Sequence record: PZ386954.1
Length of the DNA: 42,659 bases
Direction: 5' to 3' (one strand)
DNA from: a phage
Shown: positions 1 through 42,659 of the stretch, piece by piece
Layout of the letters: each line of letters starts with the position of its first letter
Position numbering within the stretch: position 1 is the first letter of the stretch
Notes under the pieces: model-generated
Seen by the model: the letters and a program-made list of their open reading frames with translations, nothing else
What the model was told of the DNA's origin: nothing
The model's database searches: none
Translations under genes and position numbers: made by a program

Positions 1-1737
1 ATGGCAGGAATCGTTCGCGCTCACTACGAGAACAACTTCCCGCTGTTCCTGCATGACTACTTCGCATGGCTGGGCTTTGACCTCACTGAAATGCAGCTCG
101 ACATTGGCCGCTACATGGCCGACAGGACGCTCAAGAACAAGTGCGTCATGGCGCAGCGTGGTGAGGCTAAGTCCACCATCGGCATTGCCCGTGCTCTGTA
201 CGAATTTGTGCAGATGCCGAACGCCACTGTGCTGCTGGTCTCCGGTTCGGATGACTATGCTGGCACGCTCTCGCACGCTATCGTGTCTGCCATCATGCAA
301 TGGGACAGACTTGAATGGCTGCGCCCGGAGACTCGCGCTGGCGCACGTACGTCATACACTGACGGCTTTGACGTGCATCACGCGTTCCGTATCCCTGACA
401 AACAGCCCTCTGTAAAAGCGGTAGGTATCTTCGGCCAGTTGCAGGGGAACCACGTATCGCTGTTGATTGCCGATGACGTGGAGACTACCAGTAACGGTAG
501 CTCTCCTGCCAACCGCGCCCGTATCAACACCCTGACCAAAGAGTTCGCGGCTATCGCCAACGATGGTGCAGAGATTCTGTACCTCGGCACCCCGCAGACT
601 CAGGACTCCATCTACAACACGCTCCCGCAGCGTGGCTTCGACGTTCGAATCTGGCCCGGTCGTTTCCCTACGCCGGAAGAAGAAGAACGGTACGGCGGCT
701 GTCTGGCCCCGTGGATTAAGCAGAAGATGGAAGGCCACCCGGAACTGCGTACTGGCTACGGTATCCTTGGGAACCGTGGTGCTCAGACTGACCCTCAGCG
801 TTATTCTGAGGAGAAGCAGCTCCAGAACGAGCGAGATTATCAGCAGGCAGGCTTCCAGTTGCAGTTCATGCTGGATACGTCGCTGTCTGATGCGCTCAAA
901 CAAACGTTACATCTCAGAGACTTAATCTTCTTCCACGGCTCTACGCAGTCTGCGCCAGAGGTTCTGCACTGGTCGAACCACCCGCGCCATGCCGCCGAGC
1001 TGCCACTGGATTTCCCACTTGCTCGCGCTCAGCTATTCTTGGCTGCTGACTTCTCGGACACGTATGTACCATTCGAAAATACCTCGGCGTTTCTTGACCC
1101 TGCTGGTGGTGGGTCGGACGAATCAGTTATCATCGCCACAGCTTCTGTCGGCCCGTTTATCCACGTCATTGGTATGCACGTCTACCACGGCGGCCAGACG
1201 GAGGAGAATATCAAGGCGGCGGTAGAGTGGCTGTCTGAGGTTGGCGTTAAACGGCTGGTCATTGAGGATAACATGGGCCACGGCACTGTGACCAACATGT
1301 ACCGAGGTGAGATTAAGCGGCAGAGCCTGACCATTGGCTGCGAAGGCGTGTACTCGTCCGGCCAGAAAGAGGTGCGTATCATCAACCGCCTCGGCCCAAT
1401 CATGCAGCGCCACCGTGTCGTTGTGCATTGGTGCGTTGTTGAAGAAGACCTGCGGCTGTGCCGGGGGATGAATAACGGTGGTCGAGAGTTCAGCCTGTTC
1501 TGGCAGCTCCAGAACCTGACCCAAGACCGTCAATCAATCCCTCACGATGACCGTATTGAAACCCTATCTGCTGCCGTGTACCTGCACGCTGAGGTGCTAC
1601 AGCAGGACGAACATGAAGAAGCTGCCAAGCGCGAGACTGCTGCTGCACGAGAGTTCCTTGCCAACCCAATGGGTTACGACGACTCGAAGTGGCGCAGCCA
1701 TAAACCTGTGCGCGGCGTGCGACGGAGACTACGTTAA
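1..1737 (+). CDS. terminase large subunit (T7 gp19-like DNA maturase B); start may lie upstream across the window junction (in-frame ATG at 42636)
   Basis: 578-aa ORF; GFQLQFMLDTS...LHLRDLIFF and C-terminal HDDRIETLSAAV resemble T7 gp19 (LQFMLNPNLSD, LAHDDRLDALA); directly follows the small-subunit gene when the window is circularised. Confidence 0.9.
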   Translation: MAGIVRAHYENNFPLFLHDYFAWLGFDLTEMQLDIGRYMADRTLKNKCVMAQRGEAKSTIGIARALYEFVQMPNATVLLVSGSDDYAGTLSHAIVSAIMQWDRLEWLRPETRAGARTSYTDGFDVHHAFRIPDKQPSVKAVGIFGQLQGNHVSLLIADDVETTSNGSSPANRARINTLTKEFAAIANDGAEILYLGTPQTQDSIYNTLPQRGFDVRIWPGRFPTPEEEERYGGCLAPWIKQKMEGHPELRTGYGILGNRGAQTDPQRYSEEKQLQNERDYQQAGFQLQFMLDTSLSDALKQTLHLRDLIFFHGSTQSAPEVLHWSNHPRHAAELPLDFPLARAQLFLAADFSDTYVPFENTSAFLDPAGGGSDESVIIATASVGPFIHVIGMHVYHGGQTEENIKAAVEWLSEVGVKRLVIEDNMGHGTVTNMYRGEIKRQSLTIGCEGVYSSGQKEVRIINRLGPIMQRHRVVVHWCVVEEDLRLCRGMNNGGREFSLFWQLQNLTQDRQSIPHDDRIETLSAAVYLHAEVLQQDEHEEAAKRETAAAREFLANPMGYDDSKWRSHKPVRGVRRRLR

Positions 1738-2405
1738 TGTCCTTGATTACCATCACTGACCAACAGCGGTACGACATCGGCTACCGCGCCAACATTGCTG
1801 CGAACCTTACGCAGCGTTTCGTGAACAACACGACCACTATCACGGCAGCTCAGGCTGCTGACATCGACACGGCCATCCAGCAGCTCATGACAGCGTTGGA
1901 AGCGGCTGGGTATAGTTCCGTACCGGAAGGCTCAGTAATCGTCGCAGACGGCGCTACAGCGACTGTAGTGAACCAAGACGGCACTGTGTCCAAGTCGGGT
2001 ACGGTTGAGGTCGATGGCTCTACTTATCAGATTCGATTCCCGGTGACTGTCGGTATGAAGTCCAACGGTGACTCAATCTCTGTGCAGAATGTGAACGGTG
2101 CCGCTGGCATTACGTCCACTTCCTTCGTGAACAGCAACGGTGTGCTGCTGGCAGCCCGGCTCCCGGCGACGGTGGCCTGCATCGCCAGCGGTAACGGTAT
2201 CCAGATTCGCAACTCTGCGGGCACGGCTATCGCTAACGCCTCCATCACGGTTTCCAACGGCGTTATTGCGTACGGCACCTTCCCGGCGACCATCGCTGCT
2301 GTGGCTAACGCCGCTGCACTACAGGTTCCGGTGACTGGCACTTACACCGACACTGCAACCTTCACTGTCGCTGGTGGCGTTATCACTGGCATTACCCTCT
2401 CTTAA
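1737..2405 (+). CDS. beta-rich Gly/Thr/Ala/Asn/Val-rich protein, possibly a virion or tail-associated adhesin-like protein
   Basis: 222-aa ORF; ATG overlaps terminase stop (TAATG); low-complexity beta-strand-like composition; no catalytic motif recognised. Confidence 0.5.
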   Translation: MSLITITDQQRYDIGYRANIAANLTQRFVNNTTTITAAQAADIDTAIQQLMTALEAAGYSSVPEGSVIVADGATATVVNQDGTVSKSGTVEVDGSTYQIRFPVTVGMKSNGDSISVQNVNGAAGITSTSFVNSNGVLLAARLPATVACIASGNGIQIRNSAGTAIANASITVSNGVIAYGTFPATIAAVANAAALQVPVTGTYTDTATFTVAGGVITGITLS

Positions 2406-2416
2406 GGAGAATCTTT

Positions 2417-2611
2417 ATGGCACTTGTTGACTCTACCGCTGCTGAACGTGCGGAGTTCGTGGCAGCCTGTAATATGGCGGCCAAGTATCTGAACGTTTGG
2501 ACGGAAGACTACTTCTTCGACACCACCAACACCGAGCTGGTTGCTTACTACCAGACGTTCGTGACCCGTGTACAAACGGCACTCACCAACCTCACTAACG
2601 GCGGCGCGTAA
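2417..2611 (+). CDS. hypothetical protein (64 aa)
   Basis: ATG preceded by AAGGAGA Shine-Dalgarno; no TM segment or motif recognised. Confidence 0.5.
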   Translation: MALVDSTAAERAEFVAACNMAAKYLNVWTEDYFFDTTNTELVAYYQTFVTRVQTALTNLTNGGA

Positions 2612-2621
2612 GGAGTAGCGT

Positions 2622-3110
2622 ATGAAACTGTCTCGGCTAATGGCCGGGGCAGTCCTATCAGCGTCGCTGACTCTGACGGGCTGCTCCGCAACTAGCGCAC
2701 TGTCTGCTGTAACTTCGGCTGTATCTCCCAACAAGCCGGAACTGACGGCTCAAGTAGGTGCAGAGAATACGAAGCAAGGTATCGGTGTGACTGCGAAACA
2801 GTCCGACGAAACAGAAGTCGGTGACGTATCAGGCAACGCGAAAGTGGATACCGCTAAGCAGGGTTCGAATGGCACTTCCGTCAAGGACGTTACAGGAGGC
2901 TCTGTAAACGCTTCTAAGCAGGGGTCGCAAATGACCCAAGGAAACGTACAGGCTCGCACAGTAATCGTCTCACAGAGCGACCCACGCAGTCTCCTGTGGG
3001 CTTTTGGCATGGGCCTTACATGTATCCTTGGTTTAGTCATGTGGTTTGTACCATCTCCGTGGAAAAGGAAAGTGAAAGATGACGGAAGCAAAGAAGGAGC
3101 CAACTCCTAA
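2622..3110 (+). CDS. lipoprotein with C-terminal transmembrane segment; candidate unimolecular spanin
   Basis: N-terminal signal peptide with lipobox LTGC; periplasmic region with repeated AKQG/SKQG units; C-terminal hydrophobic helix LLWAFGMGLTCILGLVMWFV followed by KRKVKDD; SD AAGGAG upstream. Confidence 0.6.
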   Translation: MKLSRLMAGAVLSASLTLTGCSATSALSAVTSAVSPNKPELTAQVGAENTKQGIGVTAKQSDETEVGDVSGNAKVDTAKQGSNGTSVKDVTGGSVNASKQGSQMTQGNVQARTVIVSQSDPRSLLWAFGMGLTCILGLVMWFVPSPWKRKVKDDGSKEGANS

Positions 3111-3462
3111 CATCCACTCGCGTATGGGTGCAGTGGAGGCTCGTATGCAATCCGTAGAACTTCGACTCGACAAGCACGAGGTACAAATCGCCACTCTTGA
3201 AAAGGGCGATGCTGCAATGCTGGCCAAGCTCGCGGAGAACGATACCCGCTGGCAGACCGTTCAGCAGCAGCTCCTTGTGGTTGAGCAAATTCAGGACATT
3301 CAGAAGACTATGAGCCATATCGGTAAGCTGTTTACGGCGGCGGCTCACGCTGTCAAATGGTGTCTCTTAACCGCATCCCTGTGTAGCGGTATCTACTTAG
3401 CGATTAAGGCTGGCGACCTCACGGCTCTCCAGTCCTTTATCACGACTATCTTGGGGATGTAA
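3079..3462 (+). CDS. membrane protein with N-terminal coiled-coil-like region and C-terminal hydrophobic segments; holin candidate
   Basis: 127-aa ORF with SD AAGGAAAG; C-terminal KWCLLTASLCSGIYLAIKAG...FITTILGM hydrophobic; sits immediately upstream of endolysin with overlapping stop/start. Confidence 0.45.
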   Translation: MTEAKKEPTPNIHSRMGAVEARMQSVELRLDKHEVQIATLEKGDAAMLAKLAENDTRWQTVQQQLLVVEQIQDIQKTMSHIGKLFTAAAHAVKWCLLTASLCSGIYLAIKAGDLTALQSFITTILGM

Positions 3463-3998
3463 TGACTAACTTTGAAATCTGTATGCGGTTCACCGGGCTG
3501 GCAGAAGGCGGTTACGCCAACCTGCCCGGCGACACCGGAGGGGAAACGAATCATGGAATTAGTGACGCTCGTGATGGAAAGCTGGATGGTAGAGCTTGCG
3601 GTGTCCCTACTGGGCTTGGCGGCACTATTTGTGTGCCTATCCGCGACCTCACCAAAGCGCAAGCCGAAGCAATCTATCGACGGGACTACTACAGCCCCAT
3701 CCGAGGTGACGAGCTTCACCCTGCGATTGCATGTGCCGTGTTCGACTACGGCGTTAACTCAGGTGTCTCCCGTGCGGCGAAAGCTCTACAGCGGGTATGC
3801 GGCGTTGCACAAGACGGGGTTATTGGCCCTGCTACCGTGGCAGCAGCCAAACGTCTGGAACCTCACTCCGCAGCAGCAGCCATCTGTGACCTTCGTATTG
3901 CGTTCCTAAAGGCTTCTACAGCCCCAACAATCGTTCGGTATAGGGATGCCTTGGTAGCTCGTGCAAAACGCTGTAGCGCTTACTGTGCGACGCTGTAG
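3462..3998 (+). CDS. endolysin, glycoside hydrolase family 108-like N-terminal domain plus peptidoglycan-binding C-terminal domain
   Basis: N-terminal FTGLAEGGYANLPGDTGGETNHGI matches the GH108 EGGY...D.GG.T..GI signature; C-terminal ...VAQDGVIGPATVAAAKR resembles PG_binding_3; no signal or SAR segment. Confidence 0.85.
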   Translation: MTNFEICMRFTGLAEGGYANLPGDTGGETNHGISDARDGKLDGRACGVPTGLGGTICVPIRDLTKAQAEAIYRRDYYSPIRGDELHPAIACAVFDYGVNSGVSRAAKALQRVCGVAQDGVIGPATVAAAKRLEPHSAAAAICDLRIAFLKASTAPTIVRYRDALVARAKRCSAYCATL

Positions 3999-4194
3999 GG
4001 GTATCCGAAAGCTGAGGCAATGAACAGGCCGTGGGTGCAATACCCCGGCTTGAAAATTGACTATTTGTACGTGCCCCTCCCTCGACCCAAATGACCGCGC
4101 GTACCCCCATGACGTGTGCGCGGTTTAGCCTCGCGACGTGCGCGGTATTGTCTCGCGTGCGCTGCGCGGCGCGTCGAAAGGATTGCCTGCGTTC

Positions 4195-4600
4195 GGTATA
4201 GCTCGTGCGTGTCGCGTTTCATCGTCTGCCGTGTGGCGTGCTGTGCGCTGTCCTGCTGGCTGTGCTGTGTGCCTGCTGTGTGGGCTATCGGTGGCGGTGT
4301 GGTGCTGTCCTGTGGGGACGCTCTGCGCTGGCTGTGCGGTGCTGTGCGCTGCGCGTGGTCGGGCGGGTATCTGTCTCTTTTCGTGGCGCGGCGTGGTGCT
4401 GTGTGGTGGCGGTGGTGGCGGTGGTGCTGTCCTGTCTGCTGGTCTACTGTCTGCGCCTCCAGCTCTGCGCGTCATGCTCTGCTCCTGTCTGTCACCTGTC
4501 CTACTGCCTTCACGTTCTGCCGTCTGTCAGTCCTACGGCCTGCCATCCGTCATCCGTTCGGCGCTCGCTTGTTTCGGCTGCGCCGCGCTCGCTCTGCGTA
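4195..4600 (+). repeat. non-coding, extremely A-depleted (G/T/C-only) tract with short degenerate repeats (GCTGTGCG, GGTGGCGGTGGTG, CTGTC); probable genome-terminus or terminal-repeat region
   Basis: by direct count only 4 A residues in 4201-4440; overlapping ORFs in all frames here are low-complexity composition artefacts. Confidence 0.7.
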
Positions 4601-4605
4601 TCTAG

Positions 4606-4634
4606 CGATACTATATCACTATAGACACTTTCAT
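4606..4634 (+). promoter_or_regulatory. conserved element CGATACTATATCACTATAGACACTTTCAT; contains TCACTATAG identical to T7 promoter -8..+1; inverted near-identical copy at 25549-25580
   Basis: TCACTATAG at 4616-4624; about 130 bp upstream of the first sigma70 promoter, a T7 phiOL-like position. Confidence 0.45.
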
Positions 4635-4760
4635 TTACTTATTGATTTATAAGGATTTATTTACTGTATTCAATCGGTATTCTATCCAGTGTTAGGATTA
4701 TCTAATCAAACTTTAATCCTAATGATTACAGTAACTTATCACTTTTCTTGAAAATAATAC

Positions 4761-4789
4761 TTGCAAAGGTATTCGGTATTTGCTGTAAT
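4761..4789 (+). promoter_or_regulatory. sigma70-type early promoter P1 (TTGCAA-N17-TGcTGTAAT)
   Basis: -35 TTGCAA 4761-4766, 17-bp spacer, extended -10 TGc + TGTAAT 4784-4789, AT-rich upstream (AAAATAATAC). Confidence 0.7.
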
Positions 4790-4866
4790 TCATCTCGCCG
4801 GACAACACAGCGTCAACGTGTTGGACGGTGTAGGACGGTAACACTGCTCTTTAACAATCTGGTGTG

Positions 4867-4895
4867 TTGACAAGGCAAGCTCACTATGCTGTAAT
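4867..4895 (+). promoter_or_regulatory. sigma70-type early promoter P2 (TTGACA-N17-TGcTGTAAT)
   Basis: -35 TTGACA 4867-4872, 17-bp spacer, TGcTGTAAT ending 4895. Confidence 0.75.
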
Positions 4896-5004
4896 GCTTC
4901 CACGTCAGCCAGACAAGCCAAATAGTGATGGATAAACACGTTAACACCCACGCAGGCTAACTGGTACGGTTTAATTAACTCTGAACGGGCGCTGATTAAA
5001 TCGG

Positions 5005-5033
5005 TTGACAGGATGAAACGAGTATGCTGTAAT
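5005..5033 (+). promoter_or_regulatory. sigma70-type early promoter P3 (TTGACA-N17-TGcTGTAAT)
   Basis: -35 TTGACA 5005-5010, 17-bp spacer, TGTAAT 5028-5033. Confidence 0.75.
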
Positions 5034-5085
5034 ACACACCAGATTGACAGGGCAGCAAGCCAGTCAGTCAGAAGTAAAAAGGTAG

Positions 5086-5114
5086 TTGACAAGCTGAATA
5101 CGATGTGATGTAAT
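5086..5114 (+). promoter_or_regulatory. sigma70-type early promoter P4 (TTGACA-N17-TGaTGTAAT)
   Basis: -35 TTGACA 5086-5091, 17-bp spacer, TGTAAT 5109-5114. Confidence 0.75.
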
Positions 5115-5570
5115 CAGCACCGAGTTGAAAGGATGGAAAGCATCCTGCTCTGAGTGAACGCAAACTGGCCGCGTAGTGTCACGGCTCACTGGGTATCCGC
5201 CGCAGGTTGGAACTGGGTGAGGCATCGCCGAAAGGCAACGGTATCGCAACAATGCTAACGCCGTAGGGGTAGCGCCTGATGCAAGGTAACGGAGAAGCGC
5301 GATAGACGCAGCGCAGTATCAGCACAATACCAAACGTCTTATAAGGCGCGGAGTGAAGCGGGTAGGTAGGCAAGCTGGTAACGGTGAGCCGGACTGCTGG
5401 AGGACTCCTGAGAGTGGATGCAGACAATATCCACGGCGCGAAATGGGCGGGGCGATTTTTCAGGGTAGTGAATCCGACAAGCCAATCAATGCCAACGAGT
5501 GCAGACTGTACGGCGCGTCACAATGGGTTCACTATCCACCTGAAAATAGCCAACAACTGGAGAAATTAAT

Positions 5571-5960
5571 ATGTACCGTATCTATGCAAGCGCATATCGT
5601 CAGGGCAACGCTGAGTCAGTCAATCTGGCGCTTCATTGCAAGGCACTGCGAACGGTGCAGGACATGTTCGGAGTGGTTCCGGTCACACTGACAGGCAAGT
5701 TCGACAATGCGTATGAGTTAAGCATGGTCTTCCCTGTCGATGGAATCTACGAAATCCGACAGGCTGTTAAGCTGTTTTGTAAAGCCTTCGAACAGGACTG
5801 CATCATGGTAGTGACCAAAGACGACGATGCAATCTTCATGGACTCACCGTATCCGGGTAAGCCTGCTGGCAAGCTGGTCAGCAAGACTAACGAGGAAATG
5901 GAAGCCGGGCAGCATACCGCTTGGACTTACGATGGTGAGCAATTTTGGGTAGTGGAGTAA
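5571..5960 (+). CDS. first early protein (129 aa), function unknown
   Basis: ATG with GGAG Shine-Dalgarno; first ORF downstream of the early promoter cluster. Confidence 0.65.
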   Translation: MYRIYASAYRQGNAESVNLALHCKALRTVQDMFGVVPVTLTGKFDNAYELSMVFPVDGIYEIRQAVKLFCKAFEQDCIMVVTKDDDAIFMDSPYPGKPAGKLVSKTNEEMEAGQHTAWTYDGEQFWVVE

Positions 5961-6133
5961 GGAGCATGACTATGTTCACTGCACTGTGTGTTATTGCGGC
6001 GGCGTGTTGGGTTATTGACCAGCGCCTGCCTAAGCGAGCCTGATATGTGGGACTTACTGGTAGCGTTATTCTGGTTCGTCTTTGCAGGCTTGTGGATTTA
6101 CTGGCTGACTCGTCCCAAATTATGGTGACTGCC

Positions 6134-6157
6134 TAATGCGTCTTGCGAGGCGCATTG
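6134..6157 (+). other. intergenic RNA hairpin, 8-bp stem, loop TTGCGA (UGCG tetraloop if closed by U-A)
   Basis: AATGCGTC / TTGCGA / GGCGCATT inverted repeat; no downstream U-tract. Confidence 0.55.
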
Positions 6158-6192
6158 TGAAGTAACCAACCAACAACCCGACGAGGTGTATC

Positions 6193-6720
6193 ATGACTAC
6201 TGTTAAATATACTGCATTCAAAGACGCTGCCGCTCTGGACAAGGCCATTGAGTCTACCGTCAAGAAGGCGCACTCACTGCGTACCGACATCCAGAACGTT
6301 GCTGTCGGCATCATCCTGCACGCTTACCATCACGGCGACTACACTCGTGCTGAATCCTTCGTGAATCAGCTCGGTCAGGGTGTCCGTGGCAAGGCGCTGG
6401 TAGACTGGTTCGTCAAGTTCGGCGGCCTGATTATCGGTGAGAACGGCGGGAAACAGGGTTTCATTGGCTGGCAGGGCGCTGAGTATATCAAGGCGAACAT
6501 TGACACGGCCAAAGCCACTATGTGGTGGAGCCTGAAACCGGAGCAGACCTTCGAAGGCTTCGACCTGCAAGATGCGCTCGAAAAGCTGATTGCCAAAGCT
6601 GAGAAGGCGCTGAACAAGGCCAATGAGCTGCGTCACGAAGGCAAGGACGAAGACGCGAACAAGGTAGTGGTGCCGCAGAACGTCCTCGACCTGCTGCGCA
6701 AGGCTAAACAGGCTGCCTAA
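6193..6720 (+). CDS. early protein (175 aa), C-terminal coiled-coil-like region, function unknown
   Basis: ATG with GAGG SD; follows conserved hairpin. Confidence 0.65.
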   Translation: MTTVKYTAFKDAAALDKAIESTVKKAHSLRTDIQNVAVGIILHAYHHGDYTRAESFVNQLGQGVRGKALVDWFVKFGGLIIGENGGKQGFIGWQGAEYIKANIDTAKATMWWSLKPEQTFEGFDLQDALEKLIAKAEKALNKANELRHEGKDEDANKVVVPQNVLDLLRKAKQAA

Positions 6721-6795
6721 GCGGGATTGACTCAAGCCAGTGTCAAGGCGCTGGCTTTATGGCAATTCTGCCCCAACCTATTCGGAGTATTACCC

Positions 6796-7077
6796 ATGAC
6801 TATCAAAACTGTAACTGCATTCGTGACCAAGAAAGCTGGCGAACTGTATGGCTTCGCTGTTTCCCTGAACGAAGGCCAGTACCTGCACCACGTCCGTGAA
6901 GAAGGCGAGCCGACTGAGGCCGTAGCCATCCTCGAAACGTTGCAGGGTATCCCGCTGCCGCACGAGTTCATCATCATGCTCGCTGAGCAGGACGAAGACG
7001 ACCTGCGACTGCGCCACGGTGACGACCTGACGATTGAAGAAATCGGCACGTTCGAAGCAGAAGTAGACGACGAGTAA
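6796..7077 (+). CDS. small acidic early protein (93 aa)
   Basis: ATG at 6796 with GGAG SD 8 nt upstream (track ORF 6727 begins at TTG); D/E-rich, C-terminal EAEVDDE. Confidence 0.6.
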   Translation: MTIKTVTAFVTKKAGELYGFAVSLNEGQYLHHVREEGEPTEAVAILETLQGIPLPHEFIIMLAEQDEDDLRLRHGDDLTIEEIGTFEAEVDDE

Positions 7078-7086
7078 GCGTTGTCC

Positions 7087-7112
7087 TGCTGCATCCTTGC
7101 GAGGGTGCAGCG
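7087..7112 (+). other. intergenic RNA hairpin, 10-bp stem, loop TTGCGA, followed by conserved leader cassette
   Basis: TGCTGCATCC / TTGCGA / GGGTGCAGCG; then GGCAATAGTGCC mini-hairpin and ...CCGAGGGTTTTAATATG. Confidence 0.6.
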
Positions 7113-7148
7113 TGGCAATAGTGCCTTACTCAATCCGAGGGTTTTAAT

Positions 7149-7490
7149 ATGAGCATCAAACTTGTAATCCTGACCAACATCGCAGCTTCCGCATTCGGCG
7201 CAGACGTACCGGAAGAAGCGCGTACTGCTGAGTGGGTGGCGTTCACCTCCGACGACGAGGGCTACCTGATTGCAGGCCGCAACCGCGACGGCGACTCTGC
7301 CGAGGACATCGTGGCGCACTTCGACGCTGACGAAGGCTTCGCTGGGTTCGCAGCTTCTGGCCTGCCGCTGGAACTGTTCGGCATGATGAACGGCGTGCCT
7401 TTCATCGACCGTGAGAAGCTGGGCGCAGACGTGTCTGTCACCGAGCTGAAAGTGTACGGCGAAGAAGATGACGTAGACTTCTCTGCGTGA
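7149..7490 (+). CDS. small acidic early protein (113 aa)
   Basis: ATG after conserved leader cassette with GAGG SD; strongly D/E-rich. Confidence 0.65.
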   Translation: MSIKLVILTNIAASAFGADVPEEARTAEWVAFTSDDEGYLIAGRNRDGDSAEDIVAHFDADEGFAGFAASGLPLELFGMMNGVPFIDREKLGADVSVTELKVYGEEDDVDFSA

Positions 7491-7497
7491 TACCTTA

Positions 7498-7519
7498 CTG
7501 CCTCGTTGCGACGGGGCAG
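7498..7519 (+). other. intergenic RNA hairpin, 8-bp stem, loop TTGCGA, followed by conserved leader cassette
   Basis: CTGCCTCG / TTGCGA / CGGGGCAG; then GGCAATCATGCC and ...CTGAGGATTTATTATG. Confidence 0.6.
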
Positions 7520-7555
7520 TGCGGCAATCATGCCCCAATCTACTGAGGATTTATT

Positions 7556-7831
7556 ATGTCCACTATCAATGTGTTTTCCCTGAATAACGGCGGTCTGGCT
7601 TTCATCGTTGGCGAGACTGTTGACAATGCACCTTCACTGGGTGTGCAGCCGAAGCCGGACGCAAGCCATGACGAGGTGATTGGCGAGGTGCGCGAGGCGC
7701 TGGAAGACCTCGGCGGTATGCTGATTGCCATTCAGGGTGGCAAGCTGTCGGTTGAAAAGCTGAATGCACTGGAGCCTCGCTTCATCACCAGCTTTGAAGC
7801 TGACAACGTAGACGCGGCTGACTTCGAGTAA
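7556..7831 (+). CDS. small acidic early protein (91 aa)
   Basis: ATG after conserved leader cassette; D/E-rich, ends ...NVDAADFE. Confidence 0.65.
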   Translation: MSTINVFSLNNGGLAFIVGETVDNAPSLGVQPKPDASHDEVIGEVREALEDLGGMLIAIQGGKLSVEKLNALEPRFITSFEADNVDAADFE

Positions 7832-7866
7832 GCCGACCACTAACCCACCAGTAACAGGAGAACAAC

Positions 7867-8103
7867 ATGGCTAAGTTTGAACTGGTACGCTTCACCGACC
7901 CGAACGATGGTGAAGTAACCTATGCACAATTCGCTGACGACCGCCAGCAGGTGGCAGTGTACACCAGCAAGACCTTTGCTTTCGAACAGTTCGGTGAGGA
8001 ACTGCACTTTGACAGCGTGAGCTACGTGCTGCTGTCCGGTGGTGAGTACGCCGATGCAGTGCAGGCCGCACTGGATGAAGGTGAAGTCATCAAGACTGCG
8101 TGA
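7867..8103 (+). CDS. small acidic early protein (78 aa)
   Basis: ATG with AGGAG SD; leader ...CTAACC...AACAACATG shared with the gene at 9073. Confidence 0.6.
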   Translation: MAKFELVRFTDPNDGEVTYAQFADDRQQVAVYTSKTFAFEQFGEELHFDSVSYVLLSGGEYADAVQAALDEGEVIKTA

Positions 8104-8110
8104 TTTCTGT

Positions 8111-8134
8111 CAGCCCATCCATAGCGGTGGGCTG
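8111..8134 (+). other. intergenic RNA hairpin, 9-bp stem, loop CATAGC, followed by conserved leader cassette
   Basis: CAGCCCATC / CATAGC / GGTGGGCTG; then GGCAATCATGCC and ...CTGAGGGTTTTACCATG. Confidence 0.55.
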
Positions 8135-8171
8135 TAGGGCAATCATGCCACAACTAACTGAGGGTTTTACC

Positions 8172-8456
8172 ATGGCTAAAGTAACTGCATACTACTCCGC
8201 ACAAGAGAAAGACATCGTGGCTGTTGTTGGTGACGGCTTCGAAGAAGGCAACTATGCGCTGTGCATTTCCGGCTGCAAAGAAGTACCGAAGCTGAACACG
8301 GTTGATGATGCTGTGGCTGCGCTGCCGTCGCTGCAAGCTGACATCGAACGCATGGGTGAGCTGGCCTTCCTGCTGCACGGTGGTTCGCTGAACGCTACTG
8401 CTTCGGTTGACATGCCTGCCAAGGGCTACGAAGAAGTCGGTAGCTTCGAGGTCTAA
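8172..8456 (+). CDS. small acidic early protein (94 aa)
   Basis: ATG at 8172 directly after conserved leader cassette with GAGG SD. Confidence 0.6.
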   Translation: MAKVTAYYSAQEKDIVAVVGDGFEEGNYALCISGCKEVPKLNTVDDAVAALPSLQADIERMGELAFLLHGGSLNATASVDMPAKGYEEVGSFEV

Positions 8457-8458
8457 GC

Positions 8459-8794
8459 ATGGCGTTGCATCCGGTCAAGGTATTCCGTGGGCCTGACATT
8501 ACGGATGGGCAAGACGTGGCGGTACTGCTGTACCGCCTGCCCGATGGTCAGGAAGGGCTGGTCGTCATCGACCAGATTGAAATCTTAGGGCAGCAGATGT
8601 TGACGAGTGAGGCGAGCGACGAGCAAATCATCGAACGCTTCAAGGCGTACGCCGGGCGCAGGCCATTCATCATCGACCTGCTTAACGAGCTGCACTACAG
8701 CGCCGCGCCGCTGGCTATCCAGACGTGGCTCAAGATTCTCACTCCCATCTACGAGGGTGAGATGTATCTGTTTGGTATTGACAACGAGGAATAA
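8459..8794 (+). CDS. early protein (111 aa), function unknown
   Basis: ATG 2 nt after upstream stop with GAGG SD. Confidence 0.6.
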   Translation: MALHPVKVFRGPDITDGQDVAVLLYRLPDGQEGLVVIDQIEILGQQMLTSEASDEQIIERFKAYAGRRPFIIDLLNELHYSAAPLAIQTWLKILTPIYEGEMYLFGIDNEE

Positions 8795-8796
8795 TC

Positions 8797-9042
8797 ATGG
8801 GTAAGAAAGTAACTTTGAAAGTAGTTAAGCGCCGCCCCGGATTCACCGTGGGTACTGAGTACCCGGCAGTGCTGATTGCTGAGGGCGAGAATCTGGTCAA
8901 GGCATTCCCTAAGCTGGCCTCGGTGTACGGCAAGGGCGCTGAGGATGTGGCAGGCTACGAAACTGTAGCCGTACTGGACGAGCGTGGCCATCCGTGTGAC
9001 TTCTTCACGCAGGGCTATCACGACTGGTTCGAAATCGTTTAA
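8797..9042 (+). CDS. small early protein (81 aa), paralog of the product of 9073-9315
   Basis: shares TVGTEYPAVLIAEGENL with TIGKEYAALLVEAGEEI in the next gene; GAGGA SD. Confidence 0.65.
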   Translation: MGKKVTLKVVKRRPGFTVGTEYPAVLIAEGENLVKAFPKLASVYGKGAEDVAGYETVAVLDERGHPCDFFTQGYHDWFEIV

Positions 9043-9072
9043 CCAACCACCTAACCAAGAGAGGGTAACAAC

Positions 9073-9315
9073 ATGGCACGTTCTATTCTGATTCGCATCA
9101 TCGGCCACACCGCACAGCCGTCCCATTTCTCCGGCGCAGTGCGTGACACTACCATCGGTAAAGAGTACGCCGCTCTGCTGGTTGAAGCTGGCGAAGAAAT
9201 CCCGGACGGCTGGGAAACTGACGAGCAAGGCATCGCGTTTGTTGATGACGTGGGTGATGACTGCTTCGCATACAGCTCGGCGCACCTCGGACACACCATC
9301 GAAATCGTCGAGTGA
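9073..9315 (+). CDS. small acidic early protein (80 aa), paralog of the product of 8797-9042
   Basis: conserved block with the previous gene; GAGGG SD. Confidence 0.65.
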   Translation: MARSILIRIIGHTAQPSHFSGAVRDTTIGKEYAALLVEAGEEIPDGWETDEQGIAFVDDVGDDCFAYSSAHLGHTIEIVE

Positions 9316-9321
9316 TAAGCT

Positions 9322-9345
9322 ACAGCCTCTGCTTGCGGGGGCTGT
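9322..9345 (+). other. intergenic RNA hairpin with CTTGCG-containing loop
   Basis: ACAGCCTC...GGGGCTGT inverted repeat downstream of the stop at 9315. Confidence 0.5.
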
Positions 9346-9371
9346 GTCATTATCAAACGAGCGAGGTGAGC

Positions 9372-9524
9372 ATGAGCGGCAGCACATACAATGCGCACGC
9401 CAACCAGATAAGCTACGCAGGGTACTGCGCACTGGGTGGGGCGAGCAACCCGAACCTAATGAGCCGGGCGGTGTATCTCGGCGGTCACTACATGCACCAC
9501 GAATACTATTTAATCAGGGGGTAA
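9372..9524 (+). CDS. small protein (50 aa), Tyr/His/Gly-rich, function unknown
   Basis: ATG with GAGGTGAG SD; short, so uncertain. Confidence 0.4.
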   Translation: MSGSTYNAHANQISYAGYCALGGASNPNLMSRAVYLGGHYMHHEYYLIRG

Positions 9525-9526
9525 CT

Positions 9527-9811
9527 ATGGTACTGGCATCTGAAAGTATTATCGAACAGGCTGGCGCAATCCGTGAAGCTGAGCATCTGCGTGGGGTAGC
9601 CGCAACGCTCGGTCACTGTGCTGGCAACGGCGGTCTGCGTGGGCATTCAGTCGGCGGCGTATTTCCCTGCGTGATATTCTCGCGGGGCAACCCACATGAA
9701 CACCTCGACTGGTGCTTCCTCGCACCGAACGGCGACGAGTTCGACGGCTTCGTAAGTTATGAAGATGCGTATGCAGCCGCGCAGGTATGGCTGGAACAAC
9801 GAGAGGTGTGA
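9527..9811 (+). CDS. hypothetical protein (94 aa)
   Basis: ATG with AGGGGG SD; tightly packed with neighbours. Confidence 0.55.
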   Translation: MVLASESIIEQAGAIREAEHLRGVAATLGHCAGNGGLRGHSVGGVFPCVIFSRGNPHEHLDWCFLAPNGDEFDGFVSYEDAYAAAQVWLEQREV

Positions 9812-9813
9812 GT

Positions 9814-10113
9814 ATGAGTAAGTGGAAAGATAACGTAGCCAAGCTACAGCGTTGGTTGGTCGATGCCTTTGGCGCACCGCCAGCCCCTGTGCATGACGAC
9901 TCGCCGTTCCAATACGTCGAGAAGAAAACGCAGGAGCTTAAGCTGGGTGACTACGTGGTAGCATACGGCGGTTACATCCAGCGCATCGGTGCCGTGGAGT
10001 ATGACGGCAGCCGACTGGTCGTAACCAAGTTAGGGCATGGGCCTGAGCGTGAGTGGCAGGCGTACGAAGATGACGAGTTCACCGTCCGTATTCTGAAAGA
10101 GGATAACAAATGA
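9814..10113 (+). CDS. hypothetical protein (99 aa)
   Basis: ATG at 9814 with GAGAGG SD (track ORF extended upstream). Confidence 0.55.
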   Translation: MSKWKDNVAKLQRWLVDAFGAPPAPVHDDSPFQYVEKKTQELKLGDYVVAYGGYIQRIGAVEYDGSRLVVTKLGHGPEREWQAYEDDEFTVRILKEDNK

Positions 10114-10622
10114 TTGACTTCAAAACTTTTAACCCGAAGCAGTTGGAAGTGATTAAGCTGCTGGCTGCACACATCGACAGCGAGCCTATGCTCAGTGAGC
10201 TGGTAGAGTTCAAGGGTGGCTACCTGCCGAAGCAAAGTTACATCGGCGCGGTGCGTGCCGGGCGCGAGGGTATGCTGGACATTGTTCCGGCCACTCGTAC
10301 TGGTGCGCTGCTGGCACGCAACGTCAGCGTCATCATCGGCATGAACATGCGAGCTGCGCAGGCAGACGGTGACGAGGAGTTGCAGGTCGAGCTGCGTCTG
10401 GCTGGTAAGATGGCAGCGCAGGCTATGTCCTCGGTTGATATTGCTGAGAAGTATCACGACTGGTACATGGCGTGCTCCAATGTGCCGGGGGATATTAGCG
10501 AGACGGCGCTGGGTCTGCTGTTCGTGGGCGAGTTCATTGACACAACGATGCGTACTATCAAGGGCAACGTTGAGCAGATGATTCGTGCAATGCTGGAGTC
10601 GAAGAATGCAACGCGACACTAA
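10110..10622 (+). CDS. hypothetical protein (170 aa)
   Basis: ATG overlapping upstream stop; AAGAGGA SD. Confidence 0.6.
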   Translation: MIDFKTFNPKQLEVIKLLAAHIDSEPMLSELVEFKGGYLPKQSYIGAVRAGREGMLDIVPATRTGALLARNVSVIIGMNMRAAQADGDEELQVELRLAGKMAAQAMSSVDIAEKYHDWYMACSNVPGDISETALGLLFVGEFIDTTMRTIKGNVEQMIRAMLESKNATRH

Positions 10623-10776
10623 GCTGGCCGTAGTCAAATCACCCACCGGATTATTCTGGTGGGTTGTTAATAAACTCCAGCCGAATAAACCTTTGGCTGT
10701 GCGTGACACAAAGTGGGAAGCCGAGAGTAAACTCGAAGACCTGCAACGCATAGTGCGTAATGTTATTCCGGTGTAG
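10606..10776 (+). CDS. hypothetical small protein (56 aa)
   Basis: ATG at 10606 with GGAG SD; overlaps end of upstream gene. Confidence 0.4.
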   Translation: MQRDTKLAVVKSPTGLFWWVVNKLQPNKPLAVRDTKWEAESKLEDLQRIVRNVIPV

Positions 10777-10786
10777 TCATCTACTC

Positions 10787-10811
10787 ATGCCTGTTATTAT
10801 TTAGCAGGCAT
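10787..10811 (+). terminator. hairpin with AT-rich loop at the early/middle boundary, directly upstream of the ATGAAGGTGTCTATA motif
   Basis: ATGCCTG / TTATTATTTAG / CAGGCAT. Confidence 0.35.
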
Positions 10812-10830
10812 TATGAAGGTGTCTATATTG
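10812..10830 (+). promoter_or_regulatory. copy of the ATGAA(A/G)GTGTCTATA motif family, candidate phage-RNAP promoter or regulatory box
   Basis: TATGAAGGTGTCTATATTG, 18 of 20 identical to the 25549 copy; about 20 nt upstream of the 10850 gene. Confidence 0.4.
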
Positions 10831-10849
10831 GCCAACGTGAGGATGAAAT

Positions 10850-11053
10850 ATGTTCCGAGTTATATTGTTGTTCCTGTTCCTCGTTATTATTTGGGGAGCT
10901 TTATGGATGGCGCTGGCAGTGTTCGCACTGATACCAGCCATCGGTGAGTCGGCTACTTCTTCGGTGGGTACGCTGCTCGGTATGCTGGTAGGCTGGGGCT
11001 TGATGCACGTAAGCCTGAGCGTAGGTCAGAGCCGGAGGTGGATTAGATGGTAA
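10850..11053 (+). CDS. small membrane protein (67 aa)
   Basis: highly hydrophobic, predicted TM helices; GAGGATGA upstream. Confidence 0.55.
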   Translation: MFRVILLFLFLVIIWGALWMALAVFALIPAIGESATSSVGTLLGMLVGWGLMHVSLSVGQSRRWIRW

Positions 11054-11487
11054 AGCCTAAGTACAAAATCGGTGACGAGATTGTAGGTCACAACGACACT
11101 GGCACCCGGTCAGGTAAGCTGGGTATCATCGCATGGGTTAACCCTGACCGCCGAGCATGGGAGCGCAGTGGTGAGACCCGCTACATCGTGAGCTGGATTG
11201 GTGAGCGGCTGAATGCACAGCCGGACATCAGCCACTACAAGTCTGATTGGCTGGAGGATAACACCAGTCTGGTCAGCCGCAAGCCAGAAGACCGGGGCCG
11301 CTACATGTGCTTGGTCGAAGGCAGCAATGCACCGCCGAAGGTTGAGCACATCACTGAACTGGATGCGCGGGAAGAAGCTGAGCGTTTGGCTGAGCGCAAC
11401 GGAGGTACTGTCCGTGTGCTGCAAGTTGTAGCCAGCGTGAAGATGAAGAAGAAGATTCAGTACATACCAGAGTGGGATAACGAATGA
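11047..11487 (+). CDS. hypothetical protein (146 aa)
   Basis: ORF with SD; no motif recognised. Confidence 0.6.
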   Translation: MVKPKYKIGDEIVGHNDTGTRSGKLGIIAWVNPDRRAWERSGETRYIVSWIGERLNAQPDISHYKSDWLEDNTSLVSRKPEDRGRYMCLVEGSNAPPKVEHITELDAREEAERLAERNGGTVRVLQVVASVKMKKKIQYIPEWDNE

Positions 11488-12194
11488 TGAAATCAGTGAG
11501 CAACGACGAGTGGCCGGAGCTGGCGAAGCGTCTGCCAGTAGGACAAAAGCGAAGGACGTTTCACAGTTGCTCGCGGTCATTCAGCAAGACCAACTTTGAG
11601 TATGGCCGTGCGCCGGATTACATCTGGTGCAAGTGCCATCGCTGTGGGTACAGCCGCAAGCATGACCTGACCCATGCAGTGTACGTACCGCCAGCCGAGG
11701 TGCAGGTGAAGGTGCCGACTGATGTTGTGCCTATCACTGAGGTGATTGCCAAGCAGCCCCGCCTTCTCCTGCCTGTGCTGGAGCGCGAGAACCTGATGCC
11801 GCACCTGTCTATCCTGACTGCAAGCCCAACGTATGGCAGGCTGTATCTGCCGGACGACACGGGCAGCTACTGTGGTCTGGATTACACCGGGCGGCAGTTC
11901 ATACCATGGCGCTCACCGCACAAGCATAGCTTGGCGATGAAGGTACACCCGCGAGGTGAGGCTGAGACGAATTGCCTGTGGGTATACGGTGAGGTGGACG
12001 AGTATCTCCAGCAGGTACGTGACGGGGGCAACTGTGCTTTCGTGCCGAACGTGGATGACACGACATTGCAGGCACTGGTAAGTGTGACGCTGGCCTATGG
12101 CTACAACCTCGTGGTCATCTGCCACCACCCAAGTGCTCAACGTATCCGCAGGGAACTGCGTGTGGTAGGGCGAGTGCAGATAGTAGGAGAGTGA
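11484..12194 (+). CDS. zinc-finger DNA replication protein, possibly DNA primase
   Basis: H-x-C...C-x-C-x2-C cluster (HSCSRS...CKCHRCGY) near the N-terminus; position immediately upstream of the helicase; no clear TOPRIM motif. Confidence 0.4.
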   Translation: MMKSVSNDEWPELAKRLPVGQKRRTFHSCSRSFSKTNFEYGRAPDYIWCKCHRCGYSRKHDLTHAVYVPPAEVQVKVPTDVVPITEVIAKQPRLLLPVLERENLMPHLSILTASPTYGRLYLPDDTGSYCGLDYTGRQFIPWRSPHKHSLAMKVHPRGEAETNCLWVYGEVDEYLQQVRDGGNCAFVPNVDDTTLQALVSVTLAYGYNLVVICHHPSAQRIRRELRVVGRVQIVGE

Positions 12195-12195
12195 T

Positions 12196-12624
12196 GTGCT
12201 TGAGTGTATTGACCACGGCCAGAAGGGTAATGCTAATGGCTACGGATATACCAGCCGCTATGTAGATGGCAAGCGGGTAGTGGTTGGGCTGCACCGCGCA
12301 GCTTACTGCGATGCGCATGGCCTGCCTTACTCTGCAATCAAGGGCAAGGTGGTCATGCACCGTTGTGATAACCCACGCTGTATCAACCCTGACCATCTGG
12401 TGTTGGGTACACAGGGAGACAACATGCAGGACATGATGGGCAAACGCCGACACCACAAGGGTGAGGCAACACCGCACGCCAAGCTGACGAGTGAGCAGGT
12501 CGTGCTTATCCGTAAGCTGTACGCTGAGGGCGGCGTAACCCAACGTGAACTTGCGTTGGAGTTCGGTGTATCCCAAACGAATATCAGTGCCATCGTAAGG
12601 GGAGAAACTTTCAGTGTTGGATAA
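12196..12624 (+). CDS. HNH homing endonuclease with C-terminal helix-turn-helix
   Basis: GTG start; HRCDNPRCINPDHLVLGTQGDN HNH motif; C-terminal QRELALEFGVSQTNISAIVRGE; inserted between the zinc-finger gene and the helicase. Confidence 0.8.
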   Translation: MLECIDHGQKGNANGYGYTSRYVDGKRVVVGLHRAAYCDAHGLPYSAIKGKVVMHRCDNPRCINPDHLVLGTQGDNMQDMMGKRRHHKGEATPHAKLTSEQVVLIRKLYAEGGVTQRELALEFGVSQTNISAIVRGETFSVG

Positions 12625-13879
12625 ACTGTTGTTAACGGTGATGCGCGAGCGCGGGAAATACAACTCCCTGCGACACGCCATCCCGGAAGATACAATGAGC
12701 CAGACCACGGGCTATATGCTGCGTGCTTACGGCTCATACTTTGACGCGTTCCCGGACAGTGACTTCATTGACATTGAGACACTGGGTACGCATGTTCGTT
12801 TGAAGACAGGCAGCACGCCTGAACAGATGGCAGCCTTCGATTCGTTGTGCGCTCAGCTCAAAGAGTACAAGCCAACGAAGGAGCAGAAGGAGGGCATCCT
12901 TGACCAGCTCGTAGAGTTGGACACTGCTGGTCGTGCGAACCTGCTAATGCAACGGTACGATAATGGTGAAGAACTTGATATTATCTATGAGCTTGGCCGT
13001 CTGGCTGAGGGCGCACGCCGCAGTCGGGGTCAATCATCCGTTACCGATTACGTCGATGACGATGTTGTTGACATTATTAATCGGACTGATGATGACCAAG
13101 GCTTTAAGTTCGGTCTCATGTGCCTGCAAGATAGCGTACGCGTACTGCTTCCCGGCGACTCCGTTGCAATCGCTGCCCGACCTGACAGTGGGAAGACCAG
13201 CTTCATCGCGTTTAACCTTACGCGAATGGCGGCGACAGCAGCGAAGCTCTATCCGGGCAGACCAATCCTGTGGTTCAACAACGAAGGTCAGGGCATCAAC
13301 ATCATCCCGCGCATCTATCAGGCGGCGCTCAACTGTACGCTCCCGGAACTGAAAGAGCTGGGTGAGGACAGAGGCAAGCTGCACGCTGCGTATGCCAAAG
13401 CACTGGGTGCGCCAGCCAATGTGATTCGTGTTAAGGATATGCACGGCGCGACGCTGGCGAAAGCTGAGCAGGTTATCGAAGCGATGAACCCGTGCATCGT
13501 GGTGTGGGATATGCTTGCCAACTTCAAGCTGTCTGTGTCTGACCCGTCAAGCAACAAGGCGAGTCAGGTCGAGCAGCTATGGCAGGAGGTACGTGAGCTG
13601 GCAGTGCGCCACAACTTTGTGTCGCTGGCTACGGTTCAGGTATCTGCTGATGGTGCCGATGATATGTTCCCGGCACTGGATGCGCTCAAGGATTCCAAGA
13701 CTGGTATCCAAGGGGCGACTGATGTTATCGTGATGCTCGGCAGTGTGGATGACCCATCACTGGCGGCGCGGCGCGGTGTCAGTACGCCGAAGAACAAACG
13801 CCAGATTGCTGGGCGTCCAAGCAACGTGCGGTCGCAGGTACACTTCTTTGCTGACCGCTGCCAATACGAGGATATGTAA
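12614..13879 (+). CDS. replicative DNA helicase (DnaB/T7 gp4 helicase-like)
   Basis: Walker A IAARPDSGKTSF and Walker B-like CIVVWDML; start uncertain (GTG 12614 or ATG 12641). Confidence 0.7.
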   Translation: MLDKLLLTVMRERGKYNSLRHAIPEDTMSQTTGYMLRAYGSYFDAFPDSDFIDIETLGTHVRLKTGSTPEQMAAFDSLCAQLKEYKPTKEQKEGILDQLVELDTAGRANLLMQRYDNGEELDIIYELGRLAEGARRSRGQSSVTDYVDDDVVDIINRTDDDQGFKFGLMCLQDSVRVLLPGDSVAIAARPDSGKTSFIAFNLTRMAATAAKLYPGRPILWFNNEGQGINIIPRIYQAALNCTLPELKELGEDRGKLHAAYAKALGAPANVIRVKDMHGATLAKAEQVIEAMNPCIVVWDMLANFKLSVSDPSSNKASQVEQLWQEVRELAVRHNFVSLATVQVSADGADDMFPALDALKDSKTGIQGATDVIVMLGSVDDPSLAARRGVSTPKNKRQIAGRPSNVRSQVHFFADRCQYEDM

Positions 13880-14241
13880 TGAGCCATTTGAAGGTAGGTG
13901 ACCGAGTAGTAAACATTGATGCACGCAGTGTGCATTACGGTGCGAAGGGTACTGTGGTTGACATCAACGACAAGTACGTGAGCATTGACCGCGACGATGG
14001 TGCGCGTGGTTCTGGTATCAGTGGCTCGTGGACTGCACGCCATGCGTCGTGGGCGCTGATTGGTGACGCTCCGCATGTAGCAGCCACGCCTGAACCGGAG
14101 GCGACTGCCGAGGACTGGAGCTACGCTGAGGCTGAGCGTCTGTACCAAGCAGCGTGCGATGCCATGTCAGTGTACAACCAGTACGTTGAGCGTAAGCCGA
14201 CGACCAGCTACCTGCCCGGCAGCGTGCCGAGTAAGTGGTGA
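13879..14241 (+). CDS. hypothetical protein (120 aa)
   Basis: ATG overlapping helicase stop (TAATG); N-terminal KVGDRVV...GTVVDI KOW/SH3-like feel. Confidence 0.55.
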   Translation: MSHLKVGDRVVNIDARSVHYGAKGTVVDINDKYVSIDRDDGARGSGISGSWTARHASWALIGDAPHVAATPEPEATAEDWSYAEAERLYQAACDAMSVYNQYVERKPTTSYLPGSVPSKW

Positions 14242-14361
14242 GGGGCCGCAGCTATCGCCGTTGCTCTTGCGGCGGCAGTCTGCTGGCTGAGCAGACCAAG
14301 GGCAAGGCCACTGGCAAGACGCTGGTGATTTACGAATGTGAAAAGTGTGGAGTAAAGCAGT

Positions 14362-14553
14362 ATGGAAGAACGCACGTATCGAGCGGCACCCTTAAACCAA
14401 CGTGAGCAAGCAACCATCCGGGCGCAGTACCGGAAGGGTGATGCGTTCCGTGGTGCCGAGGCGCTGGCCGAACGTTTCAATGTGCCGCCTGCTGATGTGG
14501 TGGCAGTGGTGAACTTCACTTATCGCAAGGGGAAACAGAAGCATGATAAGTAA
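14362..14553 (+). CDS. hypothetical small protein (63 aa)
   Basis: ATG with GGAG SD; stop overlaps next gene. Confidence 0.5.
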   Translation: MEERTYRAAPLNQREQATIRAQYRKGDAFRGAEALAERFNVPPADVVAVVNFTYRKGKQKHDK

Positions 14554-15226
14554 TGCAGAAGTCAAGCGCGTATGGGCAGAGGACATCTGCCGTCTGCTGC
14601 AATCACATGAGCTGAACTTTGTGGTTGCCGGGGGAGGGGCAAGGGATACAGCGCTGGGTGTTGAGCCGAAGGACTATGACATCGTGGTCTTCGGTTGGGG
14701 TGGGGATGTAAGCCGCGTGGTCGGTAGATTGGAATGGTTGGACACCAACCTCGAAGCGTATGCCAAGCAGCACAACCTGCCGTATGAGTACATGCCAAGC
14801 TACCACGACGCAGCCGAGGGCGGCGACTTCGGTTCCCGTCTGTACGGTGTGTTCAAGCTCGGCCCGGTTGACATCATCATTAGTAAATGTGGCTGCTGGT
14901 CACAGGTGCTGAGCGAGTTCGACTTCAACCTGAACCAGTTCTACTTCCCGTCCAGTATCCCGCGATACTCCGGGCAGTACAGCCGTGACCCCGGTGAGTT
15001 CATGGCGTACCCGTACGAGCCGAAGCTAACAGCCGAGGACGTGCAGTGGTATCCGGCGCTGGCCAGTCTGGTTGAAAGCTACGACGACCTGCTGACTCTC
15101 CGTGTCTGCCGACCGGATGCCAGCCTGAGTCGTGTGGCCTACATGCTGGAGAAGCACGAGACACACCGCGAGCGCATCGAAGCATACGTCAATCGTATGC
15201 CAGACCATTTGGGTGGCACAGCATAG
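14543..15226 (+). CDS. nucleotidyltransferase, class II CCA-adding enzyme / poly(A) polymerase head-domain-like
   Basis: FVVAGGGARDTALGVEPKDYDIVVFG parallels E. coli Cca [25 protein letters not shown] (GG.(V/A)RD...D.D); 227 aa, head domain only. Confidence 0.7.
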   Translation: MISNAEVKRVWAEDICRLLQSHELNFVVAGGGARDTALGVEPKDYDIVVFGWGGDVSRVVGRLEWLDTNLEAYAKQHNLPYEYMPSYHDAAEGGDFGSRLYGVFKLGPVDIIISKCGCWSQVLSEFDFNLNQFYFPSSIPRYSGQYSRDPGEFMAYPYEPKLTAEDVQWYPALASLVESYDDLLTLRVCRPDASLSRVAYMLEKHETHRERIEAYVNRMPDHLGGTA

Positions 15227-15236
15227 CGGGGGATGA

Positions 15237-17702
15237 ATGGCAATAAGAGCACAGGTAATCGACGTTGAGACTGAGAACCATGAGTGGTATGGGGAGCTGG
15301 CATCGCCGCGCTGCCCGGATAACTATGTGGTTATGCAGGGCCAGCGTGACTGTGTGCTGACCAAGGATGGCTGGGTATTCTACGAGCGCGAGGAGTATCG
15401 GTACAGTTCTCGTGAGGACTGGTTGCAGAACAAGAGTCTGCACCTGCATCCTGACACGAACATTCTGGTAGCTCACAACGCGCCGTATGAATTGAGCTGG
15501 TGGTTCGAGCATTACGGTGACGAGTTCATTGCCTTCCTCAAACGAGGTGGCCGTGTATTCTGTACCGCGTATGCTGAGTACCTGCTGACGCATCAGCAAT
15601 CCCAGTACCCATCCTTGAACGAGACAGCACCGAAGTATGGTGGTACTCACAAGGTGGATGCAGTCAAGGCAATGTGGGAGTCAGGCTACCTGACCAGCCA
15701 GATTGACCCTGAGCTGCTGAGCGAGTATCTGTCCGGGCCGTCCGGGGATATTGAGAACACGACCAAGCTGTTCGTTGGTCAGTGGGCTGAACTGACAAAG
15801 CAGGGCATGTTGCCGATGGCACTGACCCGCTTCGAAGGTATGCTCATGTGGGCGTACATGATGCACGCTGGTCTGCATGTTGACCGCGAGGTAGCCGAGC
15901 GCAACCGTCGCGAGTTACAGGATGCAATCAGTGGGCTGACTGAAACGCTGCTGAGTTACCTGCCAGCCGACATGCCGAAGGAAGCGCGTGAGCAATTCAA
16001 GTTCACGTCAGCTTATCACATGAGCGCCTTCGTGTTCGGTGGTGTGATGAAGTACAAGGCGCGAGTCGAGCGCCGGGATGCCGAGGGCAATCTCATTTAC
16101 GTGAAGGTGGATGCACCACTGTTCAAGCGAGGCAAGGACAAGTGGCTCAAGCATACCAGCGAGTGTGAGTGGGATGACGAGACTGGGTTGTGGTATGACC
16201 CGGTTGAGAAGGTACACCAGACTATCTACACCAGCGGCAAGCACAAGGGCGAGCCGAAGTTTGAGAAGCTGGCTACCGACGAGGTGGATACCAAGTGGGG
16301 TGAGGTGCTGTTCCGTATGCCGGGGCTTCTGCGTGTGCAGGATAAACGAGCGAAGGAGATTGCAGACAACCTCGAATGGGAAGACCCGAAGAAGCCGGGC
16401 GAGTATCTCCGGCGCACAGGTGATTGGGTAGGTAAGCGTAGGCTGGCCGATGGTTCCCCGGTATTCAGTACGGCGGGTGAGGTGCTGGACATTCTGGCAG
16501 CTCGTAAGATTCCCGGCGTGGTGGAGATTGCTGACCGGGCCAAGGCACAGAAAGACCTCGGCACCTACTACCTCAGCGAGACGTTCGATGAAGAAGGTAA
16601 CGTGACTGGCCAGTCGGGGATGATGCAGTTCATCCAGCCGGACAGTATCGTACACCACACCATCAACATGACCGCGACCGAGACGACGCGCTTATCTTCG
16701 GCGCGACCGAACAGCCAGAACTTGCCACGTAAAGGTACGAGTAAGGTTAAGCAGATGTTCACCTCCCGCTTTGGTGAAGGTGGCCGCATCGTTGAAGCTG
16801 ACTACTCGGCACTGGAAGTGGTGGGGCTGGCCGGGTTCAGTAAGGATAAGAACCTGATTCGTGCATTGCTCGATGGTATCGATATGCACTGTATGCGATT
16901 GTCAGCTCAGCTCAACGAGCCGTACGAGGACGTGCTTAAGAAGTGCAAGGATGAATCCCATCCTGACCATGCACGGTACAGTCAGATGCGTACTGACATT
17001 AAGCCGAAGGCGTTCTCATACCAGTACGGTGCAACAGCGCGAGGTATTGCTTACTCGACTGGTTGCTCAGAGGAAGAAGCGCAGGCGTTCATCGACAACG
17101 AGAAGGGTCTGTTCCCGGAAGTTGAAGAATGGTTCGACGCGGTTATCTTCCCTGCCGTAGAGAAAAGTGGACAGAGCAATGTATTCAAGGAGCAGGACGA
17201 GAACGGGCGGTGGCAGGTGTATCGCCGTGGTCACTTCCGTTCGCCGGGTGGAACTTGTTATTCATTCCGTCAGTACGAGAAATGGAACAAGGCGGCGCGT
17301 GCTCACCTGATGGAATACAAACCAACTCAGATGCGTAACTATCCTATTCAGGGTGAGACCGCATTTTGGGTACAGGGAATCGGTGGCCTGCTGTTCCGCT
17401 GGCTGCTATCGAACGACTTCTTTGGTGGGCGTGTGGTTCCCATCAACCAAGTGCATGACGCATTCTATTTCGACATTGCACCTGACTGCCCTCACGAGTT
17501 CTTCGTTGGACTCAAGGCAATCATGGAGAGCATCCCGGAATACTATAACCACGTATGGCCAGAGTATAACCTGACAGTGCCGTTCCCGGCAGAGGTGGAA
17601 GCAGGGCCAAGCATGTACGAGAAGCACCACGTAGAGACGACAGCCGATGAAGTGCTGGAGTTTAAGAGACAATTCCTGTTGAGTAAGGGTATCGCATTAT
17701 GA
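15237..17702 (+). CDS. DNA polymerase, family A (T7 gp5-like)
   Basis: 821 aa; DYSALEVVGLA (motif A), KPKAFSYQYGATARGI (motif B), INQVHDAFYFD (motif C), RPNSQNLPRK. Confidence 0.9.
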   Translation: MAIRAQVIDVETENHEWYGELASPRCPDNYVVMQGQRDCVLTKDGWVFYEREEYRYSSREDWLQNKSLHLHPDTNILVAHNAPYELSWWFEHYGDEFIAFLKRGGRVFCTAYAEYLLTHQQSQYPSLNETAPKYGGTHKVDAVKAMWESGYLTSQIDPELLSEYLSGPSGDIENTTKLFVGQWAELTKQGMLPMALTRFEGMLMWAYMMHAGLHVDREVAERNRRELQDAISGLTETLLSYLPADMPKEAREQFKFTSAYHMSAFVFGGVMKYKARVERRDAEGNLIYVKVDAPLFKRGKDKWLKHTSECEWDDETGLWYDPVEKVHQTIYTSGKHKGEPKFEKLATDEVDTKWGEVLFRMPGLLRVQDKRAKEIADNLEWEDPKKPGEYLRRTGDWVGKRRLADGSPVFSTAGEVLDILAARKIPGVVEIADRAKAQKDLGTYYLSETFDEEGNVTGQSGMMQFIQPDSIVHHTINMTATETTRLSSARPNSQNLPRKGTSKVKQMFTSRFGEGGRIVEADYSALEVVGLAGFSKDKNLIRALLDGIDMHCMRLSAQLNEPYEDVLKKCKDESHPDHARYSQMRTDIKPKAFSYQYGATARGIAYSTGCSEEEAQAFIDNEKGLFPEVEEWFDAVIFPAVEKSGQSNVFKEQDENGRWQVYRRGHFRSPGGTCYSFRQYEKWNKAARAHLMEYKPTQMRNYPIQGETAFWVQGIGGLLFRWLLSNDFFGGRVVPINQVHDAFYFDIAPDCPHEFFVGLKAIMESIPEYYNHVWPEYNLTVPFPAEVEAGPSMYEKHHVETTADEVLEFKRQFLLSKGIAL

Positions 17703-18592
17703 CCGCATCTGTATTGAACCGCATGAACTCCATCGTCGAACAGTATGTTGACGAGGAAGAACTTGACTTTAACGAAGCCACGTCTGGTGGTGGTAAGCTG
17801 CTGCCGGAAGGTAAGGCACTGGCACGTCTGGTTGGCTACATTGAAGTGGGGCCGAGCGTAACCAAGCAGGCACCGGACAAGCCGCCTGTCAATAAGTTCT
17901 TCCTCCAGTTCGCGCTGTGGGGCAAGGCCAAGAACGGCGAGACTTACCACGAAGTTGTCAATGGTAAGATGGTGCCGGGCAAGGTGCGCACGCAGTTCAT
18001 CGCTGTGAAGAAAGACCTCAACAGCAAGTCCGGCGCATACAAACTGTTCAAGCGTATGAACCCGGACAAGACTGCGAAGCACTTCGCGCAGCTTCTGAAC
18101 CACACCTTCATCGTTCCGATTATCCACAACGAATCGGGCGAGGGTGAGAACAAGAAGGTGTACGCCAACATCGACCTTGAGAACATCATGCTCGCGGTTG
18201 ACCCGGTGACTGACCAGCCGTACCCGGTGCCGGAGGTTGAGGACGAGACTCTGTTCAAGCTGTTCCTGTGGAACCGTCCGACCAAGGAAGACTGGGAATC
18301 CCTGTACATCGAAGGCAAGAACGACGATGGTAAATCCAAGAACTGGATTCAGGATAAGCTGCTGGAATCTCCAGAGTTCCCCGGCTCTCCGCTTGACCTG
18401 CTGCTGAATGGTGCAGGTGCTGGCTCAGCGATTGCCGAGCTGCCGGAGCTGGGCGACGTGGGTGCGCCGGAGGAAGTGGCCGAGGTCAAGGAAGAAGTGA
18501 AGGAGCTGGAGACGGCTGGCGCTGCTGACAAGACCAGCACCAAAGAGCCGGACGTAACTGGTGACGCTGACTTCGGGCTGCCGAGTCTGTAA
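17699..18592 (+). CDS. hypothetical protein (297 aa) with acidic C-terminal region
   Basis: ATG overlapping DNAP stop (ATGA); C-terminal EVKEEVKELE...DADFGLPSL. Confidence 0.6.
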   Translation: MTASVLNRMNSIVEQYVDEEELDFNEATSGGGKLLPEGKALARLVGYIEVGPSVTKQAPDKPPVNKFFLQFALWGKAKNGETYHEVVNGKMVPGKVRTQFIAVKKDLNSKSGAYKLFKRMNPDKTAKHFAQLLNHTFIVPIIHNESGEGENKKVYANIDLENIMLAVDPVTDQPYPVPEVEDETLFKLFLWNRPTKEDWESLYIEGKNDDGKSKNWIQDKLLESPEFPGSPLDLLLNGAGAGSAIAELPELGDVGAPEEVAEVKEEVKELETAGAADKTSTKEPDVTGDADFGLPSL

Positions 18593-19017
18593 TGGATTGC
18601 ATAGACCACGGTAAACGCGGCAACCACTTTGGCTACGCCACCACCACGAGGACGGTAGGTGGCAAGCGCCGGGCTGGTATCAAGCTGCATCGTCTGGTCT
18701 ACTGTGAAGCGCATGGCCTGTCTCTCCTTGACATTGAGGGGCAGGTCGTGCGCCATACCTGCGACAACCCGCGCTGCATTAACCCCGACCACATGGTACT
18801 CGGTACTCACCAAGACAATGTGGCCGACCGGGTAGCGCGTGGCCGTGGGGCAGTAGGCGTGAGGAATGGCAGAGCCGTACTGTGTCCCGCCGTAGTGGAC
18901 GCAATCCGTAGCCGCTATGCGAATGGCGGCATCAAGCAATCTGAGCTGGCTGAGATTTATGGCGTGAGTCAAACGCAGGTCAGCCGCATAGTGAGGGGAG
19001 AGTCATGGGAAAGTTAG
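18592..19017 (+). CDS. HNH homing endonuclease, paralog of 12196-12624
   Basis: MDCIDHG...HTCDNPRCINPDHMVLGTHQDN; C-terminal ELAEIYGVSQTQVSRIVRGE. Confidence 0.8.
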   Translation: MDCIDHGKRGNHFGYATTTRTVGGKRRAGIKLHRLVYCEAHGLSLLDIEGQVVRHTCDNPRCINPDHMVLGTHQDNVADRVARGRGAVGVRNGRAVLCPAVVDAIRSRYANGGIKQSELAEIYGVSQTQVSRIVRGESWES

Positions 19018-19979
19018 ACAGGCTACTCGCCAGAGCGGAGGTGGAACCTGACCAGTTTGATGGTTACGTGTCTGGTCGTATTCTGCTGTGTGATGCTGAC
19101 TCGACAGTCTACGTTGCGGCAGCAACCACGAAGAACATCGAGACAGCGAAGACGCGGTTCTGTTCCGGGGTGCTGACTGCTAAGTTCCTCGCCAATGCTC
19201 AGTCAGTCCGTATCGAGTTGACCGCTGCGGAGTGTACGAAAGCTGGACGGTACAAGCTGCGTGGGGCCAAGCTGTATCAGGGCAACCGAGACAAAGACCG
19301 CAAGCCCGGTCTGGTCGAGCCGTTGCGTAAGGCGATTGGCCGGAATATGTTCAACGTTCCTGATGGCGAGGATTGGTACGTCCACCTGAACTTCGAGTTC
19401 GAGGCAGACGACACCTTAATCATGGATGCGTGGACGATTGGCATTAACGATGCAGTAATCTACAGCGCGGATAAAGACCTGCGCTGCTGGCCGGGCAGGT
19501 TCCTCGACCCATACGATAACAAGGTACTGGAGCCATGCAAAGGTGTCGGCACATTGTGGTGGCATGAAACCAAGAGTGACAAGTCGCTCATTGGCCATGG
19601 CCCGATATTCTTTTGGGCGCAGATGCTGATGGGTGACACGGCAGACAACATCGCTGGTGTCAAGAAACTTGGCAAGCAGGCAGCTTACAATATGCTGAAC
19701 GCGTATCAGGAAACTGATGACGAGTCGGCAGTGGCTGAGCTGGTGCTGAGGGAATACATGGTGCGTGACCAGAACCCATGGCCAGAGGCTGTTGCCTTGT
19801 GGCTGTACCGCACGCCGACCTACTCATTCGCAGCTCACTTGAATACGCTGACCTTGAGCAAGGAGCTGCGTATCTGGTTGCATAAGAAATTGAATGAGGA
19901 ATGGTATGCGGAAAGTGACTGGCGCGACCTTGTTGCAGATGCGGAAGAATGCGATGGGTTATCCTTGCCCACTCTGTAA
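19005..19979 (+). CDS. 5'-3' exonuclease (T7 gene 6-like, FEN/H3TH)
   Basis: H3TH motif MGDTADNIAGVKKLGKQAA (GD..DNI.GV...G). Confidence 0.8.
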   Translation: MGKLDRLLARAEVEPDQFDGYVSGRILLCDADSTVYVAAATTKNIETAKTRFCSGVLTAKFLANAQSVRIELTAAECTKAGRYKLRGAKLYQGNRDKDRKPGLVEPLRKAIGRNMFNVPDGEDWYVHLNFEFEADDTLIMDAWTIGINDAVIYSADKDLRCWPGRFLDPYDNKVLEPCKGVGTLWWHETKSDKSLIGHGPIFFWAQMLMGDTADNIAGVKKLGKQAAYNMLNAYQETDDESAVAELVLREYMVRDQNPWPEAVALWLYRTPTYSFAAHLNTLTLSKELRIWLHKKLNEEWYAESDWRDLVADAEECDGLSLPTL

Positions 19980-20286
19980 TGAGCCGATGGTAGACCTCAA
20001 GCTCATGGTTGTTGACCACGACCATGTGAGTGGGGAGATTCGCGGAGTCATCTGTCGCTGGTGTAATGCTCAGCTCGGTAAGGTAGAGAACTCTGCCAAC
20101 CGAGCGAAGCGCCAGCGTACTGTGGATGATTGGCTGGACAGTGCCATCGAGTGGCGGCGTAAGCAACACACTGGTCTGATGTACCCAACGCACAAGACCG
20201 AGGCAGAGAAGAAGGCGGCAGTAGCCGACAGACGTAAGAAGGCAGCAGCCGCGAAAGCGCGAGCCTTATTGACTAAGGGGAAATGA
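19894..20286 (+). CDS. endonuclease VII-family junction-resolving enzyme; true start may be 19906 or 19954
   Basis: CPLCNEP...VVDHDHVSGEIRGVICRWCNAQLG matches the C..C...DHDH..G..RG..C..CN..LG signature. Confidence 0.7.
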   Translation: MRNGMRKVTGATLLQMRKNAMGYPCPLCNEPMVDLKLMVVDHDHVSGEIRGVICRWCNAQLGKVENSANRAKRQRTVDDWLDSAIEWRRKQHTGLMYPTHKTEAEKKAAVADRRKKAAAAKARALLTKGK

Positions 20287-21410
20287 TGACCAAGTTAACG
20301 AATCACCAACTCAAAGAAGACATTGCCGAAGGGCTTGGCACTAAAGCCATTGCGGATAAGCACGACATGACCGAGAGTGCTATCCGATACCGGAAGCGCC
20401 AGCTCGCCAAGAGCGGCTGGAGTCCTGAGCACGACATGACGAAGGAGGTGCCGGAGCCGTACGCGGTCAAGGGTACGTCCACGCTGTACGATAAGGACGG
20501 CAACGTTGTCATGCAGTGGGTGAAGACTGCGCTCGACCGTGAGCAAGAGCTGGCCATGTTGCAGGCAGCAGTTGATGCAATCAGTGAGAGCATCGTGCCG
20601 GAGCCGCCGCGCTTGTATGCAGGTCGCACAGCGCCAGCCGATTTGCTTAACCTGTTCGTCCTGACTGACTACCACCTCGGTATGCTGGCATGGGCAGAGG
20701 AGACTGGCGACGACTGGGATATGAAGATTGCGGAAGACCTGCTGGTCAAGTGGTTCGCCGCCGCCATCGACAGTGCGCCGCCAGCTCAGGTTGCTATCTT
20801 CGGACAGCTCGGTGACTTCCTGCACTGGGATGGGTTGGATGCAGTAACGCCATCAAGTGGTCATGTGCTGGATGCCGACACGCGATTCCAGAAGCTGGTG
20901 CGTGTGGCCATTCGAGCGCAGCGCCGCATCATTGGTATGCTGCTGGAGAAGTTCCCGCAGGTTCACGTAGTGTGTGCCGAGGGCAACCATGACATGGCCA
21001 GCTCAATCTGGATGCGAGAGCTGCTGCATGTGCTGTACGCCGACGAGCCGCGTGTCACTGTTGACCGCAGCCCCGACCCGTACTATTGCTATGAGCATGG
21101 CGAGACGGCGCTGTTCTTCCACCATGGTCACAAGCGTAAGGCAGAACAACTGGAGACTGTACTGGTATCCAAGTTCCGCGAAGTGTATGGCCGAACCAAA
21201 CACGCTTATGCACACGTTGGCCACCTGCATCACAAGAAGGTATTGGAGTCTGGTGTCATGGTTGTCGAGCAGCACCGTACGCTGGCGGCGAAGGATGCCT
21301 ATGCTTCTCGTGGTGGTTGGCTGAGTGAGCGCAGCGCGAGCGTGATTACGTATCATGCCCGGTACGGTGAGGTCGCACGATTCACCATTAGCCCGGAGAT
21401 GTTAGAGTGA
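20283..21410 (+). CDS. calcineurin-like metallophosphoesterase with N-terminal helix-turn-helix domain
   Basis: motifs DYH, GDFLHWDG, EGNHD, HHGH, GHLHH in canonical order; N-terminal AIADKHDMTESAIRYRKRQLAKSG HTH-like. Confidence 0.7.
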   Translation: MMTKLTNHQLKEDIAEGLGTKAIADKHDMTESAIRYRKRQLAKSGWSPEHDMTKEVPEPYAVKGTSTLYDKDGNVVMQWVKTALDREQELAMLQAAVDAISESIVPEPPRLYAGRTAPADLLNLFVLTDYHLGMLAWAEETGDDWDMKIAEDLLVKWFAAAIDSAPPAQVAIFGQLGDFLHWDGLDAVTPSSGHVLDADTRFQKLVRVAIRAQRRIIGMLLEKFPQVHVVCAEGNHDMASSIWMRELLHVLYADEPRVTVDRSPDPYYCYEHGETALFFHHGHKRKAEQLETVLVSKFREVYGRTKHAYAHVGHLHHKKVLESGVMVVEQHRTLAAKDAYASRGGWLSERSASVITYHARYGEVARFTISPEMLE

Positions 21411-21625
21411 CACGAACCCTGTACCAAGAAGATGTGGTGCAGCTTAAAGAAGATGGCCTCTCGATTGAGTGGGAGGCCAACACTCAGGTTGAGCTGTACA
21501 AAGATGGCACCGTCTGTATTTCTCAGGACGGTGAGGAAGTCTGGTTGCCTTGGGCGTACGTCCGAGATATTATCTTTGCTCTTGAGGAAGCACACGATGC
21601 ACATGAAAGACACCGTAGTAGTTGA
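21407..21625 (+). CDS. hypothetical small acidic protein (72 aa)
   Basis: GTG start overlapping upstream stop (GTGA); overlaps next gene start by 29 nt. Confidence 0.4.
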   Translation: MTRTLYQEDVVQLKEDGLSIEWEANTQVELYKDGTVCISQDGEEVWLPWAYVRDIIFALEEAHDAHERHRSS

Positions 21626-22100
21626 CTTGGATGGTACGCTGGCTGATGGCCGCTGGCGTTTGCACCTGCTGCCTCCACCGGAGCGTCGGCACCTTGATGA
21701 AGCGTGGGCCGAGTTCAACTTGGCTGGCGCTGACGACCCTGCGTTTCAGGACACGATTGACATTGTGAACGCTCTGGCCCTCACGTATCGCATTGTCATC
21801 CTGACCGGACGCGGAGCCGTGGCCCGTGAAGTAACAGAGCAGTGGCTCGATGAAGCTGGTGTGGTTTACGACAAGCTAATCATGCGGGAGATTGGTGACT
21901 GCCGTAAGGACACTGAGATGAAGCGTGCAGCGCTGGAGGACATCGGCATTGAGAACATCGTGTGTGCCTTCGACGACCTGCCCCACATCGTGGACTTCAT
22001 GCGTGGCCTCGGCATCACAGTGTATGAAGTGACCCGGTACGAGGACAACCATGAGTATGTCCACGCCAATGCCAAATACGATGGAGACAAAGATGAGTAA
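21597..22100 (+). CDS. HAD-superfamily phosphatase
   Basis: N-terminal VVVDLDGTLADG (DxDGT motif I); ATG at 21597 with GAGGAAG SD; track ORF extended upstream. Confidence 0.65.
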   Translation: MHMKDTVVVDLDGTLADGRWRLHLLPPPERRHLDEAWAEFNLAGADDPAFQDTIDIVNALALTYRIVILTGRGAVAREVTEQWLDEAGVVYDKLIMREIGDCRKDTEMKRAALEDIGIENIVCAFDDLPHIVDFMRGLGITVYEVTRYEDNHEYVHANAKYDGDKDE

Positions 22101-22671
22101 GAAGGGTAAGCAGTTTATCTTAGACCCGTCCCGTAATTGGGGTACTGGCACACTGCTGAGCGACATTGCTGAGCAGGGTATCATCCTGACGTACGACGAG
22201 CCGTATGACGTGCCGAACGATAGCCGGGACTACTACACCTGCGTGAAGGATGGTAAGACTCACCTGCTTGTGCTGGAGCCTTACGAGGTGAAGGAAGTCG
22301 AGACTGCATTCATCCCGGTTGACCCGTACGACCCGGCCTCTGATGTTGAGGTGGCCGTGGCCAAGAGTGCCGGGCCGGGCGGTATGAAGTTCGACGGCGG
22401 CAAGCCCCGCATGTCCTTGTTGTTCGATGGCTGCCCGAATGCGCTGGAGGCTGTGGCCAGCGTGCTCACCTTCGGCGCAGAGAAGTATGCAGCCCACTCG
22501 TGGCAGACTGTACCGGAAGGTGAGGAACGCTACAAGTCGGCGCTGCTCCGGCACCTGACGGCGGTGGGCAAAGGTGAGGAACTGGATAGCGAATCCAACC
22601 TACACCATCTGGCGCACGCCGCGTGCAATGCGCTGTTCATTCTGGAACTCGAATTAAGGAAACGCAAATGA
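22093..22671 (+). CDS. conserved phage protein; C-terminal domain resembles the family sometimes annotated dATP/dGTP diphosphohydrolase N-terminal-like or DUF
   Basis: KFDGGKPRMSLLF...ALEAVASVLTFGAEKY...RYKSALLRHL...HHLAHAACNALFILE; assignment from memory of the family, not searched. Confidence 0.5.
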   Translation: MSKKGKQFILDPSRNWGTGTLLSDIAEQGIILTYDEPYDVPNDSRDYYTCVKDGKTHLLVLEPYEVKEVETAFIPVDPYDPASDVEVAVAKSAGPGGMKFDGGKPRMSLLFDGCPNALEAVASVLTFGAEKYAAHSWQTVPEGEERYKSALLRHLTAVGKGEELDSESNLHHLAHAACNALFILELELRKRK

Positions 22672-22844
22672 GTGTTTTACTTTGGATTGTAGCTGTGGTA
22701 TGGTTTGCCCTGTTCTCTGTTGTCTGTCTGGCCGCGTGCGACCAGTACAACAAGACGCACGTTGACAGGTCTGGTGCAGCAGGCTTTATCCTGTGGTTAT
22801 TTCTGGCTGTCATCCCCGCTGTTCTGTTTGCCTGTCTTGCGTAG
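22668..22844 (+). CDS. small two-TM membrane protein (58 aa)
   Basis: ATG with AAGGAAA SD; two hydrophobic helices separated by DQYNKTHVDRSG. Confidence 0.5.
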   Translation: MSVLLWIVAVVWFALFSVVCLAACDQYNKTHVDRSGAAGFILWLFLAVIPAVLFACLA

Positions 22845-22852
22845 GAGGTTGT

Positions 22853-23086
22853 ATGAGTCGTTATCAAAGAGCCATTGAGGACACAGTGGTTGACCGTAAA
22901 GTGTGCGGTGCCTGCATGGGTAGCGGCACCTACCGTGGCATGTTGATTGGTGGGCAGGTAGTCCTGATGGATTGCGAAGCCTGCGGCGGTACGGGTACGA
23001 ATGACCCGGCACTGCAACATTCTGTACTGAGTGACTTGGGCCAGCGCAAACAAGCGCAGCCGGGATATGACGAACCAACGGAGTAA
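22853..23086 (+). CDS. small zinc-finger protein with two CxxCxGxG motifs (DnaJ Cys-rich-like)
   Basis: CGACMGSGT and CEACGGTGT; AGGAGG SD; immediately upstream of RNAP. Confidence 0.6.
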   Translation: MSRYQRAIEDTVVDRKVCGACMGSGTYRGMLIGGQVVLMDCEACGGTGTNDPALQHSVLSDLGQRKQAQPGYDEPTE

Positions 23087-25521
23087 TGATGGACTTACTT
23101 GCAGAGCAGATTCGACTTGAAGAAGAAGCACGAGCCAGACACCGCGAGGGCTGGCTGGATAATATCAAAGAGGCGATGGCCAGTGGCCGGGCCGGGTCGG
23201 TGCCGTTGCTCCAGCGTATGATGGTAGAGGCGTATCCTCTTGTCGAAGCTGCGATGCAAGAAACCCTGAGCGAAACGACCCGTGGATATGGTGCGCAGTA
23301 CCGGACGTACATGCGTGAGATTGGCACCAAAGCGTGTGCCTCTCTCGCACTGAGCATGGCGGTGTCCGGTGCTGCGTCGGAGCAGGCGGTACTGAGTCTG
23401 CTCAAGAGCATGGGCAAGGCACTGATGGCTGAGGTGGTGTACCTCCGGGCGAAGCAGACCGGGCCACAGCAGGCGGCGTACATGGAGCGCGTTAAGCAGG
23501 ACGTGAAGAAGTCTCGCTCGAAGTCAGCGAACCACGTTTACAATAAAGCGCGTGCGTCGGCGGCGAACGTTGGGGTGGAGATTGATGTGCTACCGCAGCG
23601 TGCGCTGATTACCATTGGCAAGTTGATGATGAAGTGCGTCGAGCCAACTGGTCTGGTGTCTACGATTCGCGTCGGCGGCAACCAGCGCCAGCGCGGTACG
23701 GCACACTTCGCACTGCATGAAGATGTGCTGGCTACGATGAATGACTGGCTGGACATGCCGCGTGCCGATGGCATGTGCTGCCCACCGCTGATTATCCCAC
23801 CGAAGCAGATTGCCCCGAATGGTCGCAGTGGTATGTGGCATTCCGATGGGCAGGCAGCGATGTACCGGGTAATGAGTCGCATGAACCACAAAGGGTATCG
23901 TGCATTGAACGTTGACCCGACCCCCGTTATAGAGCCGTGTATGATGCTCAGCAGCGTTCCGTACCGAGTTAACCCAATGGTACTGGAGTTCCTGCGAACG
24001 AACCGTACAGGCGTTATGGGGCTGCCTGTGCCACCTCGTGAGCCTACACTTCCGTTTACCATCCCCGCTGGTGTGAGCTTTGCGCAGTACATCAGCAAGT
24101 TCCCACCAGAGATGCAGCAGCAGATGGATGCCGAAGCTCATGAGTACAAGGTGAAGACTCGCTTGTATTACAATGAGTTGCGTAAGTTCACGTCGCAGAT
24201 GCTGGCGTTGAATGGTGCAGTCAAAGAGGCAGACAGGTATGCGCAGTACGATAGGATTTATCTCCCGACTTACGCCGATACGCGGGGCCGAATTTATTAT
24301 TCTTCGACCCTTAACCCTCAGTCTATCGACGCGGTGCGAGCGCTGCTTGAGCTTGCGGAACCAGTGGCTCTCGGAAGCGAGGGGCTATTCTGGCTCAAGG
24401 TTCATGTTGCGAATTGCTTCGGCTACGACGCAACAGACTTCGACGACCGGGCGGCGTGGACGGACAAAACACTCCCCCGACTACGTGAGGCGTGCCGTCT
24501 TCCAGAGGCATTTGATTCGTTCTGGTCTGAGGCCGATAGCCCTATCTCAGCGTGGGCTGCATCTGTTGAACTCATTCGAGCTATCGACAGCGGAAGTCCT
24601 GAGACTTATCCCTGCCGAGTGGTTACGCAGTGGGATGCTACATGTTCAGGTCTCCAACACCTCAGCGCAATGTTACGCGATGAAGTTGGGGGTGCTGCTG
24701 TCAATCTTATCAATAGCGTGGGGCGAAAGGCAGACATATATCTCAAGACGGCAGCAGCGGCGATGCAGGCTCTTGAAGATAGTGAAGCGCAGTCACCGAC
24801 GCAGATGGGTACGTGGCTTGTTTCAATCGGCATTGTCCGGGCTATGGCCAAGAAGCCAGTGATGACCTACGTGTACGGGGCAACCCGTCACGGTATGGTG
24901 GACTACTACTGCCTGTACCTGCGAGAGAACCGGGTCAAGCTGCCGGACGGCAAGAGCCTACTGGAGTGTGCGCAGTTCATCGCAGAGTTCATGTGGAATG
25001 CAATCCCGCGTGTCGTGCCGAAAGCGGCAGAGCTGATGGCGTGGTTGCAGGCTATCGCGGTGGAGGCGGCGGCTAACGGCGAGTACGTGGAAATCATTGC
25101 GCCGTCAGGGTTGCGGGTGGTTAACCTGTACCAAGCCAGCAAGGAGACGATGCTCAACAACATCAACCTCATGGGTATCCACAGCATTAAGCTGCGCGAG
25201 TATCTGGACAAGCCGGACGGCAGGAAGTGCGCTGCTGCGATTGCTCCTAATTTCGTACACGCTATGGATGCCAGCCACATGATGAAGGTGTTGTGGGAGA
25301 TGTGGAATAACGGGGTGTTCATGGTGTCCATCCATGACTCGTTCGGTGTTGCTGCTGCTCATGCCGGGTTACTTCACAAGGTCATTCGTGAAAAGTTCGT
25401 GCAGATGTATGAGCAACATGACCCAATTCAACAACTTGCTGTGCGATACAATGCTGTTGCACCTGAACGGGGCAATCTGGACATCCAGCTTGTGAAACAA
25501 TCAAGCAAGTTTTTCTGCTGA
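23086..25521 (+). CDS. single-subunit DNA-dependent RNA polymerase (T7 gp1-like)
   Basis: 811 aa; catalytic VSIHDSFGV motif and overall T7-class RNAP layout; located directly before the structural genes as in phiKMV-like phages. Confidence 0.9.
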   Translation: MMDLLAEQIRLEEEARARHREGWLDNIKEAMASGRAGSVPLLQRMMVEAYPLVEAAMQETLSETTRGYGAQYRTYMREIGTKACASLALSMAVSGAASEQAVLSLLKSMGKALMAEVVYLRAKQTGPQQAAYMERVKQDVKKSRSKSANHVYNKARASAANVGVEIDVLPQRALITIGKLMMKCVEPTGLVSTIRVGGNQRQRGTAHFALHEDVLATMNDWLDMPRADGMCCPPLIIPPKQIAPNGRSGMWHSDGQAAMYRVMSRMNHKGYRALNVDPTPVIEPCMMLSSVPYRVNPMVLEFLRTNRTGVMGLPVPPREPTLPFTIPAGVSFAQYISKFPPEMQQQMDAEAHEYKVKTRLYYNELRKFTSQMLALNGAVKEADRYAQYDRIYLPTYADTRGRIYYSSTLNPQSIDAVRALLELAEPVALGSEGLFWLKVHVANCFGYDATDFDDRAAWTDKTLPRLREACRLPEAFDSFWSEADSPISAWAASVELIRAIDSGSPETYPCRVVTQWDATCSGLQHLSAMLRDEVGGAAVNLINSVGRKADIYLKTAAAAMQALEDSEAQSPTQMGTWLVSIGIVRAMAKKPVMTYVYGATRHGMVDYYCLYLRENRVKLPDGKSLLECAQFIAEFMWNAIPRVVPKAAELMAWLQAIAVEAAANGEYVEIIAPSGLRVVNLYQASKETMLNNINLMGIHSIKLREYLDKPDGRKCAAAIAPNFVHAMDASHMMKVLWEMWNNGVFMVSIHDSFGVAAAHAGLLHKVIREKFVQMYEQHDPIQQLAVRYNAVAPERGNLDIQLVKQSSKFFC

Positions 25522-25525
25522 TAAA

Positions 25526-25577
25526 TAGTGATATGTATCATTGACTTATATGAAAGTGTCTATAGTGATATGTATCA
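25526..25577 (+). repeat. 15-bp direct repeat TAGTGATATGTATCA, two copies (25526-25540 and 25563-25577)
   Basis: read directly in the RNAP-to-late-gene intergenic region. Confidence 0.8.
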
Positions 25578-25580
25578 CGC
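25549..25580 (+). promoter_or_regulatory. conserved element TATGAAAGTGTCTATAGTGATATGTATCACGC, candidate phage-RNAP promoter or regulatory box
   Basis: 22-nt perfect inverted match to 4613-4634; first 13 nt ATGAAAGTGTCTA also occur at the start codon of the 25839 gene. Confidence 0.45.
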
Positions 25581-25632
25581 TACCGGTAGCCCCGTCAGTG
25601 GCGGGGGTTACTGCCACTAAGAGAGGATTGTA

Positions 25633-25824
25633 ATGGGTAAAGAATCTCCATTAGAAAGAGTATCGTTCACTAAAGCTCAGTTAGCTCTACTGGAAAAACA
25701 CTTCGGAACTTGGGCGGCAGTAGGTAAGACTGTAACCCCTGATACAAACCTGCCACTGATTAACAGAGAAGCTGGTAAACAAGATGTTATCGACTTCATC
25801 CGTGAACGTGTCATTGGATTGTAG
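25633..25824 (+). CDS. hypothetical small protein (63 aa), first gene of the late region
   Basis: ATG with GAGAGGA SD. Confidence 0.6.
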   Translation: MGKESPLERVSFTKAQLALLEKHFGTWAAVGKTVTPDTNLPLINREAGKQDVIDFIRERVIGL

Positions 25825-25838
25825 GGAGAGTTGTCGGT

Positions 25839-26258
25839 ATGAAAGTGTCTACTATGGGAAATACATCACACACGACAATGCCACTCGACATTCGCCGTGC
25901 TGTGGCCGAGGGCATTCAAGCCGAGCGGCCATGGTCTGACTTATCTCCCGATGTGATTGTTGACAGCATGTACGAGGCCACCGCCTCCGGTTGTGTTGAC
26001 GTTTACATCACTGATGATGACAACAGCCTTATGGCCGTTGCGCACATCGGCAGGTTATTCGATATTCATGTGGGCGAGATGGTGGTCGTTATGGCCTCAT
26101 ACGTCTGGCCCCCGTACAGAAACCGTGGAGTGATGCGTGCCATCCTCCGTGTACTCAAAGACGTGGCCCGTTCAGAGGGTGTGCGTTGGTGCGGTTACTC
26201 CCATATGGTGCGGCCTTACGTTCAGGAGTACCGCTTCATTGATTTGGAGAAACCGTAA
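25839..26258 (+). CDS. hypothetical protein (139 aa), possible minimal GNAT-like acetyltransferase fold
   Basis: YVWPPYRNRGVMRAILRVLKDVARSEGV resembles the GNAT acetyl-CoA-binding R-x-x-G-x-(G/A) region; weak call. Confidence 0.4.
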   Translation: MKVSTMGNTSHTTMPLDIRRAVAEGIQAERPWSDLSPDVIVDSMYEATASGCVDVYITDDDNSLMAVAHIGRLFDIHVGEMVVVMASYVWPPYRNRGVMRAILRVLKDVARSEGVRWCGYSHMVRPYVQEYRFIDLEKP

Positions 26259-26518
26259 TGGGTAGCGTAGGCAAAGTATTCAAGGGCATTGGCTCGGTCT
26301 TCGGGCTGGGTAGCCAAAAGCCTCAGTACACTATCAAGACTGACCCGGCGCAGGTGAAGGCAGAAACGATGCAGGCTAACCTTGCAGCCGACCTCGCTGG
26401 TGAGAACACCCCAACCATTCAGGCAGGTGGCCAAGTAAGCTCGGCCTCTGATACGCTGGGTGGTCGCCGCCGTCGCACCGGAACTGGTGTGGCAAGTAAC
26501 CTCGGCATTGGGAGCTAA
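26258..26518 (+). CDS. small Gly-rich basic protein (86 aa), probable virion protein
   Basis: ATG overlapping upstream stop; position just before the portal gene. Confidence 0.55.
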   Translation: MGSVGKVFKGIGSVFGLGSQKPQYTIKTDPAQVKAETMQANLAADLAGENTPTIQAGGQVSSASDTLGGRRRRTGTGVASNLGIGS

Positions 26519-26520
26519 GC

Positions 26521-28086
26521 ATGACTCAAGACGCGCAGAACGTCAGCTATGAGTCTCTGTGGCAGAAGTACCGGGATAGCAACGTTGTCACCAAAGCGCG
26601 GGAATACAGCCGCTATACACTGGCCAAGCTGGTGAGCGAGTATGACCGCAGTGACGTGGACGACATGAACCGCCAGCAGATTACTCGTGATTACCAGTCT
26701 GTCGGCGCTCTGCTCGTCAACAACCTAGTTGCCAAACTGGGTGAGTTCCTGTTCCCGGCTTCCGCTCGATTCGTGAAGCTGAAATTAAACAAGGTGTCTG
26801 ACCAACAGCGGCAGTCTATGTCGCAAGTTAATCAGGCGCTTATCACTATTGAAAAGGCCATCGTAGACAAAGCCAAAGAGAATGGCGGCTACGCTGACCT
26901 GCTCCAAGCAATTGCCCAACAAGCTGTGACCGGAAACGCCGCGCTGTACCGCGATATGGAAACTGGTTCGTACCGAGTGTACGGATTGGAATCCTTCGTG
27001 GTGCAGCGCGACGGTCGTGGCGTTGTGGTGGATGCTATCGTGAAGGAGCGCATCCAGTGGGATTCTCTGCCCAAGGACTTTCAGAATGAACTGAACTCCA
27101 AAGGCTTCCGCTGCGGTGGGAACAAACGCGTATGGCTGTACACTCGTGTGCTCCGCGTCCAGAAGGACAGTGGCACGTACGGCTATGAAATCACGCAGCA
27201 GATTGGTAACTACCAAGGTTGCGTCTATACCCCCGGTAAGGATTACTACCCTGAAAAAGTCTGCCCATGGTTATTCCCAGTGTGGTCTTTGAAGTCTGGC
27301 GAGCATTACGGTCGCGGGATTGTCGAAGACCACGCTGGGGATTTCGCACGTCTGTCCATGCTGTCTGAGCACTCAGCTCTGTACATGCAGGAAGCGCTGC
27401 GCGTGCTGTGGATGCTCACTGGTTCTGGCGGCAACGTCGATGACATTGAGAGCGCAGAGACTGGTCAGGTCATTCCACTCCAGAACGGCACATCGCTGTC
27501 CGGCTTGGAGGTCGGGGATTACCAGAAAGTTCAACAGGCCCGTGACGAAATCAACCAGATTGTGCAGCGACTGGCGCAAGCCTTCATGTACACTGGCGAG
27601 TTCCGTGACTCCGAACGTACCACCGCCACCGAAGTGCAGCAGGTAGCAACCAGCGCCGAACGTGGGCTGGGTGGCCCGTACTCAATGCAGGCTAAGACCC
27701 TCCAGATTCCTCTGGCGTACGTCCTGCTCGCGGAGATTGACGAGTCCACCGTACCTGACATCGTAGGCAATATCCTGTCGCTTCAAGTTGAAGCTGGTCT
27801 GGATGCCCTCGGTCGCAGCATTGAAGCAGAGACGCTGATTCGTGCGCTCTCTGACTCGCAGGCAGCAATGGTTGCTGTCCAAAATATTAATGGCGTTGCT
27901 AACACCATCGACCCACAGAAAGTCCTTGAGGTTATCTTCGCATCCAACGGTGTTGCGCTTGACGACTATCGTAAGTCGGCACAAGACTTGGCCCAAGAAG
28001 GGCAGGCCATCGACAATGCAGCGCAGGCTGCCGCAGGCGTTCAGCCGGGCGCGGTCGATGTAGCGCCTAACATCGCACAGATTTAA
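26521..28086 (+). CDS. portal (head-tail connector) protein
   Basis: 521 aa; position and size match T7 gp8-class portals; precedes scaffold and capsid. Confidence 0.85.
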   Translation: MTQDAQNVSYESLWQKYRDSNVVTKAREYSRYTLAKLVSEYDRSDVDDMNRQQITRDYQSVGALLVNNLVAKLGEFLFPASARFVKLKLNKVSDQQRQSMSQVNQALITIEKAIVDKAKENGGYADLLQAIAQQAVTGNAALYRDMETGSYRVYGLESFVVQRDGRGVVVDAIVKERIQWDSLPKDFQNELNSKGFRCGGNKRVWLYTRVLRVQKDSGTYGYEITQQIGNYQGCVYTPGKDYYPEKVCPWLFPVWSLKSGEHYGRGIVEDHAGDFARLSMLSEHSALYMQEALRVLWMLTGSGGNVDDIESAETGQVIPLQNGTSLSGLEVGDYQKVQQARDEINQIVQRLAQAFMYTGEFRDSERTTATEVQQVATSAERGLGGPYSMQAKTLQIPLAYVLLAEIDESTVPDIVGNILSLQVEAGLDALGRSIEAETLIRALSDSQAAMVAVQNINGVANTIDPQKVLEVIFASNGVALDDYRKSAQDLAQEGQAIDNAAQAAAGVQPGAVDVAPNIAQI

Positions 28087-28096
28087 TGGAGAATAC

Positions 28097-29329
28097 ATGT
28101 TTGGTGAATCCCAACCTACTGCCGCACCCGCTCCCCAAAACGTACCCGCTGGCCCGACCTATGCTCCCTCTGGTCACAGCGGTAATGATTATGGTGGAAG
28201 CCCACAGGTGGTACAGAACCCAGCGTTAGGCCGTCTCGGTACGCCAATCGAGTTACCTCGTGGTGGTGCTACCCCGCAGCCTGCGCAGCCGTTCGGACAG
28301 CAGCCGGGCCTGATTCCTTATCAGGAGCAGAATCCGTATGCACAGCCCCAACAGGGAAACCCAAGTCCTTACGCACCCGTACCTCAGCAGAACCCGTATG
28401 GTGCTCCGCAGCAGACCTCTCCGTTTGCGGCACCACCAATTCCGGTTAATGGGTATCAGAATCCGGGCGCAACGCCTCCGGGCCAAGCGGCTCCGGCACA
28501 ACAGTTCCAACAGCCAGTAGCTCCGCAGCCATATGCTTTCGACCCGTATGGTCGTCAGCCGGGCGCACAGCCGCAGGCACAGCAGCCTCAACAGCAGCAG
28601 CCGCAGCCATTCCAACAGTTGCAGCAGCAGCCGGGCCAGCCTCCACAGCAGTTCCAGAATCCCAACCTCACGGCTGAGAAACTGGCTACTCAGGAAGGTG
28701 GCTTGACCTCCGAGCAGGTTGCTCAGATTTTCCCGGACGATACCAGTCGCGCCGTATTCCAAGGCATGGACACCATTGCCCGTGGCCAGAACATCGACCT
28801 GCTTGCAGCGTTCGGTTCGGCTTACGAGCGTCGTGACCCGTCTCTGGTGAACGACCGCTATCTGGCTCAGTTCGACCCACAGACTGTATCAATCCTCAAA
28901 GGTCAATTCGGCGCACTGGTTGCGGCTGGTCAGCAGCGTGACGCTGCAATCGAGCAGCAGGTTTATCAGATGGCTGGTGGCGAGGAGCGATGGGGTCTGG
29001 CTGTACAGGCATTCAACACCGCCGCCGACAAAGGCACGGTCGATGCCGTTGTAGCGGCTGTGAACTCCGGCGACCCTAATCAGGTGCGTCTGGCAGTGAA
29101 CACCATTCTCCAGTTCGCTGGTTCCGCAGGGAATATGATTCAGCGTTCTGGTCAAACTTTGACGCCTAATGGTGGCGGTCAAGCACCTCGTGAGGTTATG
29201 ACCAACGAGGCATTCCGTCAGCATCTTGGCTGGCTTGAGCAGGCGCATCCTGTTGGTTCCCCGGAATACAACAAGCATTACGCCGTACTGGTAGAGCAGC
29301 GCCGTCAGGCTAAAGCTCAAGGTTACTAA
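28097..29329 (+). CDS. scaffolding protein with an unusually long Pro/Gln-rich low-complexity N-terminal half
   Basis: 410 aa between portal and major capsid genes; N-terminal ~200 aa dominated by P, Q, G, A, Y. Confidence 0.7.
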   Translation: MFGESQPTAAPAPQNVPAGPTYAPSGHSGNDYGGSPQVVQNPALGRLGTPIELPRGGATPQPAQPFGQQPGLIPYQEQNPYAQPQQGNPSPYAPVPQQNPYGAPQQTSPFAAPPIPVNGYQNPGATPPGQAAPAQQFQQPVAPQPYAFDPYGRQPGAQPQAQQPQQQQPQPFQQLQQQPGQPPQQFQNPNLTAEKLATQEGGLTSEQVAQIFPDDTSRAVFQGMDTIARGQNIDLLAAFGSAYERRDPSLVNDRYLAQFDPQTVSILKGQFGALVAAGQQRDAAIEQQVYQMAGGEERWGLAVQAFNTAADKGTVDAVVAAVNSGDPNQVRLAVNTILQFAGSAGNMIQRSGQTLTPNGGGQAPREVMTNEAFRQHLGWLEQAHPVGSPEYNKHYAVLVEQRRQAKAQGY

Positions 29330-29349
29330 TTTCTTCGTAAGGATTTTCC

Positions 29350-30342
29350 ATGGCTGATAACACCTATACCCCAAATCAGTTCCGTCCACACTGGGGTGGC
29401 GCGAACTCTGATAACGACATCCACCTTGAGGTGTATGACCGTGATGTTCAAACCCAGTTCATCTACAACTCCATCTTCCGTTCCGGTCTGACCAACTTCA
29501 AGTCTGTGGCTAACCAGTCCAACACTTGGCGTGGCGACCGTCTCGGCTCTGTGACTGTTAAGGGTCGTCGCTCTGGCGAGGCGCTGGACAACCAGCCAGT
29601 TCGCTCTGAGAAACTGATTGTCACTGTGGATACCGTGTCTTACATCCGTATCCCGATTGACTATCAGGACGACTGGACTGCGCCGGACTTCCGCGCTGAG
29701 CTGACCCGTAACATGGGTACTGCACAGGCGAAGGCGTTCGACCAAGCGCACGTCATCCAGCTCCAGAAGTCTGCTGACTTCGTGCCTCCGGCTTCTCTGG
29801 CTGGTGCGTTCAACGCAGGTATCAAGGAGCAGGTCACTCTGACTGGCACCGTGGCATCTGAGGAAGATGATGCGTCTGCGCTGGTACACGGCCACAAGAA
29901 AGCTATCGAGGCGTTCATTCGCCGCGATGCTGACCTTGGCCGACTGGTTACGCTGATTGACCCGGCGTGGTTCAGCATTCTGCTGGAGCACAAGAAACTG
30001 ATGAACGTTGAGTTCACTGGTGGTCGTGGTGTCAACGACTTCGCAATGCGTCGTGTTGCGTATGTCAACGGTATCCGTATCATCGAGAGCAACGCGTTCC
30101 CGCAGGCGGCAATCACCGACCACATCCTCGGCCCTGACTTCAACGTCACCGCCGACGAGATTCAGCGCAAGATGATTATCTTCGACCCGTCTCTGGCTCT
30201 GGTCACTGTCGAAGCCCAGCCGCTGTTCAACCGCGTATGGGATGACGAACGTGAACTGACCAACGTTCTGGATAGCTTCCACATGTACACCGTGGGTCAG
30301 CGTCGTCCAGACGTGGTTGCTGTAGTTACCACTGAGTCCTAA
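29350..30342 (+). CDS. major capsid protein
   Basis: 330 aa; T7/phiKMV-like capsid size and position; followed by terminator-like hairpin. Confidence 0.85.
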   Translation: MADNTYTPNQFRPHWGGANSDNDIHLEVYDRDVQTQFIYNSIFRSGLTNFKSVANQSNTWRGDRLGSVTVKGRRSGEALDNQPVRSEKLIVTVDTVSYIRIPIDYQDDWTAPDFRAELTRNMGTAQAKAFDQAHVIQLQKSADFVPPASLAGAFNAGIKEQVTLTGTVASEEDDASALVHGHKKAIEAFIRRDADLGRLVTLIDPAWFSILLEHKKLMNVEFTGGRGVNDFAMRRVAYVNGIRIIESNAFPQAAITDHILGPDFNVTADEIQRKMIIFDPSLALVTVEAQPLFNRVWDDERELTNVLDSFHMYTVGQRRPDVVAVVTTES

Positions 30343-30352
30343 TGGTAAACTC

Positions 30353-30375
30353 GAAGCCCTTCTCTGAGGGGCTTC
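30353..30375 (+). terminator. hairpin downstream of the major capsid gene (T7 Tphi-like position)
   Basis: GAAGCCC(TT) / CTCTG / (A)GGGGCTTC stem-loop followed by U-rich TATGATTAT. Confidence 0.45.
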
Positions 30376-30398
30376 TATGATTATCACTGGGAGGTTTT

Positions 30399-30947
30399 AT
30401 GACTCTACTCGAAGCAGTCAACATTGTTCTTCGAGCATTGTCTGAACACACTGTATCATCCACCGAGATTCGAAACCCGTCCGTTACCCTTGCACTTGAC
30501 AAGATTGGTATCGCACAGGAAGAAGTTCTCACTGATGGTTGGTGGTTCAACAATATTCGAATCACCATCCCCCGCGAAACGGATGGTCGTGTCAAATACC
30601 CCGCCGACGCATTGAGCTTCATCCCTGATGGGTTTGAGTGTATCGTGCGTGGCGGGTATCTTTACAACGCTAATTCCCAAACCTTTGTTTTTACAGAAGA
30701 TGTTCCGGGATTGGTGACTTACGATTTAGGCTGGGATGACCTACCCAGTCCGGTACAACGACTCGTTGCATATCAAGCAGCTATCTCCGCGTACTCGGAT
30801 GACATGGGTGACAATCCCCCGGCCAGTGTTACTGGTGGTTATGCCATGGCCCTGCAACAGTGCCAGTCTATCCATACCCGCCAGCGTCGATTCAATGCTC
30901 GCCAGCGCAAGAGCTGGTGGCGCTATGAGAGTGCTCGGAGAGGATAA
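30399..30947 (+). CDS. tail tubular protein A (T7 gp11-like)
   Basis: 182 aa; conserved position after capsid; GGAGG SD. Confidence 0.8.
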   Translation: MTLLEAVNIVLRALSEHTVSSTEIRNPSVTLALDKIGIAQEEVLTDGWWFNNIRITIPRETDGRVKYPADALSFIPDGFECIVRGGYLYNANSQTFVFTEDVPGLVTYDLGWDDLPSPVQRLVAYQAAISAYSDDMGDNPPASVTGGYAMALQQCQSIHTRQRRFNARQRKSWWRYESARRG

Positions 30948-33391
30948 TGCCAGTATACCAAGGCGCTTATAAATCCATCCTCGGCGGCGTGAGCCAGCAG
31001 GTCTATACTGACCGCCAGCTATCGCAGGTTGAGGAACAGGTCAACATGACCTCTGACACCGTGCGTGGCCTGCGTAAACGCCCCGGCACCCGACTACACC
31101 GTACTGTGGATTCCACTAACGCGAACGTCTGGAGCCTTGGTAACTTCGGCCACCTGCGATTCACTACCACAAACTTAGGTTGGGGCATCACCACGTTCAT
31201 CGTGAATACGAAGACCGGGTATGTCACCGCCATTGTCGAGACGGAGACTGTCCAGTTCATGGGCCAGTCCTCGTACCTCGTCACGAACAACCCCGACGAC
31301 ATCGTGTTCGCTACCGTAGGCAACACCATGTACGTTGCCAACTGCTCCAAGCTACCAGTGCTTCTGGAGAACGAGACGCGTATGAATCCGGGTCGCCGGG
31401 GTTACTTCTTCGTGCTGGCTGGCGGCTACGGCAAGCAGTACACCGTTCGCGTTGAGACGAGCGGGGGCGCTGTGTCAGCCTCTTACACTACGCCTAACTC
31501 TGGCGATACGGGCGCTTCGGATAAGGCCACACCAGAGTACATCATTGGTCAGTTGAAGACTCAGCTCGACGCTGCCGTTGGCGGCGCTACCGGGCTGGAG
31601 GTTGTGCAGGTGGATGGTGCGTACATGTACCTCCAGACCACTGCCGCATACACTGACCTGAACGTCTCCACCAACACTGGCTCCAGCTACGCGATTGCCT
31701 CGAACACCCACCGTGTTGACCTGACCACCAAGCTCCCGGCACGTCTGCCGACTCAGGCTGGTGGCTTCATCATGACCGTAGGTGATGACAGCTTCGCACA
31801 GTATTTCCAGTGGGATTATGCCAACTCGCGCTGGGTGGAGAAAGGTGCTTGGGGTTCCCCGACCGGGATTAACCCAAGCACAATGCCGCTGGTGTTCAGC
31901 ACGACTTCGACCACCAACCAGCACACGTTCGCCCAAGGCTCATGGCCGGGCCGACTGGCTGGCGACGACAAGACCAACTCAATCCCAGCATTCACTGATG
32001 CTGATGGTGTGGGTATCACTGGTCTGGCTTCGTTCCAAGGTCGCCTGATTGTGTTCTCCGGCCCGTACATTACCATGGGTTCCAGCAACAAGGAAGACAG
32101 AACCAACTTCTTCCGTACGACTGTGACGCAGGTACTGGACGACGACCGCATTGAGTTCACCGCAACCAGCTTCGCCGGGGCATCGTTCCGGTACGGCATC
32201 CCGTTCAACTCTGACCTGATTCTGGCCAGCGAGGAACACCAAGCCGTTATCCCCGGACGTAACCAAATCCTTACGCCGAACAACGCCACTGCTGTGTTGA
32301 CCTCGACGTACCAGATGGACACTGGCGTAGCGCCGACCACTTCTGGCCGCAGCCTGTATTACGCGTACCCGCGCTCGAACAGCTCATTCTCCATCAAGGA
32401 GATGCTGCCGTCCGGCTACACGGATTTGCAGTACGTGAGTCAGGACGTGACCGACCACCTGCCGACCTATCTGGAAGGGGCCAACTCGTACATCTCTGCC
32501 AGCACCACGAACAACATCGTTGTGTTTGGCTCAACCACTGAGAAGTCCACGCTCTACGTGAACGAGTACCTGTGGTCAGGTGACGAGAAGGTGCTGTCCT
32601 CTTGGCATCGCTGGGAGGTGTACGGCACTGTGCAGGCTGCGTGGTTCGTTCGTGAGGTGCTGGTGCTCTTGGTTGAGCAGCAGGGCCACATGAACCTGCT
32701 CACGCTGTCCATGCGAGATTCCCCTGACCCGACTGACCCGGCGCGATTCCTCCCGGCCATTGACTACGCCCAGTTGATGACTGTGACGAACCCGGCCACG
32801 GACAGCTCGTACATTCAGTTTGCTGCCACTGGCGAGCAGAAGGCGCTGTGGGACATTATCCAGTACCGCTACCAGACTGAGGGCAACTGGGACTTCATGA
32901 CGAACGTAGTGCCGTCTGGCAACTACATCGGGGCTGAGGTCGGGGTTAAGTCCATCGACACCACGAACCGACGCGTGTACCTCCAGCCTTCGTACGGCAG
33001 CAGCTCACTGTATGTGGGCCTGCGATTCACTGCCCTGTTCAGCCCTACGCCTCCGCGTGTGTTCAATCAGGACGGCTCGTACATGGACGTGAACAAGATG
33101 ATCATCATGCACTACAACTTCACGTTGCGGTACACGAGCCTGTTCAACATCACGGCCAGCGACCGGGGCGCGTACTCGGCACTGAACATCATCAGCAGCC
33201 CTATCCGGTACACCAGTAAAGAGCTGGGTCTGGAGTCTGCGATGTTGGCCAAGCGTGCGCACTTGAAGGTTCGCATGGGTCTTGAAGTGGAGTCCAGCAG
33301 CATGGTCGTGGATTCGTCTACGGCAGGCGACCTGAACATTCAGGGGCTTGGCTACTACATCAAGTTCTACAACAAAGTTCGGAGAATTTAA
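30947..33391 (+). CDS. tail tubular protein B (T7 gp12-like)
   Basis: 814 aa; ATG overlaps upstream stop; conserved position and size. Confidence 0.8.
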   Translation: MPVYQGAYKSILGGVSQQVYTDRQLSQVEEQVNMTSDTVRGLRKRPGTRLHRTVDSTNANVWSLGNFGHLRFTTTNLGWGITTFIVNTKTGYVTAIVETETVQFMGQSSYLVTNNPDDIVFATVGNTMYVANCSKLPVLLENETRMNPGRRGYFFVLAGGYGKQYTVRVETSGGAVSASYTTPNSGDTGASDKATPEYIIGQLKTQLDAAVGGATGLEVVQVDGAYMYLQTTAAYTDLNVSTNTGSSYAIASNTHRVDLTTKLPARLPTQAGGFIMTVGDDSFAQYFQWDYANSRWVEKGAWGSPTGINPSTMPLVFSTTSTTNQHTFAQGSWPGRLAGDDKTNSIPAFTDADGVGITGLASFQGRLIVFSGPYITMGSSNKEDRTNFFRTTVTQVLDDDRIEFTATSFAGASFRYGIPFNSDLILASEEHQAVIPGRNQILTPNNATAVLTSTYQMDTGVAPTTSGRSLYYAYPRSNSSFSIKEMLPSGYTDLQYVSQDVTDHLPTYLEGANSYISASTTNNIVVFGSTTEKSTLYVNEYLWSGDEKVLSSWHRWEVYGTVQAAWFVREVLVLLVEQQGHMNLLTLSMRDSPDPTDPARFLPAIDYAQLMTVTNPATDSSYIQFAATGEQKALWDIIQYRYQTEGNWDFMTNVVPSGNYIGAEVGVKSIDTTNRRVYLQPSYGSSSLYVGLRFTALFSPTPPRVFNQDGSYMDVNKMIIMHYNFTLRYTSLFNITASDRGAYSALNIISSPIRYTSKELGLESAMLAKRAHLKVRMGLEVESSSMVVDSSTAGDLNIQGLGYYIKFYNKVRRI

Positions 33392-33392
33392 T

Positions 33393-34133
33393 ATGGGTTG
33401 GGCAGCTTTTGCTAAAGCTGGTGCCGACGCTACGAACTCCTTCATCACCACCTATGCTCAAGGACGAGCAGAGCGTGCGCAGATGAAGGCGGTTCAGGCA
33501 GAAAACGAACGCCTGAACAAGCAAACGTGGCAGGCAATGGGCCAGCGCATCAACACCGTGAATCTCCAGCGCGGCCTGCTCCGGCAGCAGACTGGCACCG
33601 ACCTGTACAATATCAACAAGGAAGCTAACCGGGCATCCGGCGCGAGCATTAACAATGCCGCCGCTGCCGGGATTGAAGGTGCCTCTGTGGACGAGGCGGT
33701 CACGGACATCAGCCGCCAGAATCAGGAAAGCCAAGCGCAGACCCGGTTCAATGAGCAGATTCAGGAGATGAACCTCGACACCAGTATCAACGACATCATC
33801 GACACCGCCGTCGCAGCTCAGCGTTATTCGCAGAAGCCAGCGAGCAACAGCATGATTGTGGGCCGCGCCATTGGCGTGTCTGCTATGCAGTTTGCTTCGA
33901 GCCTCGCGCAGACCAGCTTCGACTACATGCCGACTGAGGGTGCGAAGGGTACGGGTACACAGAGCGGCAGTGCTGGCGCTACAGCGTCAACGTTCGATAA
34001 CCTCGGCTCCAGTACAGCGAGTTATGGAACAACTAACTGGATGCAGAAGGCTGGGGAATTTAACCCTGTGCCTGCGCAGTATCAATCAAATCGTTACATG
34101 GGCTACGGCTCAGGTTCAATCTTTGGGGGCTAA
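33393..34133 (+). CDS. internal virion protein A
   Basis: ATG at 33393 with GGAG SD; first of three consecutive internal-virion-protein-sized genes. Confidence 0.65.
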   Translation: MGWAAFAKAGADATNSFITTYAQGRAERAQMKAVQAENERLNKQTWQAMGQRINTVNLQRGLLRQQTGTDLYNINKEANRASGASINNAAAAGIEGASVDEAVTDISRQNQESQAQTRFNEQIQEMNLDTSINDIIDTAVAAQRYSQKPASNSMIVGRAIGVSAMQFASSLAQTSFDYMPTEGAKGTGTQSGSAGATASTFDNLGSSTASYGTTNWMQKAGEFNPVPAQYQSNRYMGYGSGSIFGG

Positions 34134-34135
34134 TC

Positions 34136-36832
34136 ATGGCTACTATGCGTGACCAGCGTGGCGCTAACCTTAATGCTGCGCAGCAGGGATTACCAAGTGT
34201 GCAGCAGGCGCAGACTCCGTTTAGTCTCGCAGGCCGCGATACTCGCATCGACACGTTTCCTACCGAGTCCATTCAACGCGTACTGAACATGGCCAGCGCA
34301 CTTGCTGGCCGTGTCACTGAGCGTGTGAACGAGGAAGAATACCTCAAGGGGGCTAACGCCGCCGCGAGTGGCAAGGCTGTCGAGGATTTGGATTCGAACT
34401 GGCTTACCGCTCAGTTCCAGAAAGCTGGTTACAACGACCAGTACAAACGAATGGAAATGGCGAAGGTCGCCTCAGACATCTCGGCTAACATGCCGCAGTA
34501 TGCGAAGATGGCACCCGACGAGTTCTTGAAGGTGGTGGACGAGAAGACCACTGGCCTGTTCGAGAACACTGATGGTATGACGCTGAACGGGCGTAAGTCA
34601 CTGCTGGAGAACCAGCTCACGTTCAGCAACACCCTTATCCGTACGCAGGCTGCCCAGCATGGTAAGTATCTGGTTGAGCAGCGTGCGGCGATGTACAACA
34701 CGCAGGGTAACACTCTAGTTACTCTGGCGGCTCAGGCCAAGGCCACTGGCGATGGCGGCGCGTACGCTAACGCTACGGCAGCAACCATGGCATGGGCCAA
34801 GTCTATTCTGGCAGACGACAAGCTGCCACTGGAGACTCGCCGGACGCAGGTGACTTCCATGATGGGGCTGATGCTCCAGCAGGATTTGCGTACCCCGGTC
34901 GAGACTGCTGTGAACTCCGGGCTATTCAACGAGCTGCCTGCCGACGATTTGGCCAAGCTGCAAGGTCAGATTCGTGAATCCAAATCTCGTACTGAGGTTC
35001 AGGATAACATGGGTCTGCTGGCGCAGAAGGGTCAACTTGATGCGCGTCAGGCAGTATTCGGTGACGTTACGCCGGAACAGTACACGCAGACGCTCCAGCA
35101 GATGGTGGACAATAAGCTGATTAGCGCTGGTGGTTTCAGCTCTGCTATCGAGTCCTTCTACAAGGATTACGCCAAGCAAGCCAAGGCCAGCCAGCTCGGT
35201 CAGGCTTACGCCACCGGGAACCAGACGTACATGCTCCAGCAGGGCGCGAGTGAGCAGGATGGTGCTGACGCATTCATCAAGGCTCGCATGAAGCAACCGG
35301 GCGCGACGGCAAGTTCCGTGGCGTTCGACCTGCTGCAAGTGGGTGCGCAGACTGGCTTCCCTTCTGCGTACAAGTCTGCTGCCAAGTTGATTGAACCATC
35401 CCTGTCGAACTTCGGCACCGTGGATGAAATGAACCCTGACGCTGCCCGTACCGTAACCGGGCTGATTGACCGTGTAACCGTGGCCGAGAATCAGGGTGAC
35501 AAGACTGCATGGACTAAGCTCCTGTCCGGTCTGTCAGAAGAAAACCAAGAGAAGATGGTGTACATGCGCGAGCAGATTAAGGCTGGCCGCACCATCGACC
35601 AAGCTGGTCAGGGTTACATCAAGCAGCAGCAGGACTACGCTGGCTTGACCCCGGCACAGAAATCTCAAATCCTCACGCAGCGTCAATCTGACGTTAACTC
35701 TGTGGTGAATGGGCTGGAGGCTCAGGGCTTCCTCTCTCGCACTTGGCAGGGTCTGGCTGGTCTGTTCTCAGATACTCAGCAGAACCTGTTCCAAGCACGC
35801 GTCGCATCTGGTGACATTACTGCCGCGCAGGAAATGTCGGAGGTGTCTGCCGCGTACCGCGAGGAGCTGCAAGCTGTAGTCCTCAAGAACCCGAACGTGA
35901 CGAAGGATGGTATGGAAGCACTCGCATCTGCGAAGCTGGCCAACCGTGTCCTGCGCGTCGGTGAAACCACATTCAGCCCCGGCTCTGTGCTTATCGCACC
36001 GAGAGGCCAAACTGTTCAGTCTATGCTCGGCTTGCCTGCTGACGTAGCCCCCGACCGTATCGGTCGCGCTATCGCCGCACTTGACCAGACCAAGGCACCA
36101 GAAGGCTTCGAGTCGTCCTACTCGTTTATGCCAGATGGCTCTCTGAACGTTCAGTTCTTCAACAAGCAAGGTGACGTTTCCCCGAACTCGGTACGCATTC
36201 TGCCGCAGCTCGTGCAGGAACGCATCCGTGAAGACGACCGTGCAGCAGCCACTGCCAACAACGAAGTGTATGGCGACGGGAAACTCTTTGTTGATAAGAC
36301 CAGTAACGTGGGTATCCGCGTGAATGGCGTTAATACTGCGGGGGTAGACGAGCAGCGTATGCTTGTTGCCCGTGGCAAACTGATTGACTTCGAAGGTATC
36401 CGCAGCACCACCTACCGCGACAGCACTGGCGTACAGACTAACGGTGTCGGTATCTCCGACCGTAGCCCGTACTTTGCCCAAGGCCAAGCGTCTGGTATGA
36501 AAGGCGGTACTGAGTGGTCGCCGCGAACTATCCACGATACGTTCGTGCAACACACCAACATGGTAGCCCGGCAGATGCCCGGCACTGCTGCTGCACTGGG
36601 GTGGAGTCGTGATAACGATGCCCAGTTCCAGTTCATGATGCAGATGGGTTATCAGGCAGGTTCAAGCTGGTATCGTACCGATGGTGCGTACAGCAAACTG
36701 GCTGATGCAATCCGTGTTGGCGACCAAGAGAAAGCTGTGCAGGCTCTGGCTGCGACCCCGGCTTATAAGCTGTCGCAGGACGAGCGTAAGCAGTATTACG
36801 TCCAAACTCTACTCGCAGGTATGCAGGAATGA
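34136..36832 (+). CDS. internal virion protein B (T7 gp15-like)
   Basis: 898 aa; synteny. Confidence 0.75.
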   Translation: MATMRDQRGANLNAAQQGLPSVQQAQTPFSLAGRDTRIDTFPTESIQRVLNMASALAGRVTERVNEEEYLKGANAAASGKAVEDLDSNWLTAQFQKAGYNDQYKRMEMAKVASDISANMPQYAKMAPDEFLKVVDEKTTGLFENTDGMTLNGRKSLLENQLTFSNTLIRTQAAQHGKYLVEQRAAMYNTQGNTLVTLAAQAKATGDGGAYANATAATMAWAKSILADDKLPLETRRTQVTSMMGLMLQQDLRTPVETAVNSGLFNELPADDLAKLQGQIRESKSRTEVQDNMGLLAQKGQLDARQAVFGDVTPEQYTQTLQQMVDNKLISAGGFSSAIESFYKDYAKQAKASQLGQAYATGNQTYMLQQGASEQDGADAFIKARMKQPGATASSVAFDLLQVGAQTGFPSAYKSAAKLIEPSLSNFGTVDEMNPDAARTVTGLIDRVTVAENQGDKTAWTKLLSGLSEENQEKMVYMREQIKAGRTIDQAGQGYIKQQQDYAGLTPAQKSQILTQRQSDVNSVVNGLEAQGFLSRTWQGLAGLFSDTQQNLFQARVASGDITAAQEMSEVSAAYREELQAVVLKNPNVTKDGMEALASAKLANRVLRVGETTFSPGSVLIAPRGQTVQSMLGLPADVAPDRIGRAIAALDQTKAPEGFESSYSFMPDGSLNVQFFNKQGDVSPNSVRILPQLVQERIREDDRAAATANNEVYGDGKLFVDKTSNVGIRVNGVNTAGVDEQRMLVARGKLIDFEGIRSTTYRDSTGVQTNGVGISDRSPYFAQGQASGMKGGTEWSPRTIHDTFVQHTNMVARQMPGTAAALGWSRDNDAQFQFMMQMGYQAGSSWYRTDGAYSKLADAIRVGDQEKAVQALAATPAYKLSQDERKQYYVQTLLAGMQE

Positions 36833-39800
36833 TTATCACACAAGAATCGCTCGACAAGTTCATGGCTCCCAAGCAGGGGGCCAACGCTCCCTCGCTGGTT
36901 ATTCCAGCTCCCGTAAAGACTGCTGACCTCAGCACTCCACTGCAAGATGCCACTCGTCAGGGTGCCGTCGAGCAGTTCGACAAGATGCAGGAACTGGAAG
37001 CAACTCCGATGGCCACGGCGTTGAGTGCTTCTGTGAAGAACTGGGACACCACCCAGCTCTTTGATGCCGCGTTCAACAAGCCCACCTTCCAAGCTGACCC
37101 GGACTTCAAGCCCAACGAGGCATTGCAGAACGTACAGTTCCCGGTGGGTGCAGATGACCGGACGTTCCTGTTCAAATCCAAATCCATGGACGAGTTCAAC
37201 TGGCGTACCCAGCAGCTCCAAGAGATGCGAGAACGTACCCAGTTGGCTCACACTGCGCCAGTGATGAACGCAGTGCTGCAATTCGCTGACCCGCTGTACC
37301 TTGCTACTGACCTGCTCTCGATGGGAGCAGGCACTGCCCTGAAACTTGGTCGCCTTGGAACCGCTGCCGTAGGCGCGGCGTCCACTGCTACGCTGATGAA
37401 CACCATCGGTAGCGAGGCTCGCCCAGTATCTCAGAACGAGATTATCTTTGCGGCTGCCCTGCACGGGGCGGCCACCACTGCATTCTATCGCCCCGCCGCT
37501 GCGCCAGCCCGTCGCCTTGATGAGCTGTCGCCAGAGGAATTTGCGGCTGAGATGCAGCGCCGTAACGGTATTGACCCGAACAACCCGCCGCAGTTTGACC
37601 CGAACAACGCCATGTCTCCGCTGGCAATGTCCCTCGGTGTCGGCCCTCGCGGTGCCACTGTAGTTGACGAAGTACCGGAATCCATTCGGGCTGCGGCTCA
37701 GCGTGGACTCGACCTCGCACGCCGTGGTGAGCAGACCAACCCTAAGCGTCCATTCCTTGAGTGGTCACTGTTCAAGTCGTTCAGTCAGCATTCTGAGGAA
37801 TCCAGTGCGTTGGCCGGGCGACTGCTGGACGACCCACTGAACCCGAACATGACCTCTGCTGCTGCAATCCAGCGCGAGACTCAGGCTCGCTTCGGTGTGC
37901 TGCTGAACCAGTATGAAGACACCCTGCGCCATGCCCTGACCACTGATGGCTGGAGTAACATCCGGCGCTTCCGTGACCCGGTTGGCTATCGCCGGGCGCA
38001 GCAGGAGTTCGAAGCTGCTGTTCGTCTTGAGCTGGACAAGCGCATGATTGACAACAACTTCCGTGGCGCTAACCCGAGTGTGGCCGCTGCCGCCGACCGA
38101 CTGGGCGAATACTCTCGCGCCGTGGGCCGGGAGCTGGAACGCAAGGGGATGGTTGAGCCGGGCTTCGTGGAGAAGAACCCGTACTACTACCCTCGCCGGA
38201 TGAACGTGACCAAGGTTGAGCAGGCTGAGCAGTTGCTCGGCAAGAAGCCATTCATGAAGCAGATGACGACTGCTGTGCAGCGCGGTATCGGTACTGACCG
38301 TCCGACTGCCAACGTCATTGCCCATGCTATGGTGGAGCGTGCCCGCCGCAAAGGTTACGGTATCGACAACTCCGGTACGATTATCAACAAGGAGGGCCGC
38401 GATGAGCTGCTCGAAATCATTGAGAACTCGAAAGGACTCGACGAGGCTGCCAAGGCCCGTGCTTCCGCACTCCTTCGTGAATCTGGCTCGGACGCTGGCC
38501 GACCGTCGATGCTTAAGAGCCGTATCAACATCGACATGATGCACCAGCTCGGCCCTAACTTGCAGGTGCGTGACCTGTTCGATGACAGCATCACCAGTAT
38601 GATGGACAGCTACAACCGCCGCATTACTGGGCGACTGGCTCTGCATGAGGCTGGACTGGGTACTGACGCCGAACGCGCTGCTGCTCGTGAGGCTCTGGCC
38701 AAATCCATCAAGGATGGTACGGCTCGTCGTCAGGCGCTGGGGCAGTATGACAACATCATGGCTTATTACCAAGGTGCGCCAGTTGGTGAGGAAATGCCGC
38801 AGTTCATGCGTCAGCTCTCTGCACTGACTCAGGCTACTGGTCTGGCTGCATCTGGTCTGTGGCAGTTGGTGGAATACGGCACGATGATGCAACGTTTCGG
38901 GGCAGTCAATACGTTTCGCGCCATGATGCGTACAATTCCCGAAGCACGCGCACTATTTAAGCAAATGAGGGTGTCTACTAAGGAAGGTCGTCAGTTGGCA
39001 CTTGATGCCGAGGAAGCTCTGACTGCGGCGGTTGCGAGTGATATTCGTATGCGCCCAATCATGCAGCACTATGAAGATATGTTCTCTGCGGATAAGTCAC
39101 CGTGGGTTATGCGTCTTGAGCACGCCCGTGATGCTACCATGTTCATCAACATGCAGAAATACATCCACTTCCACCAGACCCGTACCAACGCTGCGCTCGT
39201 GATGCAGACTCTGCGTAAGGCTGCCGAAGGTGACGCCAAGGCTATTGCCGCGATGAAAACCTATGGTGCCAATGAGCAGCTTCTGAACGACATTCGCAAG
39301 CAGGTCGGGCAGCATGGCACCAAGCCAGACGCTTGGGACGAGGGCGTGTTCAACCGCTCCCGTATTGTCATGATGAATGCCATGGATGACGCCATTGTTC
39401 GCGCCCGTGTGGGTGAGCTGCCTGCGTTTGCAGAGTTCAGCACGCTCGGTAAGTTCCTGTTTACGTTCCGTCGATTCGTAGCGGCTACGCACAACAAGAC
39501 ACTGGTGGGTACGTGGAATCGTGAAGGTGCTCGCGGAATGGCTACGCTCATGGCGTATCAGTATCCGCTGGCGATGATGGCCACCGCAGCCAACAACGTG
39601 ATTTCTGGCAAGGCTTTCTCCGACCCGGAAACCATGGCACCAAATAAGCTGGCTGGGCAGGCACTGAACTATCTTGGTGCTATCGGCTTTGCCTCCGAGT
39701 TCACTGGTGTCCTGACCGGGCAGCAGCGTAGCTTCGGTGCGCCGGGCCTGTTGTTCCTCGACCGTGCCTACGGCGTGGCAGGTGCAGCTACCAATGCTGC

Positions 39801-39939
39801 TGGCGGTGTGTTGACTGGGGATGCTGACCAAGCCATCTCCGGTGCTCGCAAGGCGGCGGGTAACGTCATCCAAGCAATCCCACTCATCTCCATTGTGCCG
39901 GGCGTCCGAGCACTCAACGAAGCAGTTAAGGGTGAATAA
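36829..39939 (+). CDS. internal virion protein C (T7 gp16-like)
   Basis: 1036 aa; overlapping stop/start with neighbours; synteny. Confidence 0.75.
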   Translation: MIITQESLDKFMAPKQGANAPSLVIPAPVKTADLSTPLQDATRQGAVEQFDKMQELEATPMATALSASVKNWDTTQLFDAAFNKPTFQADPDFKPNEALQNVQFPVGADDRTFLFKSKSMDEFNWRTQQLQEMRERTQLAHTAPVMNAVLQFADPLYLATDLLSMGAGTALKLGRLGTAAVGAASTATLMNTIGSEARPVSQNEIIFAAALHGAATTAFYRPAAAPARRLDELSPEEFAAEMQRRNGIDPNNPPQFDPNNAMSPLAMSLGVGPRGATVVDEVPESIRAAAQRGLDLARRGEQTNPKRPFLEWSLFKSFSQHSEESSALAGRLLDDPLNPNMTSAAAIQRETQARFGVLLNQYEDTLRHALTTDGWSNIRRFRDPVGYRRAQQEFEAAVRLELDKRMIDNNFRGANPSVAAAADRLGEYSRAVGRELERKGMVEPGFVEKNPYYYPRRMNVTKVEQAEQLLGKKPFMKQMTTAVQRGIGTDRPTANVIAHAMVERARRKGYGIDNSGTIINKEGRDELLEIIENSKGLDEAAKARASALLRESGSDAGRPSMLKSRINIDMMHQLGPNLQVRDLFDDSITSMMDSYNRRITGRLALHEAGLGTDAERAAAREALAKSIKDGTARRQALGQYDNIMAYYQGAPVGEEMPQFMRQLSALTQATGLAASGLWQLVEYGTMMQRFGAVNTFRAMMRTIPEARALFKQMRVSTKEGRQLALDAEEALTAAVASDIRMRPIMQHYEDMFSADKSPWVMRLEHARDATMFINMQKYIHFHQTRTNAALVMQTLRKAAEGDAKAIAAMKTYGANEQLLNDIRKQVGQHGTKPDAWDEGVFNRSRIVMMNAMDDAIVRARVGELPAFAEFSTLGKFLFTFRRFVAATHNKTLVGTWNREGARGMATLMAYQYPLAMMATAANNVISGKAFSDPETMAPNKLAGQALNYLGAIGFASEFTGVLTGQQRSFGAPGLLFLDRAYGVAGAATNAAGGVLTGDADQAISGARKAAGNVIQAIPLISIVPGVRALNEAVKGE

Positions 39940-42320
39940 TGGCGAACAGCTATAATACTTACGTGGCGAACGGTTCACAGACCGCATTCCTCGTCACGTT
40001 CGAGCAGCGCGTGTTCACTGAGATTCAGGTGTACCTCAACTCCGAACTCCAGACGAGCGGATACACCTACAACTCTGTGACCAAACAGATTGTCTTTGAC
40101 ACCGCCCCGCCAATCGGGGTGATTGTCCGACTCCAACGCTACACCTCCGATATTCTGCTTAACAAGTTCGGTCAGGACGCTGCCTTCACGGGCAGCAACC
40201 TCGACGAGAACTTCGAGCAGATTCTGTTTAAGGCTGAGGAAACTCAGGAAGCATGGCTCGCGCCGCTTGACCGTGCCGTCCGTGTTCCGAACTCCGAAGT
40301 CTCCATCAACGCTTTACCGAACGTCGCTGGTCGCCGCAACAAAGCACTGGGCTTTGATAGTAATGGCCAGCCGTTCATGATTCCTCTGGTTGATATTCCT
40401 GACTCCGCGCTGGCTATTGCACTCGCAATGAATGACGGCGGTAAATGGATTGGTACACTGGGCGGCGGTACGTTCCTCGACCGTCAGGATACTGTGTGCC
40501 TGTCAGAGTTCACCAACAACACTGGTTACGCGTCAGTTAGCGCTGCTGTGCAGGCTTGCTTTGACTATGCCGCAGCCAACAATAAAGTAGTGGATGCTCG
40601 CGGCTGGGTAGGCACGCTAAACGCCAACGTCACGATGACAAATATTGAGGTTGTCGGCGGTACGTGGAAAGGCACATCTGACGTGTTTATCGTTAACTCG
40701 CTGTTCCGCAACTTCGAGATTAATAACCTGCGCCTGCGTCCATATGGCGGCGATGTTCGTATCCGCTATGGCTTATTTGATGGTAAGCCCACGCTGAGTA
40801 AAGTGGCGAGCATTATGCTCCAAGCTATCCCAGCCGCTGGCACCATTGAGGTCACAGATTGCGAGTTCCGAAATGGTCTATATGGTATCTTGCAGCAAGG
40901 CACTGGCGAGGTGATGACGCGTGGCCTGTTTCGTAACCTGTCGTTCTATGACATGGGTGGTGATGGGATTGAGCTGAACGTTGTGCAGAAACACTACGAT
41001 GATGGCTGTCTAATTGAGAACATCGTTCTTGAGAACATAGACAGTACAGGTCAGGCACCTATCAATAACTCCAACTGGGGTATCGGTATTGGTGTGGCTG
41101 GTAGTTCTCCATATGGTTTGGATACTCCAGACAGCTATTATGCCAAGAACATTACCATTCGCAACGTCAAGGCACGACGCTGCCGTCAGGTTGTTCACTT
41201 TGAGCAGGTTCGTGATTCGCTTATCGAGAACATCGACGGCGACCCCGACCAGAACGTGTCTAACGGCTCCGGCCTGACTATGGCCACTGTGCTGTGCTAC
41301 GGTGCGCGTCGCGTTACCATCAACGGTGTACGCGGTGAACCAGTGGTCACAGAGGGTACTGACCCGCATAGCATCCGCATTGTGATGCTGGAGTGGGGTA
41401 CTAACGCCGGGATTGGCGCACGCGGGCCATGTCAACACATGACTGTGCGCAACGTGTCATCCCGTAATGGGCGCTTCTATGCTGGCGTAGGCTGTCAGGC
41501 TGTAGGGCTAGACAATACAGCAACGTTCGAGAACATCGACTGCTATAACTTCCGAGTGTTCGGCGTAGCGCGTGAACTTAATCTAGCCAACATCACCTGC
41601 ACAGTGTTTGACTGTATCGGCGATGATTCTGCTGGCGGTACTTCGTCCAACGGGTATCTGGCTGTCGGTCGCACAACGCTCAATATGACCAATGTTAACG
41701 CACTGTCTGAGGACTTGGTAGCCAATCAGGGCTGGAGCCGCTGTGCATACTCGTATGTGTCCAGCGTGGCATCCAACGTGTACGCACGTCCGTATCCCCG
41801 CCAAGGGATTGATGGTGGCATTGGTGTACCTGTGCGGCCCAGCAACCGTGTGTACGTGATGCCGGATGCTGCTGATGTGAATATCACAGACTGGGATGGT
41901 ACTCAGTTCCCTGCCGGACGAGAGTTCGTAGAGGGTGACTTGATTATGCGTACTGATGGTAAGTTCTTTACGGTAACTCGCAGTGGTGCCTATATTCCAG
42001 CTATTGCCGAATATCGGGTCAAAGCTGCGGCAGCAGGTCAGACGTACCTCGCCAGCAATTACCCTATGGATGGTAACAAAGGGTCAATGGTTTGGATTTA
42101 CAGATACATGCTGACGCCCGGCACCCATATCAATATTCCGGGAGCTGGTGCAGGCGGCGGAGTATTACATACCACCATTGCTCGCGGCCCGTACCGTACG
42201 GACGTGAACAACCCTACCAGTGAGATTCGCGTCGGCATTAGTGACCCTATCGTCACAGCTATCCCGGCAGGTACTCAGCTATCCGCCACGTACCCAATCT
42301 CGTTCCGTACACCAACATAA
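39939..42320 (+). CDS. tail fibre / tailspike with T7 gp17-like N-terminal anchor and parallel beta-helix-like C-terminal region (possible polysaccharide depolymerase)
   Basis: 793 aa; N-terminal MANSYNTYVANGSQTAFLVTF...; C-terminal recurring N-I-x-I-x-N-V rungs (ENIVLENID, NITIRNVKA, MTVRNVSS, FENIDCYNF). Confidence 0.75.
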   Translation: MANSYNTYVANGSQTAFLVTFEQRVFTEIQVYLNSELQTSGYTYNSVTKQIVFDTAPPIGVIVRLQRYTSDILLNKFGQDAAFTGSNLDENFEQILFKAEETQEAWLAPLDRAVRVPNSEVSINALPNVAGRRNKALGFDSNGQPFMIPLVDIPDSALAIALAMNDGGKWIGTLGGGTFLDRQDTVCLSEFTNNTGYASVSAAVQACFDYAAANNKVVDARGWVGTLNANVTMTNIEVVGGTWKGTSDVFIVNSLFRNFEINNLRLRPYGGDVRIRYGLFDGKPTLSKVASIMLQAIPAAGTIEVTDCEFRNGLYGILQQGTGEVMTRGLFRNLSFYDMGGDGIELNVVQKHYDDGCLIENIVLENIDSTGQAPINNSNWGIGIGVAGSSPYGLDTPDSYYAKNITIRNVKARRCRQVVHFEQVRDSLIENIDGDPDQNVSNGSGLTMATVLCYGARRVTINGVRGEPVVTEGTDPHSIRIVMLEWGTNAGIGARGPCQHMTVRNVSSRNGRFYAGVGCQAVGLDNTATFENIDCYNFRVFGVARELNLANITCTVFDCIGDDSAGGTSSNGYLAVGRTTLNMTNVNALSEDLVANQGWSRCAYSYVSSVASNVYARPYPRQGIDGGIGVPVRPSNRVYVMPDAADVNITDWDGTQFPAGREFVEGDLIMRTDGKFFTVTRSGAYIPAIAEYRVKAAAAGQTYLASNYPMDGNKGSMVWIYRYMLTPGTHINIPGAGAGGGVLHTTIARGPYRTDVNNPTSEIRVGISDPIVTAIPAGTQLSATYPISFRTPT

Positions 42321-42330
42321 GGAGAACCAC

Positions 42331-42636
42331 ATGGCATCCGTGAATAAGCAGCTCGACGGGCTGCACCGGATGCTGGTGGAGTATCTGTCCGACCGCTTGG
42401 CCGACGCTCGTAGGAAAGATGAACATGGTAATATCATCGAACCTATGGCGGCGGCTGAGCTGTCCGTACTTCGCCAGTTCCTGAAAGACAACGGTATTCA
42501 GGCTGATAAAGACCACGCAGATGACCTGCTGGCGCTGCAAGAGCAACTGAATAACGAAAAGACCGAGGCAGGTCGTAAGGATATTATGACCGCTGCCATT
42601 AACTCAATCGCAGAAGATAGCGGGATGATGCACTAA
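42331..42636 (+). CDS. terminase small subunit (DNA maturase A)
   Basis: 101 aa; GGAGAA SD; immediately upstream of the terminase large subunit across the window junction. Confidence 0.7.
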   Translation: MASVNKQLDGLHRMLVEYLSDRLADARRKDEHGNIIEPMAAAELSVLRQFLKDNGIQADKDHADDLLALQEQLNNEKTEAGRKDIMTAAINSIAEDSGMMH

Positions 42637-42659
42637 TGGATTTACAACGCCGCATGGTG

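Follow-up and report, generated by a model that had tools for sequence, protein, structure and literature searches.

[quoted passage not shown] The T1gp11 family of SpaninDataBase lists gp45 of J8-65 and gp53 of LIMEzero among its members (Kongari et al. 2018, PMC6139136, Table 5). In the T1 gp11 family the u-spanin occurs with a pinholin/SAR pair, whereas that of the Bonnellvirus coliphage analysed here occurs with a soluble endolysin, an exception already remarked on for the u-spanins of J8-65 and LIMEzero by Kongari et al. (PMC6139136). The u-spanin gene is last in the cassette of T1 and first in that of the present phage. Lambda Rz/Rz1 shares the final step of lysis, in which a murein-restrained protein bridge between both membranes disrupts the outer membrane, but the present u-spanin is one polypeptide rather than two and has no coiled-coil periplasmic domain, intermolecular disulfides, or sequence similarity to the lambda proteins.

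KP34-like (Drulisvirus) and PhiM1-like (Phimunavirus) phages, also Autographiviridae, have already been described as carrying u-spanin, holin, and endolysin genes in that order behind the terminase (PMC4411677, PMC6115819). Their cassettes resemble that of the present phage in their position after TerL and two small open reading frames (ORFs), in gene order, and in their homologous u-spanin. They encode a holin of 83-89 amino acids with a central transmembrane domain (TMD) and a charged C-terminal tail, together with a SAR lysozyme, whereas the present phage has instead an unrelated tail-anchored coiled-coil protein of 127 amino acids and a soluble GH108 enzyme; the holin-endolysin pair is swapped as a module between these cassettes. 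Neither the Bonnellvirus literature (PMC8402661) nor the genome annotations of Bonnellvirus and Waewaevirus name a holin, and in one paper the endolysin alone was recognisable.

Genome and layout of the cassette

The window analysed, a stretch of 42,659 nucleotides, is a complete Bonnellvirus genome (Autographiviridae) with 97.8% identity to Escherichia phage aldrigsur, and positions 2622-3998, near its right end, form the late lysis cassette (Table 1). The three ORFs of the initial annotation are correctly placed and all lie on the + strand. Their starts overlap as had been claimed, the 162- and 127-amino acid ORFs sharing 32 nt and the 127- and 178-amino acid ORFs sharing 1 nt (TAATG). The upstream neighbour of the cassette, a conserved 64-amino acid ORF, lies between the terminase-proximal gene of 222 amino acids and the u-spanin gene and has syntenic counterparts in J8-65, LIMEzero, and KP34-like phages. 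A scan of positions 1600-4800 for promoters and terminators returned a number of sites not above that in shuffled sequence.

Table 1. Features of the lysis cassette and its upstream neighbour
Feature	Positions	Strand	Basis
Conserved soluble ORF, 64 aa, upstream neighbour of the cassette	2417..2611	+	Strong Shine-Dalgarno, synteny
u-spanin, 162 aa	2622..3110	+	Sequence, hydropathy, phrog_1804, T1 gp11 homology
Middle protein, 127 aa, tail-anchored coiled coil, probable holin or holin subunit	3079..3462	+	phrog_35530, AF2, gene context
In-frame ATG inside the middle gene (Met23)	3145..3147	+	Shine-Dalgarno context
Soluble GH108-type endolysin, 178 aa	3462..3998	+	PF05838, phrog_315, PDB relatives

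The unimolecular spanin and the endolysin

The 162-amino acid lipoprotein has a signal-like N-terminus, MKLSRLMAGAVLSASLTLTG followed by Cys21, in which the signal (residues 1-20) consists of MKLSR, a hydrophobic core, and then LTG-C21. Serine rather than aspartate occupies the +2 position (Ser22), which fits outer-membrane sorting, the rule on Asp at +2 being well established for the Lol pathway. One strong hydrophobic segment spans residues 122-145 (Kyte-Doolittle 19-residue maximum 2.01) and is followed by a short basic tail, WKRKVK, of which KRKVK is predicted to be cytoplasmic. Sequence and hydropathy thereby bear out the lipobox (LTGC) and single C-terminal transmembrane helix that had been claimed. 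The only cysteines are residues 21, in the lipobox, and 134, within the TMD, and none is periplasmic. The periplasmic domain, residues ∼22-121, carries a conserved TAQVGAENTKQ motif and modules of ∼21 amino acids. An AF2 model built from 21 sequences has helices at residues 4-20 and 121-142, with no secondary structure and a low-confidence pLDDT of 41-49 for residues 31-120. Members of the T1 gp11 family are expected to have a periplasmic domain rich in beta strands; for that of the J8-65 u-spanin, of 102 amino acids, the published prediction assigns 34% to beta and 15% to helix (PMC6139136 supplement).

Homology places the protein in a known family. It is 35% identical to T1 gp11 (BLASTP, E 1e-16), 33-55% identical to the u-spanins of KP34-like and PhiM1-like phages, and 94.5% identical to its ortholog in the sister phage J8-65 (gp45), and it matches phrog_1804, 'Rz-like spanin', at 2.7e-36. 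The likeness to the T1 gp11 family extends to the lipobox with a C-terminal TMD, the lack of periplasmic cysteines, the TAQVGAENTKQ motif, and the place in a lysis cassette. Cys21 is invariant across 21 u-spanin homologs and is also present in T1, KP34-like phages, and Peat1; this cysteine and the Q-V-G within the motif are invariant, and the TMD is likewise kept, in the homologs from T1, KP34-like phages, Peat1, and LIMEzero. Architecture, homology to T1 gp11, the phrog_1804 match, and the place of the J8-65 ortholog in the T1gp11 family all favor a u-spanin over an Rz/Rz1 pair, as had been proposed, and by these sequence criteria the lipoprotein is a unimolecular spanin. This central claim of the initial annotation is correct yet already known, as the u-spanin of the genus has been published and RefSeq annotates it as a spanin.

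GenBank records name the gene variously 'Rz1-like' or 'Rz1A', labels that would suit a different assignment, in which the lipoprotein is either a non-spanin with a superinfection-exclusion or receptor-blocking role (Llp/Cor-like) or an o-spanin paired with the middle protein as i-spanin, which the latter, with its coiled coil and membrane segment, superficially resembles. Such an assignment is highly improbable, as the lipoprotein is itself equipped with a C-terminal TMD, is directly homologous to T1 gp11, lacks periplasmic cysteines such as two-component spanins use (PMC6139136), and would be paired with a protein whose coiled coil is predicted to be cytoplasmic, not periplasmic. The two genes also occur apart: the u-spanin is present in some middle-gene loci and absent from others (no lipoprotein accompanies the middle gene in L014, L017, and L018), and KP34-like, PhiM1-like, and T1-like phages have a u-spanin of this family but no middle gene. 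An embedded or separate o-spanin was rejected after a lipobox search across the genome, covering all start codons of both strands, which found no credible lipoprotein ORF except 2622-3110; the three remaining matches fall in the terminal-repeat stretch at 4200-4650, which has no genes, and are spurious.

At 162 amino acids the u-spanin is longer than its relatives (about 129-134), those of T1, KP34, and PhiM1 being about 30 amino acids shorter, and the extra length is due to ∼21-amino acid modules inserted in the periplasmic linker. The internal (A/S)KQG repeats noted in the initial annotation are a consequence of these insertions. They are confirmed in part: TKQG, AKQS, AKQG, and SKQG stand at residues 50, 58, 78, and 98, but the self-similarity at 20-21 residues is marginal, with a score of 27-28 that reaches only the 95th percentile of the protein's own shuffles. 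It is clear in LIMEzero, where the same 21-amino acid unit is plainly duplicated (score 62 vs. a shuffle maximum of 36). No tandem repeats were found at the DNA level within the spanin gene. Length classes of about 129, 162, and 188 amino acids are discrete, set apart by the inserted modules, and offer a natural series for probing how periplasm-spanning length relates to function.

The GH108-type call for the endolysin is upheld by its match to Pfam family PF05838 (2.4e-22; 79.7 bits, cut-off 21.2) and by its relatives in the PDB, 7dnp (9.2e-24), 2is5, 2ikb, and 2nr7. The protein also matches the phrog_315 endolysin (6.9e-41), carries the EGGY motif as AEGGY at residues 14-18, and scores slightly below the cut-off for the PG_binding_3-like C-terminal region, PF09374 (23 bits vs. 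24.6). Neither a SAR domain nor a signal peptide was found, the hydropathy maximum in the first 45 amino acids being 0.31, whereas the SAR endolysins of Peat1 and of one KP34-like phage reach 1.82-1.89 at their N-termini. The product is, as far as sequence can tell, a soluble GH108 endolysin.

The middle protein as a candidate holin

The middle protein matches phrog_35530 (1.1e-58), a PHROG of function unknown, and has a conserved N-terminal motif, PNIHSRMGAVEARM. A membrane protein is plausible, if less firmly so than the initial annotation had it, as there is one hydrophobic segment of moderate strength (maximum 1.58 at residues 91-109); the TMD of the relative P0045 is weaker still, with a hydropathy down to 0.75. 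The AF2 model (pLDDT 84.6) consists of a single long helix, residues 12-110, and a short C-terminal helix, residues 114-126. The weakly hydrophobic TMD is predicted to be the last ∼20 residues of the long helix, about 88-109, and the hydrophilic part is an N-terminal coiled coil of 85 amino acids. A K-x-G-D motif follows at 110-113, with K/R/H-x-G-D kept in all 11 family members, and the tail, KAGDLTALQSFITTILGM, is uncharged, unlike the charged hydrophilic C-terminal tail of canonical holins (classes I-III). Because the TMD is C-terminal and there is no signal sequence, the coiled coil is predicted to be cytoplasmic, not periplasmic (N-in/C-out).

The middle gene also contains an internal start codon, Met23, preceded by GGAGG at 5-nt spacing. 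Met23 is the annotated start of the gene in J8-65 and LIMEzero, and GGAGGC-CGT-ATG is kept in LIMEzero; a second product of 105 amino acids could be made from it. As the sole start it was rejected: residues 11-22, which precede Met23, show conservation in LIMEzero and distant homologs, and the longer product must therefore be made.

An architectural parallel exists in PF10779, the family of the tail-anchored holin components XhlA, from the PBSX prophage of Bacillus, and gp24.1, from SPP1. These share with the middle protein a cytoplasmic coiled coil at the N-terminus, which includes a conserved histidine, and a single C-terminal TMD; their genes likewise lie directly upstream of an endolysin and have a possible dual start. 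Alignment of the middle-protein family with XhlA and SPP1 gp24.1 by hhalign gave 92% probability (E 6.4e-7) over only 38 columns, all in the N-terminal coiled coil, while reversed controls reached 10-17% and shuffled ones no more than 1.5%. Against PF10779 the protein scores 14.3 bits, under the gathering score of 34.7, and half of the family members (5/10) have sub-threshold matches, with a best E of 0.0019. Unlike XhlA, the middle protein has a further ∼35 helical residues separating the matched region from the TMD, carries a conserved K-x-G-D tail, belongs to a phage of a Gram-negative host, and lacks an adjacent XhlB-type partner with two TMDs.

This profile match and the tail-anchored coiled-coil architecture raise the alternative that the middle protein is half of a two-part holin, comparable to XhlA/XhlB of PBSX or gp24.1/gp26 of SPP1, with a small two-TMD partner encoded elsewhere, at 10850-11053 or 22623-22844. 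XhlA and gp24.1 are harmless singly and lethal only with their two-TMD partners, and in SPP1 the two genes are not transcribed simultaneously (PMC6316719); the present genome does carry small two-TMD ORFs of unknown function. We nevertheless regard a divided holin as unlikely. Both ORFs lie in the early/middle region and match no holin or other family, and both are patchily distributed: the ORF at 22623 occurs in 14 records and is absent from J8-65, smaasur, Lidtsur, LF82-23, and LIMEzero, while that at 10850 occurs in 18 records and was undetected in Lidtsur and LIMEzero. Near the middle gene there is no two-TMD ORF, either here or in any related contig.

Conserved gene context speaks for a holin-type role. 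The middle gene, present in all 22 records of its group, lies directly upstream of the endolysin with the 1-nt overlap noted above, an arrangement shared by LIMEzero, and among distant contexts that take in the downstream gene its rare relatives are directly upstream of a soluble endolysin in five of five (L011, L013, L014-16, L017, and L018). The neighbouring enzyme belongs to GH108 in the present phage and in LIMEzero, and in the distant contexts it is a PF00959 lysozyme. No membrane protein other than the middle protein adjoins the endolysin, in this genome or in any related locus. Phages with the same u-spanin family and SAR endolysins carry a small, unrelated pinholin at the same position, and the middle gene therefore co-varies with endolysin type.

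The hhalign match to XhlA and gp24.1 also favors such a role. No Pfam holin family matches the middle protein, and the holin family phrog_1296 is matched by one of ten family members (E 0.005). The weak TMD, the missing holin profile, the 38-column extent of the XhlA match, the uncharged tail, the lack of an adjacent two-TMD partner of the kind that XhlA and gp24.1 need (PMC6316719), and the existence of three other small membrane ORFs elsewhere in the genome count against a holin. Together with a large cytoplasmic coiled coil, uncommon among holins, and a possible dual start, the first two of these would also fit a protein that regulates lysis, as an antiholin or timer, or one that tethers the endolysin to the membrane or acts as its chaperone, with the true holin unrecognised or another escape route for the enzyme. 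Soluble endolysins require a membrane lesion, however, and no other holin candidate was found in or near the cassette across related loci. That the gene is coupled so closely, stop to start, with endolysins whose two folds are unrelated also speaks for generic release rather than an enzyme-specific chaperone, and we give a regulator or tether little credence. The tentative holin assignment of the initial annotation gains from the conserved gene context, which supports a holin-type role; the middle protein, although it matches no holin profile, is probably a holin or holin subunit.

Other ORFs were considered for the same role. A +1-frame ORF within the endolysin gene (3553-3909) was dismissed as a chance ORF, with more substitutions than the endolysin frame and no family matches. 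It encodes a TMD-like stretch followed by KRKPK and is open in Bonnellviruses, the hydrophobic stretch being lost in LIMEzero. The 64-amino acid ORF upstream of the cassette, having no hydrophobic segment or TMD, was likewise rejected, and no test gave any sign of a lysis protein. Three further small membrane ORFs lie elsewhere in the genome, outside the cassette. These, at 10850-11053, 22623-22844, and 5988-6128, were set aside as holins given their lack of family matches, early/middle location, and patchy conservation; they might still act as holin partners.

Proposed lysis pathway and its implications

We think it quite probable that the cassette supplies the three steps of Gram-negative lysis, with the middle protein as holin, the GH108 enzyme as endolysin, and the lipoprotein as u-spanin. 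At the inner membrane, the tail-anchored middle protein, with its coiled coil of ∼85 residues in the cytoplasm, would build up and at a set time permeabilise the membrane, alone or with a partner, releasing the endolysin. At the cell wall, the GH108 endolysin, a member of an identified family that has no export signal, would rely on this hole to reach and degrade peptidoglycan. The u-spanin would by then be anchored in the outer membrane via lipidated Cys21 and in the inner membrane via its C-terminal TMD; once the murein is gone it would be free to collapse and fuse or otherwise disrupt the outer membrane, a mechanism suggested by its homology to T1 gp11.

More tentatively, and with rather more doubt than confidence, the phrog_35530 protein may represent a kind of holin, hitherto unrecognised, that serves soluble endolysins in podophages of Gram-negative hosts, tail-anchored with a long cytoplasmic coiled coil, distantly akin to XhlA and gp24.1, acting without an adjacent XhlB-type partner, and moving as a module with endolysins of different folds.

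For Bonnellvirus and Waewaevirus annotations that name no holin, the conserved middle gene, flanked by those for spanin and endolysin, is the evident candidate. Should its product prove to be a holin, the XhlA-type tail-anchored architecture would extend to phages of Gram-negative hosts, and the annotation of lysis cassettes would be improved.

Genomic position of the lysis cassette

Window positions 1-4100 match 20 phage records by megablast, the closest being Escherichia phage aldrigsur (97.8% identity, 100% of query), and every classified match belongs to the genus Bonnellvirus (Autographiviridae), with phage J8-65 as type species. The 42.6-kb window is the whole genome, circularly permuted and opening inside the large terminase gene. 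The stretch directly after the endolysin gene aligns to the J8-65 right end and covers the terminal repeat annotated there, so the linear genome has its physical ends just past the endolysin, with the cassette as its final coding block. This stretch is G/T-rich and gene-free, with degenerate direct repeats (e.g., GCGGTGTGGTGCTGTCCTGTGG, four copies), and the long ORFs within it are spurious.

Two neighboring features were also observed. A 30-nt element (GTTGACA, 14 nt, then TGCTGTAAT), present in four spaced copies, resembles a sigma-70 promoter (-35 TTGACA, -10 TGTAAT-like); by analogy with T7-like phages, these copies are probably early promoters for host RNA polymerase at the left end of the genome. 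On the other side, the 222-aa protein after TerL ends in TATFTVAGGVITGITLS, a motif with a weak match to a 'virion structural protein' PHROG that also closes 98-aa proteins at the equivalent position in two distant gene contexts (L012, 249-545; L018, 163-459), and this C-terminal region looks like a small conserved module between terminase and lysis genes.

Coordinates of the lysis cassette and of other features discussed in the window
Feature	Position	Strand	Details
Protein after TerL	1737-2405		222 aa; phrog_9732, function unknown
u-Spanin ORF	2622-3110	+	162 aa; 32-nt overlap with next ORF
Middle ORF	3079-3462	+	127 aa; 1-nt overlap with endolysin start (TAATG)
Endolysin ORF	3462-3998	+	178 aa
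ORF inside endolysin gene	3553-3909		118 aa; +1 frame
Terminal-repeat stretch	~4068-4650		no genes
Promoter-like elements	4760-5114		30 nt, four copies
Small membrane ORF, early/middle region	5988-6128		46 aa; predicted
Small membrane ORF, early/middle region	10850-11053		67 aa; predicted
Small membrane ORF, early/middle region	22623-22844		73 aa; predicted

A u-spanin of the T1 gp11 family

All three cassette ORFs of the initial annotation are present, with the overlapping starts it described. The 162-aa protein begins with MKLSRLMAGAVLSASLTLTG-C21, with Ser at +2, and has one strong hydrophobic segment, a transmembrane domain (TMD) at 122-145 (Kyte-Doolittle 2.01). Apart from Cys21 it contains a single cysteine, Cys134, which lies within the TMD. 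Both the lipobox and the C-terminal TMD that had suggested a u-spanin are therefore in place. Across the whole genome (all start codons, both strands), this is the sole credible ORF with a lipoprotein signal, three further matches being spurious ORFs within the gene-free terminal-repeat stretch, so there is no separate Rz1-type o-spanin, and the choice of a u-spanin over an Rz/Rz1 pair holds.

The protein matches phrog_1804 'Rz-like spanin' (2.7e-36). By tblastn it matches 344 phage records, among them PhiM1-like phages of Pectobacterium at 51-55% identity, KP34-like phages of Klebsiella at ~33%, and a T1-like siphophage that has the gene annotated as u-spanin. Pairwise BLASTP with T1 gp11 gave 35% identity (E 1e-16), and the J8-65 ortholog is 94.5% identical. 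The lipobox Gly-Cys, most of TAQVGAENTKQ, and the C-terminal TMD are kept in an alignment of seven proteins (T1, BrunoManser, KP34-like, Peat1, LIMEzero, J8-65, and the window protein), and the same pattern was found among 21 sequences from a large protein database. AlphaFold2 predicts a signal helix and a TMD helix, with pLDDT of 41-49 in the periplasmic domain, which is expected to be beta-rich. T1 gp11 complements a lambda RzRz1 defect, and its published u-spanin family names J8-65 (163 aa) and LIMEzero (188 aa), which were remarked on as unusually long and are the only members without a pinholin and SAR endolysin pairing (Kongari et al. 2018, PMC6139136). KP34-like and PhiM1-like phages are likewise already described as having u-spanin, holin, and endolysin genes, in this order, behind the terminase (PMC4411677, PMC6115819). 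The sequence shows the architecture and homology of a u-spanin; given the T1 gp11 homology and the J8-65 ortholog in the published family, this reading is correct and already in the literature, and the finding as initially stated is already known.

The (A/S)KQG repeats attributed to this protein stand only in part: the motifs are there (TKQG at 50, AKQS at 58, AKQG at 78, SKQG at 98), but the best ungapped self-comparison, at offsets of 20-21 residues, scores 27-28, which for the 162-aa protein alone is no better than the 95th percentile of shuffles. The LIMEzero u-spanin scores 62 at a 21-residue offset, against a shuffle maximum of 36. In alignments, LIMEzero-type u-spanins have one extra 21-aa copy of DVSGNAKV(D/E)(T/N)AKQGxxxxxVK and ~129-aa relatives lack a block present in the 162-aa protein; the lengths of database homologs cluster around 129, 162, and 188 aa. 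No repeat was detectable in the u-spanin gene at the DNA level.

A soluble endolysin and the gene upstream of it

The GH108-type endolysin proposed earlier was borne out by a Pfam GH108 match (2.4e-22; PG_binding_3 region sub-threshold) and by matches to the PHROG 'endolysin' and GH108-like solved structures (7dnp, 2is5, 2ikb). Its N-terminus is not hydrophobic, with a maximum of 0.31 vs. 1.8-1.9 in the SAR endolysins of Peat1 and a KP34-like phage, and its sequence is that of a GH108 enzyme without an export signal.

The middle protein matches only phrog_35530 (function unknown), and among GenBank phages its gene occurs only in Bonnellvirus and LIMEzero, always labeled hypothetical, with records differing over the annotated start. 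A paper on one bonnellvirus states that, of its lysis system, just the endolysin was recognizable (PMC8402661). Across 1.84 billion representative proteins, an exhaustive profile search turned up only ~9 full-length relatives, the other matches being generic coiled coils. A middle-family gene lies directly upstream of an endolysin in each context: a GH108 enzyme in the window and LIMEzero, and a PF00959 lysozyme with no hydrophobic segment at its N-terminus in the distant contexts L011, L013, L014-16, L017, and L018. An upstream u-spanin is present in L011 and L013 and absent in L014, L017, and L018. At all these loci, no credible membrane protein besides the middle-family protein and the spanin lies near the endolysin. 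Phages that combine a u-spanin of the same family with SAR endolysins encode an unrelated holin of 71-89 aa, in which the TMD is central and the tail charged. The middle gene therefore co-varies with soluble endolysins, not with the spanin, as expected of a protein that gives such an endolysin passage across the inner membrane, and this coupling is conserved.

In the metagenomic podophage contigs L014 (5001-5863), L017 (1569-2430), and L018 (474-1342), the region behind the terminase is followed by the middle-family gene and a soluble PF00959 lysozyme, and no u-spanin or other lipoprotein was found within the sequenced stretch.

The middle protein as a putative holin

In the AlphaFold2 model (pLDDT 84.6), residues 12-110 form one unbroken helix and residues 114-126 a second, short one. 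The long helix closes with ~20 residues of moderate hydrophobicity in which Ala, Ser, Gly, and Cys are frequent, and a K/R/H-x-G-D motif follows this hydrophobic stretch in all 11 family members examined. Residues 11-22 (NIHSRMGAVEAR) are kept in distant homologs and, upstream of the annotated start, in LIMEzero, so the 127-aa form is made. An in-frame internal ATG, Met23 (3145), stands behind a strong GGAGG Shine-Dalgarno, and LIMEzero keeps GGAGGC-CGT-ATG although the amino acids upstream have changed; the gene may therefore also yield a shorter product, and a dual-start (holin/antiholin-like) arrangement is possible.

A link to XhlA is suggested by sub-threshold Pfam matches in five of ten family members and by matches of three of the ten to phrog_1193 'hemolysin', taken from its name to be the XhlA family. 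Profile-profile comparison with XhlA/SPP1 gp24.1 (20 homologs) gave 92% probability (E 6.4e-7) over 38 N-terminal columns, including the conserved His of a (K/R)H(D/E)xQI motif, against 10-17% for reversed sequences and ≤1.5% for 20 column shuffles. In Bacillus phages, XhlA and gp24.1 act as tail-anchored holin components; they are encoded next to the endolysin and kill only together with a two-TMD partner, XhlB or gp26 (PMC6316719). The middle protein shares their architecture and gene position; however, it falls below the Pfam threshold and lacks an adjacent two-TMD partner, and the match ends before its TMD. The link is thus only a lead, not family membership.

Other membrane proteins could in principle supply the holin. 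The three small membrane ORFs of the early/middle region have no Pfam or PHROG match and are patchy among phages having the middle gene; the ORF at 22623 shares 96% identity with mellemsur but just 53% with aldrigsur, although aldrigsur is the nearest genome as a whole, and this indicates mosaic exchange in the middle region. The ORF inside the endolysin gene has a TMD-like stretch followed by KRKPK and is open in Bonnellviruses, but it is rejected as a holin candidate and is probably due to chance: its hydrophobic stretch is gone in LIMEzero, and no family matches were found.

The middle protein, the only part of the cassette not already explained, is a plausible holin or holin subunit. It would make, or help make, the inner-membrane lesion; the endolysin would then degrade the murein. 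As has been proposed for T1 gp11, the u-spanin, once released from the murein mesh, would then disrupt the outer membrane.

Follow-up and report, generated by a model that had tools for sequence, protein, structure and literature searches.

The adenine-poor tract described here is, with a probability that we put at roughly 0.8 from comparison with related genomes, the concatemer-junction region of a phage of the T7 supergroup. It would consist of a terminal repeat (approximately 4082-4365) and an untranscribed left-end leader of about 240 bp that extends to position 4600. As a kind of element, terminal repeat plus leader, it is ordinary; the compositional rule that it follows, the near-exclusion of A from the top strand, is apparently undescribed. 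The pattern of variation among relatives indicates that this exclusion is an actively maintained constraint rather than a passive inheritance, and that it is common to phiKMV-like phages.

Genomic setting

The window, i.e., the whole stretch of 42,659 nt that was analysed, is the genome of a Bonnellvirus (J8-65-like Autographiviridae) and shares 84-91% identity with Bonnellvirus genomes across the tract region. All long open reading frames lie on the + strand. TerL wraps around the window origin; the assembly is therefore circular and contains one copy of the repeat. Upstream of the tract lie the last late genes (terminase and lysis), downstream of it the host-type early promoters. Its placement between the lysis cassette and the early promoters in the preliminary description is borne out by the endolysin stop at 3998 and by four sigma-70 promoters from 4761 onwards. 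The features of the region are as follows.

4044-4081, + strand: right-end unique flank upstream of the repeat, with the invariant blocks CCCGGCTTGAAAATTG (4044-4059) and CCTCCC (4076-4081)
4082-4368, + strand: predicted direct terminal repeat, left end 4082 (5'-TCGACCCAAATGACC), right end 4360-4368; single copy here
4104-4110, + strand: CCCCCAT box, 23 nt in from the predicted left end
4116-4157, + strand: 22-nt unit (GTGCGCGGTATAGCCTCGCGAC consensus), present in two tandem copies within the left, less A-depleted part of the repeat (14% A)
4201-4440, + strand: G/T-rich core with 1-2% A, which takes up the right 60% of the repeat and reaches 80 nt into the leader
4368-4383, + strand: class II-like box TATCTGTCTCTTTTCG at the right boundary of the predicted repeat
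4441-4600, + strand: C- and T-rich leader segment (C 39%, T 30%, G 24%, A 7%) in which CTGTC is frequent
4605-4634, no strand assigned: promoter-like element GCGATACTATATCACTATAGACACTTTCAT that closes the tract, with a palindromic CTATAG core
4635-4760, no strand assigned: AT-rich block (about 29% GC) that separates the leader from the first early promoter
4761-4789, 4867-4895, 5005-5033 and 5086-5114, + strand: four host-type early promoters, TTGACA-N17-TGTAAT, read from the sequence

The four early promoters are conserved across the genus in the alignment and are analogues of T7 A1-A3, marking the start of transcribed DNA. A consensus promoter scan overlooked them because of the G at position 2 of their -10 hexamer. 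No Rfam match to a structured RNA was found anywhere in the window.

Base composition, short repeats and coding potential

A direct count over the 240 nt of 4201-4440 gave A=4, C=57, G=104 and T=75, i.e., the same four A residues that had been reported before, and 17 A among the 406 nt of 4195-4600. Across the whole 42,659 nt, A averages 54.7 per 240 nt (sd 8.2) and reaches its lowest count outside the tract region at 33; the minima of the other bases anywhere in the window (C 40, G 35, T 28) are not comparable to that of A. In this per-strand analysis, run in windows over the entire genome, the A deficit of the tract stands alone, and the AT skew there reaches -0.85. The maximum-scoring A-poor segment is wider than earlier noted (about 4113-4599, 4.7% A) and is composed of two parts, the G/T-rich core and the C/T-rich part of the leader. 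Its edges coincide with conserved elements, and the edge at 4600 is sharp, with A rising from about 5% to about 30% within 10 nt. The unique DNA to the right of the repeat is A-less, the flank to the left of the repeat is not.

The short G/T/C repeats, including CTGTC, from which the tract was said to be built are real, and their counts exceed those in shuffles of the same base composition: CTGT occurs 18 times (4.4 +/- 1.9 in shuffles), CTGTC 10 times (1.4), TGCTGT seven times (0.4) and GGTGCTGT four times (0.1). On the top strand of the tract CTG is found 37 times against 16 expected, and GTC is present as well. Tandem arrays were located with Tandem Repeats Finder and a repeat search at 4116-4157, 4240-4278, 4320-4352 and 4403-4426. 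The 22-nt block, the first of these, is conserved within the non-J8-65 clade of the alignment; the core is made of GGTGCTGT, GCTGTGCG and GTGGTGGCG units and displays indel variation among relatives. The ten CTGTC copies together with GGTGCTGT and GTGGTGGCG units, all above compositional expectation, form a short-repeat array on the left-end side of the repeat. No clear period-3 or other periodicity was detected in the tract, inverted repeats are almost absent inside it, and none of the 14-mers of 4082-4600 recurs elsewhere in the window. The A-less core has no six-base palindromes and no GC-only six-mers (0 against about 3 expected, not significant). A general avoidance of palindromes within the tract was rejected, because GCGC (16 copies) and CGCG (13 copies) are abundant. 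A cluster of Chi (RecBCD) sites was likewise rejected, GCTGGTGG having no exact match and one one-mismatch match in the tract against 1.6 expected.

In agreement with the preliminary description, the tract holds no credible open reading frame. All three + frames and one - frame are open because stop codons need A on the top or T on the bottom strand, and a Pfam search with the open reading frames of the tract returned no match. A protein-coding gene, annotated here in some relatives, was rejected, since most indels among close relatives have lengths not divisible by three and the products consist mainly of the ten amino acids for which A-free codons exist.

The terminal repeat and its boundaries

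From its position, the tract had been suspected to contain the physical ends, terminal repeat and concatemer junction of the genome. This reading is supported by alignment with the repeat of J8-65 (NC_025445, the type species of Bonnellvirus) and by shared boundary hallmarks. J8-65 is the only relative deposited with both repeat copies, in an unpublished GenBank annotation of a 259-bp direct terminal repeat (repeat_region at 1-259 and 40723-40981) that ends 12 nt before an ATCTAT box. The tract aligns with this repeat, and the left end of J8-65, TCGACCC, aligns with position 4082 and follows the invariant CCTCCC in both phages. The two repeats are homologous and share boundary blocks, layout and A-depletion (7% A in the J8-65 repeat). 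They differ within the tract, where only about 75% of positions are identical and indels are numerous, in the length of the repeat, which is about 20-28 bp longer here, and in the ATCTAT reading of the J8-65 box.

Both ends are placed by homology, and the predicted repeat length is 279-287 bp, with the right end at 4360 by the annotation of J8-65 and at 4368 by the rule of T7, SP6 and JG068, in which the repeat ends at ATCTGT. The motif is present as TATCTGTC at 4368. In T7 the boundary is 160|ATCTGTT; in SP6 (174, which we take to be the length of its repeat) and JG068 (216) it lies one base inside the motif (A|TCTGT), the repeat ending on A. In LKA1, LIMElight and phiKMV, TGCCTCTTTT-like pyrimidine boxes stand at the repeat boundary. 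The right boundary predicted here likewise adjoins a box, TATCTGTCTCTTTT at 4368, as the ATCTGT/pyrimidine-run rule asks. At the left end, a CCCC(C)(A/G)T box lies 22-33 nt in from the terminus in all seven comparison phages with an annotated or published repeat (T7, SP6, JG068, LKA1, LIMElight, phiKMV and J8-65). Six of the seven begin with 5'-TC, the LIMElight record starting with CC. The layout is kept in 15 Bonnellvirus genomes, where, counted from the left end, the class II-like box lies at 240-286, CTTTCAT at 495-576 and the first promoter at 628-720.

The blocks of the flank at 4044-4081 are invariant in all 14 aligned Bonnellvirus sequences and remain recognisable in LIMEzero of the sister genus (CCTAAAAATTGAATG...GGGCCTCCC|TCGAC). 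This flank is a candidate packaging or cleavage recognition sequence, its CCTCCC adjoining the predicted cleavage site. Record ends of the relatives usur, glasur and BHUENT7 were uninformative on the termini, as these records break arbitrarily in or near the tract. The BHUENT7 record shows an assembly overlap. A distant blastn search found no homologues beyond Bonnellvirus, and the papers on J8-65, Bonnellvirus and Kc261 make no mention of the repeat or its composition.

The class II signal reads H-ATCTGTT on the non-template strand and is strictly sequence-specific, with a downstream U run for termination (10.1101/2021.01.11.426313; 10.64898/2026.02.12.705533). The box in the window, T-ATCTGTC-TCTTTT, matches six of the seven core positions; the base before the core is correct, and a T run follows. 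With T7 polymerase any alteration of the core abolishes function, and the polymerase here is a different one. The 14-mer of the box occurs once in the window, and 4368-4383 is invariant in the genus except for a G>A substitution in the J8-65 clade. By analogy with T7, we predict it to be the site of right-end formation at the concatemer junction.

Within the promoter-like element at 4605-4634, TCACTATAG equals positions -8 to +1 of the T7 promoter. An identical 22-mer of the element lies on the minus strand at 25550-25571, just past the RNA polymerase gene at 23086-25521, and J8-65 has a co-varying version at both places. These are the only two full copies in the window, and they are oppositely oriented. 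Sequence comparison gives no direction for the element at 4605-4634, its core being palindromic. A role as a replication element, another suggestion made for the tract, would apply, if anywhere, to this element and the AT-rich block (4605-4760) adjacent to it.

The order of elements is that of T7: the repeat, bounded on its right by the ATCTGT box, then a short-repeat array of about 180-240 bp, a phage-promoter-like element about 245 bp past the repeat, AT-rich DNA, and tandem host promoters (T7 A1-A3). The 5'-TC start, the CCCCCAT box about 25 nt in and a repeat top strand that is A-poor relative to its own genome are also shared, and 4441-4600 corresponds in position to the left short-repeat array of T7. 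However, in T7 the 160-bp repeat shows just a mild shortage of A (19%) and the array (CCTAAAG) is rich in it, whereas A makes up about 1-7% of both here. Further differences are the ATCTGTC plus T run in place of ATCTGTT and the RNA polymerase gene, which lies late in the genome as in phiKMV.

If T7 is a guide, the terminal repeat would stand at both ends of the virion DNA and would let replicated genomes join as concatemers with one repeat per junction. During packaging, the junction would be cut at CCTCCC|TCGACCC to form the left end and beside the TATCTGTCTCTTTT box to form the right end, with duplication of the repeat. The TATCTGTCTCTTTT box would be the counterpart of the T7 class II pause signal, at which the phage RNA polymerase would stall and the junction be marked for processing. 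On infection, the tract would be the first DNA to enter the cell; the four host promoters, which would drive entry of the remaining genome, would come after it.

Exclusion of adenine among relatives

Many alignment columns vary within the genus, yet few of the differences involve A, and this is why we interpret the exclusion as maintained. Of 268 ungapped columns, 148 vary, and A takes part in 18% of the pairwise differences in the tract against 55-56% in both flanks; C<->T accounts for 36% and A<->G for 9% of the differences in the tract. Substitutions outside the repeat motifs avoid A too, and the few remaining A residues lie in invariant blocks. A segment of 330-420 nt with 4-6% A is present in all 13 relatives.

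A-less terminal tracts also occur in phiKMV, LKA1, LIMEzero and LIMElight. In these phiKMV-like phages (repeats of 414 bp in phiKMV, 298 bp in LKA1 and 277 bp in LIMElight) the A-less stretch of the top strand begins at the left end and reaches the first early promoter, with 4-11% A over about 700 nt in phiKMV and 2-15% over about 500 nt in LKA1. As in the window, the repeat is followed by a pyrimidine box, here TGCCTCTTTT-like, and the short repeats differ from lineage to lineage. However, their sequences bear no detectable similarity to the tract, their repeats are C-rich instead of G-rich, and their hosts differ. Among 65 IMG/VR loci of surveyed relatives, 22 have A-less segments of at least 250 nt at the genome end. 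Segments of at least this length devoid of T, G or C were found in 3, 2 and 2 of the same loci, respectively, and are located elsewhere in the genome.

It is quite possible, although we would put it somewhat short of even odds, that the lack of A on the rightward strand from the left terminus to the first promoter represents a selected, strand-specific design rule of phiKMV-like Autographiviridae, hitherto undescribed and most extreme in Bonnellviruses. The rule might render the first-injected DNA immune to every restriction system based on adenine methylation; alternatively, it might reflect the need for a single-stranded or transcribed intermediate in concatemer processing. A literature search, in which older subscription papers were thinly covered, found no published account of adenine-poor terminal repeats or T7 SRL/SRR.

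Possible reasons for the exclusion

The reason that we prefer, tentatively, is that A is excluded to keep the first-injected DNA free of recognition sites. With adenine on one strand only, no Type I restriction target is possible, because such targets need adenine on each strand. DNA of this kind would also exclude palindromic sites that bear A/T, the -10 promoter hexamer and the phage promoter, as well as ATG start codons and stop codons on either strand. As these sites and signals are impossible without A, the first-injected, non-coding DNA would be inert until the anti-restriction SAMase, the product of the first gene, is made; in J8-65 and altidsur the first gene is indeed a SAMase gene. 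The rest of the genome avoids restriction sites extremely (it lacks 36 of the 64 six-base palindromes, has a single GATC and is devoid of CCWGG), J8-65 shows the same avoidance, and six-base palindromes are missing from the A-less core as well. In experiments with Autographiviridae, a Type I motif sensitises only when it lies in the first-injected region (PMC12455610). First-entering DNA that awaits anti-restriction functions is where restriction motifs matter in the Murciavirus leading region, the T5 first-step-transfer region and plasmid leading regions (PMC12455610). The leader here resembles the Murciavirus leading region as first-entering DNA, and it is unable to hold any Type I target. 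In contrast to those three cases, which lose particular motifs, a whole base is excluded here from one strand, and the anti-restriction role is a presumed one. Protection from restriction gives no account of why A, and never T, was removed in every lineage. Moreover, the leader amounts to only about one quarter of the DNA that has to enter ahead of SAMase synthesis, A is not excluded from the 470-bp untranslated region at 5115-5570, GCGC and CGCG abound in the tract, and T7, SP6 and JG068 have A-containing arrays at the same place.

The enrichment of CTGTC and GGTGCTGT suggests a positive function beyond inertness. The tract might be an array of degenerate binding or pause sites with CTGT(C) (the class II core) and GGTGCTGT as units, and with the phage RNA polymerase, the small terminase subunit or an ejection protein as readers; its A-lessness would be a by-product of slippage that amplifies A-free units. 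CTGT and CTGTC exceed compositional expectation fourfold and sevenfold, respectively, and GGTGCTGT has four copies where 0.1 would be expected. The interior evolves by indels of 9-30 nt, the size of the repeat units, and lineage-specific short-repeat arrays occupy this place in T7, SP6, JG068, LKA1, phiKMV and LIMElight. We nevertheless consider this unlikely, as the copies vary in position and number across the genus, A is avoided by substitutions outside the motifs as well, and unrelated units (CCTGG/TGCCTC in phiKMV, CCCTGGT in LKA1, others in LIMEzero) are all A-less, which is unexpected for a by-product. Selection might instead act on single strands: an A-less strand and its T-less complement fold poorly, which could speed up annealing or strand invasion in concatemer building. 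The repeat would be exposed as 3' single strands, and the 3' end at the right terminus would belong to the G/T-rich strand, a parallel to telomeres and to the GT-rich sequences that recombinases prefer. RecA prefers GT-rich DNA, but T7-type recombination is independent of RecA. As single strands, 4201-4440 have predicted folding energies of -0.122 (top) and -0.082 (bottom) kcal/mol/nt; for DNA of this GC content, both a regression over the genome (residual sd 0.02) and symmetric synthetic sequences (sd 0.03) lead one to expect about -0.20. The near-absence of inverted repeats and the G+T-rich top strands (55-65%) of all eight terminal repeats examined point in the same direction. Low self-structure follows from skewed composition, however, and is thus no independent evidence. 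Either strand orientation would do equally well, C is undepleted (26-39%), so that G-C hairpins could still form, and the A-less tract runs 240 bp beyond the repeat into unique DNA that has no annealing partner; selection for poor folding is thus a doubtful explanation.

That the tract is a device for replicating the end appears improbable. A T-less bottom strand, the lagging-strand template at the left end, would offer no site to primases that start with ATP, and the last 500 nt or so would stay single-stranded as a long 3' tail for concatemers; the promoter-like element and the AT-rich block would then be an origin of the T7 phiOL type. The asymmetry is specific to one strand and to the left end: of the two flanks of the repeat, only the right-hand one is A-less. 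Some 245 bp separate the end of the repeat from the element at 4605-4634, after which AT-rich DNA follows (compare T7, with phiOL at 405 and the repeat end at 160), the top strand is rich in CTG and contains GTC, and the phage encodes its own primase (gene at 11484-12194) and helicase. On the other hand, the repeat of T7 itself has a primase site on that strand (top-strand GACCC). A neutral mutational bias, in which terminal DNA that is repeatedly single-stranded would gradually be stripped of A by deamination (A>G, C>T) of one strand, is more improbable still. It would fit the predominance of C<->T and the rarity of A<->G among the differences and the G- and T-richness of the core. However, the profile is step-like with sharp edges at conserved elements instead of a gradual decay of skew, A survives in every invariant block, and 4441-4600 is C-rich, the opposite of what C>T pressure would produce. 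In addition, the exposed 3' strand at the left end is the bottom one, in which deamination of C would give rise to additional A on the leader's top strand. Very improbable, finally, is the non-B DNA structure of GG runs envisaged in the preliminary description, be it a G-quadruplex or an i-motif. Two weak two-tetrad motifs exist (4282-4302 and 4405-4424) and mean G4Hunter is 0.44 over 4201-4440 against 0.07 genome-wide, but the window contains no G3+ motif of four runs of three or more G with short loops, the G4Hunter peak of the tract (1.12) stays below the threshold of 1.2 that 95 windows elsewhere in the genome exceed, and the repeats of phiKMV and LKA1, which are equally A-less, are C-rich and not G-rich.

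Implications

The predicted termini, which would give a virion genome of about 42.94 kb, provide a true genome start and end by which the many Bonnellvirus records with arbitrary origins could be re-oriented correctly, and spurious "hypothetical protein" calls inside the tract could be removed. To our knowledge, the function of the short-repeat arrays beside T7-type terminal repeats has stood unexplained since 1983, and the conserved exclusion of a single base makes the question sharply testable. A mechanistic basis for the rule would speak for a strand-specific intermediate of concatemer processing. If the rule serves against restriction, it would be a sequence-independent way of evading Type I systems, which may be useful in the design of therapeutic phages.

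Identity of the tract

The window belongs to the genus Bonnellvirus (Autographiviridae, J8-65-like), and its A-poor tract, between the endolysin gene and the early promoters, lies in a region 84-91% identical to aldrigsur, altidsur, LF82-23 and others (Megablast). The large terminase gene, which encodes 586 aa in relatives, runs across the window origin, and the assembly is therefore circularly closed with an arbitrary origin; PZ386954.1 is a circular permutation and not the virion order. No 14-mer of 4082-4600 was found a second time in the window, so a terminal repeat would occur only once in the record.

Features of the left-end region and related elements (coordinates, strand where assigned, description)
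42636-42659 joined to 1-1737: large terminase gene, split by the window origin, with 8 codons (ATGGATTTACAACGCCGCATGGTG) at the window end
4082 to 4360-4368: predicted terminal repeat, 279-287 bp (homology, junction and boundary hallmarks)
4201-4440, +: G/T-rich part of the tract (base composition)
4441-4600, +: C/T-rich part of the tract (base composition)
4613-4634, +, and 25550-25571, -: identical copies of the 22-mer ATATCACTATAGACACTTTCAT, one at the tract's right edge, the other inverted and directly after the RNA polymerase gene
25839-25851, +: partial copy of ATATCACTATAGACACTTTCAT
4761-4789, 4867-4895, 5005-5033, 5086-5114: four tandem host-type promoters, TTGACA-N17-TGTAAT, highly conserved in the genus

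The record of J8-65, the type phage of the genus, is linear, with a 259-bp repeat_region annotated at 1-259 and 40723-40981. There the right-end flank ...GGGCCTCCC meets the left end TCGACCCGAAGG, and the window counterpart is ...GCCCCTCCC followed by TCGACCCAAATG. The preliminary description had proposed a comparison with the ends of related phages; in this comparison the J8-65 repeat junction aligns at 4082, where the left end is therefore placed. An alignment of 14 genomes displays invariant blocks at 4044-4059 (CCCGGCTTGAAAATTG), across the left-end junction (CCTCCC followed by TCGAC), within the repeat (GGACGC..CTGCGCTGG) and directly beyond its right boundary (GGGTATCTGTCTCTTTT), with ACTTTCAT as a further block.

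Annotated or published repeat lengths are available for T7 (160), JG068 (216), LKA1 (298), LIMElight (277) and phiKMV (414); J8-65 and SP6, whose repeat length we take to be 174, complete the seven comparison phages. The ends of the JG068 repeat come from run-off sequencing (PMC3765740). Six of the seven start with 5'-TC (the LIMElight record begins CC), and all seven carry CCCC(C)(A/G)T 22-33 nt inside the left end, as does the window with CCCCCAT at +23 from the predicted left end. The repeat end is marked by ATCTGT in T7, SP6 and JG068. LKA1, LIMElight and phiKMV have a TGCCTCTTTT-like box there, and in the window TATCTGTCTCTTTT lies at 4368. The junction match and these two hallmarks therefore delimit the predicted repeat, and the other ~240 bp of the tract is taken as unique left-end DNA beyond it. 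The layout is kept in 15 Bonnellvirus genomes, with the box at 240-286, CTTTCAT at 495-576 and the first promoter at 628-720 from the left end.

The annotated repeat of J8-65 and the boundary hallmarks support the main interpretation first offered for the tract, namely T7-like physical ends with a terminal repeat or concatemer junction. We consider its identity as terminal repeat and left end highly probable (roughly 90%) from these sequence comparisons. The element is of a well-known kind, its J8-65 homologue being already annotated.

Comparison with T7

As background from the T7 literature (Dunn and Studier 1983; Chung, Nardone and Hinkle 1990; Zhang and Studier 2004; all cited in PMC5000459 and PMC4925675), the terminal repeat permits concatemer formation, concatemer junctions contain a single repeat each that is duplicated at packaging, processing of the junction requires polymerase pausing there, and the left end enters the cell first, before host promoters. 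The window closely matches T7 in the order of repeat, ATCTGT box, short-repeat array, promoter-like element, AT-rich DNA and host-type promoters. The promoter-like element lies ~245 bp beyond the repeat, compared with T7 phiOL at 405 and a repeat end at 160. [quoted passage not shown] The window box differs from this signal in reading ATCTGTC followed by a T run, and it is plausible that it is read by the phage's own polymerase.

TCACTATAG corresponds to positions -8 to +1 of the T7 promoter. The J8-65 version of the 22-mer, ACAGTTACTTTCAT, is present at both corresponding places and so co-varies between them, which suggests that one factor reads both copies. The intergenic region past the RNA polymerase gene (25522-25636) harbours two TAGTGATATGTATCA copies and a GC-rich hairpin (GCCCCGTCAGTGGCGGGG), downstream of which a small gene starts at ~25634. 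The four host-type promoters were missed by a consensus scanner because position 2 of their -10 hexamer is G.

Composition of the tract

A direct count of 4201-4440 gave 4 A, 57 C, 104 G and 75 T, exactly the four A reported before. Throughout the window, A per 240 nt averages 54.7 (sd 8.2) with a minimum elsewhere of 33, and the same 240-nt counts revealed no comparable hole for C, G or T anywhere in the window. AT skew falls to -0.85 in the tract. The depletion originally placed at 4195-4600 is thus real, and the A-poor run is wider, roughly 4113-4599 (4.7% A). The short repeats described there exceed the expectation from composition, with 18 copies of CTGT (4.4 +/- 1.9 expected), 10 of CTGTC (1.4) and four of GGTGCTGT (0.1).

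Protein-coding capacity was excluded, in line with the reported absence of a credible ORF, as were known RNA families, Chi clustering and G-quadruplexes, a form of the non-B structure that the preliminary description had listed as an option. Exact Chi sites (GCTGGTGG) occur eight times in the window, all on the + strand (1102, 2370, 15496, 28973, 30913, 31757, 35126, 42372) and never on the - strand, with ~0.65 expected per strand. Since 50 other 8-mers are equally or more frequent in the whole window, codon usage (CTG GTG) may account for them.

Maintenance and distribution of A-exclusion

Every relative possesses a segment of 330-420 nt with 4-6% A at the same place. Within the region the tract interior evolves fastest: of its 268 ungapped columns 148 are variable, and units of 9-30 nt are gained or lost among relatives. 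Differences involving A make up 18% of pairwise differences in the tract compared with 56% and 55% in the two flanks, and C/T exchanges (36%) outnumber A/G exchanges (9%) in the tract while both are roughly equal in the flanks; these alignment-based figures are approximate in such low-complexity DNA, whereas the composition result is alignment-free. The remaining A at 4221, 4287, 4318 and 4369 lie in conserved TTTCA and GGGACGC blocks, a TATCGG unit and the invariant GGGTATCTG box. On this evidence the A-exclusion is maintained and not passively inherited.

GenBank lists "hypothetical protein" genes within the A-less tract of Kc261 (L009, 441-980), forsur (L011, 368-883), HHU8 (L010, 492-1040), ROV85 (L012, 332-898) and Lidtsur (L014, 1720-2127), which are artefacts because stop codons are impossible in such sequence.

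Distant blastn found no sequence similarity to the tract outside Bonnellvirus. A-poor left ends are present in phiKMV (4-11% A, first 700 nt), LKA1 (2-15% over 500 nt), LIMEzero (6-13% over 100-600) and LIMElight (7-19%), and in all four the tract stops shortly before the first annotated host promoter. By contrast, the repeats of T7, SP6 and JG068 are only mildly A-poor (14-19%), and A is present in their post-repeat arrays. We surveyed 65 IMG/VR loci picked by large-terminase alignment (39-99% identity). An A-less stretch of 250 nt or longer is present in 22 of them, located downstream of the terminase gene at a distance of 1.4-4.2 kb or at the contig end, compared with 3, 2 and 2 loci for T-, G- and C-less segments of that length, which are sited elsewhere and far less extreme. 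An exclusion of one base from one strand that is nearly complete and actively maintained, together with its spread in phiKMV-like phages, appears undescribed in the literature searched.

Two AT-rich relatives (IMG/VR contigs L078 and L093, 41% GC) have segments of 300-440 nt nearly devoid of G and of C rather than A; a different terminal composition rule may apply in the AT-rich part of the wider group.

Possible causes of A-exclusion

In the window excluding 4000-4700, 36 of the 64 six-base palindromes are absent; the eight GC-only ones total 0 against 93.5 expected and those containing A/T 207 against 498, with GATC at 1 (~150 expected), CCWGG at 0 (~110) and CTAG at 5 (37). J8-65 is similarly purged (38 of 64 absent, GATC 0, CCWGG 1). 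Type III enzymes require inversely oriented sites. For one of these, EcoP15I (CAGCAG), all eight sites within 3.8 kb of the predicted left end (4082 to ~7945) are on the bottom strand (P ~0.015), the first top-strand site being 3864 nt from the end; genome-wide there are 53 top and 77 bottom sites, and the pattern near the left end may be chance.

A mutational origin of the A loss is unlikely because the tract has step-like edges that fall on conserved elements, 4441-4600 is C-rich, A is kept in functional blocks, and the 3' strand exposed at the left end is the bottom strand, whose deamination would raise the A content of the top strand. Selection for low self-folding of single strands would favour annealing of the repeats, and the strands of the G/T-rich core are predicted at -0.12 and -0.08 compared with ~-0.20 kcal/mol/nt for GC-matched DNA; however, weak folding follows automatically from the base skew, and the tract reaches past the repeat. 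Alternatively, the tract may be a motif array, in which CTGTC would provide degenerate pause sites and GGTGCTGT would be bound by protein, or it may serve to exclude primase or act as an origin.

Adenine confined to one strand has several effects that could be under selection. Our preferred reading, tentative and in our estimate less likely than not, is that A is excluded to keep the leader (left-end DNA past the terminal repeat, up to 4600) inert. DNA with adenine on one strand only has no room for an A/T-bearing palindrome, -10 hexamer, phage promoter, ATG start or stop codon. To our knowledge, characterised Type I enzymes methylate adenine on each strand, so such DNA would also lack Type I targets. 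The Mme2I motif AGAGN6GTG/CACN6CTCT exemplifies a target with adenine on both strands (PMC12455610). Weight is added by the purge of restriction sites from the genome, by experiments in another Autographiviridae genus in which a Type I motif was of consequence only within the DNA injected first (PMC12455610), and by the anti-restriction SAMase being the first gene, protection therefore being delayed until its expression. An inert leader, however, does not account for the consistent loss of A and never of T; the leader makes up only about one quarter of the DNA exposed before SAMase production, the enriched motifs point towards a positive function, and GCGC and CGCG are plentiful in the tract.

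Follow-up and report, generated by a model that had tools for sequence, protein, structure and literature searches.

A repeated motif with an inverted copy near the left genome end of a bonnellvirus is most likely a promoter of the phage's own T7-related RNA polymerase

At positions 4606-4634 of the window, by which we mean the whole 42,659-nt stretch of phage DNA analysed here, lies a short motif that recurs elsewhere in the opposite orientation. On which strand does this motif act, and what is it for? A first-pass annotation made from the sequence had offered three answers, the promoter consensus of a phage RNA polymerase (RNAP), a replication- or packaging-associated promoter, or a protein-binding box, and had left the functional strand open.

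Copies of the motif and their setting

The window is an entire Bonnellvirus genome, complete and circularly permuted, J8-65-like and with a phiKMV-type gene order. The motif, ATGAARGTGTCTA, is present in five copies, PL on the minus strand and P1 to P4 on the plus strand:

4617..4634, minus strand (4634->4617): PL, putative antisense (leftward) phage-RNAP promoter, ATGAAAGTGTCTATAGTG; PWM 33.1
10787..10811, plus strand: stable terminator-like hairpin abutting P1; -14.1 kcal/mol, z -5.0
10813..10830, plus strand: P1, putative phage-RNAP promoter, ATGAAGGTGTCTATATTG; PWM 30.7, follows the class changes described below
25550..25567, plus strand: P2, putative phage-RNAP promoter of consensus strength, ATGAAAGTGTCTATAGTG; PWM 33.1, follows the class changes
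25839..25856, plus strand: P3, putative promoter copy, ATGAAAGTGTCTACTATG; PWM 29.2, overlaps the start codon of ORF 25839-26258
38965..38982, plus strand: P4, weaker, putative in-frame copy, ATGAGGGTGTCTACTAAG; PWM 16.3

The 13-mer ATGAARGTGTCTA is exact at 4634-4622(-), 10813(+), 25550(+) and 25839(+), the last of these bearing out the earlier observation that the first 13 nt recur on the start codon of the 25839 gene. When up to two mismatches were allowed, six matches were found against 1.21 expected, a count reached by none of 100 shuffles, and a PWM scan of the window scored 29-33 for four copies and 16.3 for 38965(+), compared with 6.5 for the next best match. The window thereby holds a recurrent motif of ~17-20 bp, far above chance and mostly gene-directed. 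The genome-wide scan of both strands that the first-pass annotation had proposed as a check gave five sites, 4 plus and 1 minus; of its own count of four copies with one inverted, the single inversion stands, while the total becomes five with ATGAGGGTGTCTACTAAG at 38965(+). The related copy that it placed at 10812-10830 exists but starts at 10813. A two-mismatch match at 2622 was dropped as a member, as it fell below the top 14 in the PWM scan.

The match between PL and P2 extends beyond the motif. As described earlier, 25550-25571 (ATGAAAGTGTCTATAGTGATAT) is a perfect 22-nt inverted match, the exact reverse complement of 4613-4634, and the top-listed inverted repeat of the window in a repeat search pairs 4613-4637 with 25547-25571 (25 nt, 96%). 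Past the 22 nt, similarity continues only with a 1-nt indel (TGATAT-AGTATCGC versus TGATAT-GTATCACG), and the proposed extension to about 33 nt is therefore generous.

The forward copies stand ahead of gene blocks. P1 is intergenic, 37 nt before the 10850 gene and upstream of the primase/helicase/DNA polymerase block, and the record of Pantoea phage LIMEzero (NC_015585), from a sister genus, annotates a terminator at the place homologous to the 10787..10811 hairpin. P2 lies 29 nt past the RNAP stop codon, ahead of the structural genes; the fold of its leader RNA was not significant (z -1.2). P4 falls within 36829-39939, which encodes an internal virion protein; the tailspike, terminase and lysis genes come after it. 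Because P3 and P4 sit in coding sequence, part of their conservation reflects protein constraint. ATGs of the motif have been mistaken for start codons in annotations, for example that of J8-65 gp11.

Class changes of the motif and the polymerase specificity loop

A homologue of T7 gp1, a single-subunit RNAP, is encoded in the genome, and two features of it are of use here:

23086..25521, plus strand: gene for the single-subunit (T7-type) RNAP, from phmmer against T7 RNAP structures
25141..25191, plus strand: RNAP specificity loop (aa 686-702), from alignment to T7 RNAP

ORF 23086-25521 matched T7 RNAP structures with E about 1e-57 over residues 6-782 (phmmer), and its N694, K702 and R704 align with N748, R756 and Q758 of T7. 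Unlike in T7, the gene lies late in the map.

We compared 11 bonnellvirus genomes. One degenerate pattern identified exactly five sites (4 plus, 1 minus) in 10 of the 11; in Lidtsur it identified four, the fifth being more diverged. From class to class, motif positions 8-10 vary in concert across the five sites, with GTGT, GTGA and GCTA defining classes A, B and C: every site reads GTGTCT in class A (the window), as against GTGACT for B and GCTACT for C (usur), and the sites of J8-65 and Lidtsur are looser variants of GTAA, around GTAACT/GTATCT. At the two sites in coding sequence, some of the class changes are nonsynonymous. The residues encoded by P3 shift from MKVSTM in class A to MKVTIM in class B and ATGAAAGCTACT in class C, and the codons homologous to P4 are GTGTCT (V-S), GTGACT (V-T) and GCTACT (A-T), respectively. 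A start-codon look-alike at 21603 (ATGAAAGACACCGTAG) was dropped, since it is invariant across relatives and ignores the class changes.

The specificity loop has a distinct sequence for every promoter class. Between the RNAPs of the window and usur, 9 of 17 loop residues differ compared with 63 of 794 elsewhere (Fisher p = 2.9e-6); enrichment in the loop has the same direction for A versus B (p = 0.2) and A versus J8-65 (p = 0.09) and is significant only for class C. The promoter specificity bases co-vary with the specificity loop, as a correlation over only four or five promoter classes. The RNAP loop equivalent to the AT-rich recognition loop of T7 is nearly invariant, and ATGAA likewise.

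The motif is most likely a promoter for the phage's own T7-related RNAP, read in the direction that begins with ATGAAAGT, because its class changes track the specificity loop, LIMEzero keeps the five-site layout and two of the LIMEzero copies are annotated as promoters. Among the three options first offered, the phage-RNAP promoter consensus is the one backed by evidence. Absence from close relatives had been named as the observation that would speak against the element; it is present in the 11 bonnellvirus genomes, LIMEzero and one LIMEzero-like contig. We infer that transcription initiates at all five sites. On this reading 5'-ATGAAAGTGTCTATAGT would be the upstream element of 17 bp, and the invariant G behind it the likely start. 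ATGAA would then occupy -17..-13, as the AT-rich element does in T7, and the class-specific bases, three in number, -10..-8, the stretch of DNA that is read by the T7 specificity loop; an A/T-rich melting segment would come before +1. The exact +1 is ambiguous between G18 and G16; for PL we predict a start at window 4617, the invariant G of motif position 18, or otherwise at 4619 (G16). This architecture is like that of T7 class II/III promoters, which share the 17-bp upstream element, a homologous polymerase, specificity bases at about -8 to -12 and the A/T-rich melting region. Unlike T7, there is no sequence match beyond the palindromic CTATAG, and there are 5 copies as against the 18 reported for T7.

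The inverted copy at the left genome end

Four of the five copies are gene-directed in every genome examined, which resolves the strand: the copy at 4606-4634 would therefore fire leftward, toward the terminal repeat. Three features surround it:

4082..4357, no strand: probable collapsed single copy of the direct terminal repeat, by homology (alignment to J8-65)
4577..4616, minus strand: conserved, presumably initially transcribed sequence 3' of PL, beginning GAUAUAGUAUCGCUAGAUACGCAGAGCGAGCGCGGCGCAGC, from comparison of relatives
4635..4760, no strand: AT-rich spacer (GC about 27-30%) that separates PL from the first of the sigma70-like early promoters; conserved in blocks among relatives

The left end of the genome probably lies at 4082, within a conserved boundary, CCTCCC/TCGACCC, at 4076-4088; J8-65 has annotated 259-bp terminal repeats that are identical at both ends. 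Sigma70-like early promoters begin at 4761. A strict sigma70 scan of 3400-5700 called no promoters, because the repeated -10 is TGTAAT, and it is the repeat family, together with the annotation of relatives, that supports the host promoters. PL is found about 260 bp right of the probable repeat and directly left of the spacer and the host-type early promoters, so that a phage-promoter motif lies on the non-coding strand between repeat and early promoters. It is as near consensus as P2, with which it has the first transcribed bases in common within the 22 identical nt. Its orientation and position are conserved across the genus: it is inverted in 11 of 11 bonnellvirus genomes, where it also follows the class changes, and inverted counterparts are found at 656(-) in LIMEzero and in the LIMEzero-like IMG/VR contig. 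In J8-65 it occupies 548->531, 272-289 bp right of the 259-bp repeat.

The non-coding DNA around PL is highly variable among relatives, with many indels. Within it, the 4577..4616 leader is identical in classes A-C save for 1-2 nt beside the promoter in class B/C genomes, and J8-65 and Lidtsur retain part of it. The PL leader RNA showed no significant fold (z -0.79), an Rfam search of 3900-5700 gave no matches, and a pattern scan of 3400-5700 found no terminator-like site on the minus strand. A minus-strand ORF at 3916-4110 was rejected as a product of PL, as its ATG is not conserved in J8-65 and indels break the reading frame across relatives. From repeat to PL the plus strand is 6-7% A in the window and in LUZ19; the J8-65 terminal repeat has the same 6-7% A, and the J8-65 stretch from repeat to PL 10.7%. 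The leftward RNA would therefore be without the U-runs at which T7-type polymerases stop. Rightward traffic meets a hairpin and a conserved ATCTGTC with a T-run. This ATCTGTCTCTTTT element, at 4369-4381, consists of ATCTGTC and then TCTTTT, lies about 12 nt right of the probable repeat end and is conserved as an island.

By position, PL has a mapped counterpart in the related phage LUZ19. There P001, located by ONT-cappable-seq, is an antisense phage promoter of the early region; its transcripts reach right-end genes, and 15 further Phikmvvirus species retain the site (Putzeys et al. 2024, PMC10914365). At 748->736, P001 is separated by 276 bp from the 472-bp repeat on its left, and the sigma70 promoters follow to its right. 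LUZ19 (PMC10914365) and the bonnellviruses alike carry a pair of promoters just past the RNAP gene, a further one within the structural region and an antisense one at the left end; in both, the antisense promoter is about 275 bp from the repeat, is conserved genus-wide and is preceded on the plus strand by A-poor DNA from the repeat onward. They differ in sequence (GgtTATGTCACacACAnnGG in LUZ19 versus ATGAAAGTGTCTATAGTG), host and subfamily, and the bonnellviruses have an extra forward promoter, P1, before the replication genes. The LUZ19 sites are mapped transcription starts, whereas those of the bonnellviruses are putative promoters. The antisense left-end layout is, by this analogy, a new example of an arrangement already mapped experimentally in LUZ19.

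LIMEzero has the same five-site layout with the consensus TATGAAGGCAAGCACTAAGG, which departs from the bonnellvirus one after ATGAAGG (CAAGCACTAAGG). Its record annotates only two copies, both forward: 7294-7313 and 20330-20349, the GenBank "putative phage specific promoters", are the homologues of P1 and P2. Unannotated copies at 656(-), 20740 (at the ORF36 start) and 33866 (in ORF45) correspond to PL, P3 and P4. LIMEzero was reportedly described by Adriaenssens and colleagues in 2011. The IMG/VR relative has a third consensus, TATGAACATCCGTACTAAGG, and the inverted left-end copy. A scan of IMG/VR with the 14-mer ATGAAAACTACTAT was too unspecific, with at least 120 chance matches, and the left end of that variant (L022) was not recovered.

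The strong promoter of Klebsiella phage KP34, T(A/G)ATGTTACAGGAGTA, was established by 5'RACE and in vitro transcription (Lu et al. 2019, PMC6834552); transcription starts 15 nt downstream of the A in its ATG. KP34 likewise has a phiKMV-type RNAP, and its strong copies number only three: one directly follows the RNAP gene, one falls within the gene for the internal virion protein (with the endolysin domain), and one separates the repeat from the host promoter at the left end. The 5' (A/T)ATG is common to both promoters, and the validated promoter at 33721 in gp48 lies in the gene homologous to that of P4, at an in-gene position of 743 nt compared with 2136 nt for P4. Unlike PL, the left-end copy of KP34 is forward, at 475, and the core sequence of the KP34 promoter is unrelated; antisense orientation is therefore not universal.

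Site-specific single-strand interruptions are known from phiKMV-like phages, and the motif might instead be the target of such a nicking activity, of another phage DNA-binding activity, or an operator, with no promoter function. A small number of copies, one of them inverted, is what a binding site indifferent to orientation could show; PL and P2 are flanked or followed by palindromic arms (TGATA..TATC); and for a repeated motif the authors of the Kp34likevirus paper had considered nick sites as another reading. We consider this highly improbable. The class changes track the RNAP specificity loop, the motif positions are those of experimentally mapped transcription starts in KP34 and LUZ19, and the asymmetric conservation, of the upstream 12 nt and a fixed G, is typical of T7-type promoters. 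The phiKMV nick-site consensus, said to be CGACNNNNNCCTACTCCGG and to come from Kulakov and colleagues in 2009, is not enriched here and does not resemble the motif: the window has 4 matches with 3 mismatches versus 3.4 expected, none of them at motif sites.

A promoter on the other strand is the second reading to weigh. The first-pass annotation had noted on the plus strand a core, TCACTATAG, identical to T7 -8..+1 and in a phiOL-like position. The letters are indeed at 4616-4624, and PL, like T7 phiOL (nt 405), lies between the repeat and the early host promoters, with an AT-rich stretch on its rightward side as in T7 origins. Such a core could act as phiOL does and fire rightward, in the direction of the AT-rich region and the early genes, and it might double as a secondary origin; the validated left-end promoter of KP34 is forward. 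However, the T7-like core is lost in J8-65, which reads ACACTACAG at the PL site, and in Lidtsur and LIMEzero, all of which keep the motif on the opposite strand. Agreement with T7 upstream of the core is limited to 1 position in 9, and the window has no full T7 promoter within 3 mismatches. Reading rightward would place the conserved, class-varying bases at +2..+10, with the conserved block (ATGAAAGT, class-specific bases and CT) downstream of the supposed start, the wrong side for this promoter type, and would make the other four copies fire antisense into genes; the positional counterpart in LUZ19 was mapped as antisense. We judge rightward firing very unlikely. The plus-strand TCACTATAG is a by-product, because CTATAG is self-reverse-complementary and the TGA at motif positions 17-19 gives TCA opposite. 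What holds of the phiOL comparison is the location; PL points leftward, opposite to phiOL and away from a rightward course to the early genes, like LUZ19 P001.

Role of the inverted copy and its bearing on the family

In the scheme that we infer, P1 would act ahead of the replication genes, P2 and P3, which follow the RNAP gene, would drive the structural genes, and P4 would reinforce transcription of the tailspike, terminase and lysis genes. PL would send polymerase leftward via an almost U-free leader into the terminal repeat, and on replicating concatemers the polymerase would run on into the adjacent genome copy and enter its lysis genes antisense. Most likely, PL would oppose late rightward transcription across the concatemer junction, and the early region and repeat would stay insulated late. 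Insulation was put forward as a hypothesis in the LUZ19 paper (PMC10914365). As a joint explanation, an own-RNAP promoter with four gene-directed copies and a leftward PL with an insulating job is the best that we have, and we hold it to be quite probable.

The motif could be a promoter and PL still serve mainly DNA metabolism, priming or opening the repeat for replication, duplication or terminase cutting, as a mirror image of the T7 phiOR/concatemer-junction system. The distance from repeat to PL is held at about 260-290 bp in J8-65, the window and LUZ19, and PL is of consensus strength and has no evident product. T7 itself has a leftward promoter, A0 (nt 224), just inside the left repeat and between repeat and phiOL, which unlike PL is a promoter for the host RNAP. 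An ATCTGT-type heptamer, a signal in T7 and a candidate one in the window, lies directly right of the repeat in both phages: the window heptamer at 4369-4375, ATCTGTC, matches the T7 class II/CJ heptamer ATCTGTT (161-167) at 6 of 7 positions, and in T7 a paused polymerase is reported to trigger maturation and packaging. For T7 RNAP itself, however, a 6/7 match of this kind would no longer work as a signal; the heptamer reads ATCTATC in J8-65 and Lidtsur, and ATCTGTY is not enriched in the genome (8 versus 10.2 expected). The candidate signal also faces rightward traffic and not that from PL, the left-end promoter of KP34 is forward, and the sole published suggestion for the LUZ19 counterpart is insulation (PMC10914365). 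A main role in DNA metabolism is a serious alternative that is, in our view, rather unlikely. A bolder form of it would make PL an ancient, conserved cis-acting genome-end element of phiKMV-type phages with no role in gene expression. Polymerase sent leftward along a purposely U-free leader would enter the repeat and prime it, or lay it open, so that it can be duplicated and cut by terminase on concatemers, opposite a T7-CJ-like ATCTGT stop for rightward traffic; this we rate as unlikely. If it were true, the conservation of PL across subfamilies with unrelated promoter sequences would mean a shared end-processing mechanism.

That PL is a functionless relic of a P2 duplication or recombination could be suggested by the 22 nt identical between the two, a few transcribed bases included. 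It is exceedingly improbable, as PL is present and inverted in 11 of 11 bonnellviruses, LIMEzero and the IMG/VR relative, each copy updated to the local class amid variable flanks.

With the motif as a promoter of the phage's own RNAP, several consequences follow for the family. First, the bonnellviruses would gain a concrete promoter consensus and a five-site transcription map, neither of which we found in the literature searched; a 2025 genome-mining study listed 741 RNAP-encoding phage genomes without a definite promoter call. Second, the natural promoter/loop pairs (GTGTCT, GTGACT, GCTACT, GTAACT) would provide closely related, possibly orthogonal RNAP-promoter sets. Third, the function of PL would be testable in E. 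coli. Lastly, an antisense left-end promoter of the LUZ19 type would also exist in enterobacterial phages of another subfamily, with an unrelated sequence at the same distance from the repeat, and the retention of this layout across subfamilies despite unrelated promoter sequences argues for a selected function.

Motif sites in the bonnellvirus genome

The record is an entire genome, circularly permuted with its first base at the TerL start codon. By megablast, window positions 4000-9000 are closest to the Bonnellvirus phages altidsur (94.7%) and LF82-23 (88.5%), and also to J8-65; annotation of these relatives gives a phiKMV/LIMEzero-type gene map on a single coding strand. One 42,657-bp IMG/VR contig, encoding an RNA polymerase (RNAP) 99-100% identical to the window's, is probably the same phage.

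Landmarks (window positions)
3462-3998, endolysin
3999-5570, non-coding stretch
from 5571, early genes
15237-17702, DNA polymerase
23086-25521, T7-type RNAP (E about 1e-57 to T7 RNAP structures)
from 25633, structural genes

The first-pass annotation had described four copies of a motif, one inverted. The 13-mer ATGAARGTGTCTA does recur exactly at 4634-4622 (- strand), 10813, 25550 and 25839, and the 22-nt inverted identity noted between 4613-4634 and 25550-25571 is real, forming the top inverted-repeat pair reported for the window. With up to 2 mismatches, ATGAARGTGTCTA had 6 matches against 1.2 expected, a count reached by no shuffle. A genome-wide scan with a position weight matrix trained on these four sites, which scored 29-33, raised the total to five by adding 38965 (ATGAGGGTGTCTACTAAG, score 16.3); the next match scored only 6.5.

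Motif sites (window positions)
PL, 4634->4617, - strand, inverted copy
P1, 10813, + strand, in a 73-nt gap, right behind a strong hairpin, 37 nt upstream of the 10850 gene
P2, 25550, + strand, with the RNAP stop codon 29 nt upstream
P3, 25839, + strand, overlapping the start codon of the next-but-one gene
P4, 38965, + strand, inside the internal virion protein gene, 2136 nt from its start and in frame

Several features adjoin these sites. The hairpin beside P1 (10787-10811; 10 bp, -14.1 kcal/mol, z -5.0) has no T-run behind its stem, and LIMEzero carries an annotated factor-independent terminator at the homologous position. The J8-65 annotation starts gp11 (5664-5903 of that genome) at the P1-motif ATG. 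In Lidtsur and the window this ATG does not share the gene's reading frame. In J8-65, an in-frame ATG with a GGAGGAG ribosome-binding site follows 36 nt 3' of the motif ATG, at 5700, and the annotated start is probably a misannotation. A perfect 16-nt direct repeat, ATAGTGATATGTATCA (25525-25540 and 25562-25577; 37-bp spacing), flanks the P2 core, its first copy lacking the promoter half. Inverted arms TGATA..TATC(A/G), preserved across genomes at P2 and PL (4605-4617) around a variable 2-3 nt centre, could serve as a binding palindrome for a protein or form a 5' stem-loop.

Concerted variation and the polymerase specificity loop

The window was compared with ten additional bonnellvirus genomes. 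In 10 of the 11 genomes (window included), one degenerate pattern matched five sites and no more, of which four are forward and one is inverted; Lidtsur gave four matches, its fifth site being more diverged. Absence from close relatives had been named as evidence against the motif; sites were instead present in all 11 genomes. Motif positions 8-10 define four classes, and the class-specific bases are found at all sites within a genome; a functionless duplicate is an unlikely explanation of the inverted copy. Both coding sites obey this rule, the protein sequence shifting with the motif (P4 codons V-S, A-T or V-T; P3 peptide MKVSTM or MKVTIM). The negative control for class switching was ATGAAAGACACCGTAG at the polynucleotide kinase start codon (21603-21618), a look-alike rather than a promoter copy, which is identical in all classes.

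Classes (genomes; bases from motif position 7; RNAP specificity loop)
A: window, altidsur, LF82-23, Ec1-ASingh, BHUENT7, HHU8; GTGTCT; KETMLNNINLMGIHSIKLRE
B: ROV85, RZ4; GTGACT; KEIALNNINLMGIHGIKLRE
C: usur; GCTACT; KESPM-HLHLMGVHQIKLRE
D: J8-65, Lidtsur; GTAACT, sites looser, some GTATCT or GCATCT; KETTM-GIKLMGVHAIKLRE (J8-65)

Because five unlinked sites change in step, the pattern points to a single phage-encoded reader, most likely the RNAP. Alignment to T7 RNAP places the specificity loop equivalent at window residues 686-702, with N694, K702 and R704 opposite T7 N748, R756 and Q758. Every class has a distinct loop sequence. Between the window and usur polymerases, 9 of 17 loop residues differ vs 63 of 794 elsewhere (Fisher p = 2.9e-6); loop enrichment in other class pairs had the same direction and was not significant (Fisher). 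The segment aligned with the T7 AT-rich recognition loop is almost invariant, as is ATGAA at the motif 5' end. Two IMG/VR relatives pair motif ATGAARACTACTAT with loop KDTIMKLQLMGIHGIKVRE and motif TATGAACATCCGTACTAAGG with a LIMEzero-like loop, respectively.

Four of the five copies in every genome have coding-strand orientation. Conservation covers the first 12 nt and a G at position 18, the latter present at all sites of classes A-C and J8-65 and at 3/5 of those in Lidtsur, with LIMEzero having it at the corresponding position. We infer G18 as +1, which would give a 17-bp T7-like upstream element with the class-specific bases at -10..-8, the DNA-contact zone of the T7 loop. The alternative is G16, the G of CTATAG; in KP34, transcription begins 15 nt beyond the A of the promoter ATG (PMC6834552). 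A rightward T7-like promoter at 4616-4624, one reading raised at first, is unlikely. The string TCACTATAG is present there on the + strand, but as a palindrome by-product, because CTATAG is self-complementary and is followed by TGA; J8-65 has CTGTAG at that place, its opposite strand reads ACACTACAG, and a search for T7 promoters with up to 3 mismatches found none. A nick or operator site is likewise unlikely, and the sequence that we take to be the phiKMV nick consensus was not enriched in the window.

Shared layout in related phages

The same arrangement occurs in LIMEzero (Waewaevirus, the sister genus), with TATGAAGGCAAGCACTAAGG-type copies at 656(-), 7294, 20330, 20740 (ORF36 start) and 33866 (inside ORF45); GenBank lists the 7294 and 20330 copies each as a 'putative phage specific promoter', with a terminator just before 7294. 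A LIMEzero-like metagenomic contig carries its own consensus behind the RNAP gene and an inverted copy flanked on one side by GC-rich, A-poor sequence and on the other by an AT-rich stretch with a sigma70-like promoter. In KP34, 5'RACE and in vitro transcription mapped the strong promoter T(A/G)ATGTTACAGGAGTA to 22197 (after the RNAP gene), 33721 and 475 (PMC6834552); of these, 33721 falls inside the gene for the homologous internal virion protein, and 475, unlike PL, has forward orientation. ONT-cappable-seq of LUZ19 identified four phage-specific promoters: a pair immediately behind the RNAP gene, a third in the structural region, and P001, which lies reversed in the early region. P001 transcripts extend to right-end genes, and 15 other Phikmvvirus species retain the site (PMC10914365). 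Concerted classes, the link to the RNAP loop and this layout shared with mapped promoters all back the earlier option of a phage-RNAP consensus, and the motif family is very probably the bonnellvirus RNAP promoter.

Promoters of phiKMV-type polymerases from five lineages (KP34, LUZ19, Dev-CD-23823, LIMEzero and the window: TAATGTTAC, TTATGTCAC, GAATGTATAC, TATGAAGGC and (A/T)ATGAAAGT) all start (A/T)ATG. This beginning, perhaps an upstream recognition element common to them, explains the resemblance of the motif to start codons.

The left end and the antisense site PL

By sequence and position, PL is a putative antisense promoter of the LUZ19 P001 type. P001 (748->736) lies 276 bp right of the 472-bp LUZ19 repeat and left of sigma70 promoters; PL of J8-65 (548->531) lies right of a 259-bp repeat. 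In the left-end alignment, the J8-65 repeat boundary between CCTCCC and TCGACCC maps to window 4076-4088 and the right end near 4357, putative limits because the window carries one collapsed copy; the predicted PL start is ~260 bp from this repeat. In the T7 reference record, the E. coli promoter A0 (nt 224) is annotated as leftward and falls between phiOL and the terminal repeat. Leftward promoters just within the left end are thus shared by T7 (host type) and by LUZ19 and Stentvirinae (phage type).

A makes up 5.9-7.3% of the + strand at ~4150-4600, vs 22.8% for the whole genome, and is missing altogether from stretches of 76 nt (4370-4445) and 65 nt (4222-4286). This poverty, from terminal repeat to antisense promoter, is common to J8-65 (1-530; spacer A content 10.7%) and LUZ19 (1-735). 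KP34, with its forward left-end promoter, shows it less strongly. Leftward RNA from PL would therefore be nearly U-free. T7-type polymerases need U-runs to pause or terminate, and the PL transcript would have none.

Rightward traffic would meet two obstacles. First, a hairpin at 4025-4052 (z -3.0), separated by 27 nt from the stop codon of the endolysin gene on its left and by about 30 nt from the inferred repeat on its right, is probably the terminator of the late operon end; altidsur has a G insertion in one arm and a compensating C insertion in the other. Second, GGGTATCTGTCTCTTTTCG (4365-4383) is a conserved island amid variable DNA, ~12 nt right of the inferred repeat end. It resembles by position, and in 6/7 bases, the T7 class II/concatemer-junction signal ATCTGTT and T-run, located at 161-167 directly behind the 160-bp repeat; J8-65 and Lidtsur have ATCTATC there, and the heptamer showed no genome-wide enrichment.

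By analogy with LUZ19, whose authors suggested that P001 blocks elongation into early genes on circularised genomes (PMC10914365), we favour insulation as the PL function: on concatemers, head-on traffic plus the rightward-facing stop signals would keep late read-through out of the early region and repeat. That PL serves replication or processing of the terminal repeat is a serious alternative, albeit a rather improbable one. An effect on lysis-gene expression via antisense RNA is possible as well.

Right of PL, four repeats TTGACA/TTGCAA-N17-TGTAAT (4761-4789, 4867-4895, 5005-5033, 5086-5114), each after TG, are likely host early promoters comparable to T7 A1-A3; a strict consensus scan called 0/4 because of the G at the second -10 position. 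Between early genes, the 39-nt repeats GGGCAGTGCGGCAATCATGCCCCAATCTACTGAGGATTT (6752-6790, 7514-7552, 8129-8167) have the appearance of a hairpin with a ribosome-binding site and may mark sites of processing or termination.

We found no published bonnellvirus promoter description, the two genus papers making no mention of promoters. A 2025 mining study made no promoter call for many phages that encode an RNAP. Earlier work on LUZ19/Phikmvvirus, and in part on KP34 and LIMEzero, already documents elements of this kind, their distribution and an antisense copy at the left end. New here are the concerted class switching, the link between promoter class and RNAP specificity loop, the intragenic fifth site (P4), and evidence that the antisense promoter and A-poor leader cross subfamily borders.

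Follow-up and report, generated by a model that had tools for sequence, protein, structure and literature searches.

Four tandem sigma70-type sites near the left genome end of a Bonnellvirus phage as probable early promoters with a conserved G at -11

Introduction

The tandem sigma70 promoters of phage T7 are the point of comparison for the cluster described here. In the T7 sequence of Dunn and Studier, dating from 1983, A1 is reportedly at position 498, A2 at 626 and A3 at 750, followed by R0.3 at about 890 and gene 0.3 at 925. Phage T3 has the same layout, and its gene 0.3 is a SAMase. Work from the Molineux laboratory reportedly concerns the part of host transcription in internalization of the T7 genome. 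In promoters of this type, adenine at -11 is normally near-obligatory: sigma70 flips this base out of the helix and into a pocket of its region 2, which nucleates melting. Promoters that match the consensus in full are known to have escape as their limiting step.

Among phiKMV-like genomes, the closest case with experimental mapping is that of Pseudomonas phage LUZ19. Five strong host promoters (P002-P006) were located at its far left by ONT-cappable-seq, and four of the five, those of sigma70-like type, drive E. coli reporters (PMC10914365). The record of Pantoea phage LIMEzero (FR751545, Waewaevirus) lists a "Putative Pantoea specific promoter" at 801-847, 928-974 and 1399-1445, an annotation that is itself a prediction. 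For the Bonnellvirus coliphages whose GenBank records we examined, promoter annotation is absent, and the word "promoter" is not used in the Bonnellvirus paper PMC7552041.

Here we describe four tandem sites in a phage sequence of 42,659 nucleotides (PZ386954.1; the whole of this stretch is called the window below). The original prediction had read them as near-consensus, and hence strong, host promoters arranged like the early cluster of T7. We consider their sequence, position and conservation, the RNA that would be made from them, and the one base at which all four depart from the -10 consensus.

Results

Genome context and the first early gene

The window is a Bonnellvirus genome (Autographiviridae, phiKMV-like, T7 supergroup), 93% identical to phage aldrigsur and sharing 83-93% DNA identity with about 20 Escherichia, Enterobacter, Pantoea, Kosakonia and Cronobacter phages of the genus, among them aldrigsur, altidsur and J8-65. 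It is circularly permuted, with the TerL start codon at position 1 (ORF 1-1737; the J8-65 TerL is also 1737 nt). The J8-65 record describes a linear genome with 259-bp direct terminal repeats at 1-259 and 40723-40981, genes all on one strand, and, in keeping with phiKMV-like gene order, a single-subunit phage RNA polymerase gene about 17 kb from the left end. The start of J8-65 gives the approximate left physical end in the window, and the right boundary of the terminal repeat is extrapolated from the 259-bp repeat of that phage (Table 1).

The region 4082-4600 comprises the terminal repeat and a G/T-rich, strand-skewed stretch (AT skew -0.26) holding short imperfect tandem repeats (GTG x 11, GTGGTGGCG x 2.7 and GCTGTGCGCT x 3.2). 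Long ORFs cross it, for example at 4116-4652, and hypothetical proteins are annotated over the equivalent positions in the GenBank records of HHU8, forsur, Kc261 and Lidtsur; these are probably spurious.

The first early gene encodes a SAM lyase, with its ATG about 1490 bp from the inferred left end, and is annotated "anti-restriction SAMase" in the records of J8-65 and the Danish Bonnellvirus phages. The product is 100% identical to the versions in IMGVR_UViG_2751185941_000001 (42,657 bp) and phage LF82-23. Searches based on it returned only members of the same genus and distant Erwinia and Pantoea phages; one of these matches, Era103, has no TGTAAT promoter. Nearly all the other small early genes are of unknown function. 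Hairpin-forming repeats of about 39 nt (GGGCAGTGCGGCAATCATGCCCCAATCTACTGAGGA...) are found at 6752-6790, 7514-7552 and 8129-8167, and also at 7090-7117 and 7499-7526 (repeat families D2 and D6), directly upstream of several of these small genes, and may be processing sites, terminators or phage promoters.

Table 1. Coordinates of the features discussed, numbered from the first base of the window
Feature	Position	Strand	Description
Left physical genome end and direct terminal repeat	4082..4340, approximate	+	J8-65 position 1 aligns at window 4082
AT-rich tract upstream of the P1 -35	4737..4760	+	TATCACTTTTCTTGAAAATAATAC; 79% A+T, 99.9th percentile of 24-nt windows
P1	4761-4789	+	TTGCAA-17-(TGC)TGTAAT; -35 at 4761-4766, -10 at 4784-4789; predicted start ~4796-4797
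Hairpin at predicted P1 transcript 5' end	4796..4830	+	MFE fold begins at first base
P2	4867-4895	+	TTGACA-17-(TGC)TGTAAT; predicted start ~4902
P3	5005-5033	+	TTGACA-17-(TGC)TGTAAT; predicted start ~5040-5041
Hairpin at predicted P3 transcript 5' end	5042..5069	+	-14.0 kcal/mol, z = -6.4, 0/200 shuffles as stable
P4	5086-5114	+	TTGACA-17-(TGA)TGTAAT; predicted start ~5121-5123
Structured leader common to transcripts from all four predicted promoters	5115..5570	+	Non-coding, 455 nt
Long irregular hairpin just before ribosome-binding site	5451..5555	+	Stems of 8, 11 and 3 bp; bulges of 3 nt and 5 nt
SAM lyase ("SAMase", anti-restriction), first early gene	5571..5960	+	Pfam PF23780, 96.7 bits vs cut-off 28

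Four tandem sites with one architecture

Sequence reading and pattern searches bear out four tandem sigma70-type sites as originally described, each with a -35 hexamer, a 17-bp spacer, and TG ahead of TGTAAT (Table 1). The -35 hexamer matches TTGACA at six of six positions in P2-P4 and at four of six in P1, and every site has the extended -10 TG at -15/-14 together with T at -12 and T at -7. Start-to-start distances from P1 to P4 are 106, 138 and 81 bp, so that the spacing of about 100-140 bp first given for the cluster holds for the first two intervals and not for P3-P4. The window holds three exact matches to TTGACA-N17-TGTAAT, and 100 dinucleotide-preserving shuffles of the whole of it hold none; allowing up to two mismatches adds only P1 and a single minus-strand site at 41994. 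P2-P4 are also the top three sigma70 matches in a scan of both strands across the 42.7 kb. A generic consensus promoter scan misses all four sites because it demands A at position 2 of the -10 box, where P1-P4 have G. Promoter scans found no further sigma70-like sites between the genome end and the first gene. A fifth TTGACA, at 5044-5049, has no promoter attached and falls inside the hairpin at the predicted P3 transcript start.

The -35 boxes of P1-P4 are about 680, 786, 924 and 1005 bp from the inferred left end, which places the four sites roughly 680-1030 bp inside the genome, after the terminal repeat and before the first gene, co-oriented with all genes.

Conservation across Bonnellvirus

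In an alignment of the window with 16 relatives (17 genomes, substitutions counted per column), only 2 of the 56 columns of the hexamers and TG are variable, compared with 245 of 744 other non-coding columns and 29 of 56 columns at the first 14 spacer positions, the most variable part of the region (Fisher p ~1e-8 for the column comparison). The -35 hexamers show a single substitution across the 17 genomes, none of the eight TG columns varies, and TGTAAT is invariant save for one copy, the P4 box of smaasur, which reads TGAAAT. At least five unrelated P1 spacer sequences occur, 17 or 18 nt long, and the P1 hexamers are kept in the 16 relatives; the P4 spacer likewise varies in sequence and length (17 or 18 nt). 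P2 hexamers are identical in all relatives except Lidtsur. All 17 genomes carry the sites, with variants in three: smaasur as above, Lidtsur, where a deletion between repeated boxes has fused P2 and P3 into one hybrid promoter (518-546), and BHUENT7, which has an 86-bp insertion between P1 (422) and P2 (612).

Selection thus acts on exactly the bases that sigma70 contacts and not on the spacers, a pattern as predicted from contacts by sigma regions 4, 3.0 and 2. The retention of two short boxes at a flexible distance of 17 or 18 bp, with the sequence between them free to change, is the signature of a two-part sigma-factor site. The toggling of spacer length in particular fits a sigma factor, since a rigid DNA-binding dimer or a phage RNA polymerase would not tolerate it.

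Searches beyond the genus were of uneven value. A scan of IMG/VR for TTGACA-N14-TGNTGTAAT gave at least 120 single matches, apparently chance and uninformative, and a metagenome scan with the leader motif TTCAGGGTAGTNNATCCG also gave at least 120, among which, of those listed, only one contig (L245) had the 3' partner motif; that contig is another Bonnellvirus. An IMG/VR scan for GGCGCGTCACAATGGGT returned two Waewaevirus-like contigs (L019 and L024) and two unrelated coding matches (L021 and L023). Each of the two Waewaevirus-like contigs has one TGTAAT promoter and others with different -10 boxes, such as TGC-AACTAT. No homologue of the promoter and leader region was found in E. coli genomes.

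Elements around the predicted promoters

The core TGAAAATAAT of the AT-rich tract upstream of P1 is invariant in all relatives of the 17-genome alignment. Conserved AT-rich tracts also precede P4 (95th percentile) and P2 (90th percentile), and all three look like UP elements.

Stable hairpins start 0-3 nt downstream of the positions where the P1, P3 and P4 transcripts are predicted to begin; for the predicted P2 transcript no convincing 5' hairpin was found. In the usur haplotype, the P1 hairpin has another stem sequence within the same outer stem (z = -2.9), and in a third haplotype (HHU8) it folds weakly. The P4 hairpin shows compensatory changes, GGATG/CATCC in some genomes corresponding to GGTTG/CAACC in others.

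Two further conserved blocks adjoin the cluster. The block GCTCTTTAACAATCTGG at 4846-4862, just 5' of P2, is invariant in all Bonnellvirus genomes and present in Waewaevirus-like genomes; in L024 a TTAACA-17-(TGT)GATAGT promoter takes its -35 box from this block, which in LIMEzero is part of the annotated promoter at 928-974. Upstream of P1, TATATCACTATAG at 4611-4624, which nearly all relatives retain, matches the CACTATAG promoter core of T7-group phages, and its placement is akin to that of T7 phiOL upstream of A1. We considered a T7-like phage promoter at this site, where TATCACTATAG (4614-4624) resembles the CACTATAG core, as does CACTATCC at 5530-5537, and rejected it: the motif does not recur (3 matches vs 3.85 expected) and so is not a general phage promoter consensus.

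A structured leader RNA

Transcripts from all four predicted promoters would share a non-coding leader: indels that distinguish the relatives disrupt every reading frame in it. It is conserved into Waewaevirus, with homologues at 1434-1894 in LIMEzero, 8676-9163 in L024 and 5944-6367 in L019. RNAalifold, applied to 19 sequences, predicts 79 pairs in the leader, with 98.6% of cells paired. Compensatory double changes occur at 22 of these pairs, a number that none of 500 column shuffles reached (7.8 +/- 1.7), in a structure derived from the same alignment on which it was tested; when partners were slid by 1-3 columns as a control, 1-5 compensatory pairs were counted, compared with the 22 observed. 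The 455-nt leader is a conserved structured RNA with strong covariation. Rfam gave no match for the whole window at the gathering threshold, nor for 4000-6000 at E<=1.

The strongest element of the leader is the long irregular hairpin just before the ribosome-binding site (-38.2 kcal/mol, single-sequence z -1.75). Its 11-bp stem carries a double compensatory change in LIMEzero (GA->UC with UC->GA), and by analogy with R0.3 of T7 and T3 it is a candidate RNase III processing site. Several more covarying helices are formed by the remainder of the leader, with a possible closing helix between the P4 start and the SD region.

Comparison with described early promoter clusters

The original comparison with T7 A1/A2/A3 stands up well: the sites are co-oriented and upstream of a SAM lyase gene, past the terminal repeat and some 0.7-1.0 kb in from the left end. 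Both clusters consist of several sigma70-type promoters in tandem, spaced about 80-140 bp apart, in which TTGAC-type -35 boxes are combined with 17-bp spacers; both are a few hundred bp inside the leading end, past the terminal repeat and pointing into the genome; and both are followed by a long hairpin and an anti-restriction gene as first cistron, here a SAM lyase as in T3. The differences are that there are four promoters here and three in T7; that the -10 boxes here are uniformly TGTAAT with an extended TG, whereas the T7 A promoters (GATACT, TAAGAT and TACGAT) keep the -11 A and are not uniform in this way; that downstream of the last promoter there is a multi-helical leader of about 455 nt here compared with one of about 175 nt in T7; and that the phage RNA polymerase gene is about 17 kb downstream here but 3 kb downstream in T7.

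LUZ19 shares with the window the broad genome type and a promoter cluster upstream of the first gene, and is likened to it by position, not by sequence. It belongs to another genus and infects another host, and its sites are experimentally mapped, whereas those of Bonnellvirus are predicted. In LIMEzero, two of the three annotated sites are positional homologues of P1 and P4 (TTGTCA-17-TGTAAT and TTGACG-17-TGTAAT), followed by the same structured leader and first gene; this phage differs in having three sites rather than four, weaker -35 boxes, and, in intact relatives, an extra ORF between sites. This ORF, of 114 codons (MHPITLKAAF...), is located between the P2- and P4-equivalents in Waewaevirus-like genomes (8233-8577 in L024) and is absent in Bonnellvirus; in LIMEzero itself it is split by a frameshift and unannotated (988-1336). 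The presence of TGTAAT sites in both Bonnellvirus and Waewaevirus indicates that the cluster and its TGTAAT box predate the split of the two genera.

Discussion

The evidence makes it very probable that Bonnellvirus uses the four sites as its early (class I) promoters, launching its first genes by means of host sigma70 RNA polymerase. The host early-promoter reading given at the outset has gained from the selection on the hexamers and TG, from the annotated homologues in LIMEzero and from the mapped promoters of LUZ19. In this respect the cluster is an ordinary early promoter set of the T7/LUZ19 type, newly described for Bonnellvirus. The left end of the linear genome would enter the cell first, and host RNA polymerase with sigma70 would bind the four tandem sites by way of the consensus -35, the 17-bp spacer, the extended -10 TG and TGTAAT. 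Rightward transcription would then produce the structured leader, the SAM lyase message and those of the other early genes. The stable hairpins on three of the four predicted transcripts (P1, P3 and P4) probably protect their 5' ends, and RNase III probably acts on the long hairpin that precedes the first ribosome-binding site. If the analogy with T7 holds, transcription that starts in the cluster probably also aids internalization of the remainder of the genome.

The strictly conserved G at -11 is the only scientifically unusual point of the cluster. It is the single mismatch of the -10 boxes to TATAAT (position 2), so that none of the four sites has A at -11, and all copies share it: those of 17 Bonnellvirus genomes, those of one metagenome contig, and four of Waewaevirus-like type. 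That the base is invariably G, and not merely any base other than A, suggests selection for G at this position. Alternative -10 registers were checked by hand. A TATGCT box would imply a 12-bp spacer and TAATNN, which lacks -7T, one of 19 bp, and AATNNN also fails; since no alternative register keeps both -11A and -7T in all four sites, these registers were rejected. Replacing A by T at -11 weakens RNA polymerase binding about 300-fold in a promoter with an extended -10, and nearly 1000-fold in one with a consensus -35 (Mekler & Severinov, PMC3753650). The original step from near-consensus to strong is consequently not supported as stated, because the mismatch falls on the base most critical for melting, and the strength of P1-P4 is a prediction.

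A literature search for mapped TGTAAT promoters returned only the CR promoter of the AhdI restriction-modification system, other matches being mostly prediction tables or unrelated. The start of this promoter, mapped in E. coli, follows a TGTAAT box, and the promoter is weak and dependent on the activator C.AhdI (PMC2275141). The mapped start implies that a TGTAAT hexamer can function; the AhdI promoter differs from the present sites in its weak -35 (TGGACT) and 18-bp spacer, and is not a phage early promoter. Because promoters without -11A exist (PMC2275141), the G weakens the description of P1-P4 as canonical strong promoters, not their description as sigma70-type sites.

It is possible, if unlikely, that the four sites bind RNA polymerase without being autonomous strong promoters, the G at -11 making them melt poorly, so that they depend on outside help (high negative supercoiling, a host activator, or a phage protein injected with the DNA) or are tuned to be weak or easily shut off. 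The persistence of this G in all copies across two genera, while the spacers diverged freely, speaks for such a reading, as do the importance of the -11 adenine for melting (PMC3753650) and the activator requirement of the AhdI promoter (PMC2275141). However, the sites are optimal in every other respect (consensus -35, 17 bp, TG, -12T and -7T), which can make up for a single unfavorable base. The four share no activator-like site conserved at a fixed distance, and the spacers, where a promoter-overlapping activator would bind, vary freely; early promoters must, moreover, work before any phage gene is expressed. The best reading is that the consensus -35, the optimal spacer and the TG compensate for G at -11 in promoters of the sigma70 type.

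A more far-reaching possibility, which we regard as doubtful and less probable than poor melting, is that the main early product is the structured non-coding RNA of about 450 nt, with a function of its own (for example as a decoy, an anti-defense RNA, or an RNA directed at RNA polymerase or the ribosome), and that the invariant G at -11 marks a specialized promoter subclass that opens in a tuned or factor-dependent way. The covarying leader RNA is in any case a separate lead, apart from the promoter finding.

The two remaining alternatives deny that host sigma70 is what reads the sites. Four direct repeats (family D7) in a non-coding region adjoining the genome end might be origin iterons, packaging signals or operators, with the resemblance to promoters incidental, and ACA...TGT does give each site a weak 3-bp inverted symmetry; but iterons and operators are conserved over their whole length, whereas here only the sigma70-matching hexamers and TG are kept, the 14 bases between them are the most variable and the spacer changes in length, and indels have shifted the distances between copies without loss of copies (the BHUENT7 insertion and the Lidtsur fusion), all of which makes this reading very improbable. 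Least probable of all, by a little, is recognition by a phage-encoded polymerase or sigma factor: the phage does encode its own single-subunit RNA polymerase, and P4 TGTGATGTAAT (5103-5114) resembles tgTGATGTtata, a motif assigned to the sigma factor of Salmonella phage 7-11 (PMC4331800), probably by coincidence, but promoters of single-subunit polymerases are contiguous motifs of about 20 bp rather than two-part, phage promoters recur before middle and late genes while this motif is found nowhere else in the genome, no sigma-like product is apparent in nine early ORFs searched (PHROGs, with Pfam on the first two), and, as the sites precede the first gene, nothing phage-encoded would be available at that time.

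As early promoters read by host RNA polymerase, the four sites would fix the start of the infection program for the Bonnellvirus coliphages, and they would extend the T7/T3 layout of terminal repeat, tandem host promoters, probable processing hairpin and SAM lyase to a phage with phiKMV-like gene order. If they are as active as their position implies, they would provide a test case for the replacement of the -11 adenine by an extended -10 together with a consensus -35. They are also compact candidate promoter parts, and natural targets for engineering or attenuating Bonnellvirus phages.

Follow-up and report, generated by a model that had tools for sequence, protein, structure and literature searches.

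The 42,659-nt stretch of phage DNA analysed here (record PZ386954.1; hereafter the window) comes from a Bonnellvirus genome (Autographivirales, Stentvirinae) and carries a large structured RNA between its early promoters and its first gene. The best reading of positions 5120-5570 is that they are the 5′ leader of the first early mRNA in Stentvirinae, both in Bonnellvirus and in the LIMEzero-like Waewaevirus. Judged by comparison of its homologues, this leader is a multi-domain RNA conserved family-wide. A structured 5′-UTR had been among the proposals of a first-pass annotation, and covariation across 24 homologous sequences now lends it strong support, with at least nine helices backed in this way. 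From its structure and position we infer a function for the leader; the explanation that we favour, with a probability of roughly 0.45, is a cis-acting structured early-mRNA leader whose last hairpin, P9, is a probable platform for processing and translation.

Position of the leader behind four tandem early promoters

A search with the pattern TTGACA-N14-TGnTGTAAT revealed four sigma-70-type sites, all on the + strand, when 0.15 sites were expected by chance in the window and four or more occurred in none of 100 shuffles. The features of this region are the following.

4761-4789, + strand: early promoter 1, TTGCAA-N14-TGCTGTAAT, a pattern match with 2 mismatches that is kept in relatives
4845-4857, + strand: rrn-type boxA TGCTCTTTAACAA, an exact match, followed by the boxC-like GUGUGUUG
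4867-4895, + strand: early promoter 2, TTGACA-N14-TGCTGTAAT, an exact pattern match
5005-5033, + strand: early promoter 3, an exact pattern match
5086-5114, + strand: early promoter 4, the last one, an exact pattern match
5120-5570, + strand: the whole structured leader RNA, with 24 homologues, covariation, strand-specific folding and no Rfam match
5552-5570, + strand: conserved A/C-rich linker with the Shine-Dalgarno (SD) sequence GGAG (5560-5563)
5571-5960, + strand: gene 1, a 129-aa S-adenosylmethionine (SAM) lyase (anti-restriction 'SAMase'; Pfam PF23780, E = 1.4e-27)

Because all four + strand promoters end by 5114, the leader is ~450 nt long, as first estimated, with its start near 5120 and its end at 5570; the stretch 5115-5570 is bounded by the last −10 element, which ends at 5114, and by the SAM-lyase ATG at 5571. 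Transcription from promoter 4 probably starts near 5120-5122, and the leader is the first long transcript from this last early promoter. The spacer of promoter 4, AGCTGAATAC, recurs in a promoter of Cronobacter phage Dev-CD-23823. Since boxA comes after promoter 1 and before the other three, it lies outside the leader and belongs to its context, and it could serve only transcripts from promoter 1. Its core GCTCTTTAACAATCTG (4846-4861) was invariant across 17 aligned phages. No boxA was present inside 5115-5570, and the sole other match in the window (≤2 mismatches) was located at 26711.

The leader can be divided into a clade-specific 5′ domain (5120-5221, ~105 nt), a conserved core (5222-5551, ~330 nt) and the linker that carries the ribosome binding site (RBS). 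Wherever the flanks were read, it was found directly 3′ of the last promoter and directly 5′ of the SAM-lyase gene, whose counterparts in relatives carry the anti-restriction SAMase annotation. The exception was L151, in which a 45-codon ORF, read in the sequence, separates the leader from the SAM-lyase gene. A scan of 4362-7000 found no terminator-like sites, and none between the leader and gene 1. The suggestion that the stretch encodes a separate small RNA gene is unsupported as such: a promoter is present, a terminator is absent, and the RNA continues into gene 1. Release of a leader fragment is possible, and its 3′ end could be made by processing at P9.

The leader is non-coding

The first-pass annotation had reported no ORF with a convincing start and SD sequence in this stretch, and this held true. 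ORFs can be drawn, namely a 61-aa GTG ORF (5384-5569), an 82-aa TTG ORF on the minus strand and a 112-aa GTG ORF (5353-5691) that overlaps gene 1 in another frame; these candidates are unsupported, and none of 16 related GenBank records has a CDS annotated inside the leader. Indels among relatives measured 25, 5 and other non-multiples of three nucleotides, and whole modules were swapped as well. When variable sites were counted by phase, the leader gave 44/44/52 and gene 1 gave 16/13/54, showing that the leader has no codon periodicity. A protein-coding reading was rejected on these three grounds: frame-breaking indels, module swaps and the lack of codon-position bias. The wider idea of an unannotated or degraded coding region, or of a mere spacer with chance hairpins, can draw on the same ORFs of 61-112 codons, but it is contradicted by the evidence and can be considered extremely improbable. 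Off-frame indels and module exchanges occur even between close relatives, codon periodicity is missing, many compensatory base changes preserve helices, and the leader is more conserved than the adjoining gene.

Compensatory changes reveal a conserved multi-domain fold

Homologues of the leader were found in phages and metagenomes, 24 distinct sequences in all, and represent both Stentvirinae genera. For the whole leader, aligned in 19 sequences, 94.2% of cells were paired compared to 32-37% in slid controls, and compensatory change was seen in 31 pairs compared to 1-8. For the core, aligned in 24 sequences, the corresponding values were 95.0% versus 33-39% of cells and 26 versus 5-10 pairs. 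Comparison of structure against homologous regions, the check advised at the outset, thus recovered a conserved fold with abundant compensatory changes. The predicted fold of the + strand was better than that of shuffled sequences (z = −2.4; 0 of 100 shuffles equal), and the − strand gave z = +0.25. The thermodynamic signal of the LIMEzero leader was weak (z = −0.68). Between the window and LIMEzero, the core was 67% identical over 285 nt, versus 49.6% nucleotide and 27% amino acid identity for gene 1; as judged from this alignment, the core is better conserved between genera than the downstream gene. The elements of the fold are listed below.

5130-5146, + strand: P2, hairpin AGGAUG-GAAAG-CAUCCU, with compensatory changes in 4 of 6 pairs and 94.7% of cells paired
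5158-5181, + strand: P3 (5158-5161/5171-5174) and a candidate H-type pseudoknot stem (5166-5169/5178-5181), in 15 Bonnellviruses
5185-5221, + strand: P4, an irregular hairpin (CUCACUGGGUAUCCGCC / GGUUGGAACUGGGUGAG) of 15 pairs, 5 of them with compensatory changes among Bonnellviruses
5222-5282, + strand: P5 domain, with closing stem 5222-5226/5278-5282 and compensatory changes U-A to C-G and C-G to U-A
5285-5331, + strand: P6 hairpin domain, with a GGUA/UACC closing stem, an inner GCGCG/CAGCGC stem and a conserved GAUAGAC loop
5335-5449, + strand: central multi-branch domain, closed by P7 (5335-5339/5445-5449) and P8 (5346-5349/5436-5439)
5451-5551, + strand: P9, the long irregular hairpin (~100 nt) that ends the core, identified by covariation and a covariance model

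In the 5′ domain, the hairpin of GGATG (5131-5135), GAAAG (5136-5140) and CATCC (5141-5145) that was noticed at first reading proved to be real, and the pair A5130-U5146 lengthens its stem to give P2. At pair 5133:5143 of this hairpin, 8 sequences have A-U, another 8 have U-A and 3 have G-C. P3 and the pseudoknot stem were 100% paired in 15 distinct Bonnellvirus sequences (slid controls, 12-50%), with two compensatory changes, found in 7/15 and 4/15 sequences; with only one covarying pair per stem, this assignment is tentative. When all alignment columns were compared with one another to find tertiary or pseudoknot pairs, the split between the two clades swamped the signal, and a helix-level filter of the column pairs returned the known helices and P3 only. 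At the place of P4, LIMEzero-type sequences carry a different hairpin.

The core begins with the P5 domain, which contains a GNRA hairpin (GCC-GAAA-GGC, 5227-5236), an optional 25-nt insert (5238-5262) that is present or absent between close relatives, and the conserved element GGGUAGCGCC (5266-5277), of which GGGUAGYGCC is common to both genera. P6 was 100% paired in 24 sequences, and three of its four closing pairs covaried (G-C, C-G and U-A types). P7 was also 100% paired, varying between U-G, U-A and C-G, and P8 showed compensatory changes at three of four pairs with 83% paired overall. The central domain harbours the conserved AGCUGGUAACGGUGA at 5373-5387 and a hairpin (5414-5419/5429-5434) in which GUGGAU/AUCCAC becomes GUGAGU/ACUCAC. 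Its inserts are interchangeable; Bonnellviruses carry three versions and the LIMEzero type has a fourth one. Such exchange of modules within a conserved scaffold offers a natural case of RNA domain shuffling. Together with GGGUAGYGCC and GAUAGAC, the conserved loops and bulges of the core comprise AGCUGGYAACGGUGA and ACAAU. Wholesale replacement of modules in the central domain and intolerance of P6, P7 and P9 to such replacement fit the idea of a functional core.

P9 lies shortly upstream of a ribosome binding site predicted to be open

From its base upward, P9 consists of GGC/GCC, an 8-bp stem (5457-5464/5539-5546), a 3-nt 3′ bulge (CCA), an 11-bp stem (5465-5475/5525-5535), a 5-nt 3′ bulge (ACAAU) and an upper part with GAC/GUC, GCC/GGC and a variable tip. 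The 8-bp and 11-bp stems were 100% paired in 24 sequences, and compensatory changes affected 9 of their 19 pairs. Mean identity of P9 among 14 Bonnellviruses reached 96.9%, compared to 90.2-94.9% in gene 1 segments, and the P9 covariance model gave one match in the window (5450-5553, 114 bits). The T-run that had been reported near 5455 is present, at 5456-5460, and it is no terminator: it is the 5′ strand of this long helix. Four of the five T's enter the 8-bp stem, where the run pairs with CCUGAAAA (5539-5546), and U5456 can form a ninth pair with A5547. An intrinsic terminator was rejected both by the scan, which found no G+C-rich hairpin followed by a U-run near 5455, and by the pairing of the run with 5539-5546 in all 24 sequences.

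Approximately 20 nt separate the end of P9 from the ribosome-binding region, and the 3-nt bulge lies 32-34 nt before the ATG. P9 has the general form of a T7-type RNase III site, with over 20 bp in an irregular helix placed ~30 nt 5′ of the first ATG, and by this analogy a role as an RNase III-type processing site is plausible. The linker that follows, GCCAAC(A)AACUGGAGA, is kept in both genera. In the predicted full-length ensemble the SD was mostly unpaired (unpaired probability 0.6-1.0); the RBS is thus predicted to be open rather than controlled by the fold. A closing helix P1, proposed by RNAalifold between 5120-5127 and 5554-5560 and touching the SD, is doubtful, as it shows no compensatory change. 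It is further weakened by the open SD of the ensemble, by the 5′ strand not being seen in L164 and by a G-A mismatch in L163.

These data bear on whether the leader could be a sensor. As a riboswitch, or as an operator that responds to a protein, it would adjust transcription read-through or SAM-lyase translation, with a ligand such as SAM or a SAM-lyase product, or an early protein, as the signal. The link to a SAM-lyase gene is kept in both genera despite a protein identity of just 27%, conservation of the junctions and loops is high, and in LIMEzero-type sequences a 5′ CCGGU has two possible pairing partners, a local GCCGG and the AACUGG at the SD. We nevertheless consider such a sensor unlikely. 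The SD is mostly unpaired in the prediction, and P1, the candidate SD-pairing helix, lacks covariation and is unformed or mismatched in L164 and L163. Moreover, a terminator-type expression platform is absent, the riboswitch classes of Rfam were unmatched even at E ≤ 10, and in L151 another ORF parts the RNA from the SAM-lyase gene. The core is also about three times the size of the SAM-I aptamer, which is ~110 nt long.

Proposed action of the leader in cis

Rho-dependent termination and RNase attack normally threaten long RNA that is not translated. In the cis-acting explanation that we favour, host RNA polymerase would start at the last of the four tandem promoters and first make ~450 nt of untranslated RNA. 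This RNA would fold into the compact G-rich helices P2-P9, lowering both Rho-dependent termination and RNase attack. P9, placed 20 nt 5′ of the unpaired A/C-rich RBS, would be the functional equivalent of T7 R0.3, a double-stranded element for processing or protein recognition, most likely by RNase III. It would part the leader from the SAM-lyase message and would enable efficient and immediate translation of the anti-restriction enzyme. Resistance to Rho and RNases, cleavage by RNase III at P9 and any effect on translation are the parts of this scheme that we infer, whereas conservation at the RNA level, the fold, its position and the lack of a match in known families are what the analysis shows. 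The leader would be a poor substrate for Rho loading because the C/G ratio is low across 4970-5500 (0.53-0.90); Rut sites are pyrimidine-rich and G-poor (PMC5725501).

Several observations argue against this main reading. P9 has no homologue at the T7 left end, the thermodynamic signal of the LIMEzero leader is weak, and P1, which would tie the 5′ end to the SD, is unsupported. The bulges of P9 (ACAAU, YCR) and many of its stem positions are conserved beyond the needs of pairing; RNase III is largely sequence-tolerant, and the excess conservation suggests a specific partner other than RNase III. In addition, the ~330 nt of covarying structure 5′ of P9 far exceed what a processing site or protection from Rho would need.

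Searches for relatives, and the possibility of a trans-acting RNA

Rfam 15 gave no match at E ≤ 10 for 4000-7000; for 5100-5590, the sole match was a chance hit of 9.7 bits to an archaeal C/D snoRNA whose gathering score is 45. Among 50,697 phage records, blastn with the leaders of the window and of LIMEzero found only 22, all of them Bonnellvirus or LIMEzero. Motif scans of IMG/VR, metagenome contigs and genome contigs yielded the same two clades or chance matches only, and a loose 14-base pattern gave about 120 chance loci and no members past the four already known. The long leaders of RSB1, T7 and Melnykvirinae phages, the last measuring 480-545 nt and lying 5′ of gp2 homologues, gave no match with nhmmer or with the P9 model. 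Inside the window, no leader element had a second copy. As the leader had no blastn match in 5,426 E. coli genomes, it does not obviously imitate any host RNA or locus. We found no description of the leader in the papers searched on Bonnellvirus, J8-65 and phage structured RNAs; a fragment such as P9 could be among the 10,006 candidates of a viral RNA catalogue. The leader represents a well-supported family to be added to RNA-structure databases.

An alternative that we regard as less probable, but that deserves weight, is that the leader core, probably released from the mRNA, binds a host or phage protein and acts in trans as a sponge, decoy or takeover factor at the start of infection. Its targets would be, for example, a defence that senses or depends on RNA, an RNase, or the machinery of transcription or translation. 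Consistent with this, the leader follows four tandem promoters and is the first long RNA that the last of them yields; the core (~330 nt, 285 nt aligned with LIMEzero) contains conserved loops and bulges, its conservation is stronger than in the adjoining gene, its complexity goes beyond the needs of known leaders, and the SD is apparently not under the control of the fold. Against it, neither a terminator nor an independent 3′ end is present, in all members checked the RNA is joined to the SAM-lyase cistron or to a small ORF followed by that of SAM lyase, and no host RNA or locus resembles it as a model for mimicry. Somewhat more speculatively still, the core might represent a previously undescribed class of large, functional phage RNAs, have a defined tertiary structure and, once released from the early transcript, hit a host target (a defence sensor, RNase, RNA polymerase or the ribosome) within the first seconds of infection. 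If true, the core would play, as an RNA, a part comparable to that of Ocr and SAM lyase, the anti-defence proteins with which T7-like phages open their gene expression. The host phages are coliphages that grow easily on E. coli K-12, and the hypotheses at stake (processing, translation control, Rho protection, antitermination and a trans-acting anti-host RNA) are therefore directly testable.

Comparison with known leaders and structured RNAs

Structured leaders and RNase III sites before the first early gene are classic in T7 and lambda, and in our best reading the leader is a far larger counterpart of the T7 A3-R0.3 and lambda N leaders; what differs here is the scale, ~450 nt, with a core kept across two genera while the adjacent anti-restriction gene is far more diverged. 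RNase III cleavage is documented for T7, whose record shows host promoters, boxA and a structured leader with an irregular hairpin 5′ of the gene 0.3 ATG (925). We take this hairpin to be the R0.3 site of Dunn and Studier's T7 map, cut at ~890, roughly 35 nt 5′ of the ATG. The T7 array A1/A2/A3-boxA-R0.3-gene 0.3 resembles the window in its tandem host promoters at the left end of the genome, in an identical boxA (GCUCUUUAACAAUCUGG, in T7 between A3 and gene 0.3), and in an untranslated leader with an irregular hairpin ~30-35 nt before a first gene of anti-restriction function. In contrast, the T7 leader after A3 measures ~175 nt and has one main hairpin, whereas that of Bonnellvirus has ~450 nt and at least nine helices, its core is conserved across genera, and its boxA precedes most of the promoters. 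Homology of P9 to T7 was not detected, since the covariance model found nothing in T7 1-1500 at E ≤ 10. The layout recurs in a related subfamily, in Cronobacter phage Dev-CD-23823, where the leader gave z = −3.2 and a 26-bp hairpin was predicted just before the SD.

In lambda, processing modulates translation of N, and the PL-N leader contains an RNase III-sensitive structure. It, too, is long and structured and separates a site with boxA from the SD of the first early gene, the sequence from NutL to the N SD being highly structured (PMC5725501). However, the lambda leader is ~220 nt long and acts together with N protein and boxB, whereas the Bonnellvirus leader shows neither a boxB/N system nor homology to it (Rfam negative). 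The rrn leaders, as well as CRISPR arrays, share with the window an exact boxA 5′ of a long G-rich structured untranslated RNA, and Nus complexes shield such long non-coding RNAs from Rho or aid their folding (PMC5725501, PMC7665894). The Bonnellvirus leader differs in being unlike rRNA or any E. coli sequence, and in having boxA only on transcripts from promoter 1. GOLLD and ROOL are large, intricately structured phage-carried RNAs of hundreds of nt and unknown function (PMC12286853). They are free-standing genes of 600-800 nt from other phage and host groups and are included in Rfam, whereas the Bonnellvirus RNA is an mRNA leader without a match to either.

The put RNA of HK022 is a cis-acting structured RNA just 3′ of phage early promoters, a likeness that includes the cis action proposed for the leader, but it spans ~70 nt versus ~450 nt; put RNAs are ~70 nt long with two stem-loops. 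The leader might by analogy act in cis on host RNA polymerase, making it termination-resistant and fast through the early region; in T7-like phages, fast early transcription also pulls the genome into the cell. Such an action is quite unlikely in our view. The location of the leader directly 3′ of all early promoters would suit this role, as would the long P9 stem with conserved bulges, a boxA that precedes three of the four promoters and the position of the T7 boxA, 3′ of all three A promoters. On the other hand, similarity to put RNAs is not demonstrated, and such an action would not account for the unvarying place of the leader next to the RBS.

The early mRNA of gene 1 carries a structured, non-coding leader

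The window is a circularly permuted Bonnellvirus genome of 42.7 kb, from a phiKMV-like coliphage of the T7 supergroup (Autographivirales, Stentvirinae); of the phages in GenBank, Escherichia phage aldrigsur is nearest to it (92% identity across 4600-6000). Alignment with phage J8-65 placed the physical left genome end at about 4085, with the terminal repeat after that point. A pattern search for TTGACA-N14-TGnTGTAAT returned four early promoter-like sites, where 0.15 would be expected by chance in the entire window, and the first ORF with a Shine-Dalgarno (SD) sequence (GGAG, 5560-5563) starts at 5571.

Early-region features
4761-4789, + strand: early promoter-like site 1
4845-4857, within an element at 4843-4866, between promoters 1 and 2: rrn-type boxA in the exact E. 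coli form (TGCTCTTTAACAA), then a boxC-like GUGUGUUG
4867-4895, + strand: early promoter-like site 2
5005-5033, + strand: early promoter-like site 3
5086-5114, + strand: early promoter-like site 4
5571-5960, + strand: gene 1, 129-aa S-adenosylmethionine (SAM) lyase (Pfam PF23780, E = 1.4e-27)

The extended -10 common to the four promoters (4761-5114), TGnTGTAAT, is unusual in that G replaces the near-invariant A at position 2 of the hexamer, which is why a standard consensus promoter scan returned none. Homologues of gene 1 are annotated as anti-restriction SAMase in relatives' records; in NC_025445, PV660458, NC_015585 and NC_029070 the gene (Pfam S-AdoMet_lyase) is called 'SAM-dependent methyltransferase', a label that is probably a mis-annotation in these GenBank/RefSeq records.

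The -10 of the last promoter ends at 5114, which bears out the untranslated stretch of ~450 nt described in the first-pass annotation. The absence of a convincing ORF from 5115-5570, also claimed there, was confirmed in the relatives: frames that can be drawn across the leader are disrupted by whole-segment replacement and by indels whose lengths (25, 5 and others) do not divide by three, and the three phases share the variable sites about equally (44/44/52), without codon periodicity, versus 16/13/54 in gene 1, where the third codon position dominates. Across 16 related GenBank records, no gene is annotated within the leader. The region is non-coding.

Folding of the + strand was better than that of dinucleotide shuffles (z = -2.4), and that of the complementary strand was not (z = +0.25). 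Distinct homologous leaders, 24 in all, were gathered from phage records (13 Bonnellviruses and LIMEzero in GenBank; 13 more GenBank Bonnellvirus records are outside this set), IMG/VR (contigs L022, L028, L151) and Logan and ENA contigs (L161, L163, L164, L165, L166, L168). Metagenome contig L153 entered the whole-leader alignment of 19 sequences (A3) and no other.

Support for the fold, alignments versus slid controls
Whole leader, 19 sequences: 94.2% of cells paired versus 32-37%; 31 pairs with compensatory change versus 1-8; covariation score 0.18 versus 0.03-0.04
Core (window 5219-5573), 24 sequences: 95.0% of cells paired versus 33-39%; 26 pairs with compensatory change versus 5-10; covariation score 0.156 versus 0.025-0.045

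Numerous G-U wobble pairs on the + strand are consistent with an RNA transcribed from that strand. Comparison with homologous regions, with 94.2% and 95.0% of cells paired against 32-39% across the slid controls, and covariation in both alignments support the earlier suggestion of a structured 5′-UTR; the processing site also suggested there may lie in P9. We conclude that the leader of the SAM-lyase early mRNA, 5120-5570, is non-coding, structured and conserved. Frames can be drawn across it, but their disruption in relatives and the excess of pairing over slid controls essentially exclude a coding or chance origin.

Anatomy of the leader

Helices of the leader, all on the + strand
5130-5146: P2, four of six pairs covarying
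5158-5174: P3, candidate H-type pseudoknot with 5166-5169 / 5178-5181
5185-5221: P4, part of the 5′ domain (5120-5221)
5222-5282: P5, domain containing a GNRA hairpin, a 25-nt insert that some members lack, and the conserved element GGGUAGYGCC
5285-5331: P6, hairpin domain of the conserved core
5335-5339 / 5445-5449 (P7) and 5346-5349 / 5436-5439 (P8): closure of the central multi-branch domain
5451-5551: P9, long irregular hairpin with two main stems of 8 and 11 bp

The GGATG-GAAAG-CATCC hairpin noticed earlier was located precisely at 5131-5145, in P2. P3 and 5166-5169 / 5178-5181 may form a small H-type pseudoknot, as suggested by two compensatory changes carried by differing numbers of sequences. 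The 5′ domain is clade-specific: nhmmer aligns the window's leader with those of the LIMEzero type only from about leader position 154 onward, and LIMEzero-type and L164 leaders bear other hairpins in its place, which covary among themselves in the former and are represented by one sequence in the latter. P5 to P9 make up the conserved core. The main stems of P9 are paired in 24/24 sequences, with compensatory changes at 9 of 19 pairs. The T-run reported near 5455 is present (5456-5460) but had been misread: it is the 5′ strand of the P9 lower stem, base-paired to CCUGAAAA at 5539-5546, and is not a terminator; a terminator scan gave no match within the leader. The A/C-rich linker directly 3′ of P9, GCCAAC(A)AACUGGAGA, is conserved and contains the SD, and folding of the full-length RNA predicts a largely unpaired ribosome-binding site. 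P1, an RNAalifold helix joining the 5′ end to the SD region (5120-5127 / 5554-5560), is unsupported; the lack of compensatory change, the relatives and the predicted open ribosome-binding site are against it.

Distribution and modular variation

Stentvirinae comprises exactly two genera, Bonnellvirus and Waewaevirus (LIMEzero), and the leader RNA was found in both. In blastn searches of 50,697 phage records with the window or LIMEzero leader, only 22 records matched, all Bonnellvirus/LIMEzero. Motif scans, two independent ones in IMG/VR and one each in JGI metagenomes and GTDB genomes, revealed no member outside these clades, 5,426 E. coli genomes contained no similar sequence, and Rfam 15 gave no match even at E <= 10. 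No description of the leader was found in the Bonnellvirus, J8-65 and phage structured-RNA literature searched, and a 10,006-candidate viral RNA catalogue, by its description, holds motifs of 29-151 nt only. Judged by sequence and structure, the leader appears to be a new RNA family.

Within the central domain, 5350-5435 holds one of three interchangeable, non-homologous inserts among otherwise near-identical phages, with a fourth in the LIMEzero type, and the closing pairs around the inserts are kept through compensatory changes. A 25-nt hairpin at 5238-5262 is likewise present or absent among near-identical phages (alternative-insert or 25-nt variation was noted across L013, L015, L016, L153, L002, L014 and L010), and insert breakpoints coincide with helix boundaries. 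This variation looks like the shuffling of RNA structural modules by recombination.

In the LIMEzero-like IMG/VR contig L151 a 45-codon ORF (L151:5568-5706), with an overlapping TAATG junction, separates the leader from the SAM-lyase gene; the RNA is thus tied to the first translation start, not strictly to the SAM-lyase start codon. Both ends of IMG/VR contig IMGVR_UViG_2751185941_000001 (L023, L170; 42,657 bp) lie inside the leader, which indicates a permuted assembly whose break falls within this RNA; the protein encoded by its gene 1 matches that of the window at 100% identity, but the leader segment in L023 is aldrigsur-like and differs from the window's.

A proposed cis-acting leader as the most economical mechanism

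In overall layout the early region matches T7 and the lambda N leader: promoters for the host polymerase come first, then a Nus-factor site, then an untranslated leader with structure, and finally the first anti-host gene. The boxA-region core GCTCTTTAACAATCTG is unchanged across 17 aligned phages. The 17-mer GCUCUUUAACAAUCUGG of the boxA element also occurs in T7, where it is placed after promoter A3 and before the structured leader hairpin 5′ of gene 0.3, the R0.3 site. In T7 this 17-mer is downstream of all three A promoters, whereas boxA in the window follows only the first early promoter and precedes the other three, so that only promoter-1 transcripts would carry it. P9 resembles R0.3 in geometry: the 3-nt bulge separating its stems lies 32-34 nt 5′ of the gene 1 ATG, and the predicted T7 fold has an internal loop ~35 nt upstream of the 0.3 ATG at 925, where R0.3 cleavage, at about position 890, falls. 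The P9 covariance model found no match in T7, RSB1 or four Melnykvirinae phages. Structured early leaders are known from T7-like and lambdoid phages, and the present one is a new and much larger form of them.

We put the probability that the 5120-5570 RNA acts as a cis-acting leader, the most economical mechanism, at roughly 45%. Unprotected long untranslated RNAs are Rho targets (PMC7665894), and Rho loading sites are G-poor and pyrimidine-rich (PMC5725501); the leader is G-rich (C/G ratio 0.53-0.90 across 4970-5500), and its compact fold would shield it against Rho and nucleases. P9 would then serve for processing or recognition, with RNase III, as in T7 and lambda, the most likely enzyme, and would prepare the open ribosome-binding site for translation of the anti-restriction enzyme without delay.

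Among 14 Bonnellviruses identity is 96.9% in P9, 94.8% in P6 and 90-95% in gene 1; between window and LIMEzero it is 67% over 285 aligned positions of the RNA core, compared with 49.6% of nucleotides and 27% of amino acids in gene 1. Constraint on the leader RNA is no weaker than that on the adjacent protein. A cis-acting leader leaves unexplained this conservation above that of gene 1, how large and intricate the core is upstream of P9, and the conserved bulge and loop sequences, and these features keep three less economical readings alive. A released RNA acting in trans is the foremost of them, albeit unlikely; a sensor or operator controlling SAM-lyase expression seems improbable, and action on RNA polymerase by a put-like RNA slightly more so. 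The evidence for a real, selected RNA is solid, and the system lends itself well to experiment.

Promoter-bearing non-coding gaps of 480-545 nt also precede the homologue of window gene 2 in Melnykvirinae: Cronobacter phage Dev-CD-23823, a Salmonella phage, Aeromonas phage LAh4 and Klebsiella phage K59PH2 (L156:933-1461, L157:1993-2473, L158:1848-2392, L159:1848-2392). For the Dev-CD-23823 leader the folding z-score is -3.2, and a 26-bp hairpin is predicted at its 3′ end, immediately before the SD. No homology of these leaders to the Stentvirinae leader was detected; they may form a class that is analogous to it or related only very distantly.

Neighbouring regions

The 232-nt gap between genes 1 and 2 contains a short hydrophobic ORF at 5962-6045 (…MFTALCVIAAACWVIDQRLPKRA), whose start region ATGTTYACYGCACTGTGTGT is preserved in most relatives and which is unannotated where feature tables span the region, and an additional small ORF at 5988-6128. 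Upstream, 4116-4600 is G+C-rich with an extreme A-versus-T strand bias (AT skew -0.26, 4001-5000) and matches the terminal-repeat/left-end region of J8-65; the long ORFs annotated there (e.g. ROV85 gp21-22, forsur_28, HHU8) are probably spurious.

Follow-up and report, generated by a model that had tools for sequence, protein, structure and literature searches.

Repeated intergenic cassettes in the early region of a Bonnellvirus coliphage as predicted T7-type RNase III processing signals

Background

Several small early genes of the coliphage genome PZ386954.1 are separated by a stable hairpin followed by a near-constant leader, an arrangement that raises the question of what this repeated unit does. 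The window, that is, the whole stretch of DNA that was analysed (42,659 nucleotides), is a complete Bonnellvirus (Autographiviridae) genome of about 42.6 kb. All of its genes are carried on the plus strand, and the gene order is phiKMV-like, not T7-like: the polymerase gene comes late in the middle region. A first-pass annotation described hairpins with different stems but the same TTGCGA loop, a separate GGCA-N4-TGCC mini-hairpin and a Shine-Dalgarno leader, and took them together for a functional RNA element. On the basis of structure modelling and of analogy with T7, we propose that the cassettes are probably T7-type RNase III processing signals in an early polycistronic mRNA.

The genomic setting is compatible with such a role. 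Four sigma-70-type early promoters (TTGACA or TTGCAA, 17 nt, TGTAAT) are located at 4761-5114 on the plus strand; their copies in phage J8-65 are identical and the annotated host promoters of LIMEzero are similar. These promoters would drive a polycistronic early transcript that includes the cassettes. All cassette elements lie between plus-strand genes, 3' of these promoters and 5' of the first plus-strand copy (10813) of a phage-promoter-like motif, ATGAA(A/G)GTGTCTATA, which a motif search of the window located at 10813 and 25550 on the plus strand and at 4634 on the minus strand. The positions 10813 and 25550 are those at which LIMEzero has its promoters. An Rfam scan of window positions 4000-12000 returned no family match at E ≤ 1. 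Between 6100 and 9400, a promoter scan found zero sigma-70-like sites, inspection of the cassettes revealed no -35/-10 pair, and a terminator scan found zero terminator-like sites, a U-tract being absent 3' of every cassette stem.

Structure of the cassettes

In both minimum free energy (MFE) and centroid predictions, the RNA of each cassette forms a single long, irregular hairpin with 18-25 bp, which corresponds to about two helical turns. Its lower stem is made by pairing between the 3' part of a GGCAAU-NN-UGCC block and the end of the upstream gene, the last codons and the stop codon; above it, a small internal loop or bulge leads into a G+C-rich upper stem-loop of 9-11 bp. The window contains four GGCAAU cassettes (A to D) and one related element at 9313-9355, all on the plus strand, with folding z-scores of -3.9 to -4.9; the range for all elements is -3.3 to -5.0. 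Three leader cassettes had been claimed initially; the fourth, at 6721-6772 before the gene at 6796, has the loop CAAG. The stable hairpins reported at 6134-6157, 7087-7112, 7496-7521 (which contains the originally delimited 7498-7519) and 9321-9346 were all recovered, with z-scores within the overall range.

Cassette A (6721-6771) is a T7-type RNase III-like hairpin in which the lower stem (6721-6729 with 6763-6771) and the upper stem (6734-6743 with 6748-6757) are separated by an internal loop, ACUC / UAUGG; the upstream gene ends in a stop codon (6718-6720) that adjoins the hairpin, and the fold (-27.7 kcal/mol, z -4.2) is the same in the MFE and centroid predictions. In cassette B (7072-7131; -33.0 kcal/mol, z -3.9), 7072-7085 pairs with 7114-7131, with the stop codon UAA (7075-7077) inside this lower stem, below an 11-bp upper stem (7087-7097 with 7102-7112) capped by UGCG, the TTGCGA hexamer. 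Cassette C (7485-7533; -28.8 kcal/mol, z -4.5) has the same loop and an upper stem of the same length (7496-7506 with 7511-7521), its lower stem (7485-7491 with 7527-7533) contains the stop codon UGA (7488-7490), and its stems show compensatory changes in relatives. In cassette D (8098-8148; -29.7 kcal/mol, z -4.9) the lower stem (8098-8108 with 8137-8148) again includes a UGA stop codon (8101-8103), and the upper stem (8111-8119 with 8126-8134) carries the loop CAUAGC. The interruption between the stems is a 2x2 loop plus a bulge in D, and B and C have interruptions of 1 nt and 2 nt.

The RNase III-like hairpin at 9313-9355 (z -4.7) is without the GGCAAU block; it begins with the stop codon UGA (9313-9315) and consists of a lower stem (9313-9319 with 9348-9355) and an 11-bp upper stem (9321-9331 with 9336-9346) with the loop CUUG. 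The plus-strand hairpin at 6134-6157 (z -3.3), 3' of a tiny ORF ending at 6128, has a UGCG loop (TTGCGA) and 10 bp if the U-A pair closes; its membership among RNase III sites is uncertain because the lower pairing is only weak. Its LIMEzero orthologue has the loop UACG with a compensatory closing pair. Two further plus-strand hairpins of the T7 type and RNase III-like appearance are found at 10772-10827 (z -5.0), at the early operon end, overlapping the phage-promoter-like motif ATGAAGGTGTCTATA, and at 30338-30391 (z -3.8), directly 3' of the major capsid gene.

The leaders, all on the plus strand, each consist of the block, a spacer and a Shine-Dalgarno sequence: in leader A (6761-6798) the block GGCAATTCTGCC is followed by a C/A-rich spacer, GGAG and the ATG at 6796; leader B (7114-7151) has GGCAATAGTGCC, GAGG and the ATG at 7149; leaders C (7523-7558) and D (8138-8174) share GGCAATCATGCC and GAGG, with ATGs at 7556 and 8172. 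The common leader described earlier is thus present at 7114, 7523 and 8138, yet only two TTGCGA hairpins (7087 and 7498) precede it: the one at 6134 does not, and the hairpin before the leader at 8138 (8111-8134) has the CAUAGC loop.

Conservation in related phages

The covariation analysis covered 29 distinct cassettes, drawn from Bonnellvirus, LIMEzero and one UViG. Overall, 89.5% of the cells are paired, compared with 73% in shuffled alignments, none of which (0/500) reached 89.5%, and about 40% in slid controls; the stems thus covary in relatives, as the first-pass annotation had suggested checking. Pairing reaches 99.6% in the upper stem, where 6 of 8 pairs show compensatory changes, and 81% in the lower stem, where both NN columns of the block change in a compensatory way with the upstream strand, one as UA/GC/CG and the other as GC/GU/AU/UA. 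In the LIMEzero counterpart of cassette D, the stop codon is UAA in place of UGA, and the NN bases have changed in compensation from CA to UA. A covariance model of the cassettes (R1) scores 58-69 bits on the plus strand versus 11-13 on the minus strand; these low minus-strand scores, together with the frequency of G-U pairs, indicate that the structure is one of the sense RNA.

The block itself, a palindrome of 12 bp, is invariant in its roughly 50 copies (about 50) and always lies 33-35 nt from the ATG. The proposed mini-hairpin is a real palindrome, but its GGCA and UGCC halves never vary, so that it gains no support as a helix. The covariation of the NN bases is with the stop-codon region upstream, so that the block belongs to the lower stem of a single long hairpin. 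Rather than being independent, the small and the large hairpin would form, in the uncut RNA, a single two-turn structure with the upstream stop-codon region. Lower-stem pairing explains the invariance of the block only partly, since in three cassette types (J8-65 2576, Lidtsur 1097 and LIMEzero 3610) the block lies outside a complete hairpin.

The loop sequence does not behave as a recognised feature. Although TTGCGA is the commonest, 16 loop sequences occur among 52 distinct cassettes, and orthologous sites exchange UGCG for CAAG, CACG, UCCG, AAC or UACG. The hexamer shows no enrichment in the window, with 17 copies versus about 25 expected; its non-random aspect is its placement at hairpin tips. 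In a T7 model substrate, the tetraloop sequence is dispensable for RNase III reactivity (PMC1540722). The argument from identical loops consequently falls, while the covarying stems support a functional RNA, probably a processing site and 3'-end stabiliser, for which RNase III is favoured, by modelling and analogy, among the nucleases originally named. All four of the hairpins first described carry the U-G wobble noted near the loop, and so do nearly all of the 52 distinct cassettes, where it is placed 2-4 bp from the loop with U on the 5' arm. It matches, in an approximate box register, the UA/UG that is optimal in the RNase III distal box (PMC1540722).

Comparison with T7 RNase III sites

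The predicted geometry agrees with that of T7 in several respects. The block starts 12-13 nt 3' of the loop in 46 of the 52 distinct cassettes, and T7 cleavage likewise lies 12-13 nt 3' of the loop, according to the coordinates reportedly given by Dunn and Studier in 1983, which were checked for internal consistency only. The wobble G lies 9-11 nt 5' of the block, as in T7 R1.1 and R0.3. Cassette A shares GACUCAAG...CUUUAUG with T7 R0.5, R1.1 and R18.5 and equals R0.5 in layout, both having an internal loop of 4/5 nt between a lower stem of 9 bp and an upper stem of 10 bp (GCGGGAUUG-ACUC-AAGCC..GGCUU-UAUGG-CAAUUCUGC in the cassette, GAGUGAUAG-ACUC-AAGGU..GGCCUU-UAUGA-UUAUCACUU in R0.5). The T7 flanks ACUC(A/G)AG...CU(U/C)UAUG(A/G) are found in cassette A and in the 10772 and 30338 elements, the last of which ends in a tail, UAUGAUUAUCAC, identical to that of R0.5.

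A second covariance model, R2, was built from seven T7 sites only; the E-values of both models are rough. The top five R2 matches in the window are all on the plus strand and at gene junctions: the 30338 element (34.0 bits, E 2e-5), cassette A (32.7 bits, E 4e-5) and the 10772 element (27.1 bits, E 9e-4), followed by marginal scores for cassette D (18.8 bits, E 0.09) and the 9313 element (18.5 bits, E 0.11). Cassettes B and C were not detected in this search of the window. R2 also matches many early junctions in LIMEzero and J8-65, and the J8-65 orthologue of the 30338 element scores 37.6 bits. R1 gives 58.5 bits for cassette B, which is in its training set, 20.7 bits (E 7e-4) for the 9313 element, which is outside it, and 12.1 bits for the 6134 hairpin, from the hairpin core only. 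Applied to T7, R1 places R18.5, R1.1, R0.5 and R4.7 among 13 weak matches, none individually significant.

Proposed function and alternatives

RNase III substrates span about two helical turns, and an internal loop leads to a single cut that leaves a protective 3' hairpin (PMC1540722). By analogy, host RNA polymerase would make the early polycistronic mRNA from the promoters at about 4761-5114, and host RNase III would make a single cut in each cassette, in the 3' strand of the internal loop, at the first G of GGCAAU or no more than about 2 nt from it. This would leave the upstream message with a terminal hairpin (-15 to -18 kcal/mol) that may block 3'-5' exonucleases. The downstream message would start about 33-35 nt 5' of its AUG and would open with a C/A-rich leader that lacks structure, followed by a strong Shine-Dalgarno sequence. 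The early multi-gene transcript would thereby be chopped into stable single-gene messages. More speculatively, the freed GGCAAU-NN-UGCC might refold as a 5'-terminal mini-hairpin shielding the new 5'-monophosphate end; for a cut just 5' of GGCAAU, the new end is predicted to fold into a GGCA/UGCC hairpin that leaves no 5' nucleotide unpaired, with pairing probability 0.75-1.0. In cassettes B to D, the predicted cut has G-C pairs nearby that could be antideterminants, in which case RNase III would bind without cutting or would cleave less.

Alternatively, the elements might be plain protective or structural hairpins that stabilise ends generated by another nuclease, such as RNase E, or that pause polymerase or ribosomes, without RNase III. 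The upper stems are by themselves very stable (-15 to -18 kcal/mol), the 6134 hairpin has little lower-stem pairing and the T7-derived model misses B and C, all of which would fit; we nevertheless consider this improbable, as it leaves unexplained a lower stem maintained by covariation through the stop codon, the two-turn length, the T7-identical flanks ACUC...UAUG(A/G) and the fixed 12-13 nt between loop and block. Intrinsic terminators or attenuators between early genes are hardly credible: the G+C-rich hairpins do directly follow stop codons, and the LIMEzero annotators named the orthologue of the 10772 element a factor-independent terminator, but the cassette hairpins have no following U-tract, the scan found no terminator in the region, and stopping after each gene would silence the early genes downstream.

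Two other possibilities are both very unlikely in our judgement. One is that GGCA-N4-TGCC is a DNA-level site, used as a weak promoter by the single-subunit RNA polymerase of the phage or bound as an operator by a dimeric DNA-binding protein, as might be suspected from the palindromic, invariant block and its constant spacing to the ATG, from the GGCAA(T/G)CAC that both annotated LIMEzero phage promoters (TTTAAAGGCAATCACTAAGG, TATAAAGGCAAGCACTATGA) have in common with it, and from one copy that is two mismatches away from the late-promoter core of the window. Yet the window's own promoter-like motif differs (the best match among the cassettes is 10 of 12 core bases, in a single copy), the block is constant across genera whose promoters differ, and the cassettes, G+C-rich at the melting position, lack the AT-rich upstream and TATA-like melting parts; in addition, the NN bases have an RNA partner with which they covary, and the G-U pairs make the element strand-specific. 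The other is that the cassettes are mobile regulatory units resembling PeSLs that act mainly as recombination joints at which small early genes are shuffled. The genes that they flank are small and non-paralogous and belong to the region in which these genomes vary most (PMC7552041), a hairpin of phage Mellemsur is a chimera of a type-E 5' arm and a type-D 3' arm with the intervening genes lost, and in forsur cassettes B and C are just 150 nt apart. A PeSL is, however, defined by a strong sigma-70-like promoter and an effective terminator (PMC2839356), neither of which the scans found at 6100-9400, and recombination is more likely a consequence than the purpose of the cassettes, because it is expected at repeats whatever their function.

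A broader version of the RNase III interpretation is conceivable but doubtful. GGCAAU-NN-YGCC could be a module in its own right that helps build the RNase III site and, after the cut, refolds as a 5'-terminal mini-hairpin or binds a protein, setting the stability or translation of the downstream message, with the cassettes doubling as recombination joints. If so, they would represent a 'cut-and-refold' device at which small early genes are swapped.

Relation to known systems

The 5'-terminal stem-loops that reportedly stabilise mRNAs, for example in the ompA 5' UTR (Emory, Bouvet and Belasco, 1992; Mackie, 1998), provide one parallel, in that the block could form a 5'-terminal stem-loop if the RNA were cut just 5' of GGCAAU. 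Unlike an ompA-type stabiliser, the block hairpin has only 4 bp and about -3.5 kcal/mol, is weakened in two LIMEzero copies (CGCC) and would not be 5'-terminal in three cassette types. With the PeSLs of T4-type phages (PMC2839356, PMC4122927) the cassettes share a short conserved stem-loop and downstream block beside small early genes of unknown function, the location in a hypervariable region and signs of recombination within the element; they differ in having neither promoter nor terminator and in that the conserved block is part of an RNA helix.

The closest likeness is to the T7 sites R0.3, R0.5, R1, R1.1, R1.3, R4.7 and R18.5, which are intercistronic elements of a polycistronic phage transcript, as the cassettes are predicted to be. 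Both fold into irregular hairpins about two turns long, in which an internal loop separates the upper stem-loop from a lower stem containing the upstream stop codon; both have stable tetraloops, UGCG among them in T7 R1, and a U-G wobble near the loop. They differ in the 3' strand, which is the lineage-specific invariant GGCAAU-NN-YGCC in the cassettes and GAUU(A/G).. in T7. The internal loop of T7 R1.1 is asymmetric, 4 nt/5 nt (PMC6121014); cassettes B to D have lost the T7-like flanks and have 1-2 nt bulges instead of a clear 4/5 loop. Most likely, then, the cassette sites are an ordinary feature of a kind long known from T7 and unannotated in this phage group.

Genomic setting of the cassettes

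The sequence is the complete genome of a Bonnellvirus (Autographiviridae) of 42,659 bases, whose early region (5900-9500, the part queried) is 98% identical to that of Escherichia phage altidsur, with J8-65, Lidtsur and LF82-23 as further relatives. Every gene lies on the + strand. The genome ends lie in a non-coding stretch at about 4000-5570, together with four sigma-70-type promoters, at 4761, 4867, 5005 and 5086 (TTGACA or TTGCAA, 17 nt, TGTAAT), which are identical in J8-65 and similar to the annotated host promoters of LIMEzero (Waewaevirus). They are followed, in a phiKMV-like order, by the SAM hydrolase gene, about 12 small early genes (6193-10776), replication genes, the RNA polymerase gene (23086-25521) and structural genes. 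Given these promoters and this gene order, the cassettes sit in an early operon expected to be transcribed by the host polymerase.

Three features of this region are recorded here in their own right. Beside the genome end, the non-coding segment 4230-4600 has an extreme scarcity of A on its + strand, with 14 among 371 bases, and is composed of GGTG/CTGT-type short repeats. Between the SAM hydrolase gene and the hairpin at 6134-6157 come two tiny hydrophobic ORFs, 5966-6043 and 6045-6128, which by eye read MTMFTALCVIAAACWVIDQRLPKRA and MWDLLVALFWFVFAGLWIYWLTRPKLW and could encode small membrane peptides. Early-gene leaders that lack a cassette (6160-6192, 7832-7866, 9043-9072) are also markedly rich in C and A and poor in G, as in AACCAACCAACAACCC and CCAACCACCUAACCAAG, which suggests that unstructured, translation-enhancing leaders are a general style of the early operon.

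Structure and covariation of the hairpins

The four hairpins listed in the first-pass annotation, at 6134-6157, 7087-7112, 7498-7519 and 9322-9345, are all present, three of them with the loop TTGCGA. The leader described there is likewise real in its parts (a GGCAAU-NN-UGCC block, a C/A-rich spacer and a Shine-Dalgarno sequence) but exists in four copies rather than three: exact matches to the block occur genome-wide only at 6761, 7114, 7523 and 8138, within cassettes A (6721-6771), B (7072-7131), C (7485-7533) and D (8098-8148). Two of these leaders are preceded by a TTGCGA hairpin, whereas the blocks at 8138 and 6761 follow CAUAGC and CAAG loops, respectively, and the TTGCGA hexamer is not over-represented in the window.

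Each intergenic region folds into one long irregular hairpin, not two, with 18-25 bp in total and z-scores of -3.9 to -4.9. The lower stem (7-9 bp) joins the region of the upstream stop codon, whose 5' strand is GCG-UGA-UU, GCGGGAUUG or GAGUAAG, either to the 3' portion of the block (AAUCAUGC, CAAUUCUGC) or to sequence immediately past it (CUUACUC). Above it, a small internal loop or bulge leads to an upper stem-loop of 9-11 bp. The element at 9313-9355 has a cassette-like form without the block, and the lower pairing of the 6134-6157 hairpin is weak.

The comparison covered early regions from 16 genomes of Bonnellvirus, from LIMEzero and from one IMG/VR contig, and the cassette recurs at orthologous junctions of the relatives, giving 52 distinct sequences. 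In an alignment of 29 distinct cassettes, scored on the extended structure, 89.5% of cells are paired, a value reached in 0 of 500 shuffles, with slid-partner controls at 38-45%. The upper stem is 99.6% paired and shows compensatory changes at six of its eight pairs, so the proposed stem covariation is borne out among relatives. Both NN columns take part in the lower stem, one forming UA, GC or CG and the other GC, GU, AU or UA with its upstream partner; in LIMEzero, for example, a change of the stop codon from UGA to UAA is accompanied by a change of NN from CA to UA. In the GGCA-N4-TGCC mini-hairpin of the first-pass annotation, NN would lie within the loop, a position that would not be expected to give such covariation with the stop-codon region. 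The GGCA and UGCC halves are invariant and so carry no evidence on whether a mini-hairpin forms. Abundant G-U pairs and weak minus-strand scores assign the structure to the sense RNA. More distantly, phiAS7, 25AhydR2PP and MA13 have neither GGCAAU cassettes nor T7-type matches, and Spp16 has a single T7-type match, before its primase gene.

Covariance-model searches

A covariance model built from seven T7 RNase III sites alone was searched, without filters, against both strands of the entire window, and its five best matches all fall at + strand gene junctions; as for the second model below, calibration was quick and E-values are rough. They are an element just after the major capsid gene (30338-30395, 34.0 bits, E 2e-5), cassette A (6719-6777, 32.7 bits, E 4e-5), an element at the end of the early operon (10772-10831, 27.1 bits, E 9e-4), cassette D (8096-8154, 18.8 bits, E 0.09) and the block-less 9313-9355 element (18.5 bits, E 0.11). 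Cassettes B and C gave no match in the same search. Elsewhere the T7-only model found four junctions in LIMEzero, six in J8-65, and a single one each in the IMG/VR contig and Salmonella phage Spp16; hairpins of this type outside cassettes include J8-65 24358-24415 and, in Spp16 (Melnykvirinae), 6927-6981. In the reciprocal direction, a model trained on the cassettes detects the element at 9303-9358, which was absent from its training (E 7e-4); against T7 its 13 matches are all sub-threshold, four of them being R18.5, R1.1, R0.5 and R4.7. A search of Rfam with 4000-12000 matched no family at E <= 1.

At both LIMEzero junctions orthologous to window positions 10772 and 30338, factor-independent terminators are annotated. 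The T7-only model scores the hairpin at the first (7255-7284, match 7239-7296) marginally, at 19.8 bits and E 0.1, and gave no match to the post-capsid hairpin. The 7255-7284 annotation may deserve correction, as the hairpin resembles a processing site, though the score is marginal.

Alternative explanations

Could the repeats be the residue of gene duplication, or signals for transcription rather than processing? The proteins encoded downstream of the cassettes have no detectable mutual similarity, and a recent tandem duplication therefore does not explain the repeats. Recombination within the hairpins has happened: at about 4730-4790 of phage mellemsur, a chimeric hairpin joins a 5' arm of the Lidtsur post-gp2 type to the 3' arm of cassette D, with loss of the genes between the two arms, and in phage forsur (5209-5370) no more than 150 nt separate cassette B from cassette C. 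Termination is excluded because the stems lack a following U-tract. A sigma-54 or sigma-70 promoter within the block was also considered; spacing and hexamers are unfit on reading, and a promoter scan found none between 6100 and 9400. PeSL-type cassettes, which need a sigma-70 promoter and a terminator (PMC2839356), are rejected on the same grounds, as the cassettes have neither.

A phage-polymerase promoter within the block is suggested by the annotated LIMEzero promoters, which share GGCAATCAC with it. The window, however, has its own promoter-like motif, ATGAA(A/G)GTGTCTATA, at 4620-4634 (-), 10813-10827 (+) and 25550-25564 (+), which differs from the block and whose two + strand copies occupy the positions of the LIMEzero promoters; because of this, and because the NN bases covary as RNA, we reject this reading. 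The two phage-specific promoters annotated in LIMEzero, TTTAAAGGCAATCACTAAGG and TATAAAGGCAAGCACTATGA (L021 7294-7313; L025 12531-12550), have GGCAA(T/G)CAC in common with the cassette block, and at those genome positions Bonnellvirus promoters carry GTGTCTATA instead. As to the motif itself, the copy near the genome end is directed leftward, away from all genes and toward the terminal region, and LF82-23 has the same three copies in like orientations (4928-, 11333+, 25624+). A 15-nt direct repeat, TAGTGATATGTATCA (25526-25540 and 25563-25577), flanks the late copy just past the RNA polymerase gene, and the related TAGTGATAT adjoins the leftward copy (minus strand, about 4621).

Proposed processing and relation to T7

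Each of these junctions is observed to carry a two-turn hairpin of the sense strand that is conserved and covaries, with the flanks of T7 sites in some copies and their geometry in all. The predicted cut by host RNase III falls on the 3' strand of the internal loop, at the first G of GGCAAU or no more than about 2 nt from it, so that the upstream message would retain a hairpin (-15 to -18 kcal/mol) at its 3' end and the downstream message would begin 33-35 nt 5' of its own AUG. In coordinates, cuts are predicted near 6760/6761, 7113/7114, 7522/7523 and 8137/8138 for the four cassettes, and at about 9347 in the 3' arm of the 9313-9355 hairpin; the products would be monocistronic early mRNAs. 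More speculatively, the freed block may refold into a 5'-terminal 4-bp hairpin of about -3.5 kcal/mol that leaves no 5' nucleotide unpaired (calculated pairing probability 0.75-1.0) and could protect the 5'-monophosphate end. The block must be constrained by something beyond pairing, since its outer G and C are invariant though dispensable for the lower stem, and since three cassette types place it just outside a complete T7-like hairpin.

We consider it probable that the cassettes, as a class, belong to the well-known T7-type RNase III processing signals, so far unannotated in this phage group. Our confidence is greater for cassette A and the sites at 10772 and 30338, and smaller for B and C, which might bind RNase III without being cut. 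The searchable literature on Bonnellvirus, LIMEzero and phiKMV-like phages contains no mention of promoters, terminators or RNase III sites relevant here. Among Bonnellvirus and Waewaevirus phages, processing by RNase III would account for the greater part of the intergenic conservation that their early regions show, supplies precise, testable predicted cut sites, and would make the cassettes ready-made insulators between cistrons for engineering such phages or reusing their early genes.

The T7 early intergenic regions, home of its RNase III sites, were folded for comparison and share the architecture of the cassettes. Flanks are also common to T7 R0.5 (GAGUGAUAG-ACUC-AAGGUCGCUC...GAGUGGCCUU-UAUGA-UUAUCACUU) and cassette A (GCGGGAUUG-ACUC-AAGCCAGUGU...GCGCUGGCUU-UAUGG-CAAUUCUGC), and the UGCG loop is found in T7 R1 as well. 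The T7 cut coordinates, reportedly those of Dunn and Studier in 1983, are consistent with one another, 8 of 11 sites being cut at one structural position, 12-13 nt past the loop; the block begins 12-13 nt past the loop in 46 of 52 cassettes, regardless of hairpin type. The U-G wobble has its G 9-11 nt 5' of the block, and in T7 R1.1 and R0.3 at a like distance before the cut. For R1.1, an asymmetric internal loop (4 nt/5 nt) and one primary cut in vivo are described (PMC6121014). Typical E. coli RNase III substrates span two helical turns, and internal loops limit cutting to one bond, leaving a protective 3' hairpin (Pertzev and Nicholson, PMC1540722). The distal box near the loop is best as UA/UG, the U-G being stringent, which accounts for the wobble already noticed in the first-pass annotation (PMC1540722). 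The loop itself, read in the first-pass annotation as conserved TTGCGA, takes 16 different forms among the 52 cassettes; as RNase III has no tetraloop sequence requirement (PMC1540722), such variety would be tolerated, and UGCG is simply the commonest (19 of 52). The result extends textbook T7 biology neatly and raises no new question: T7-style RNase III punctuation of early transcripts would reach enterobacterial phages with a phiKMV-like gene order.
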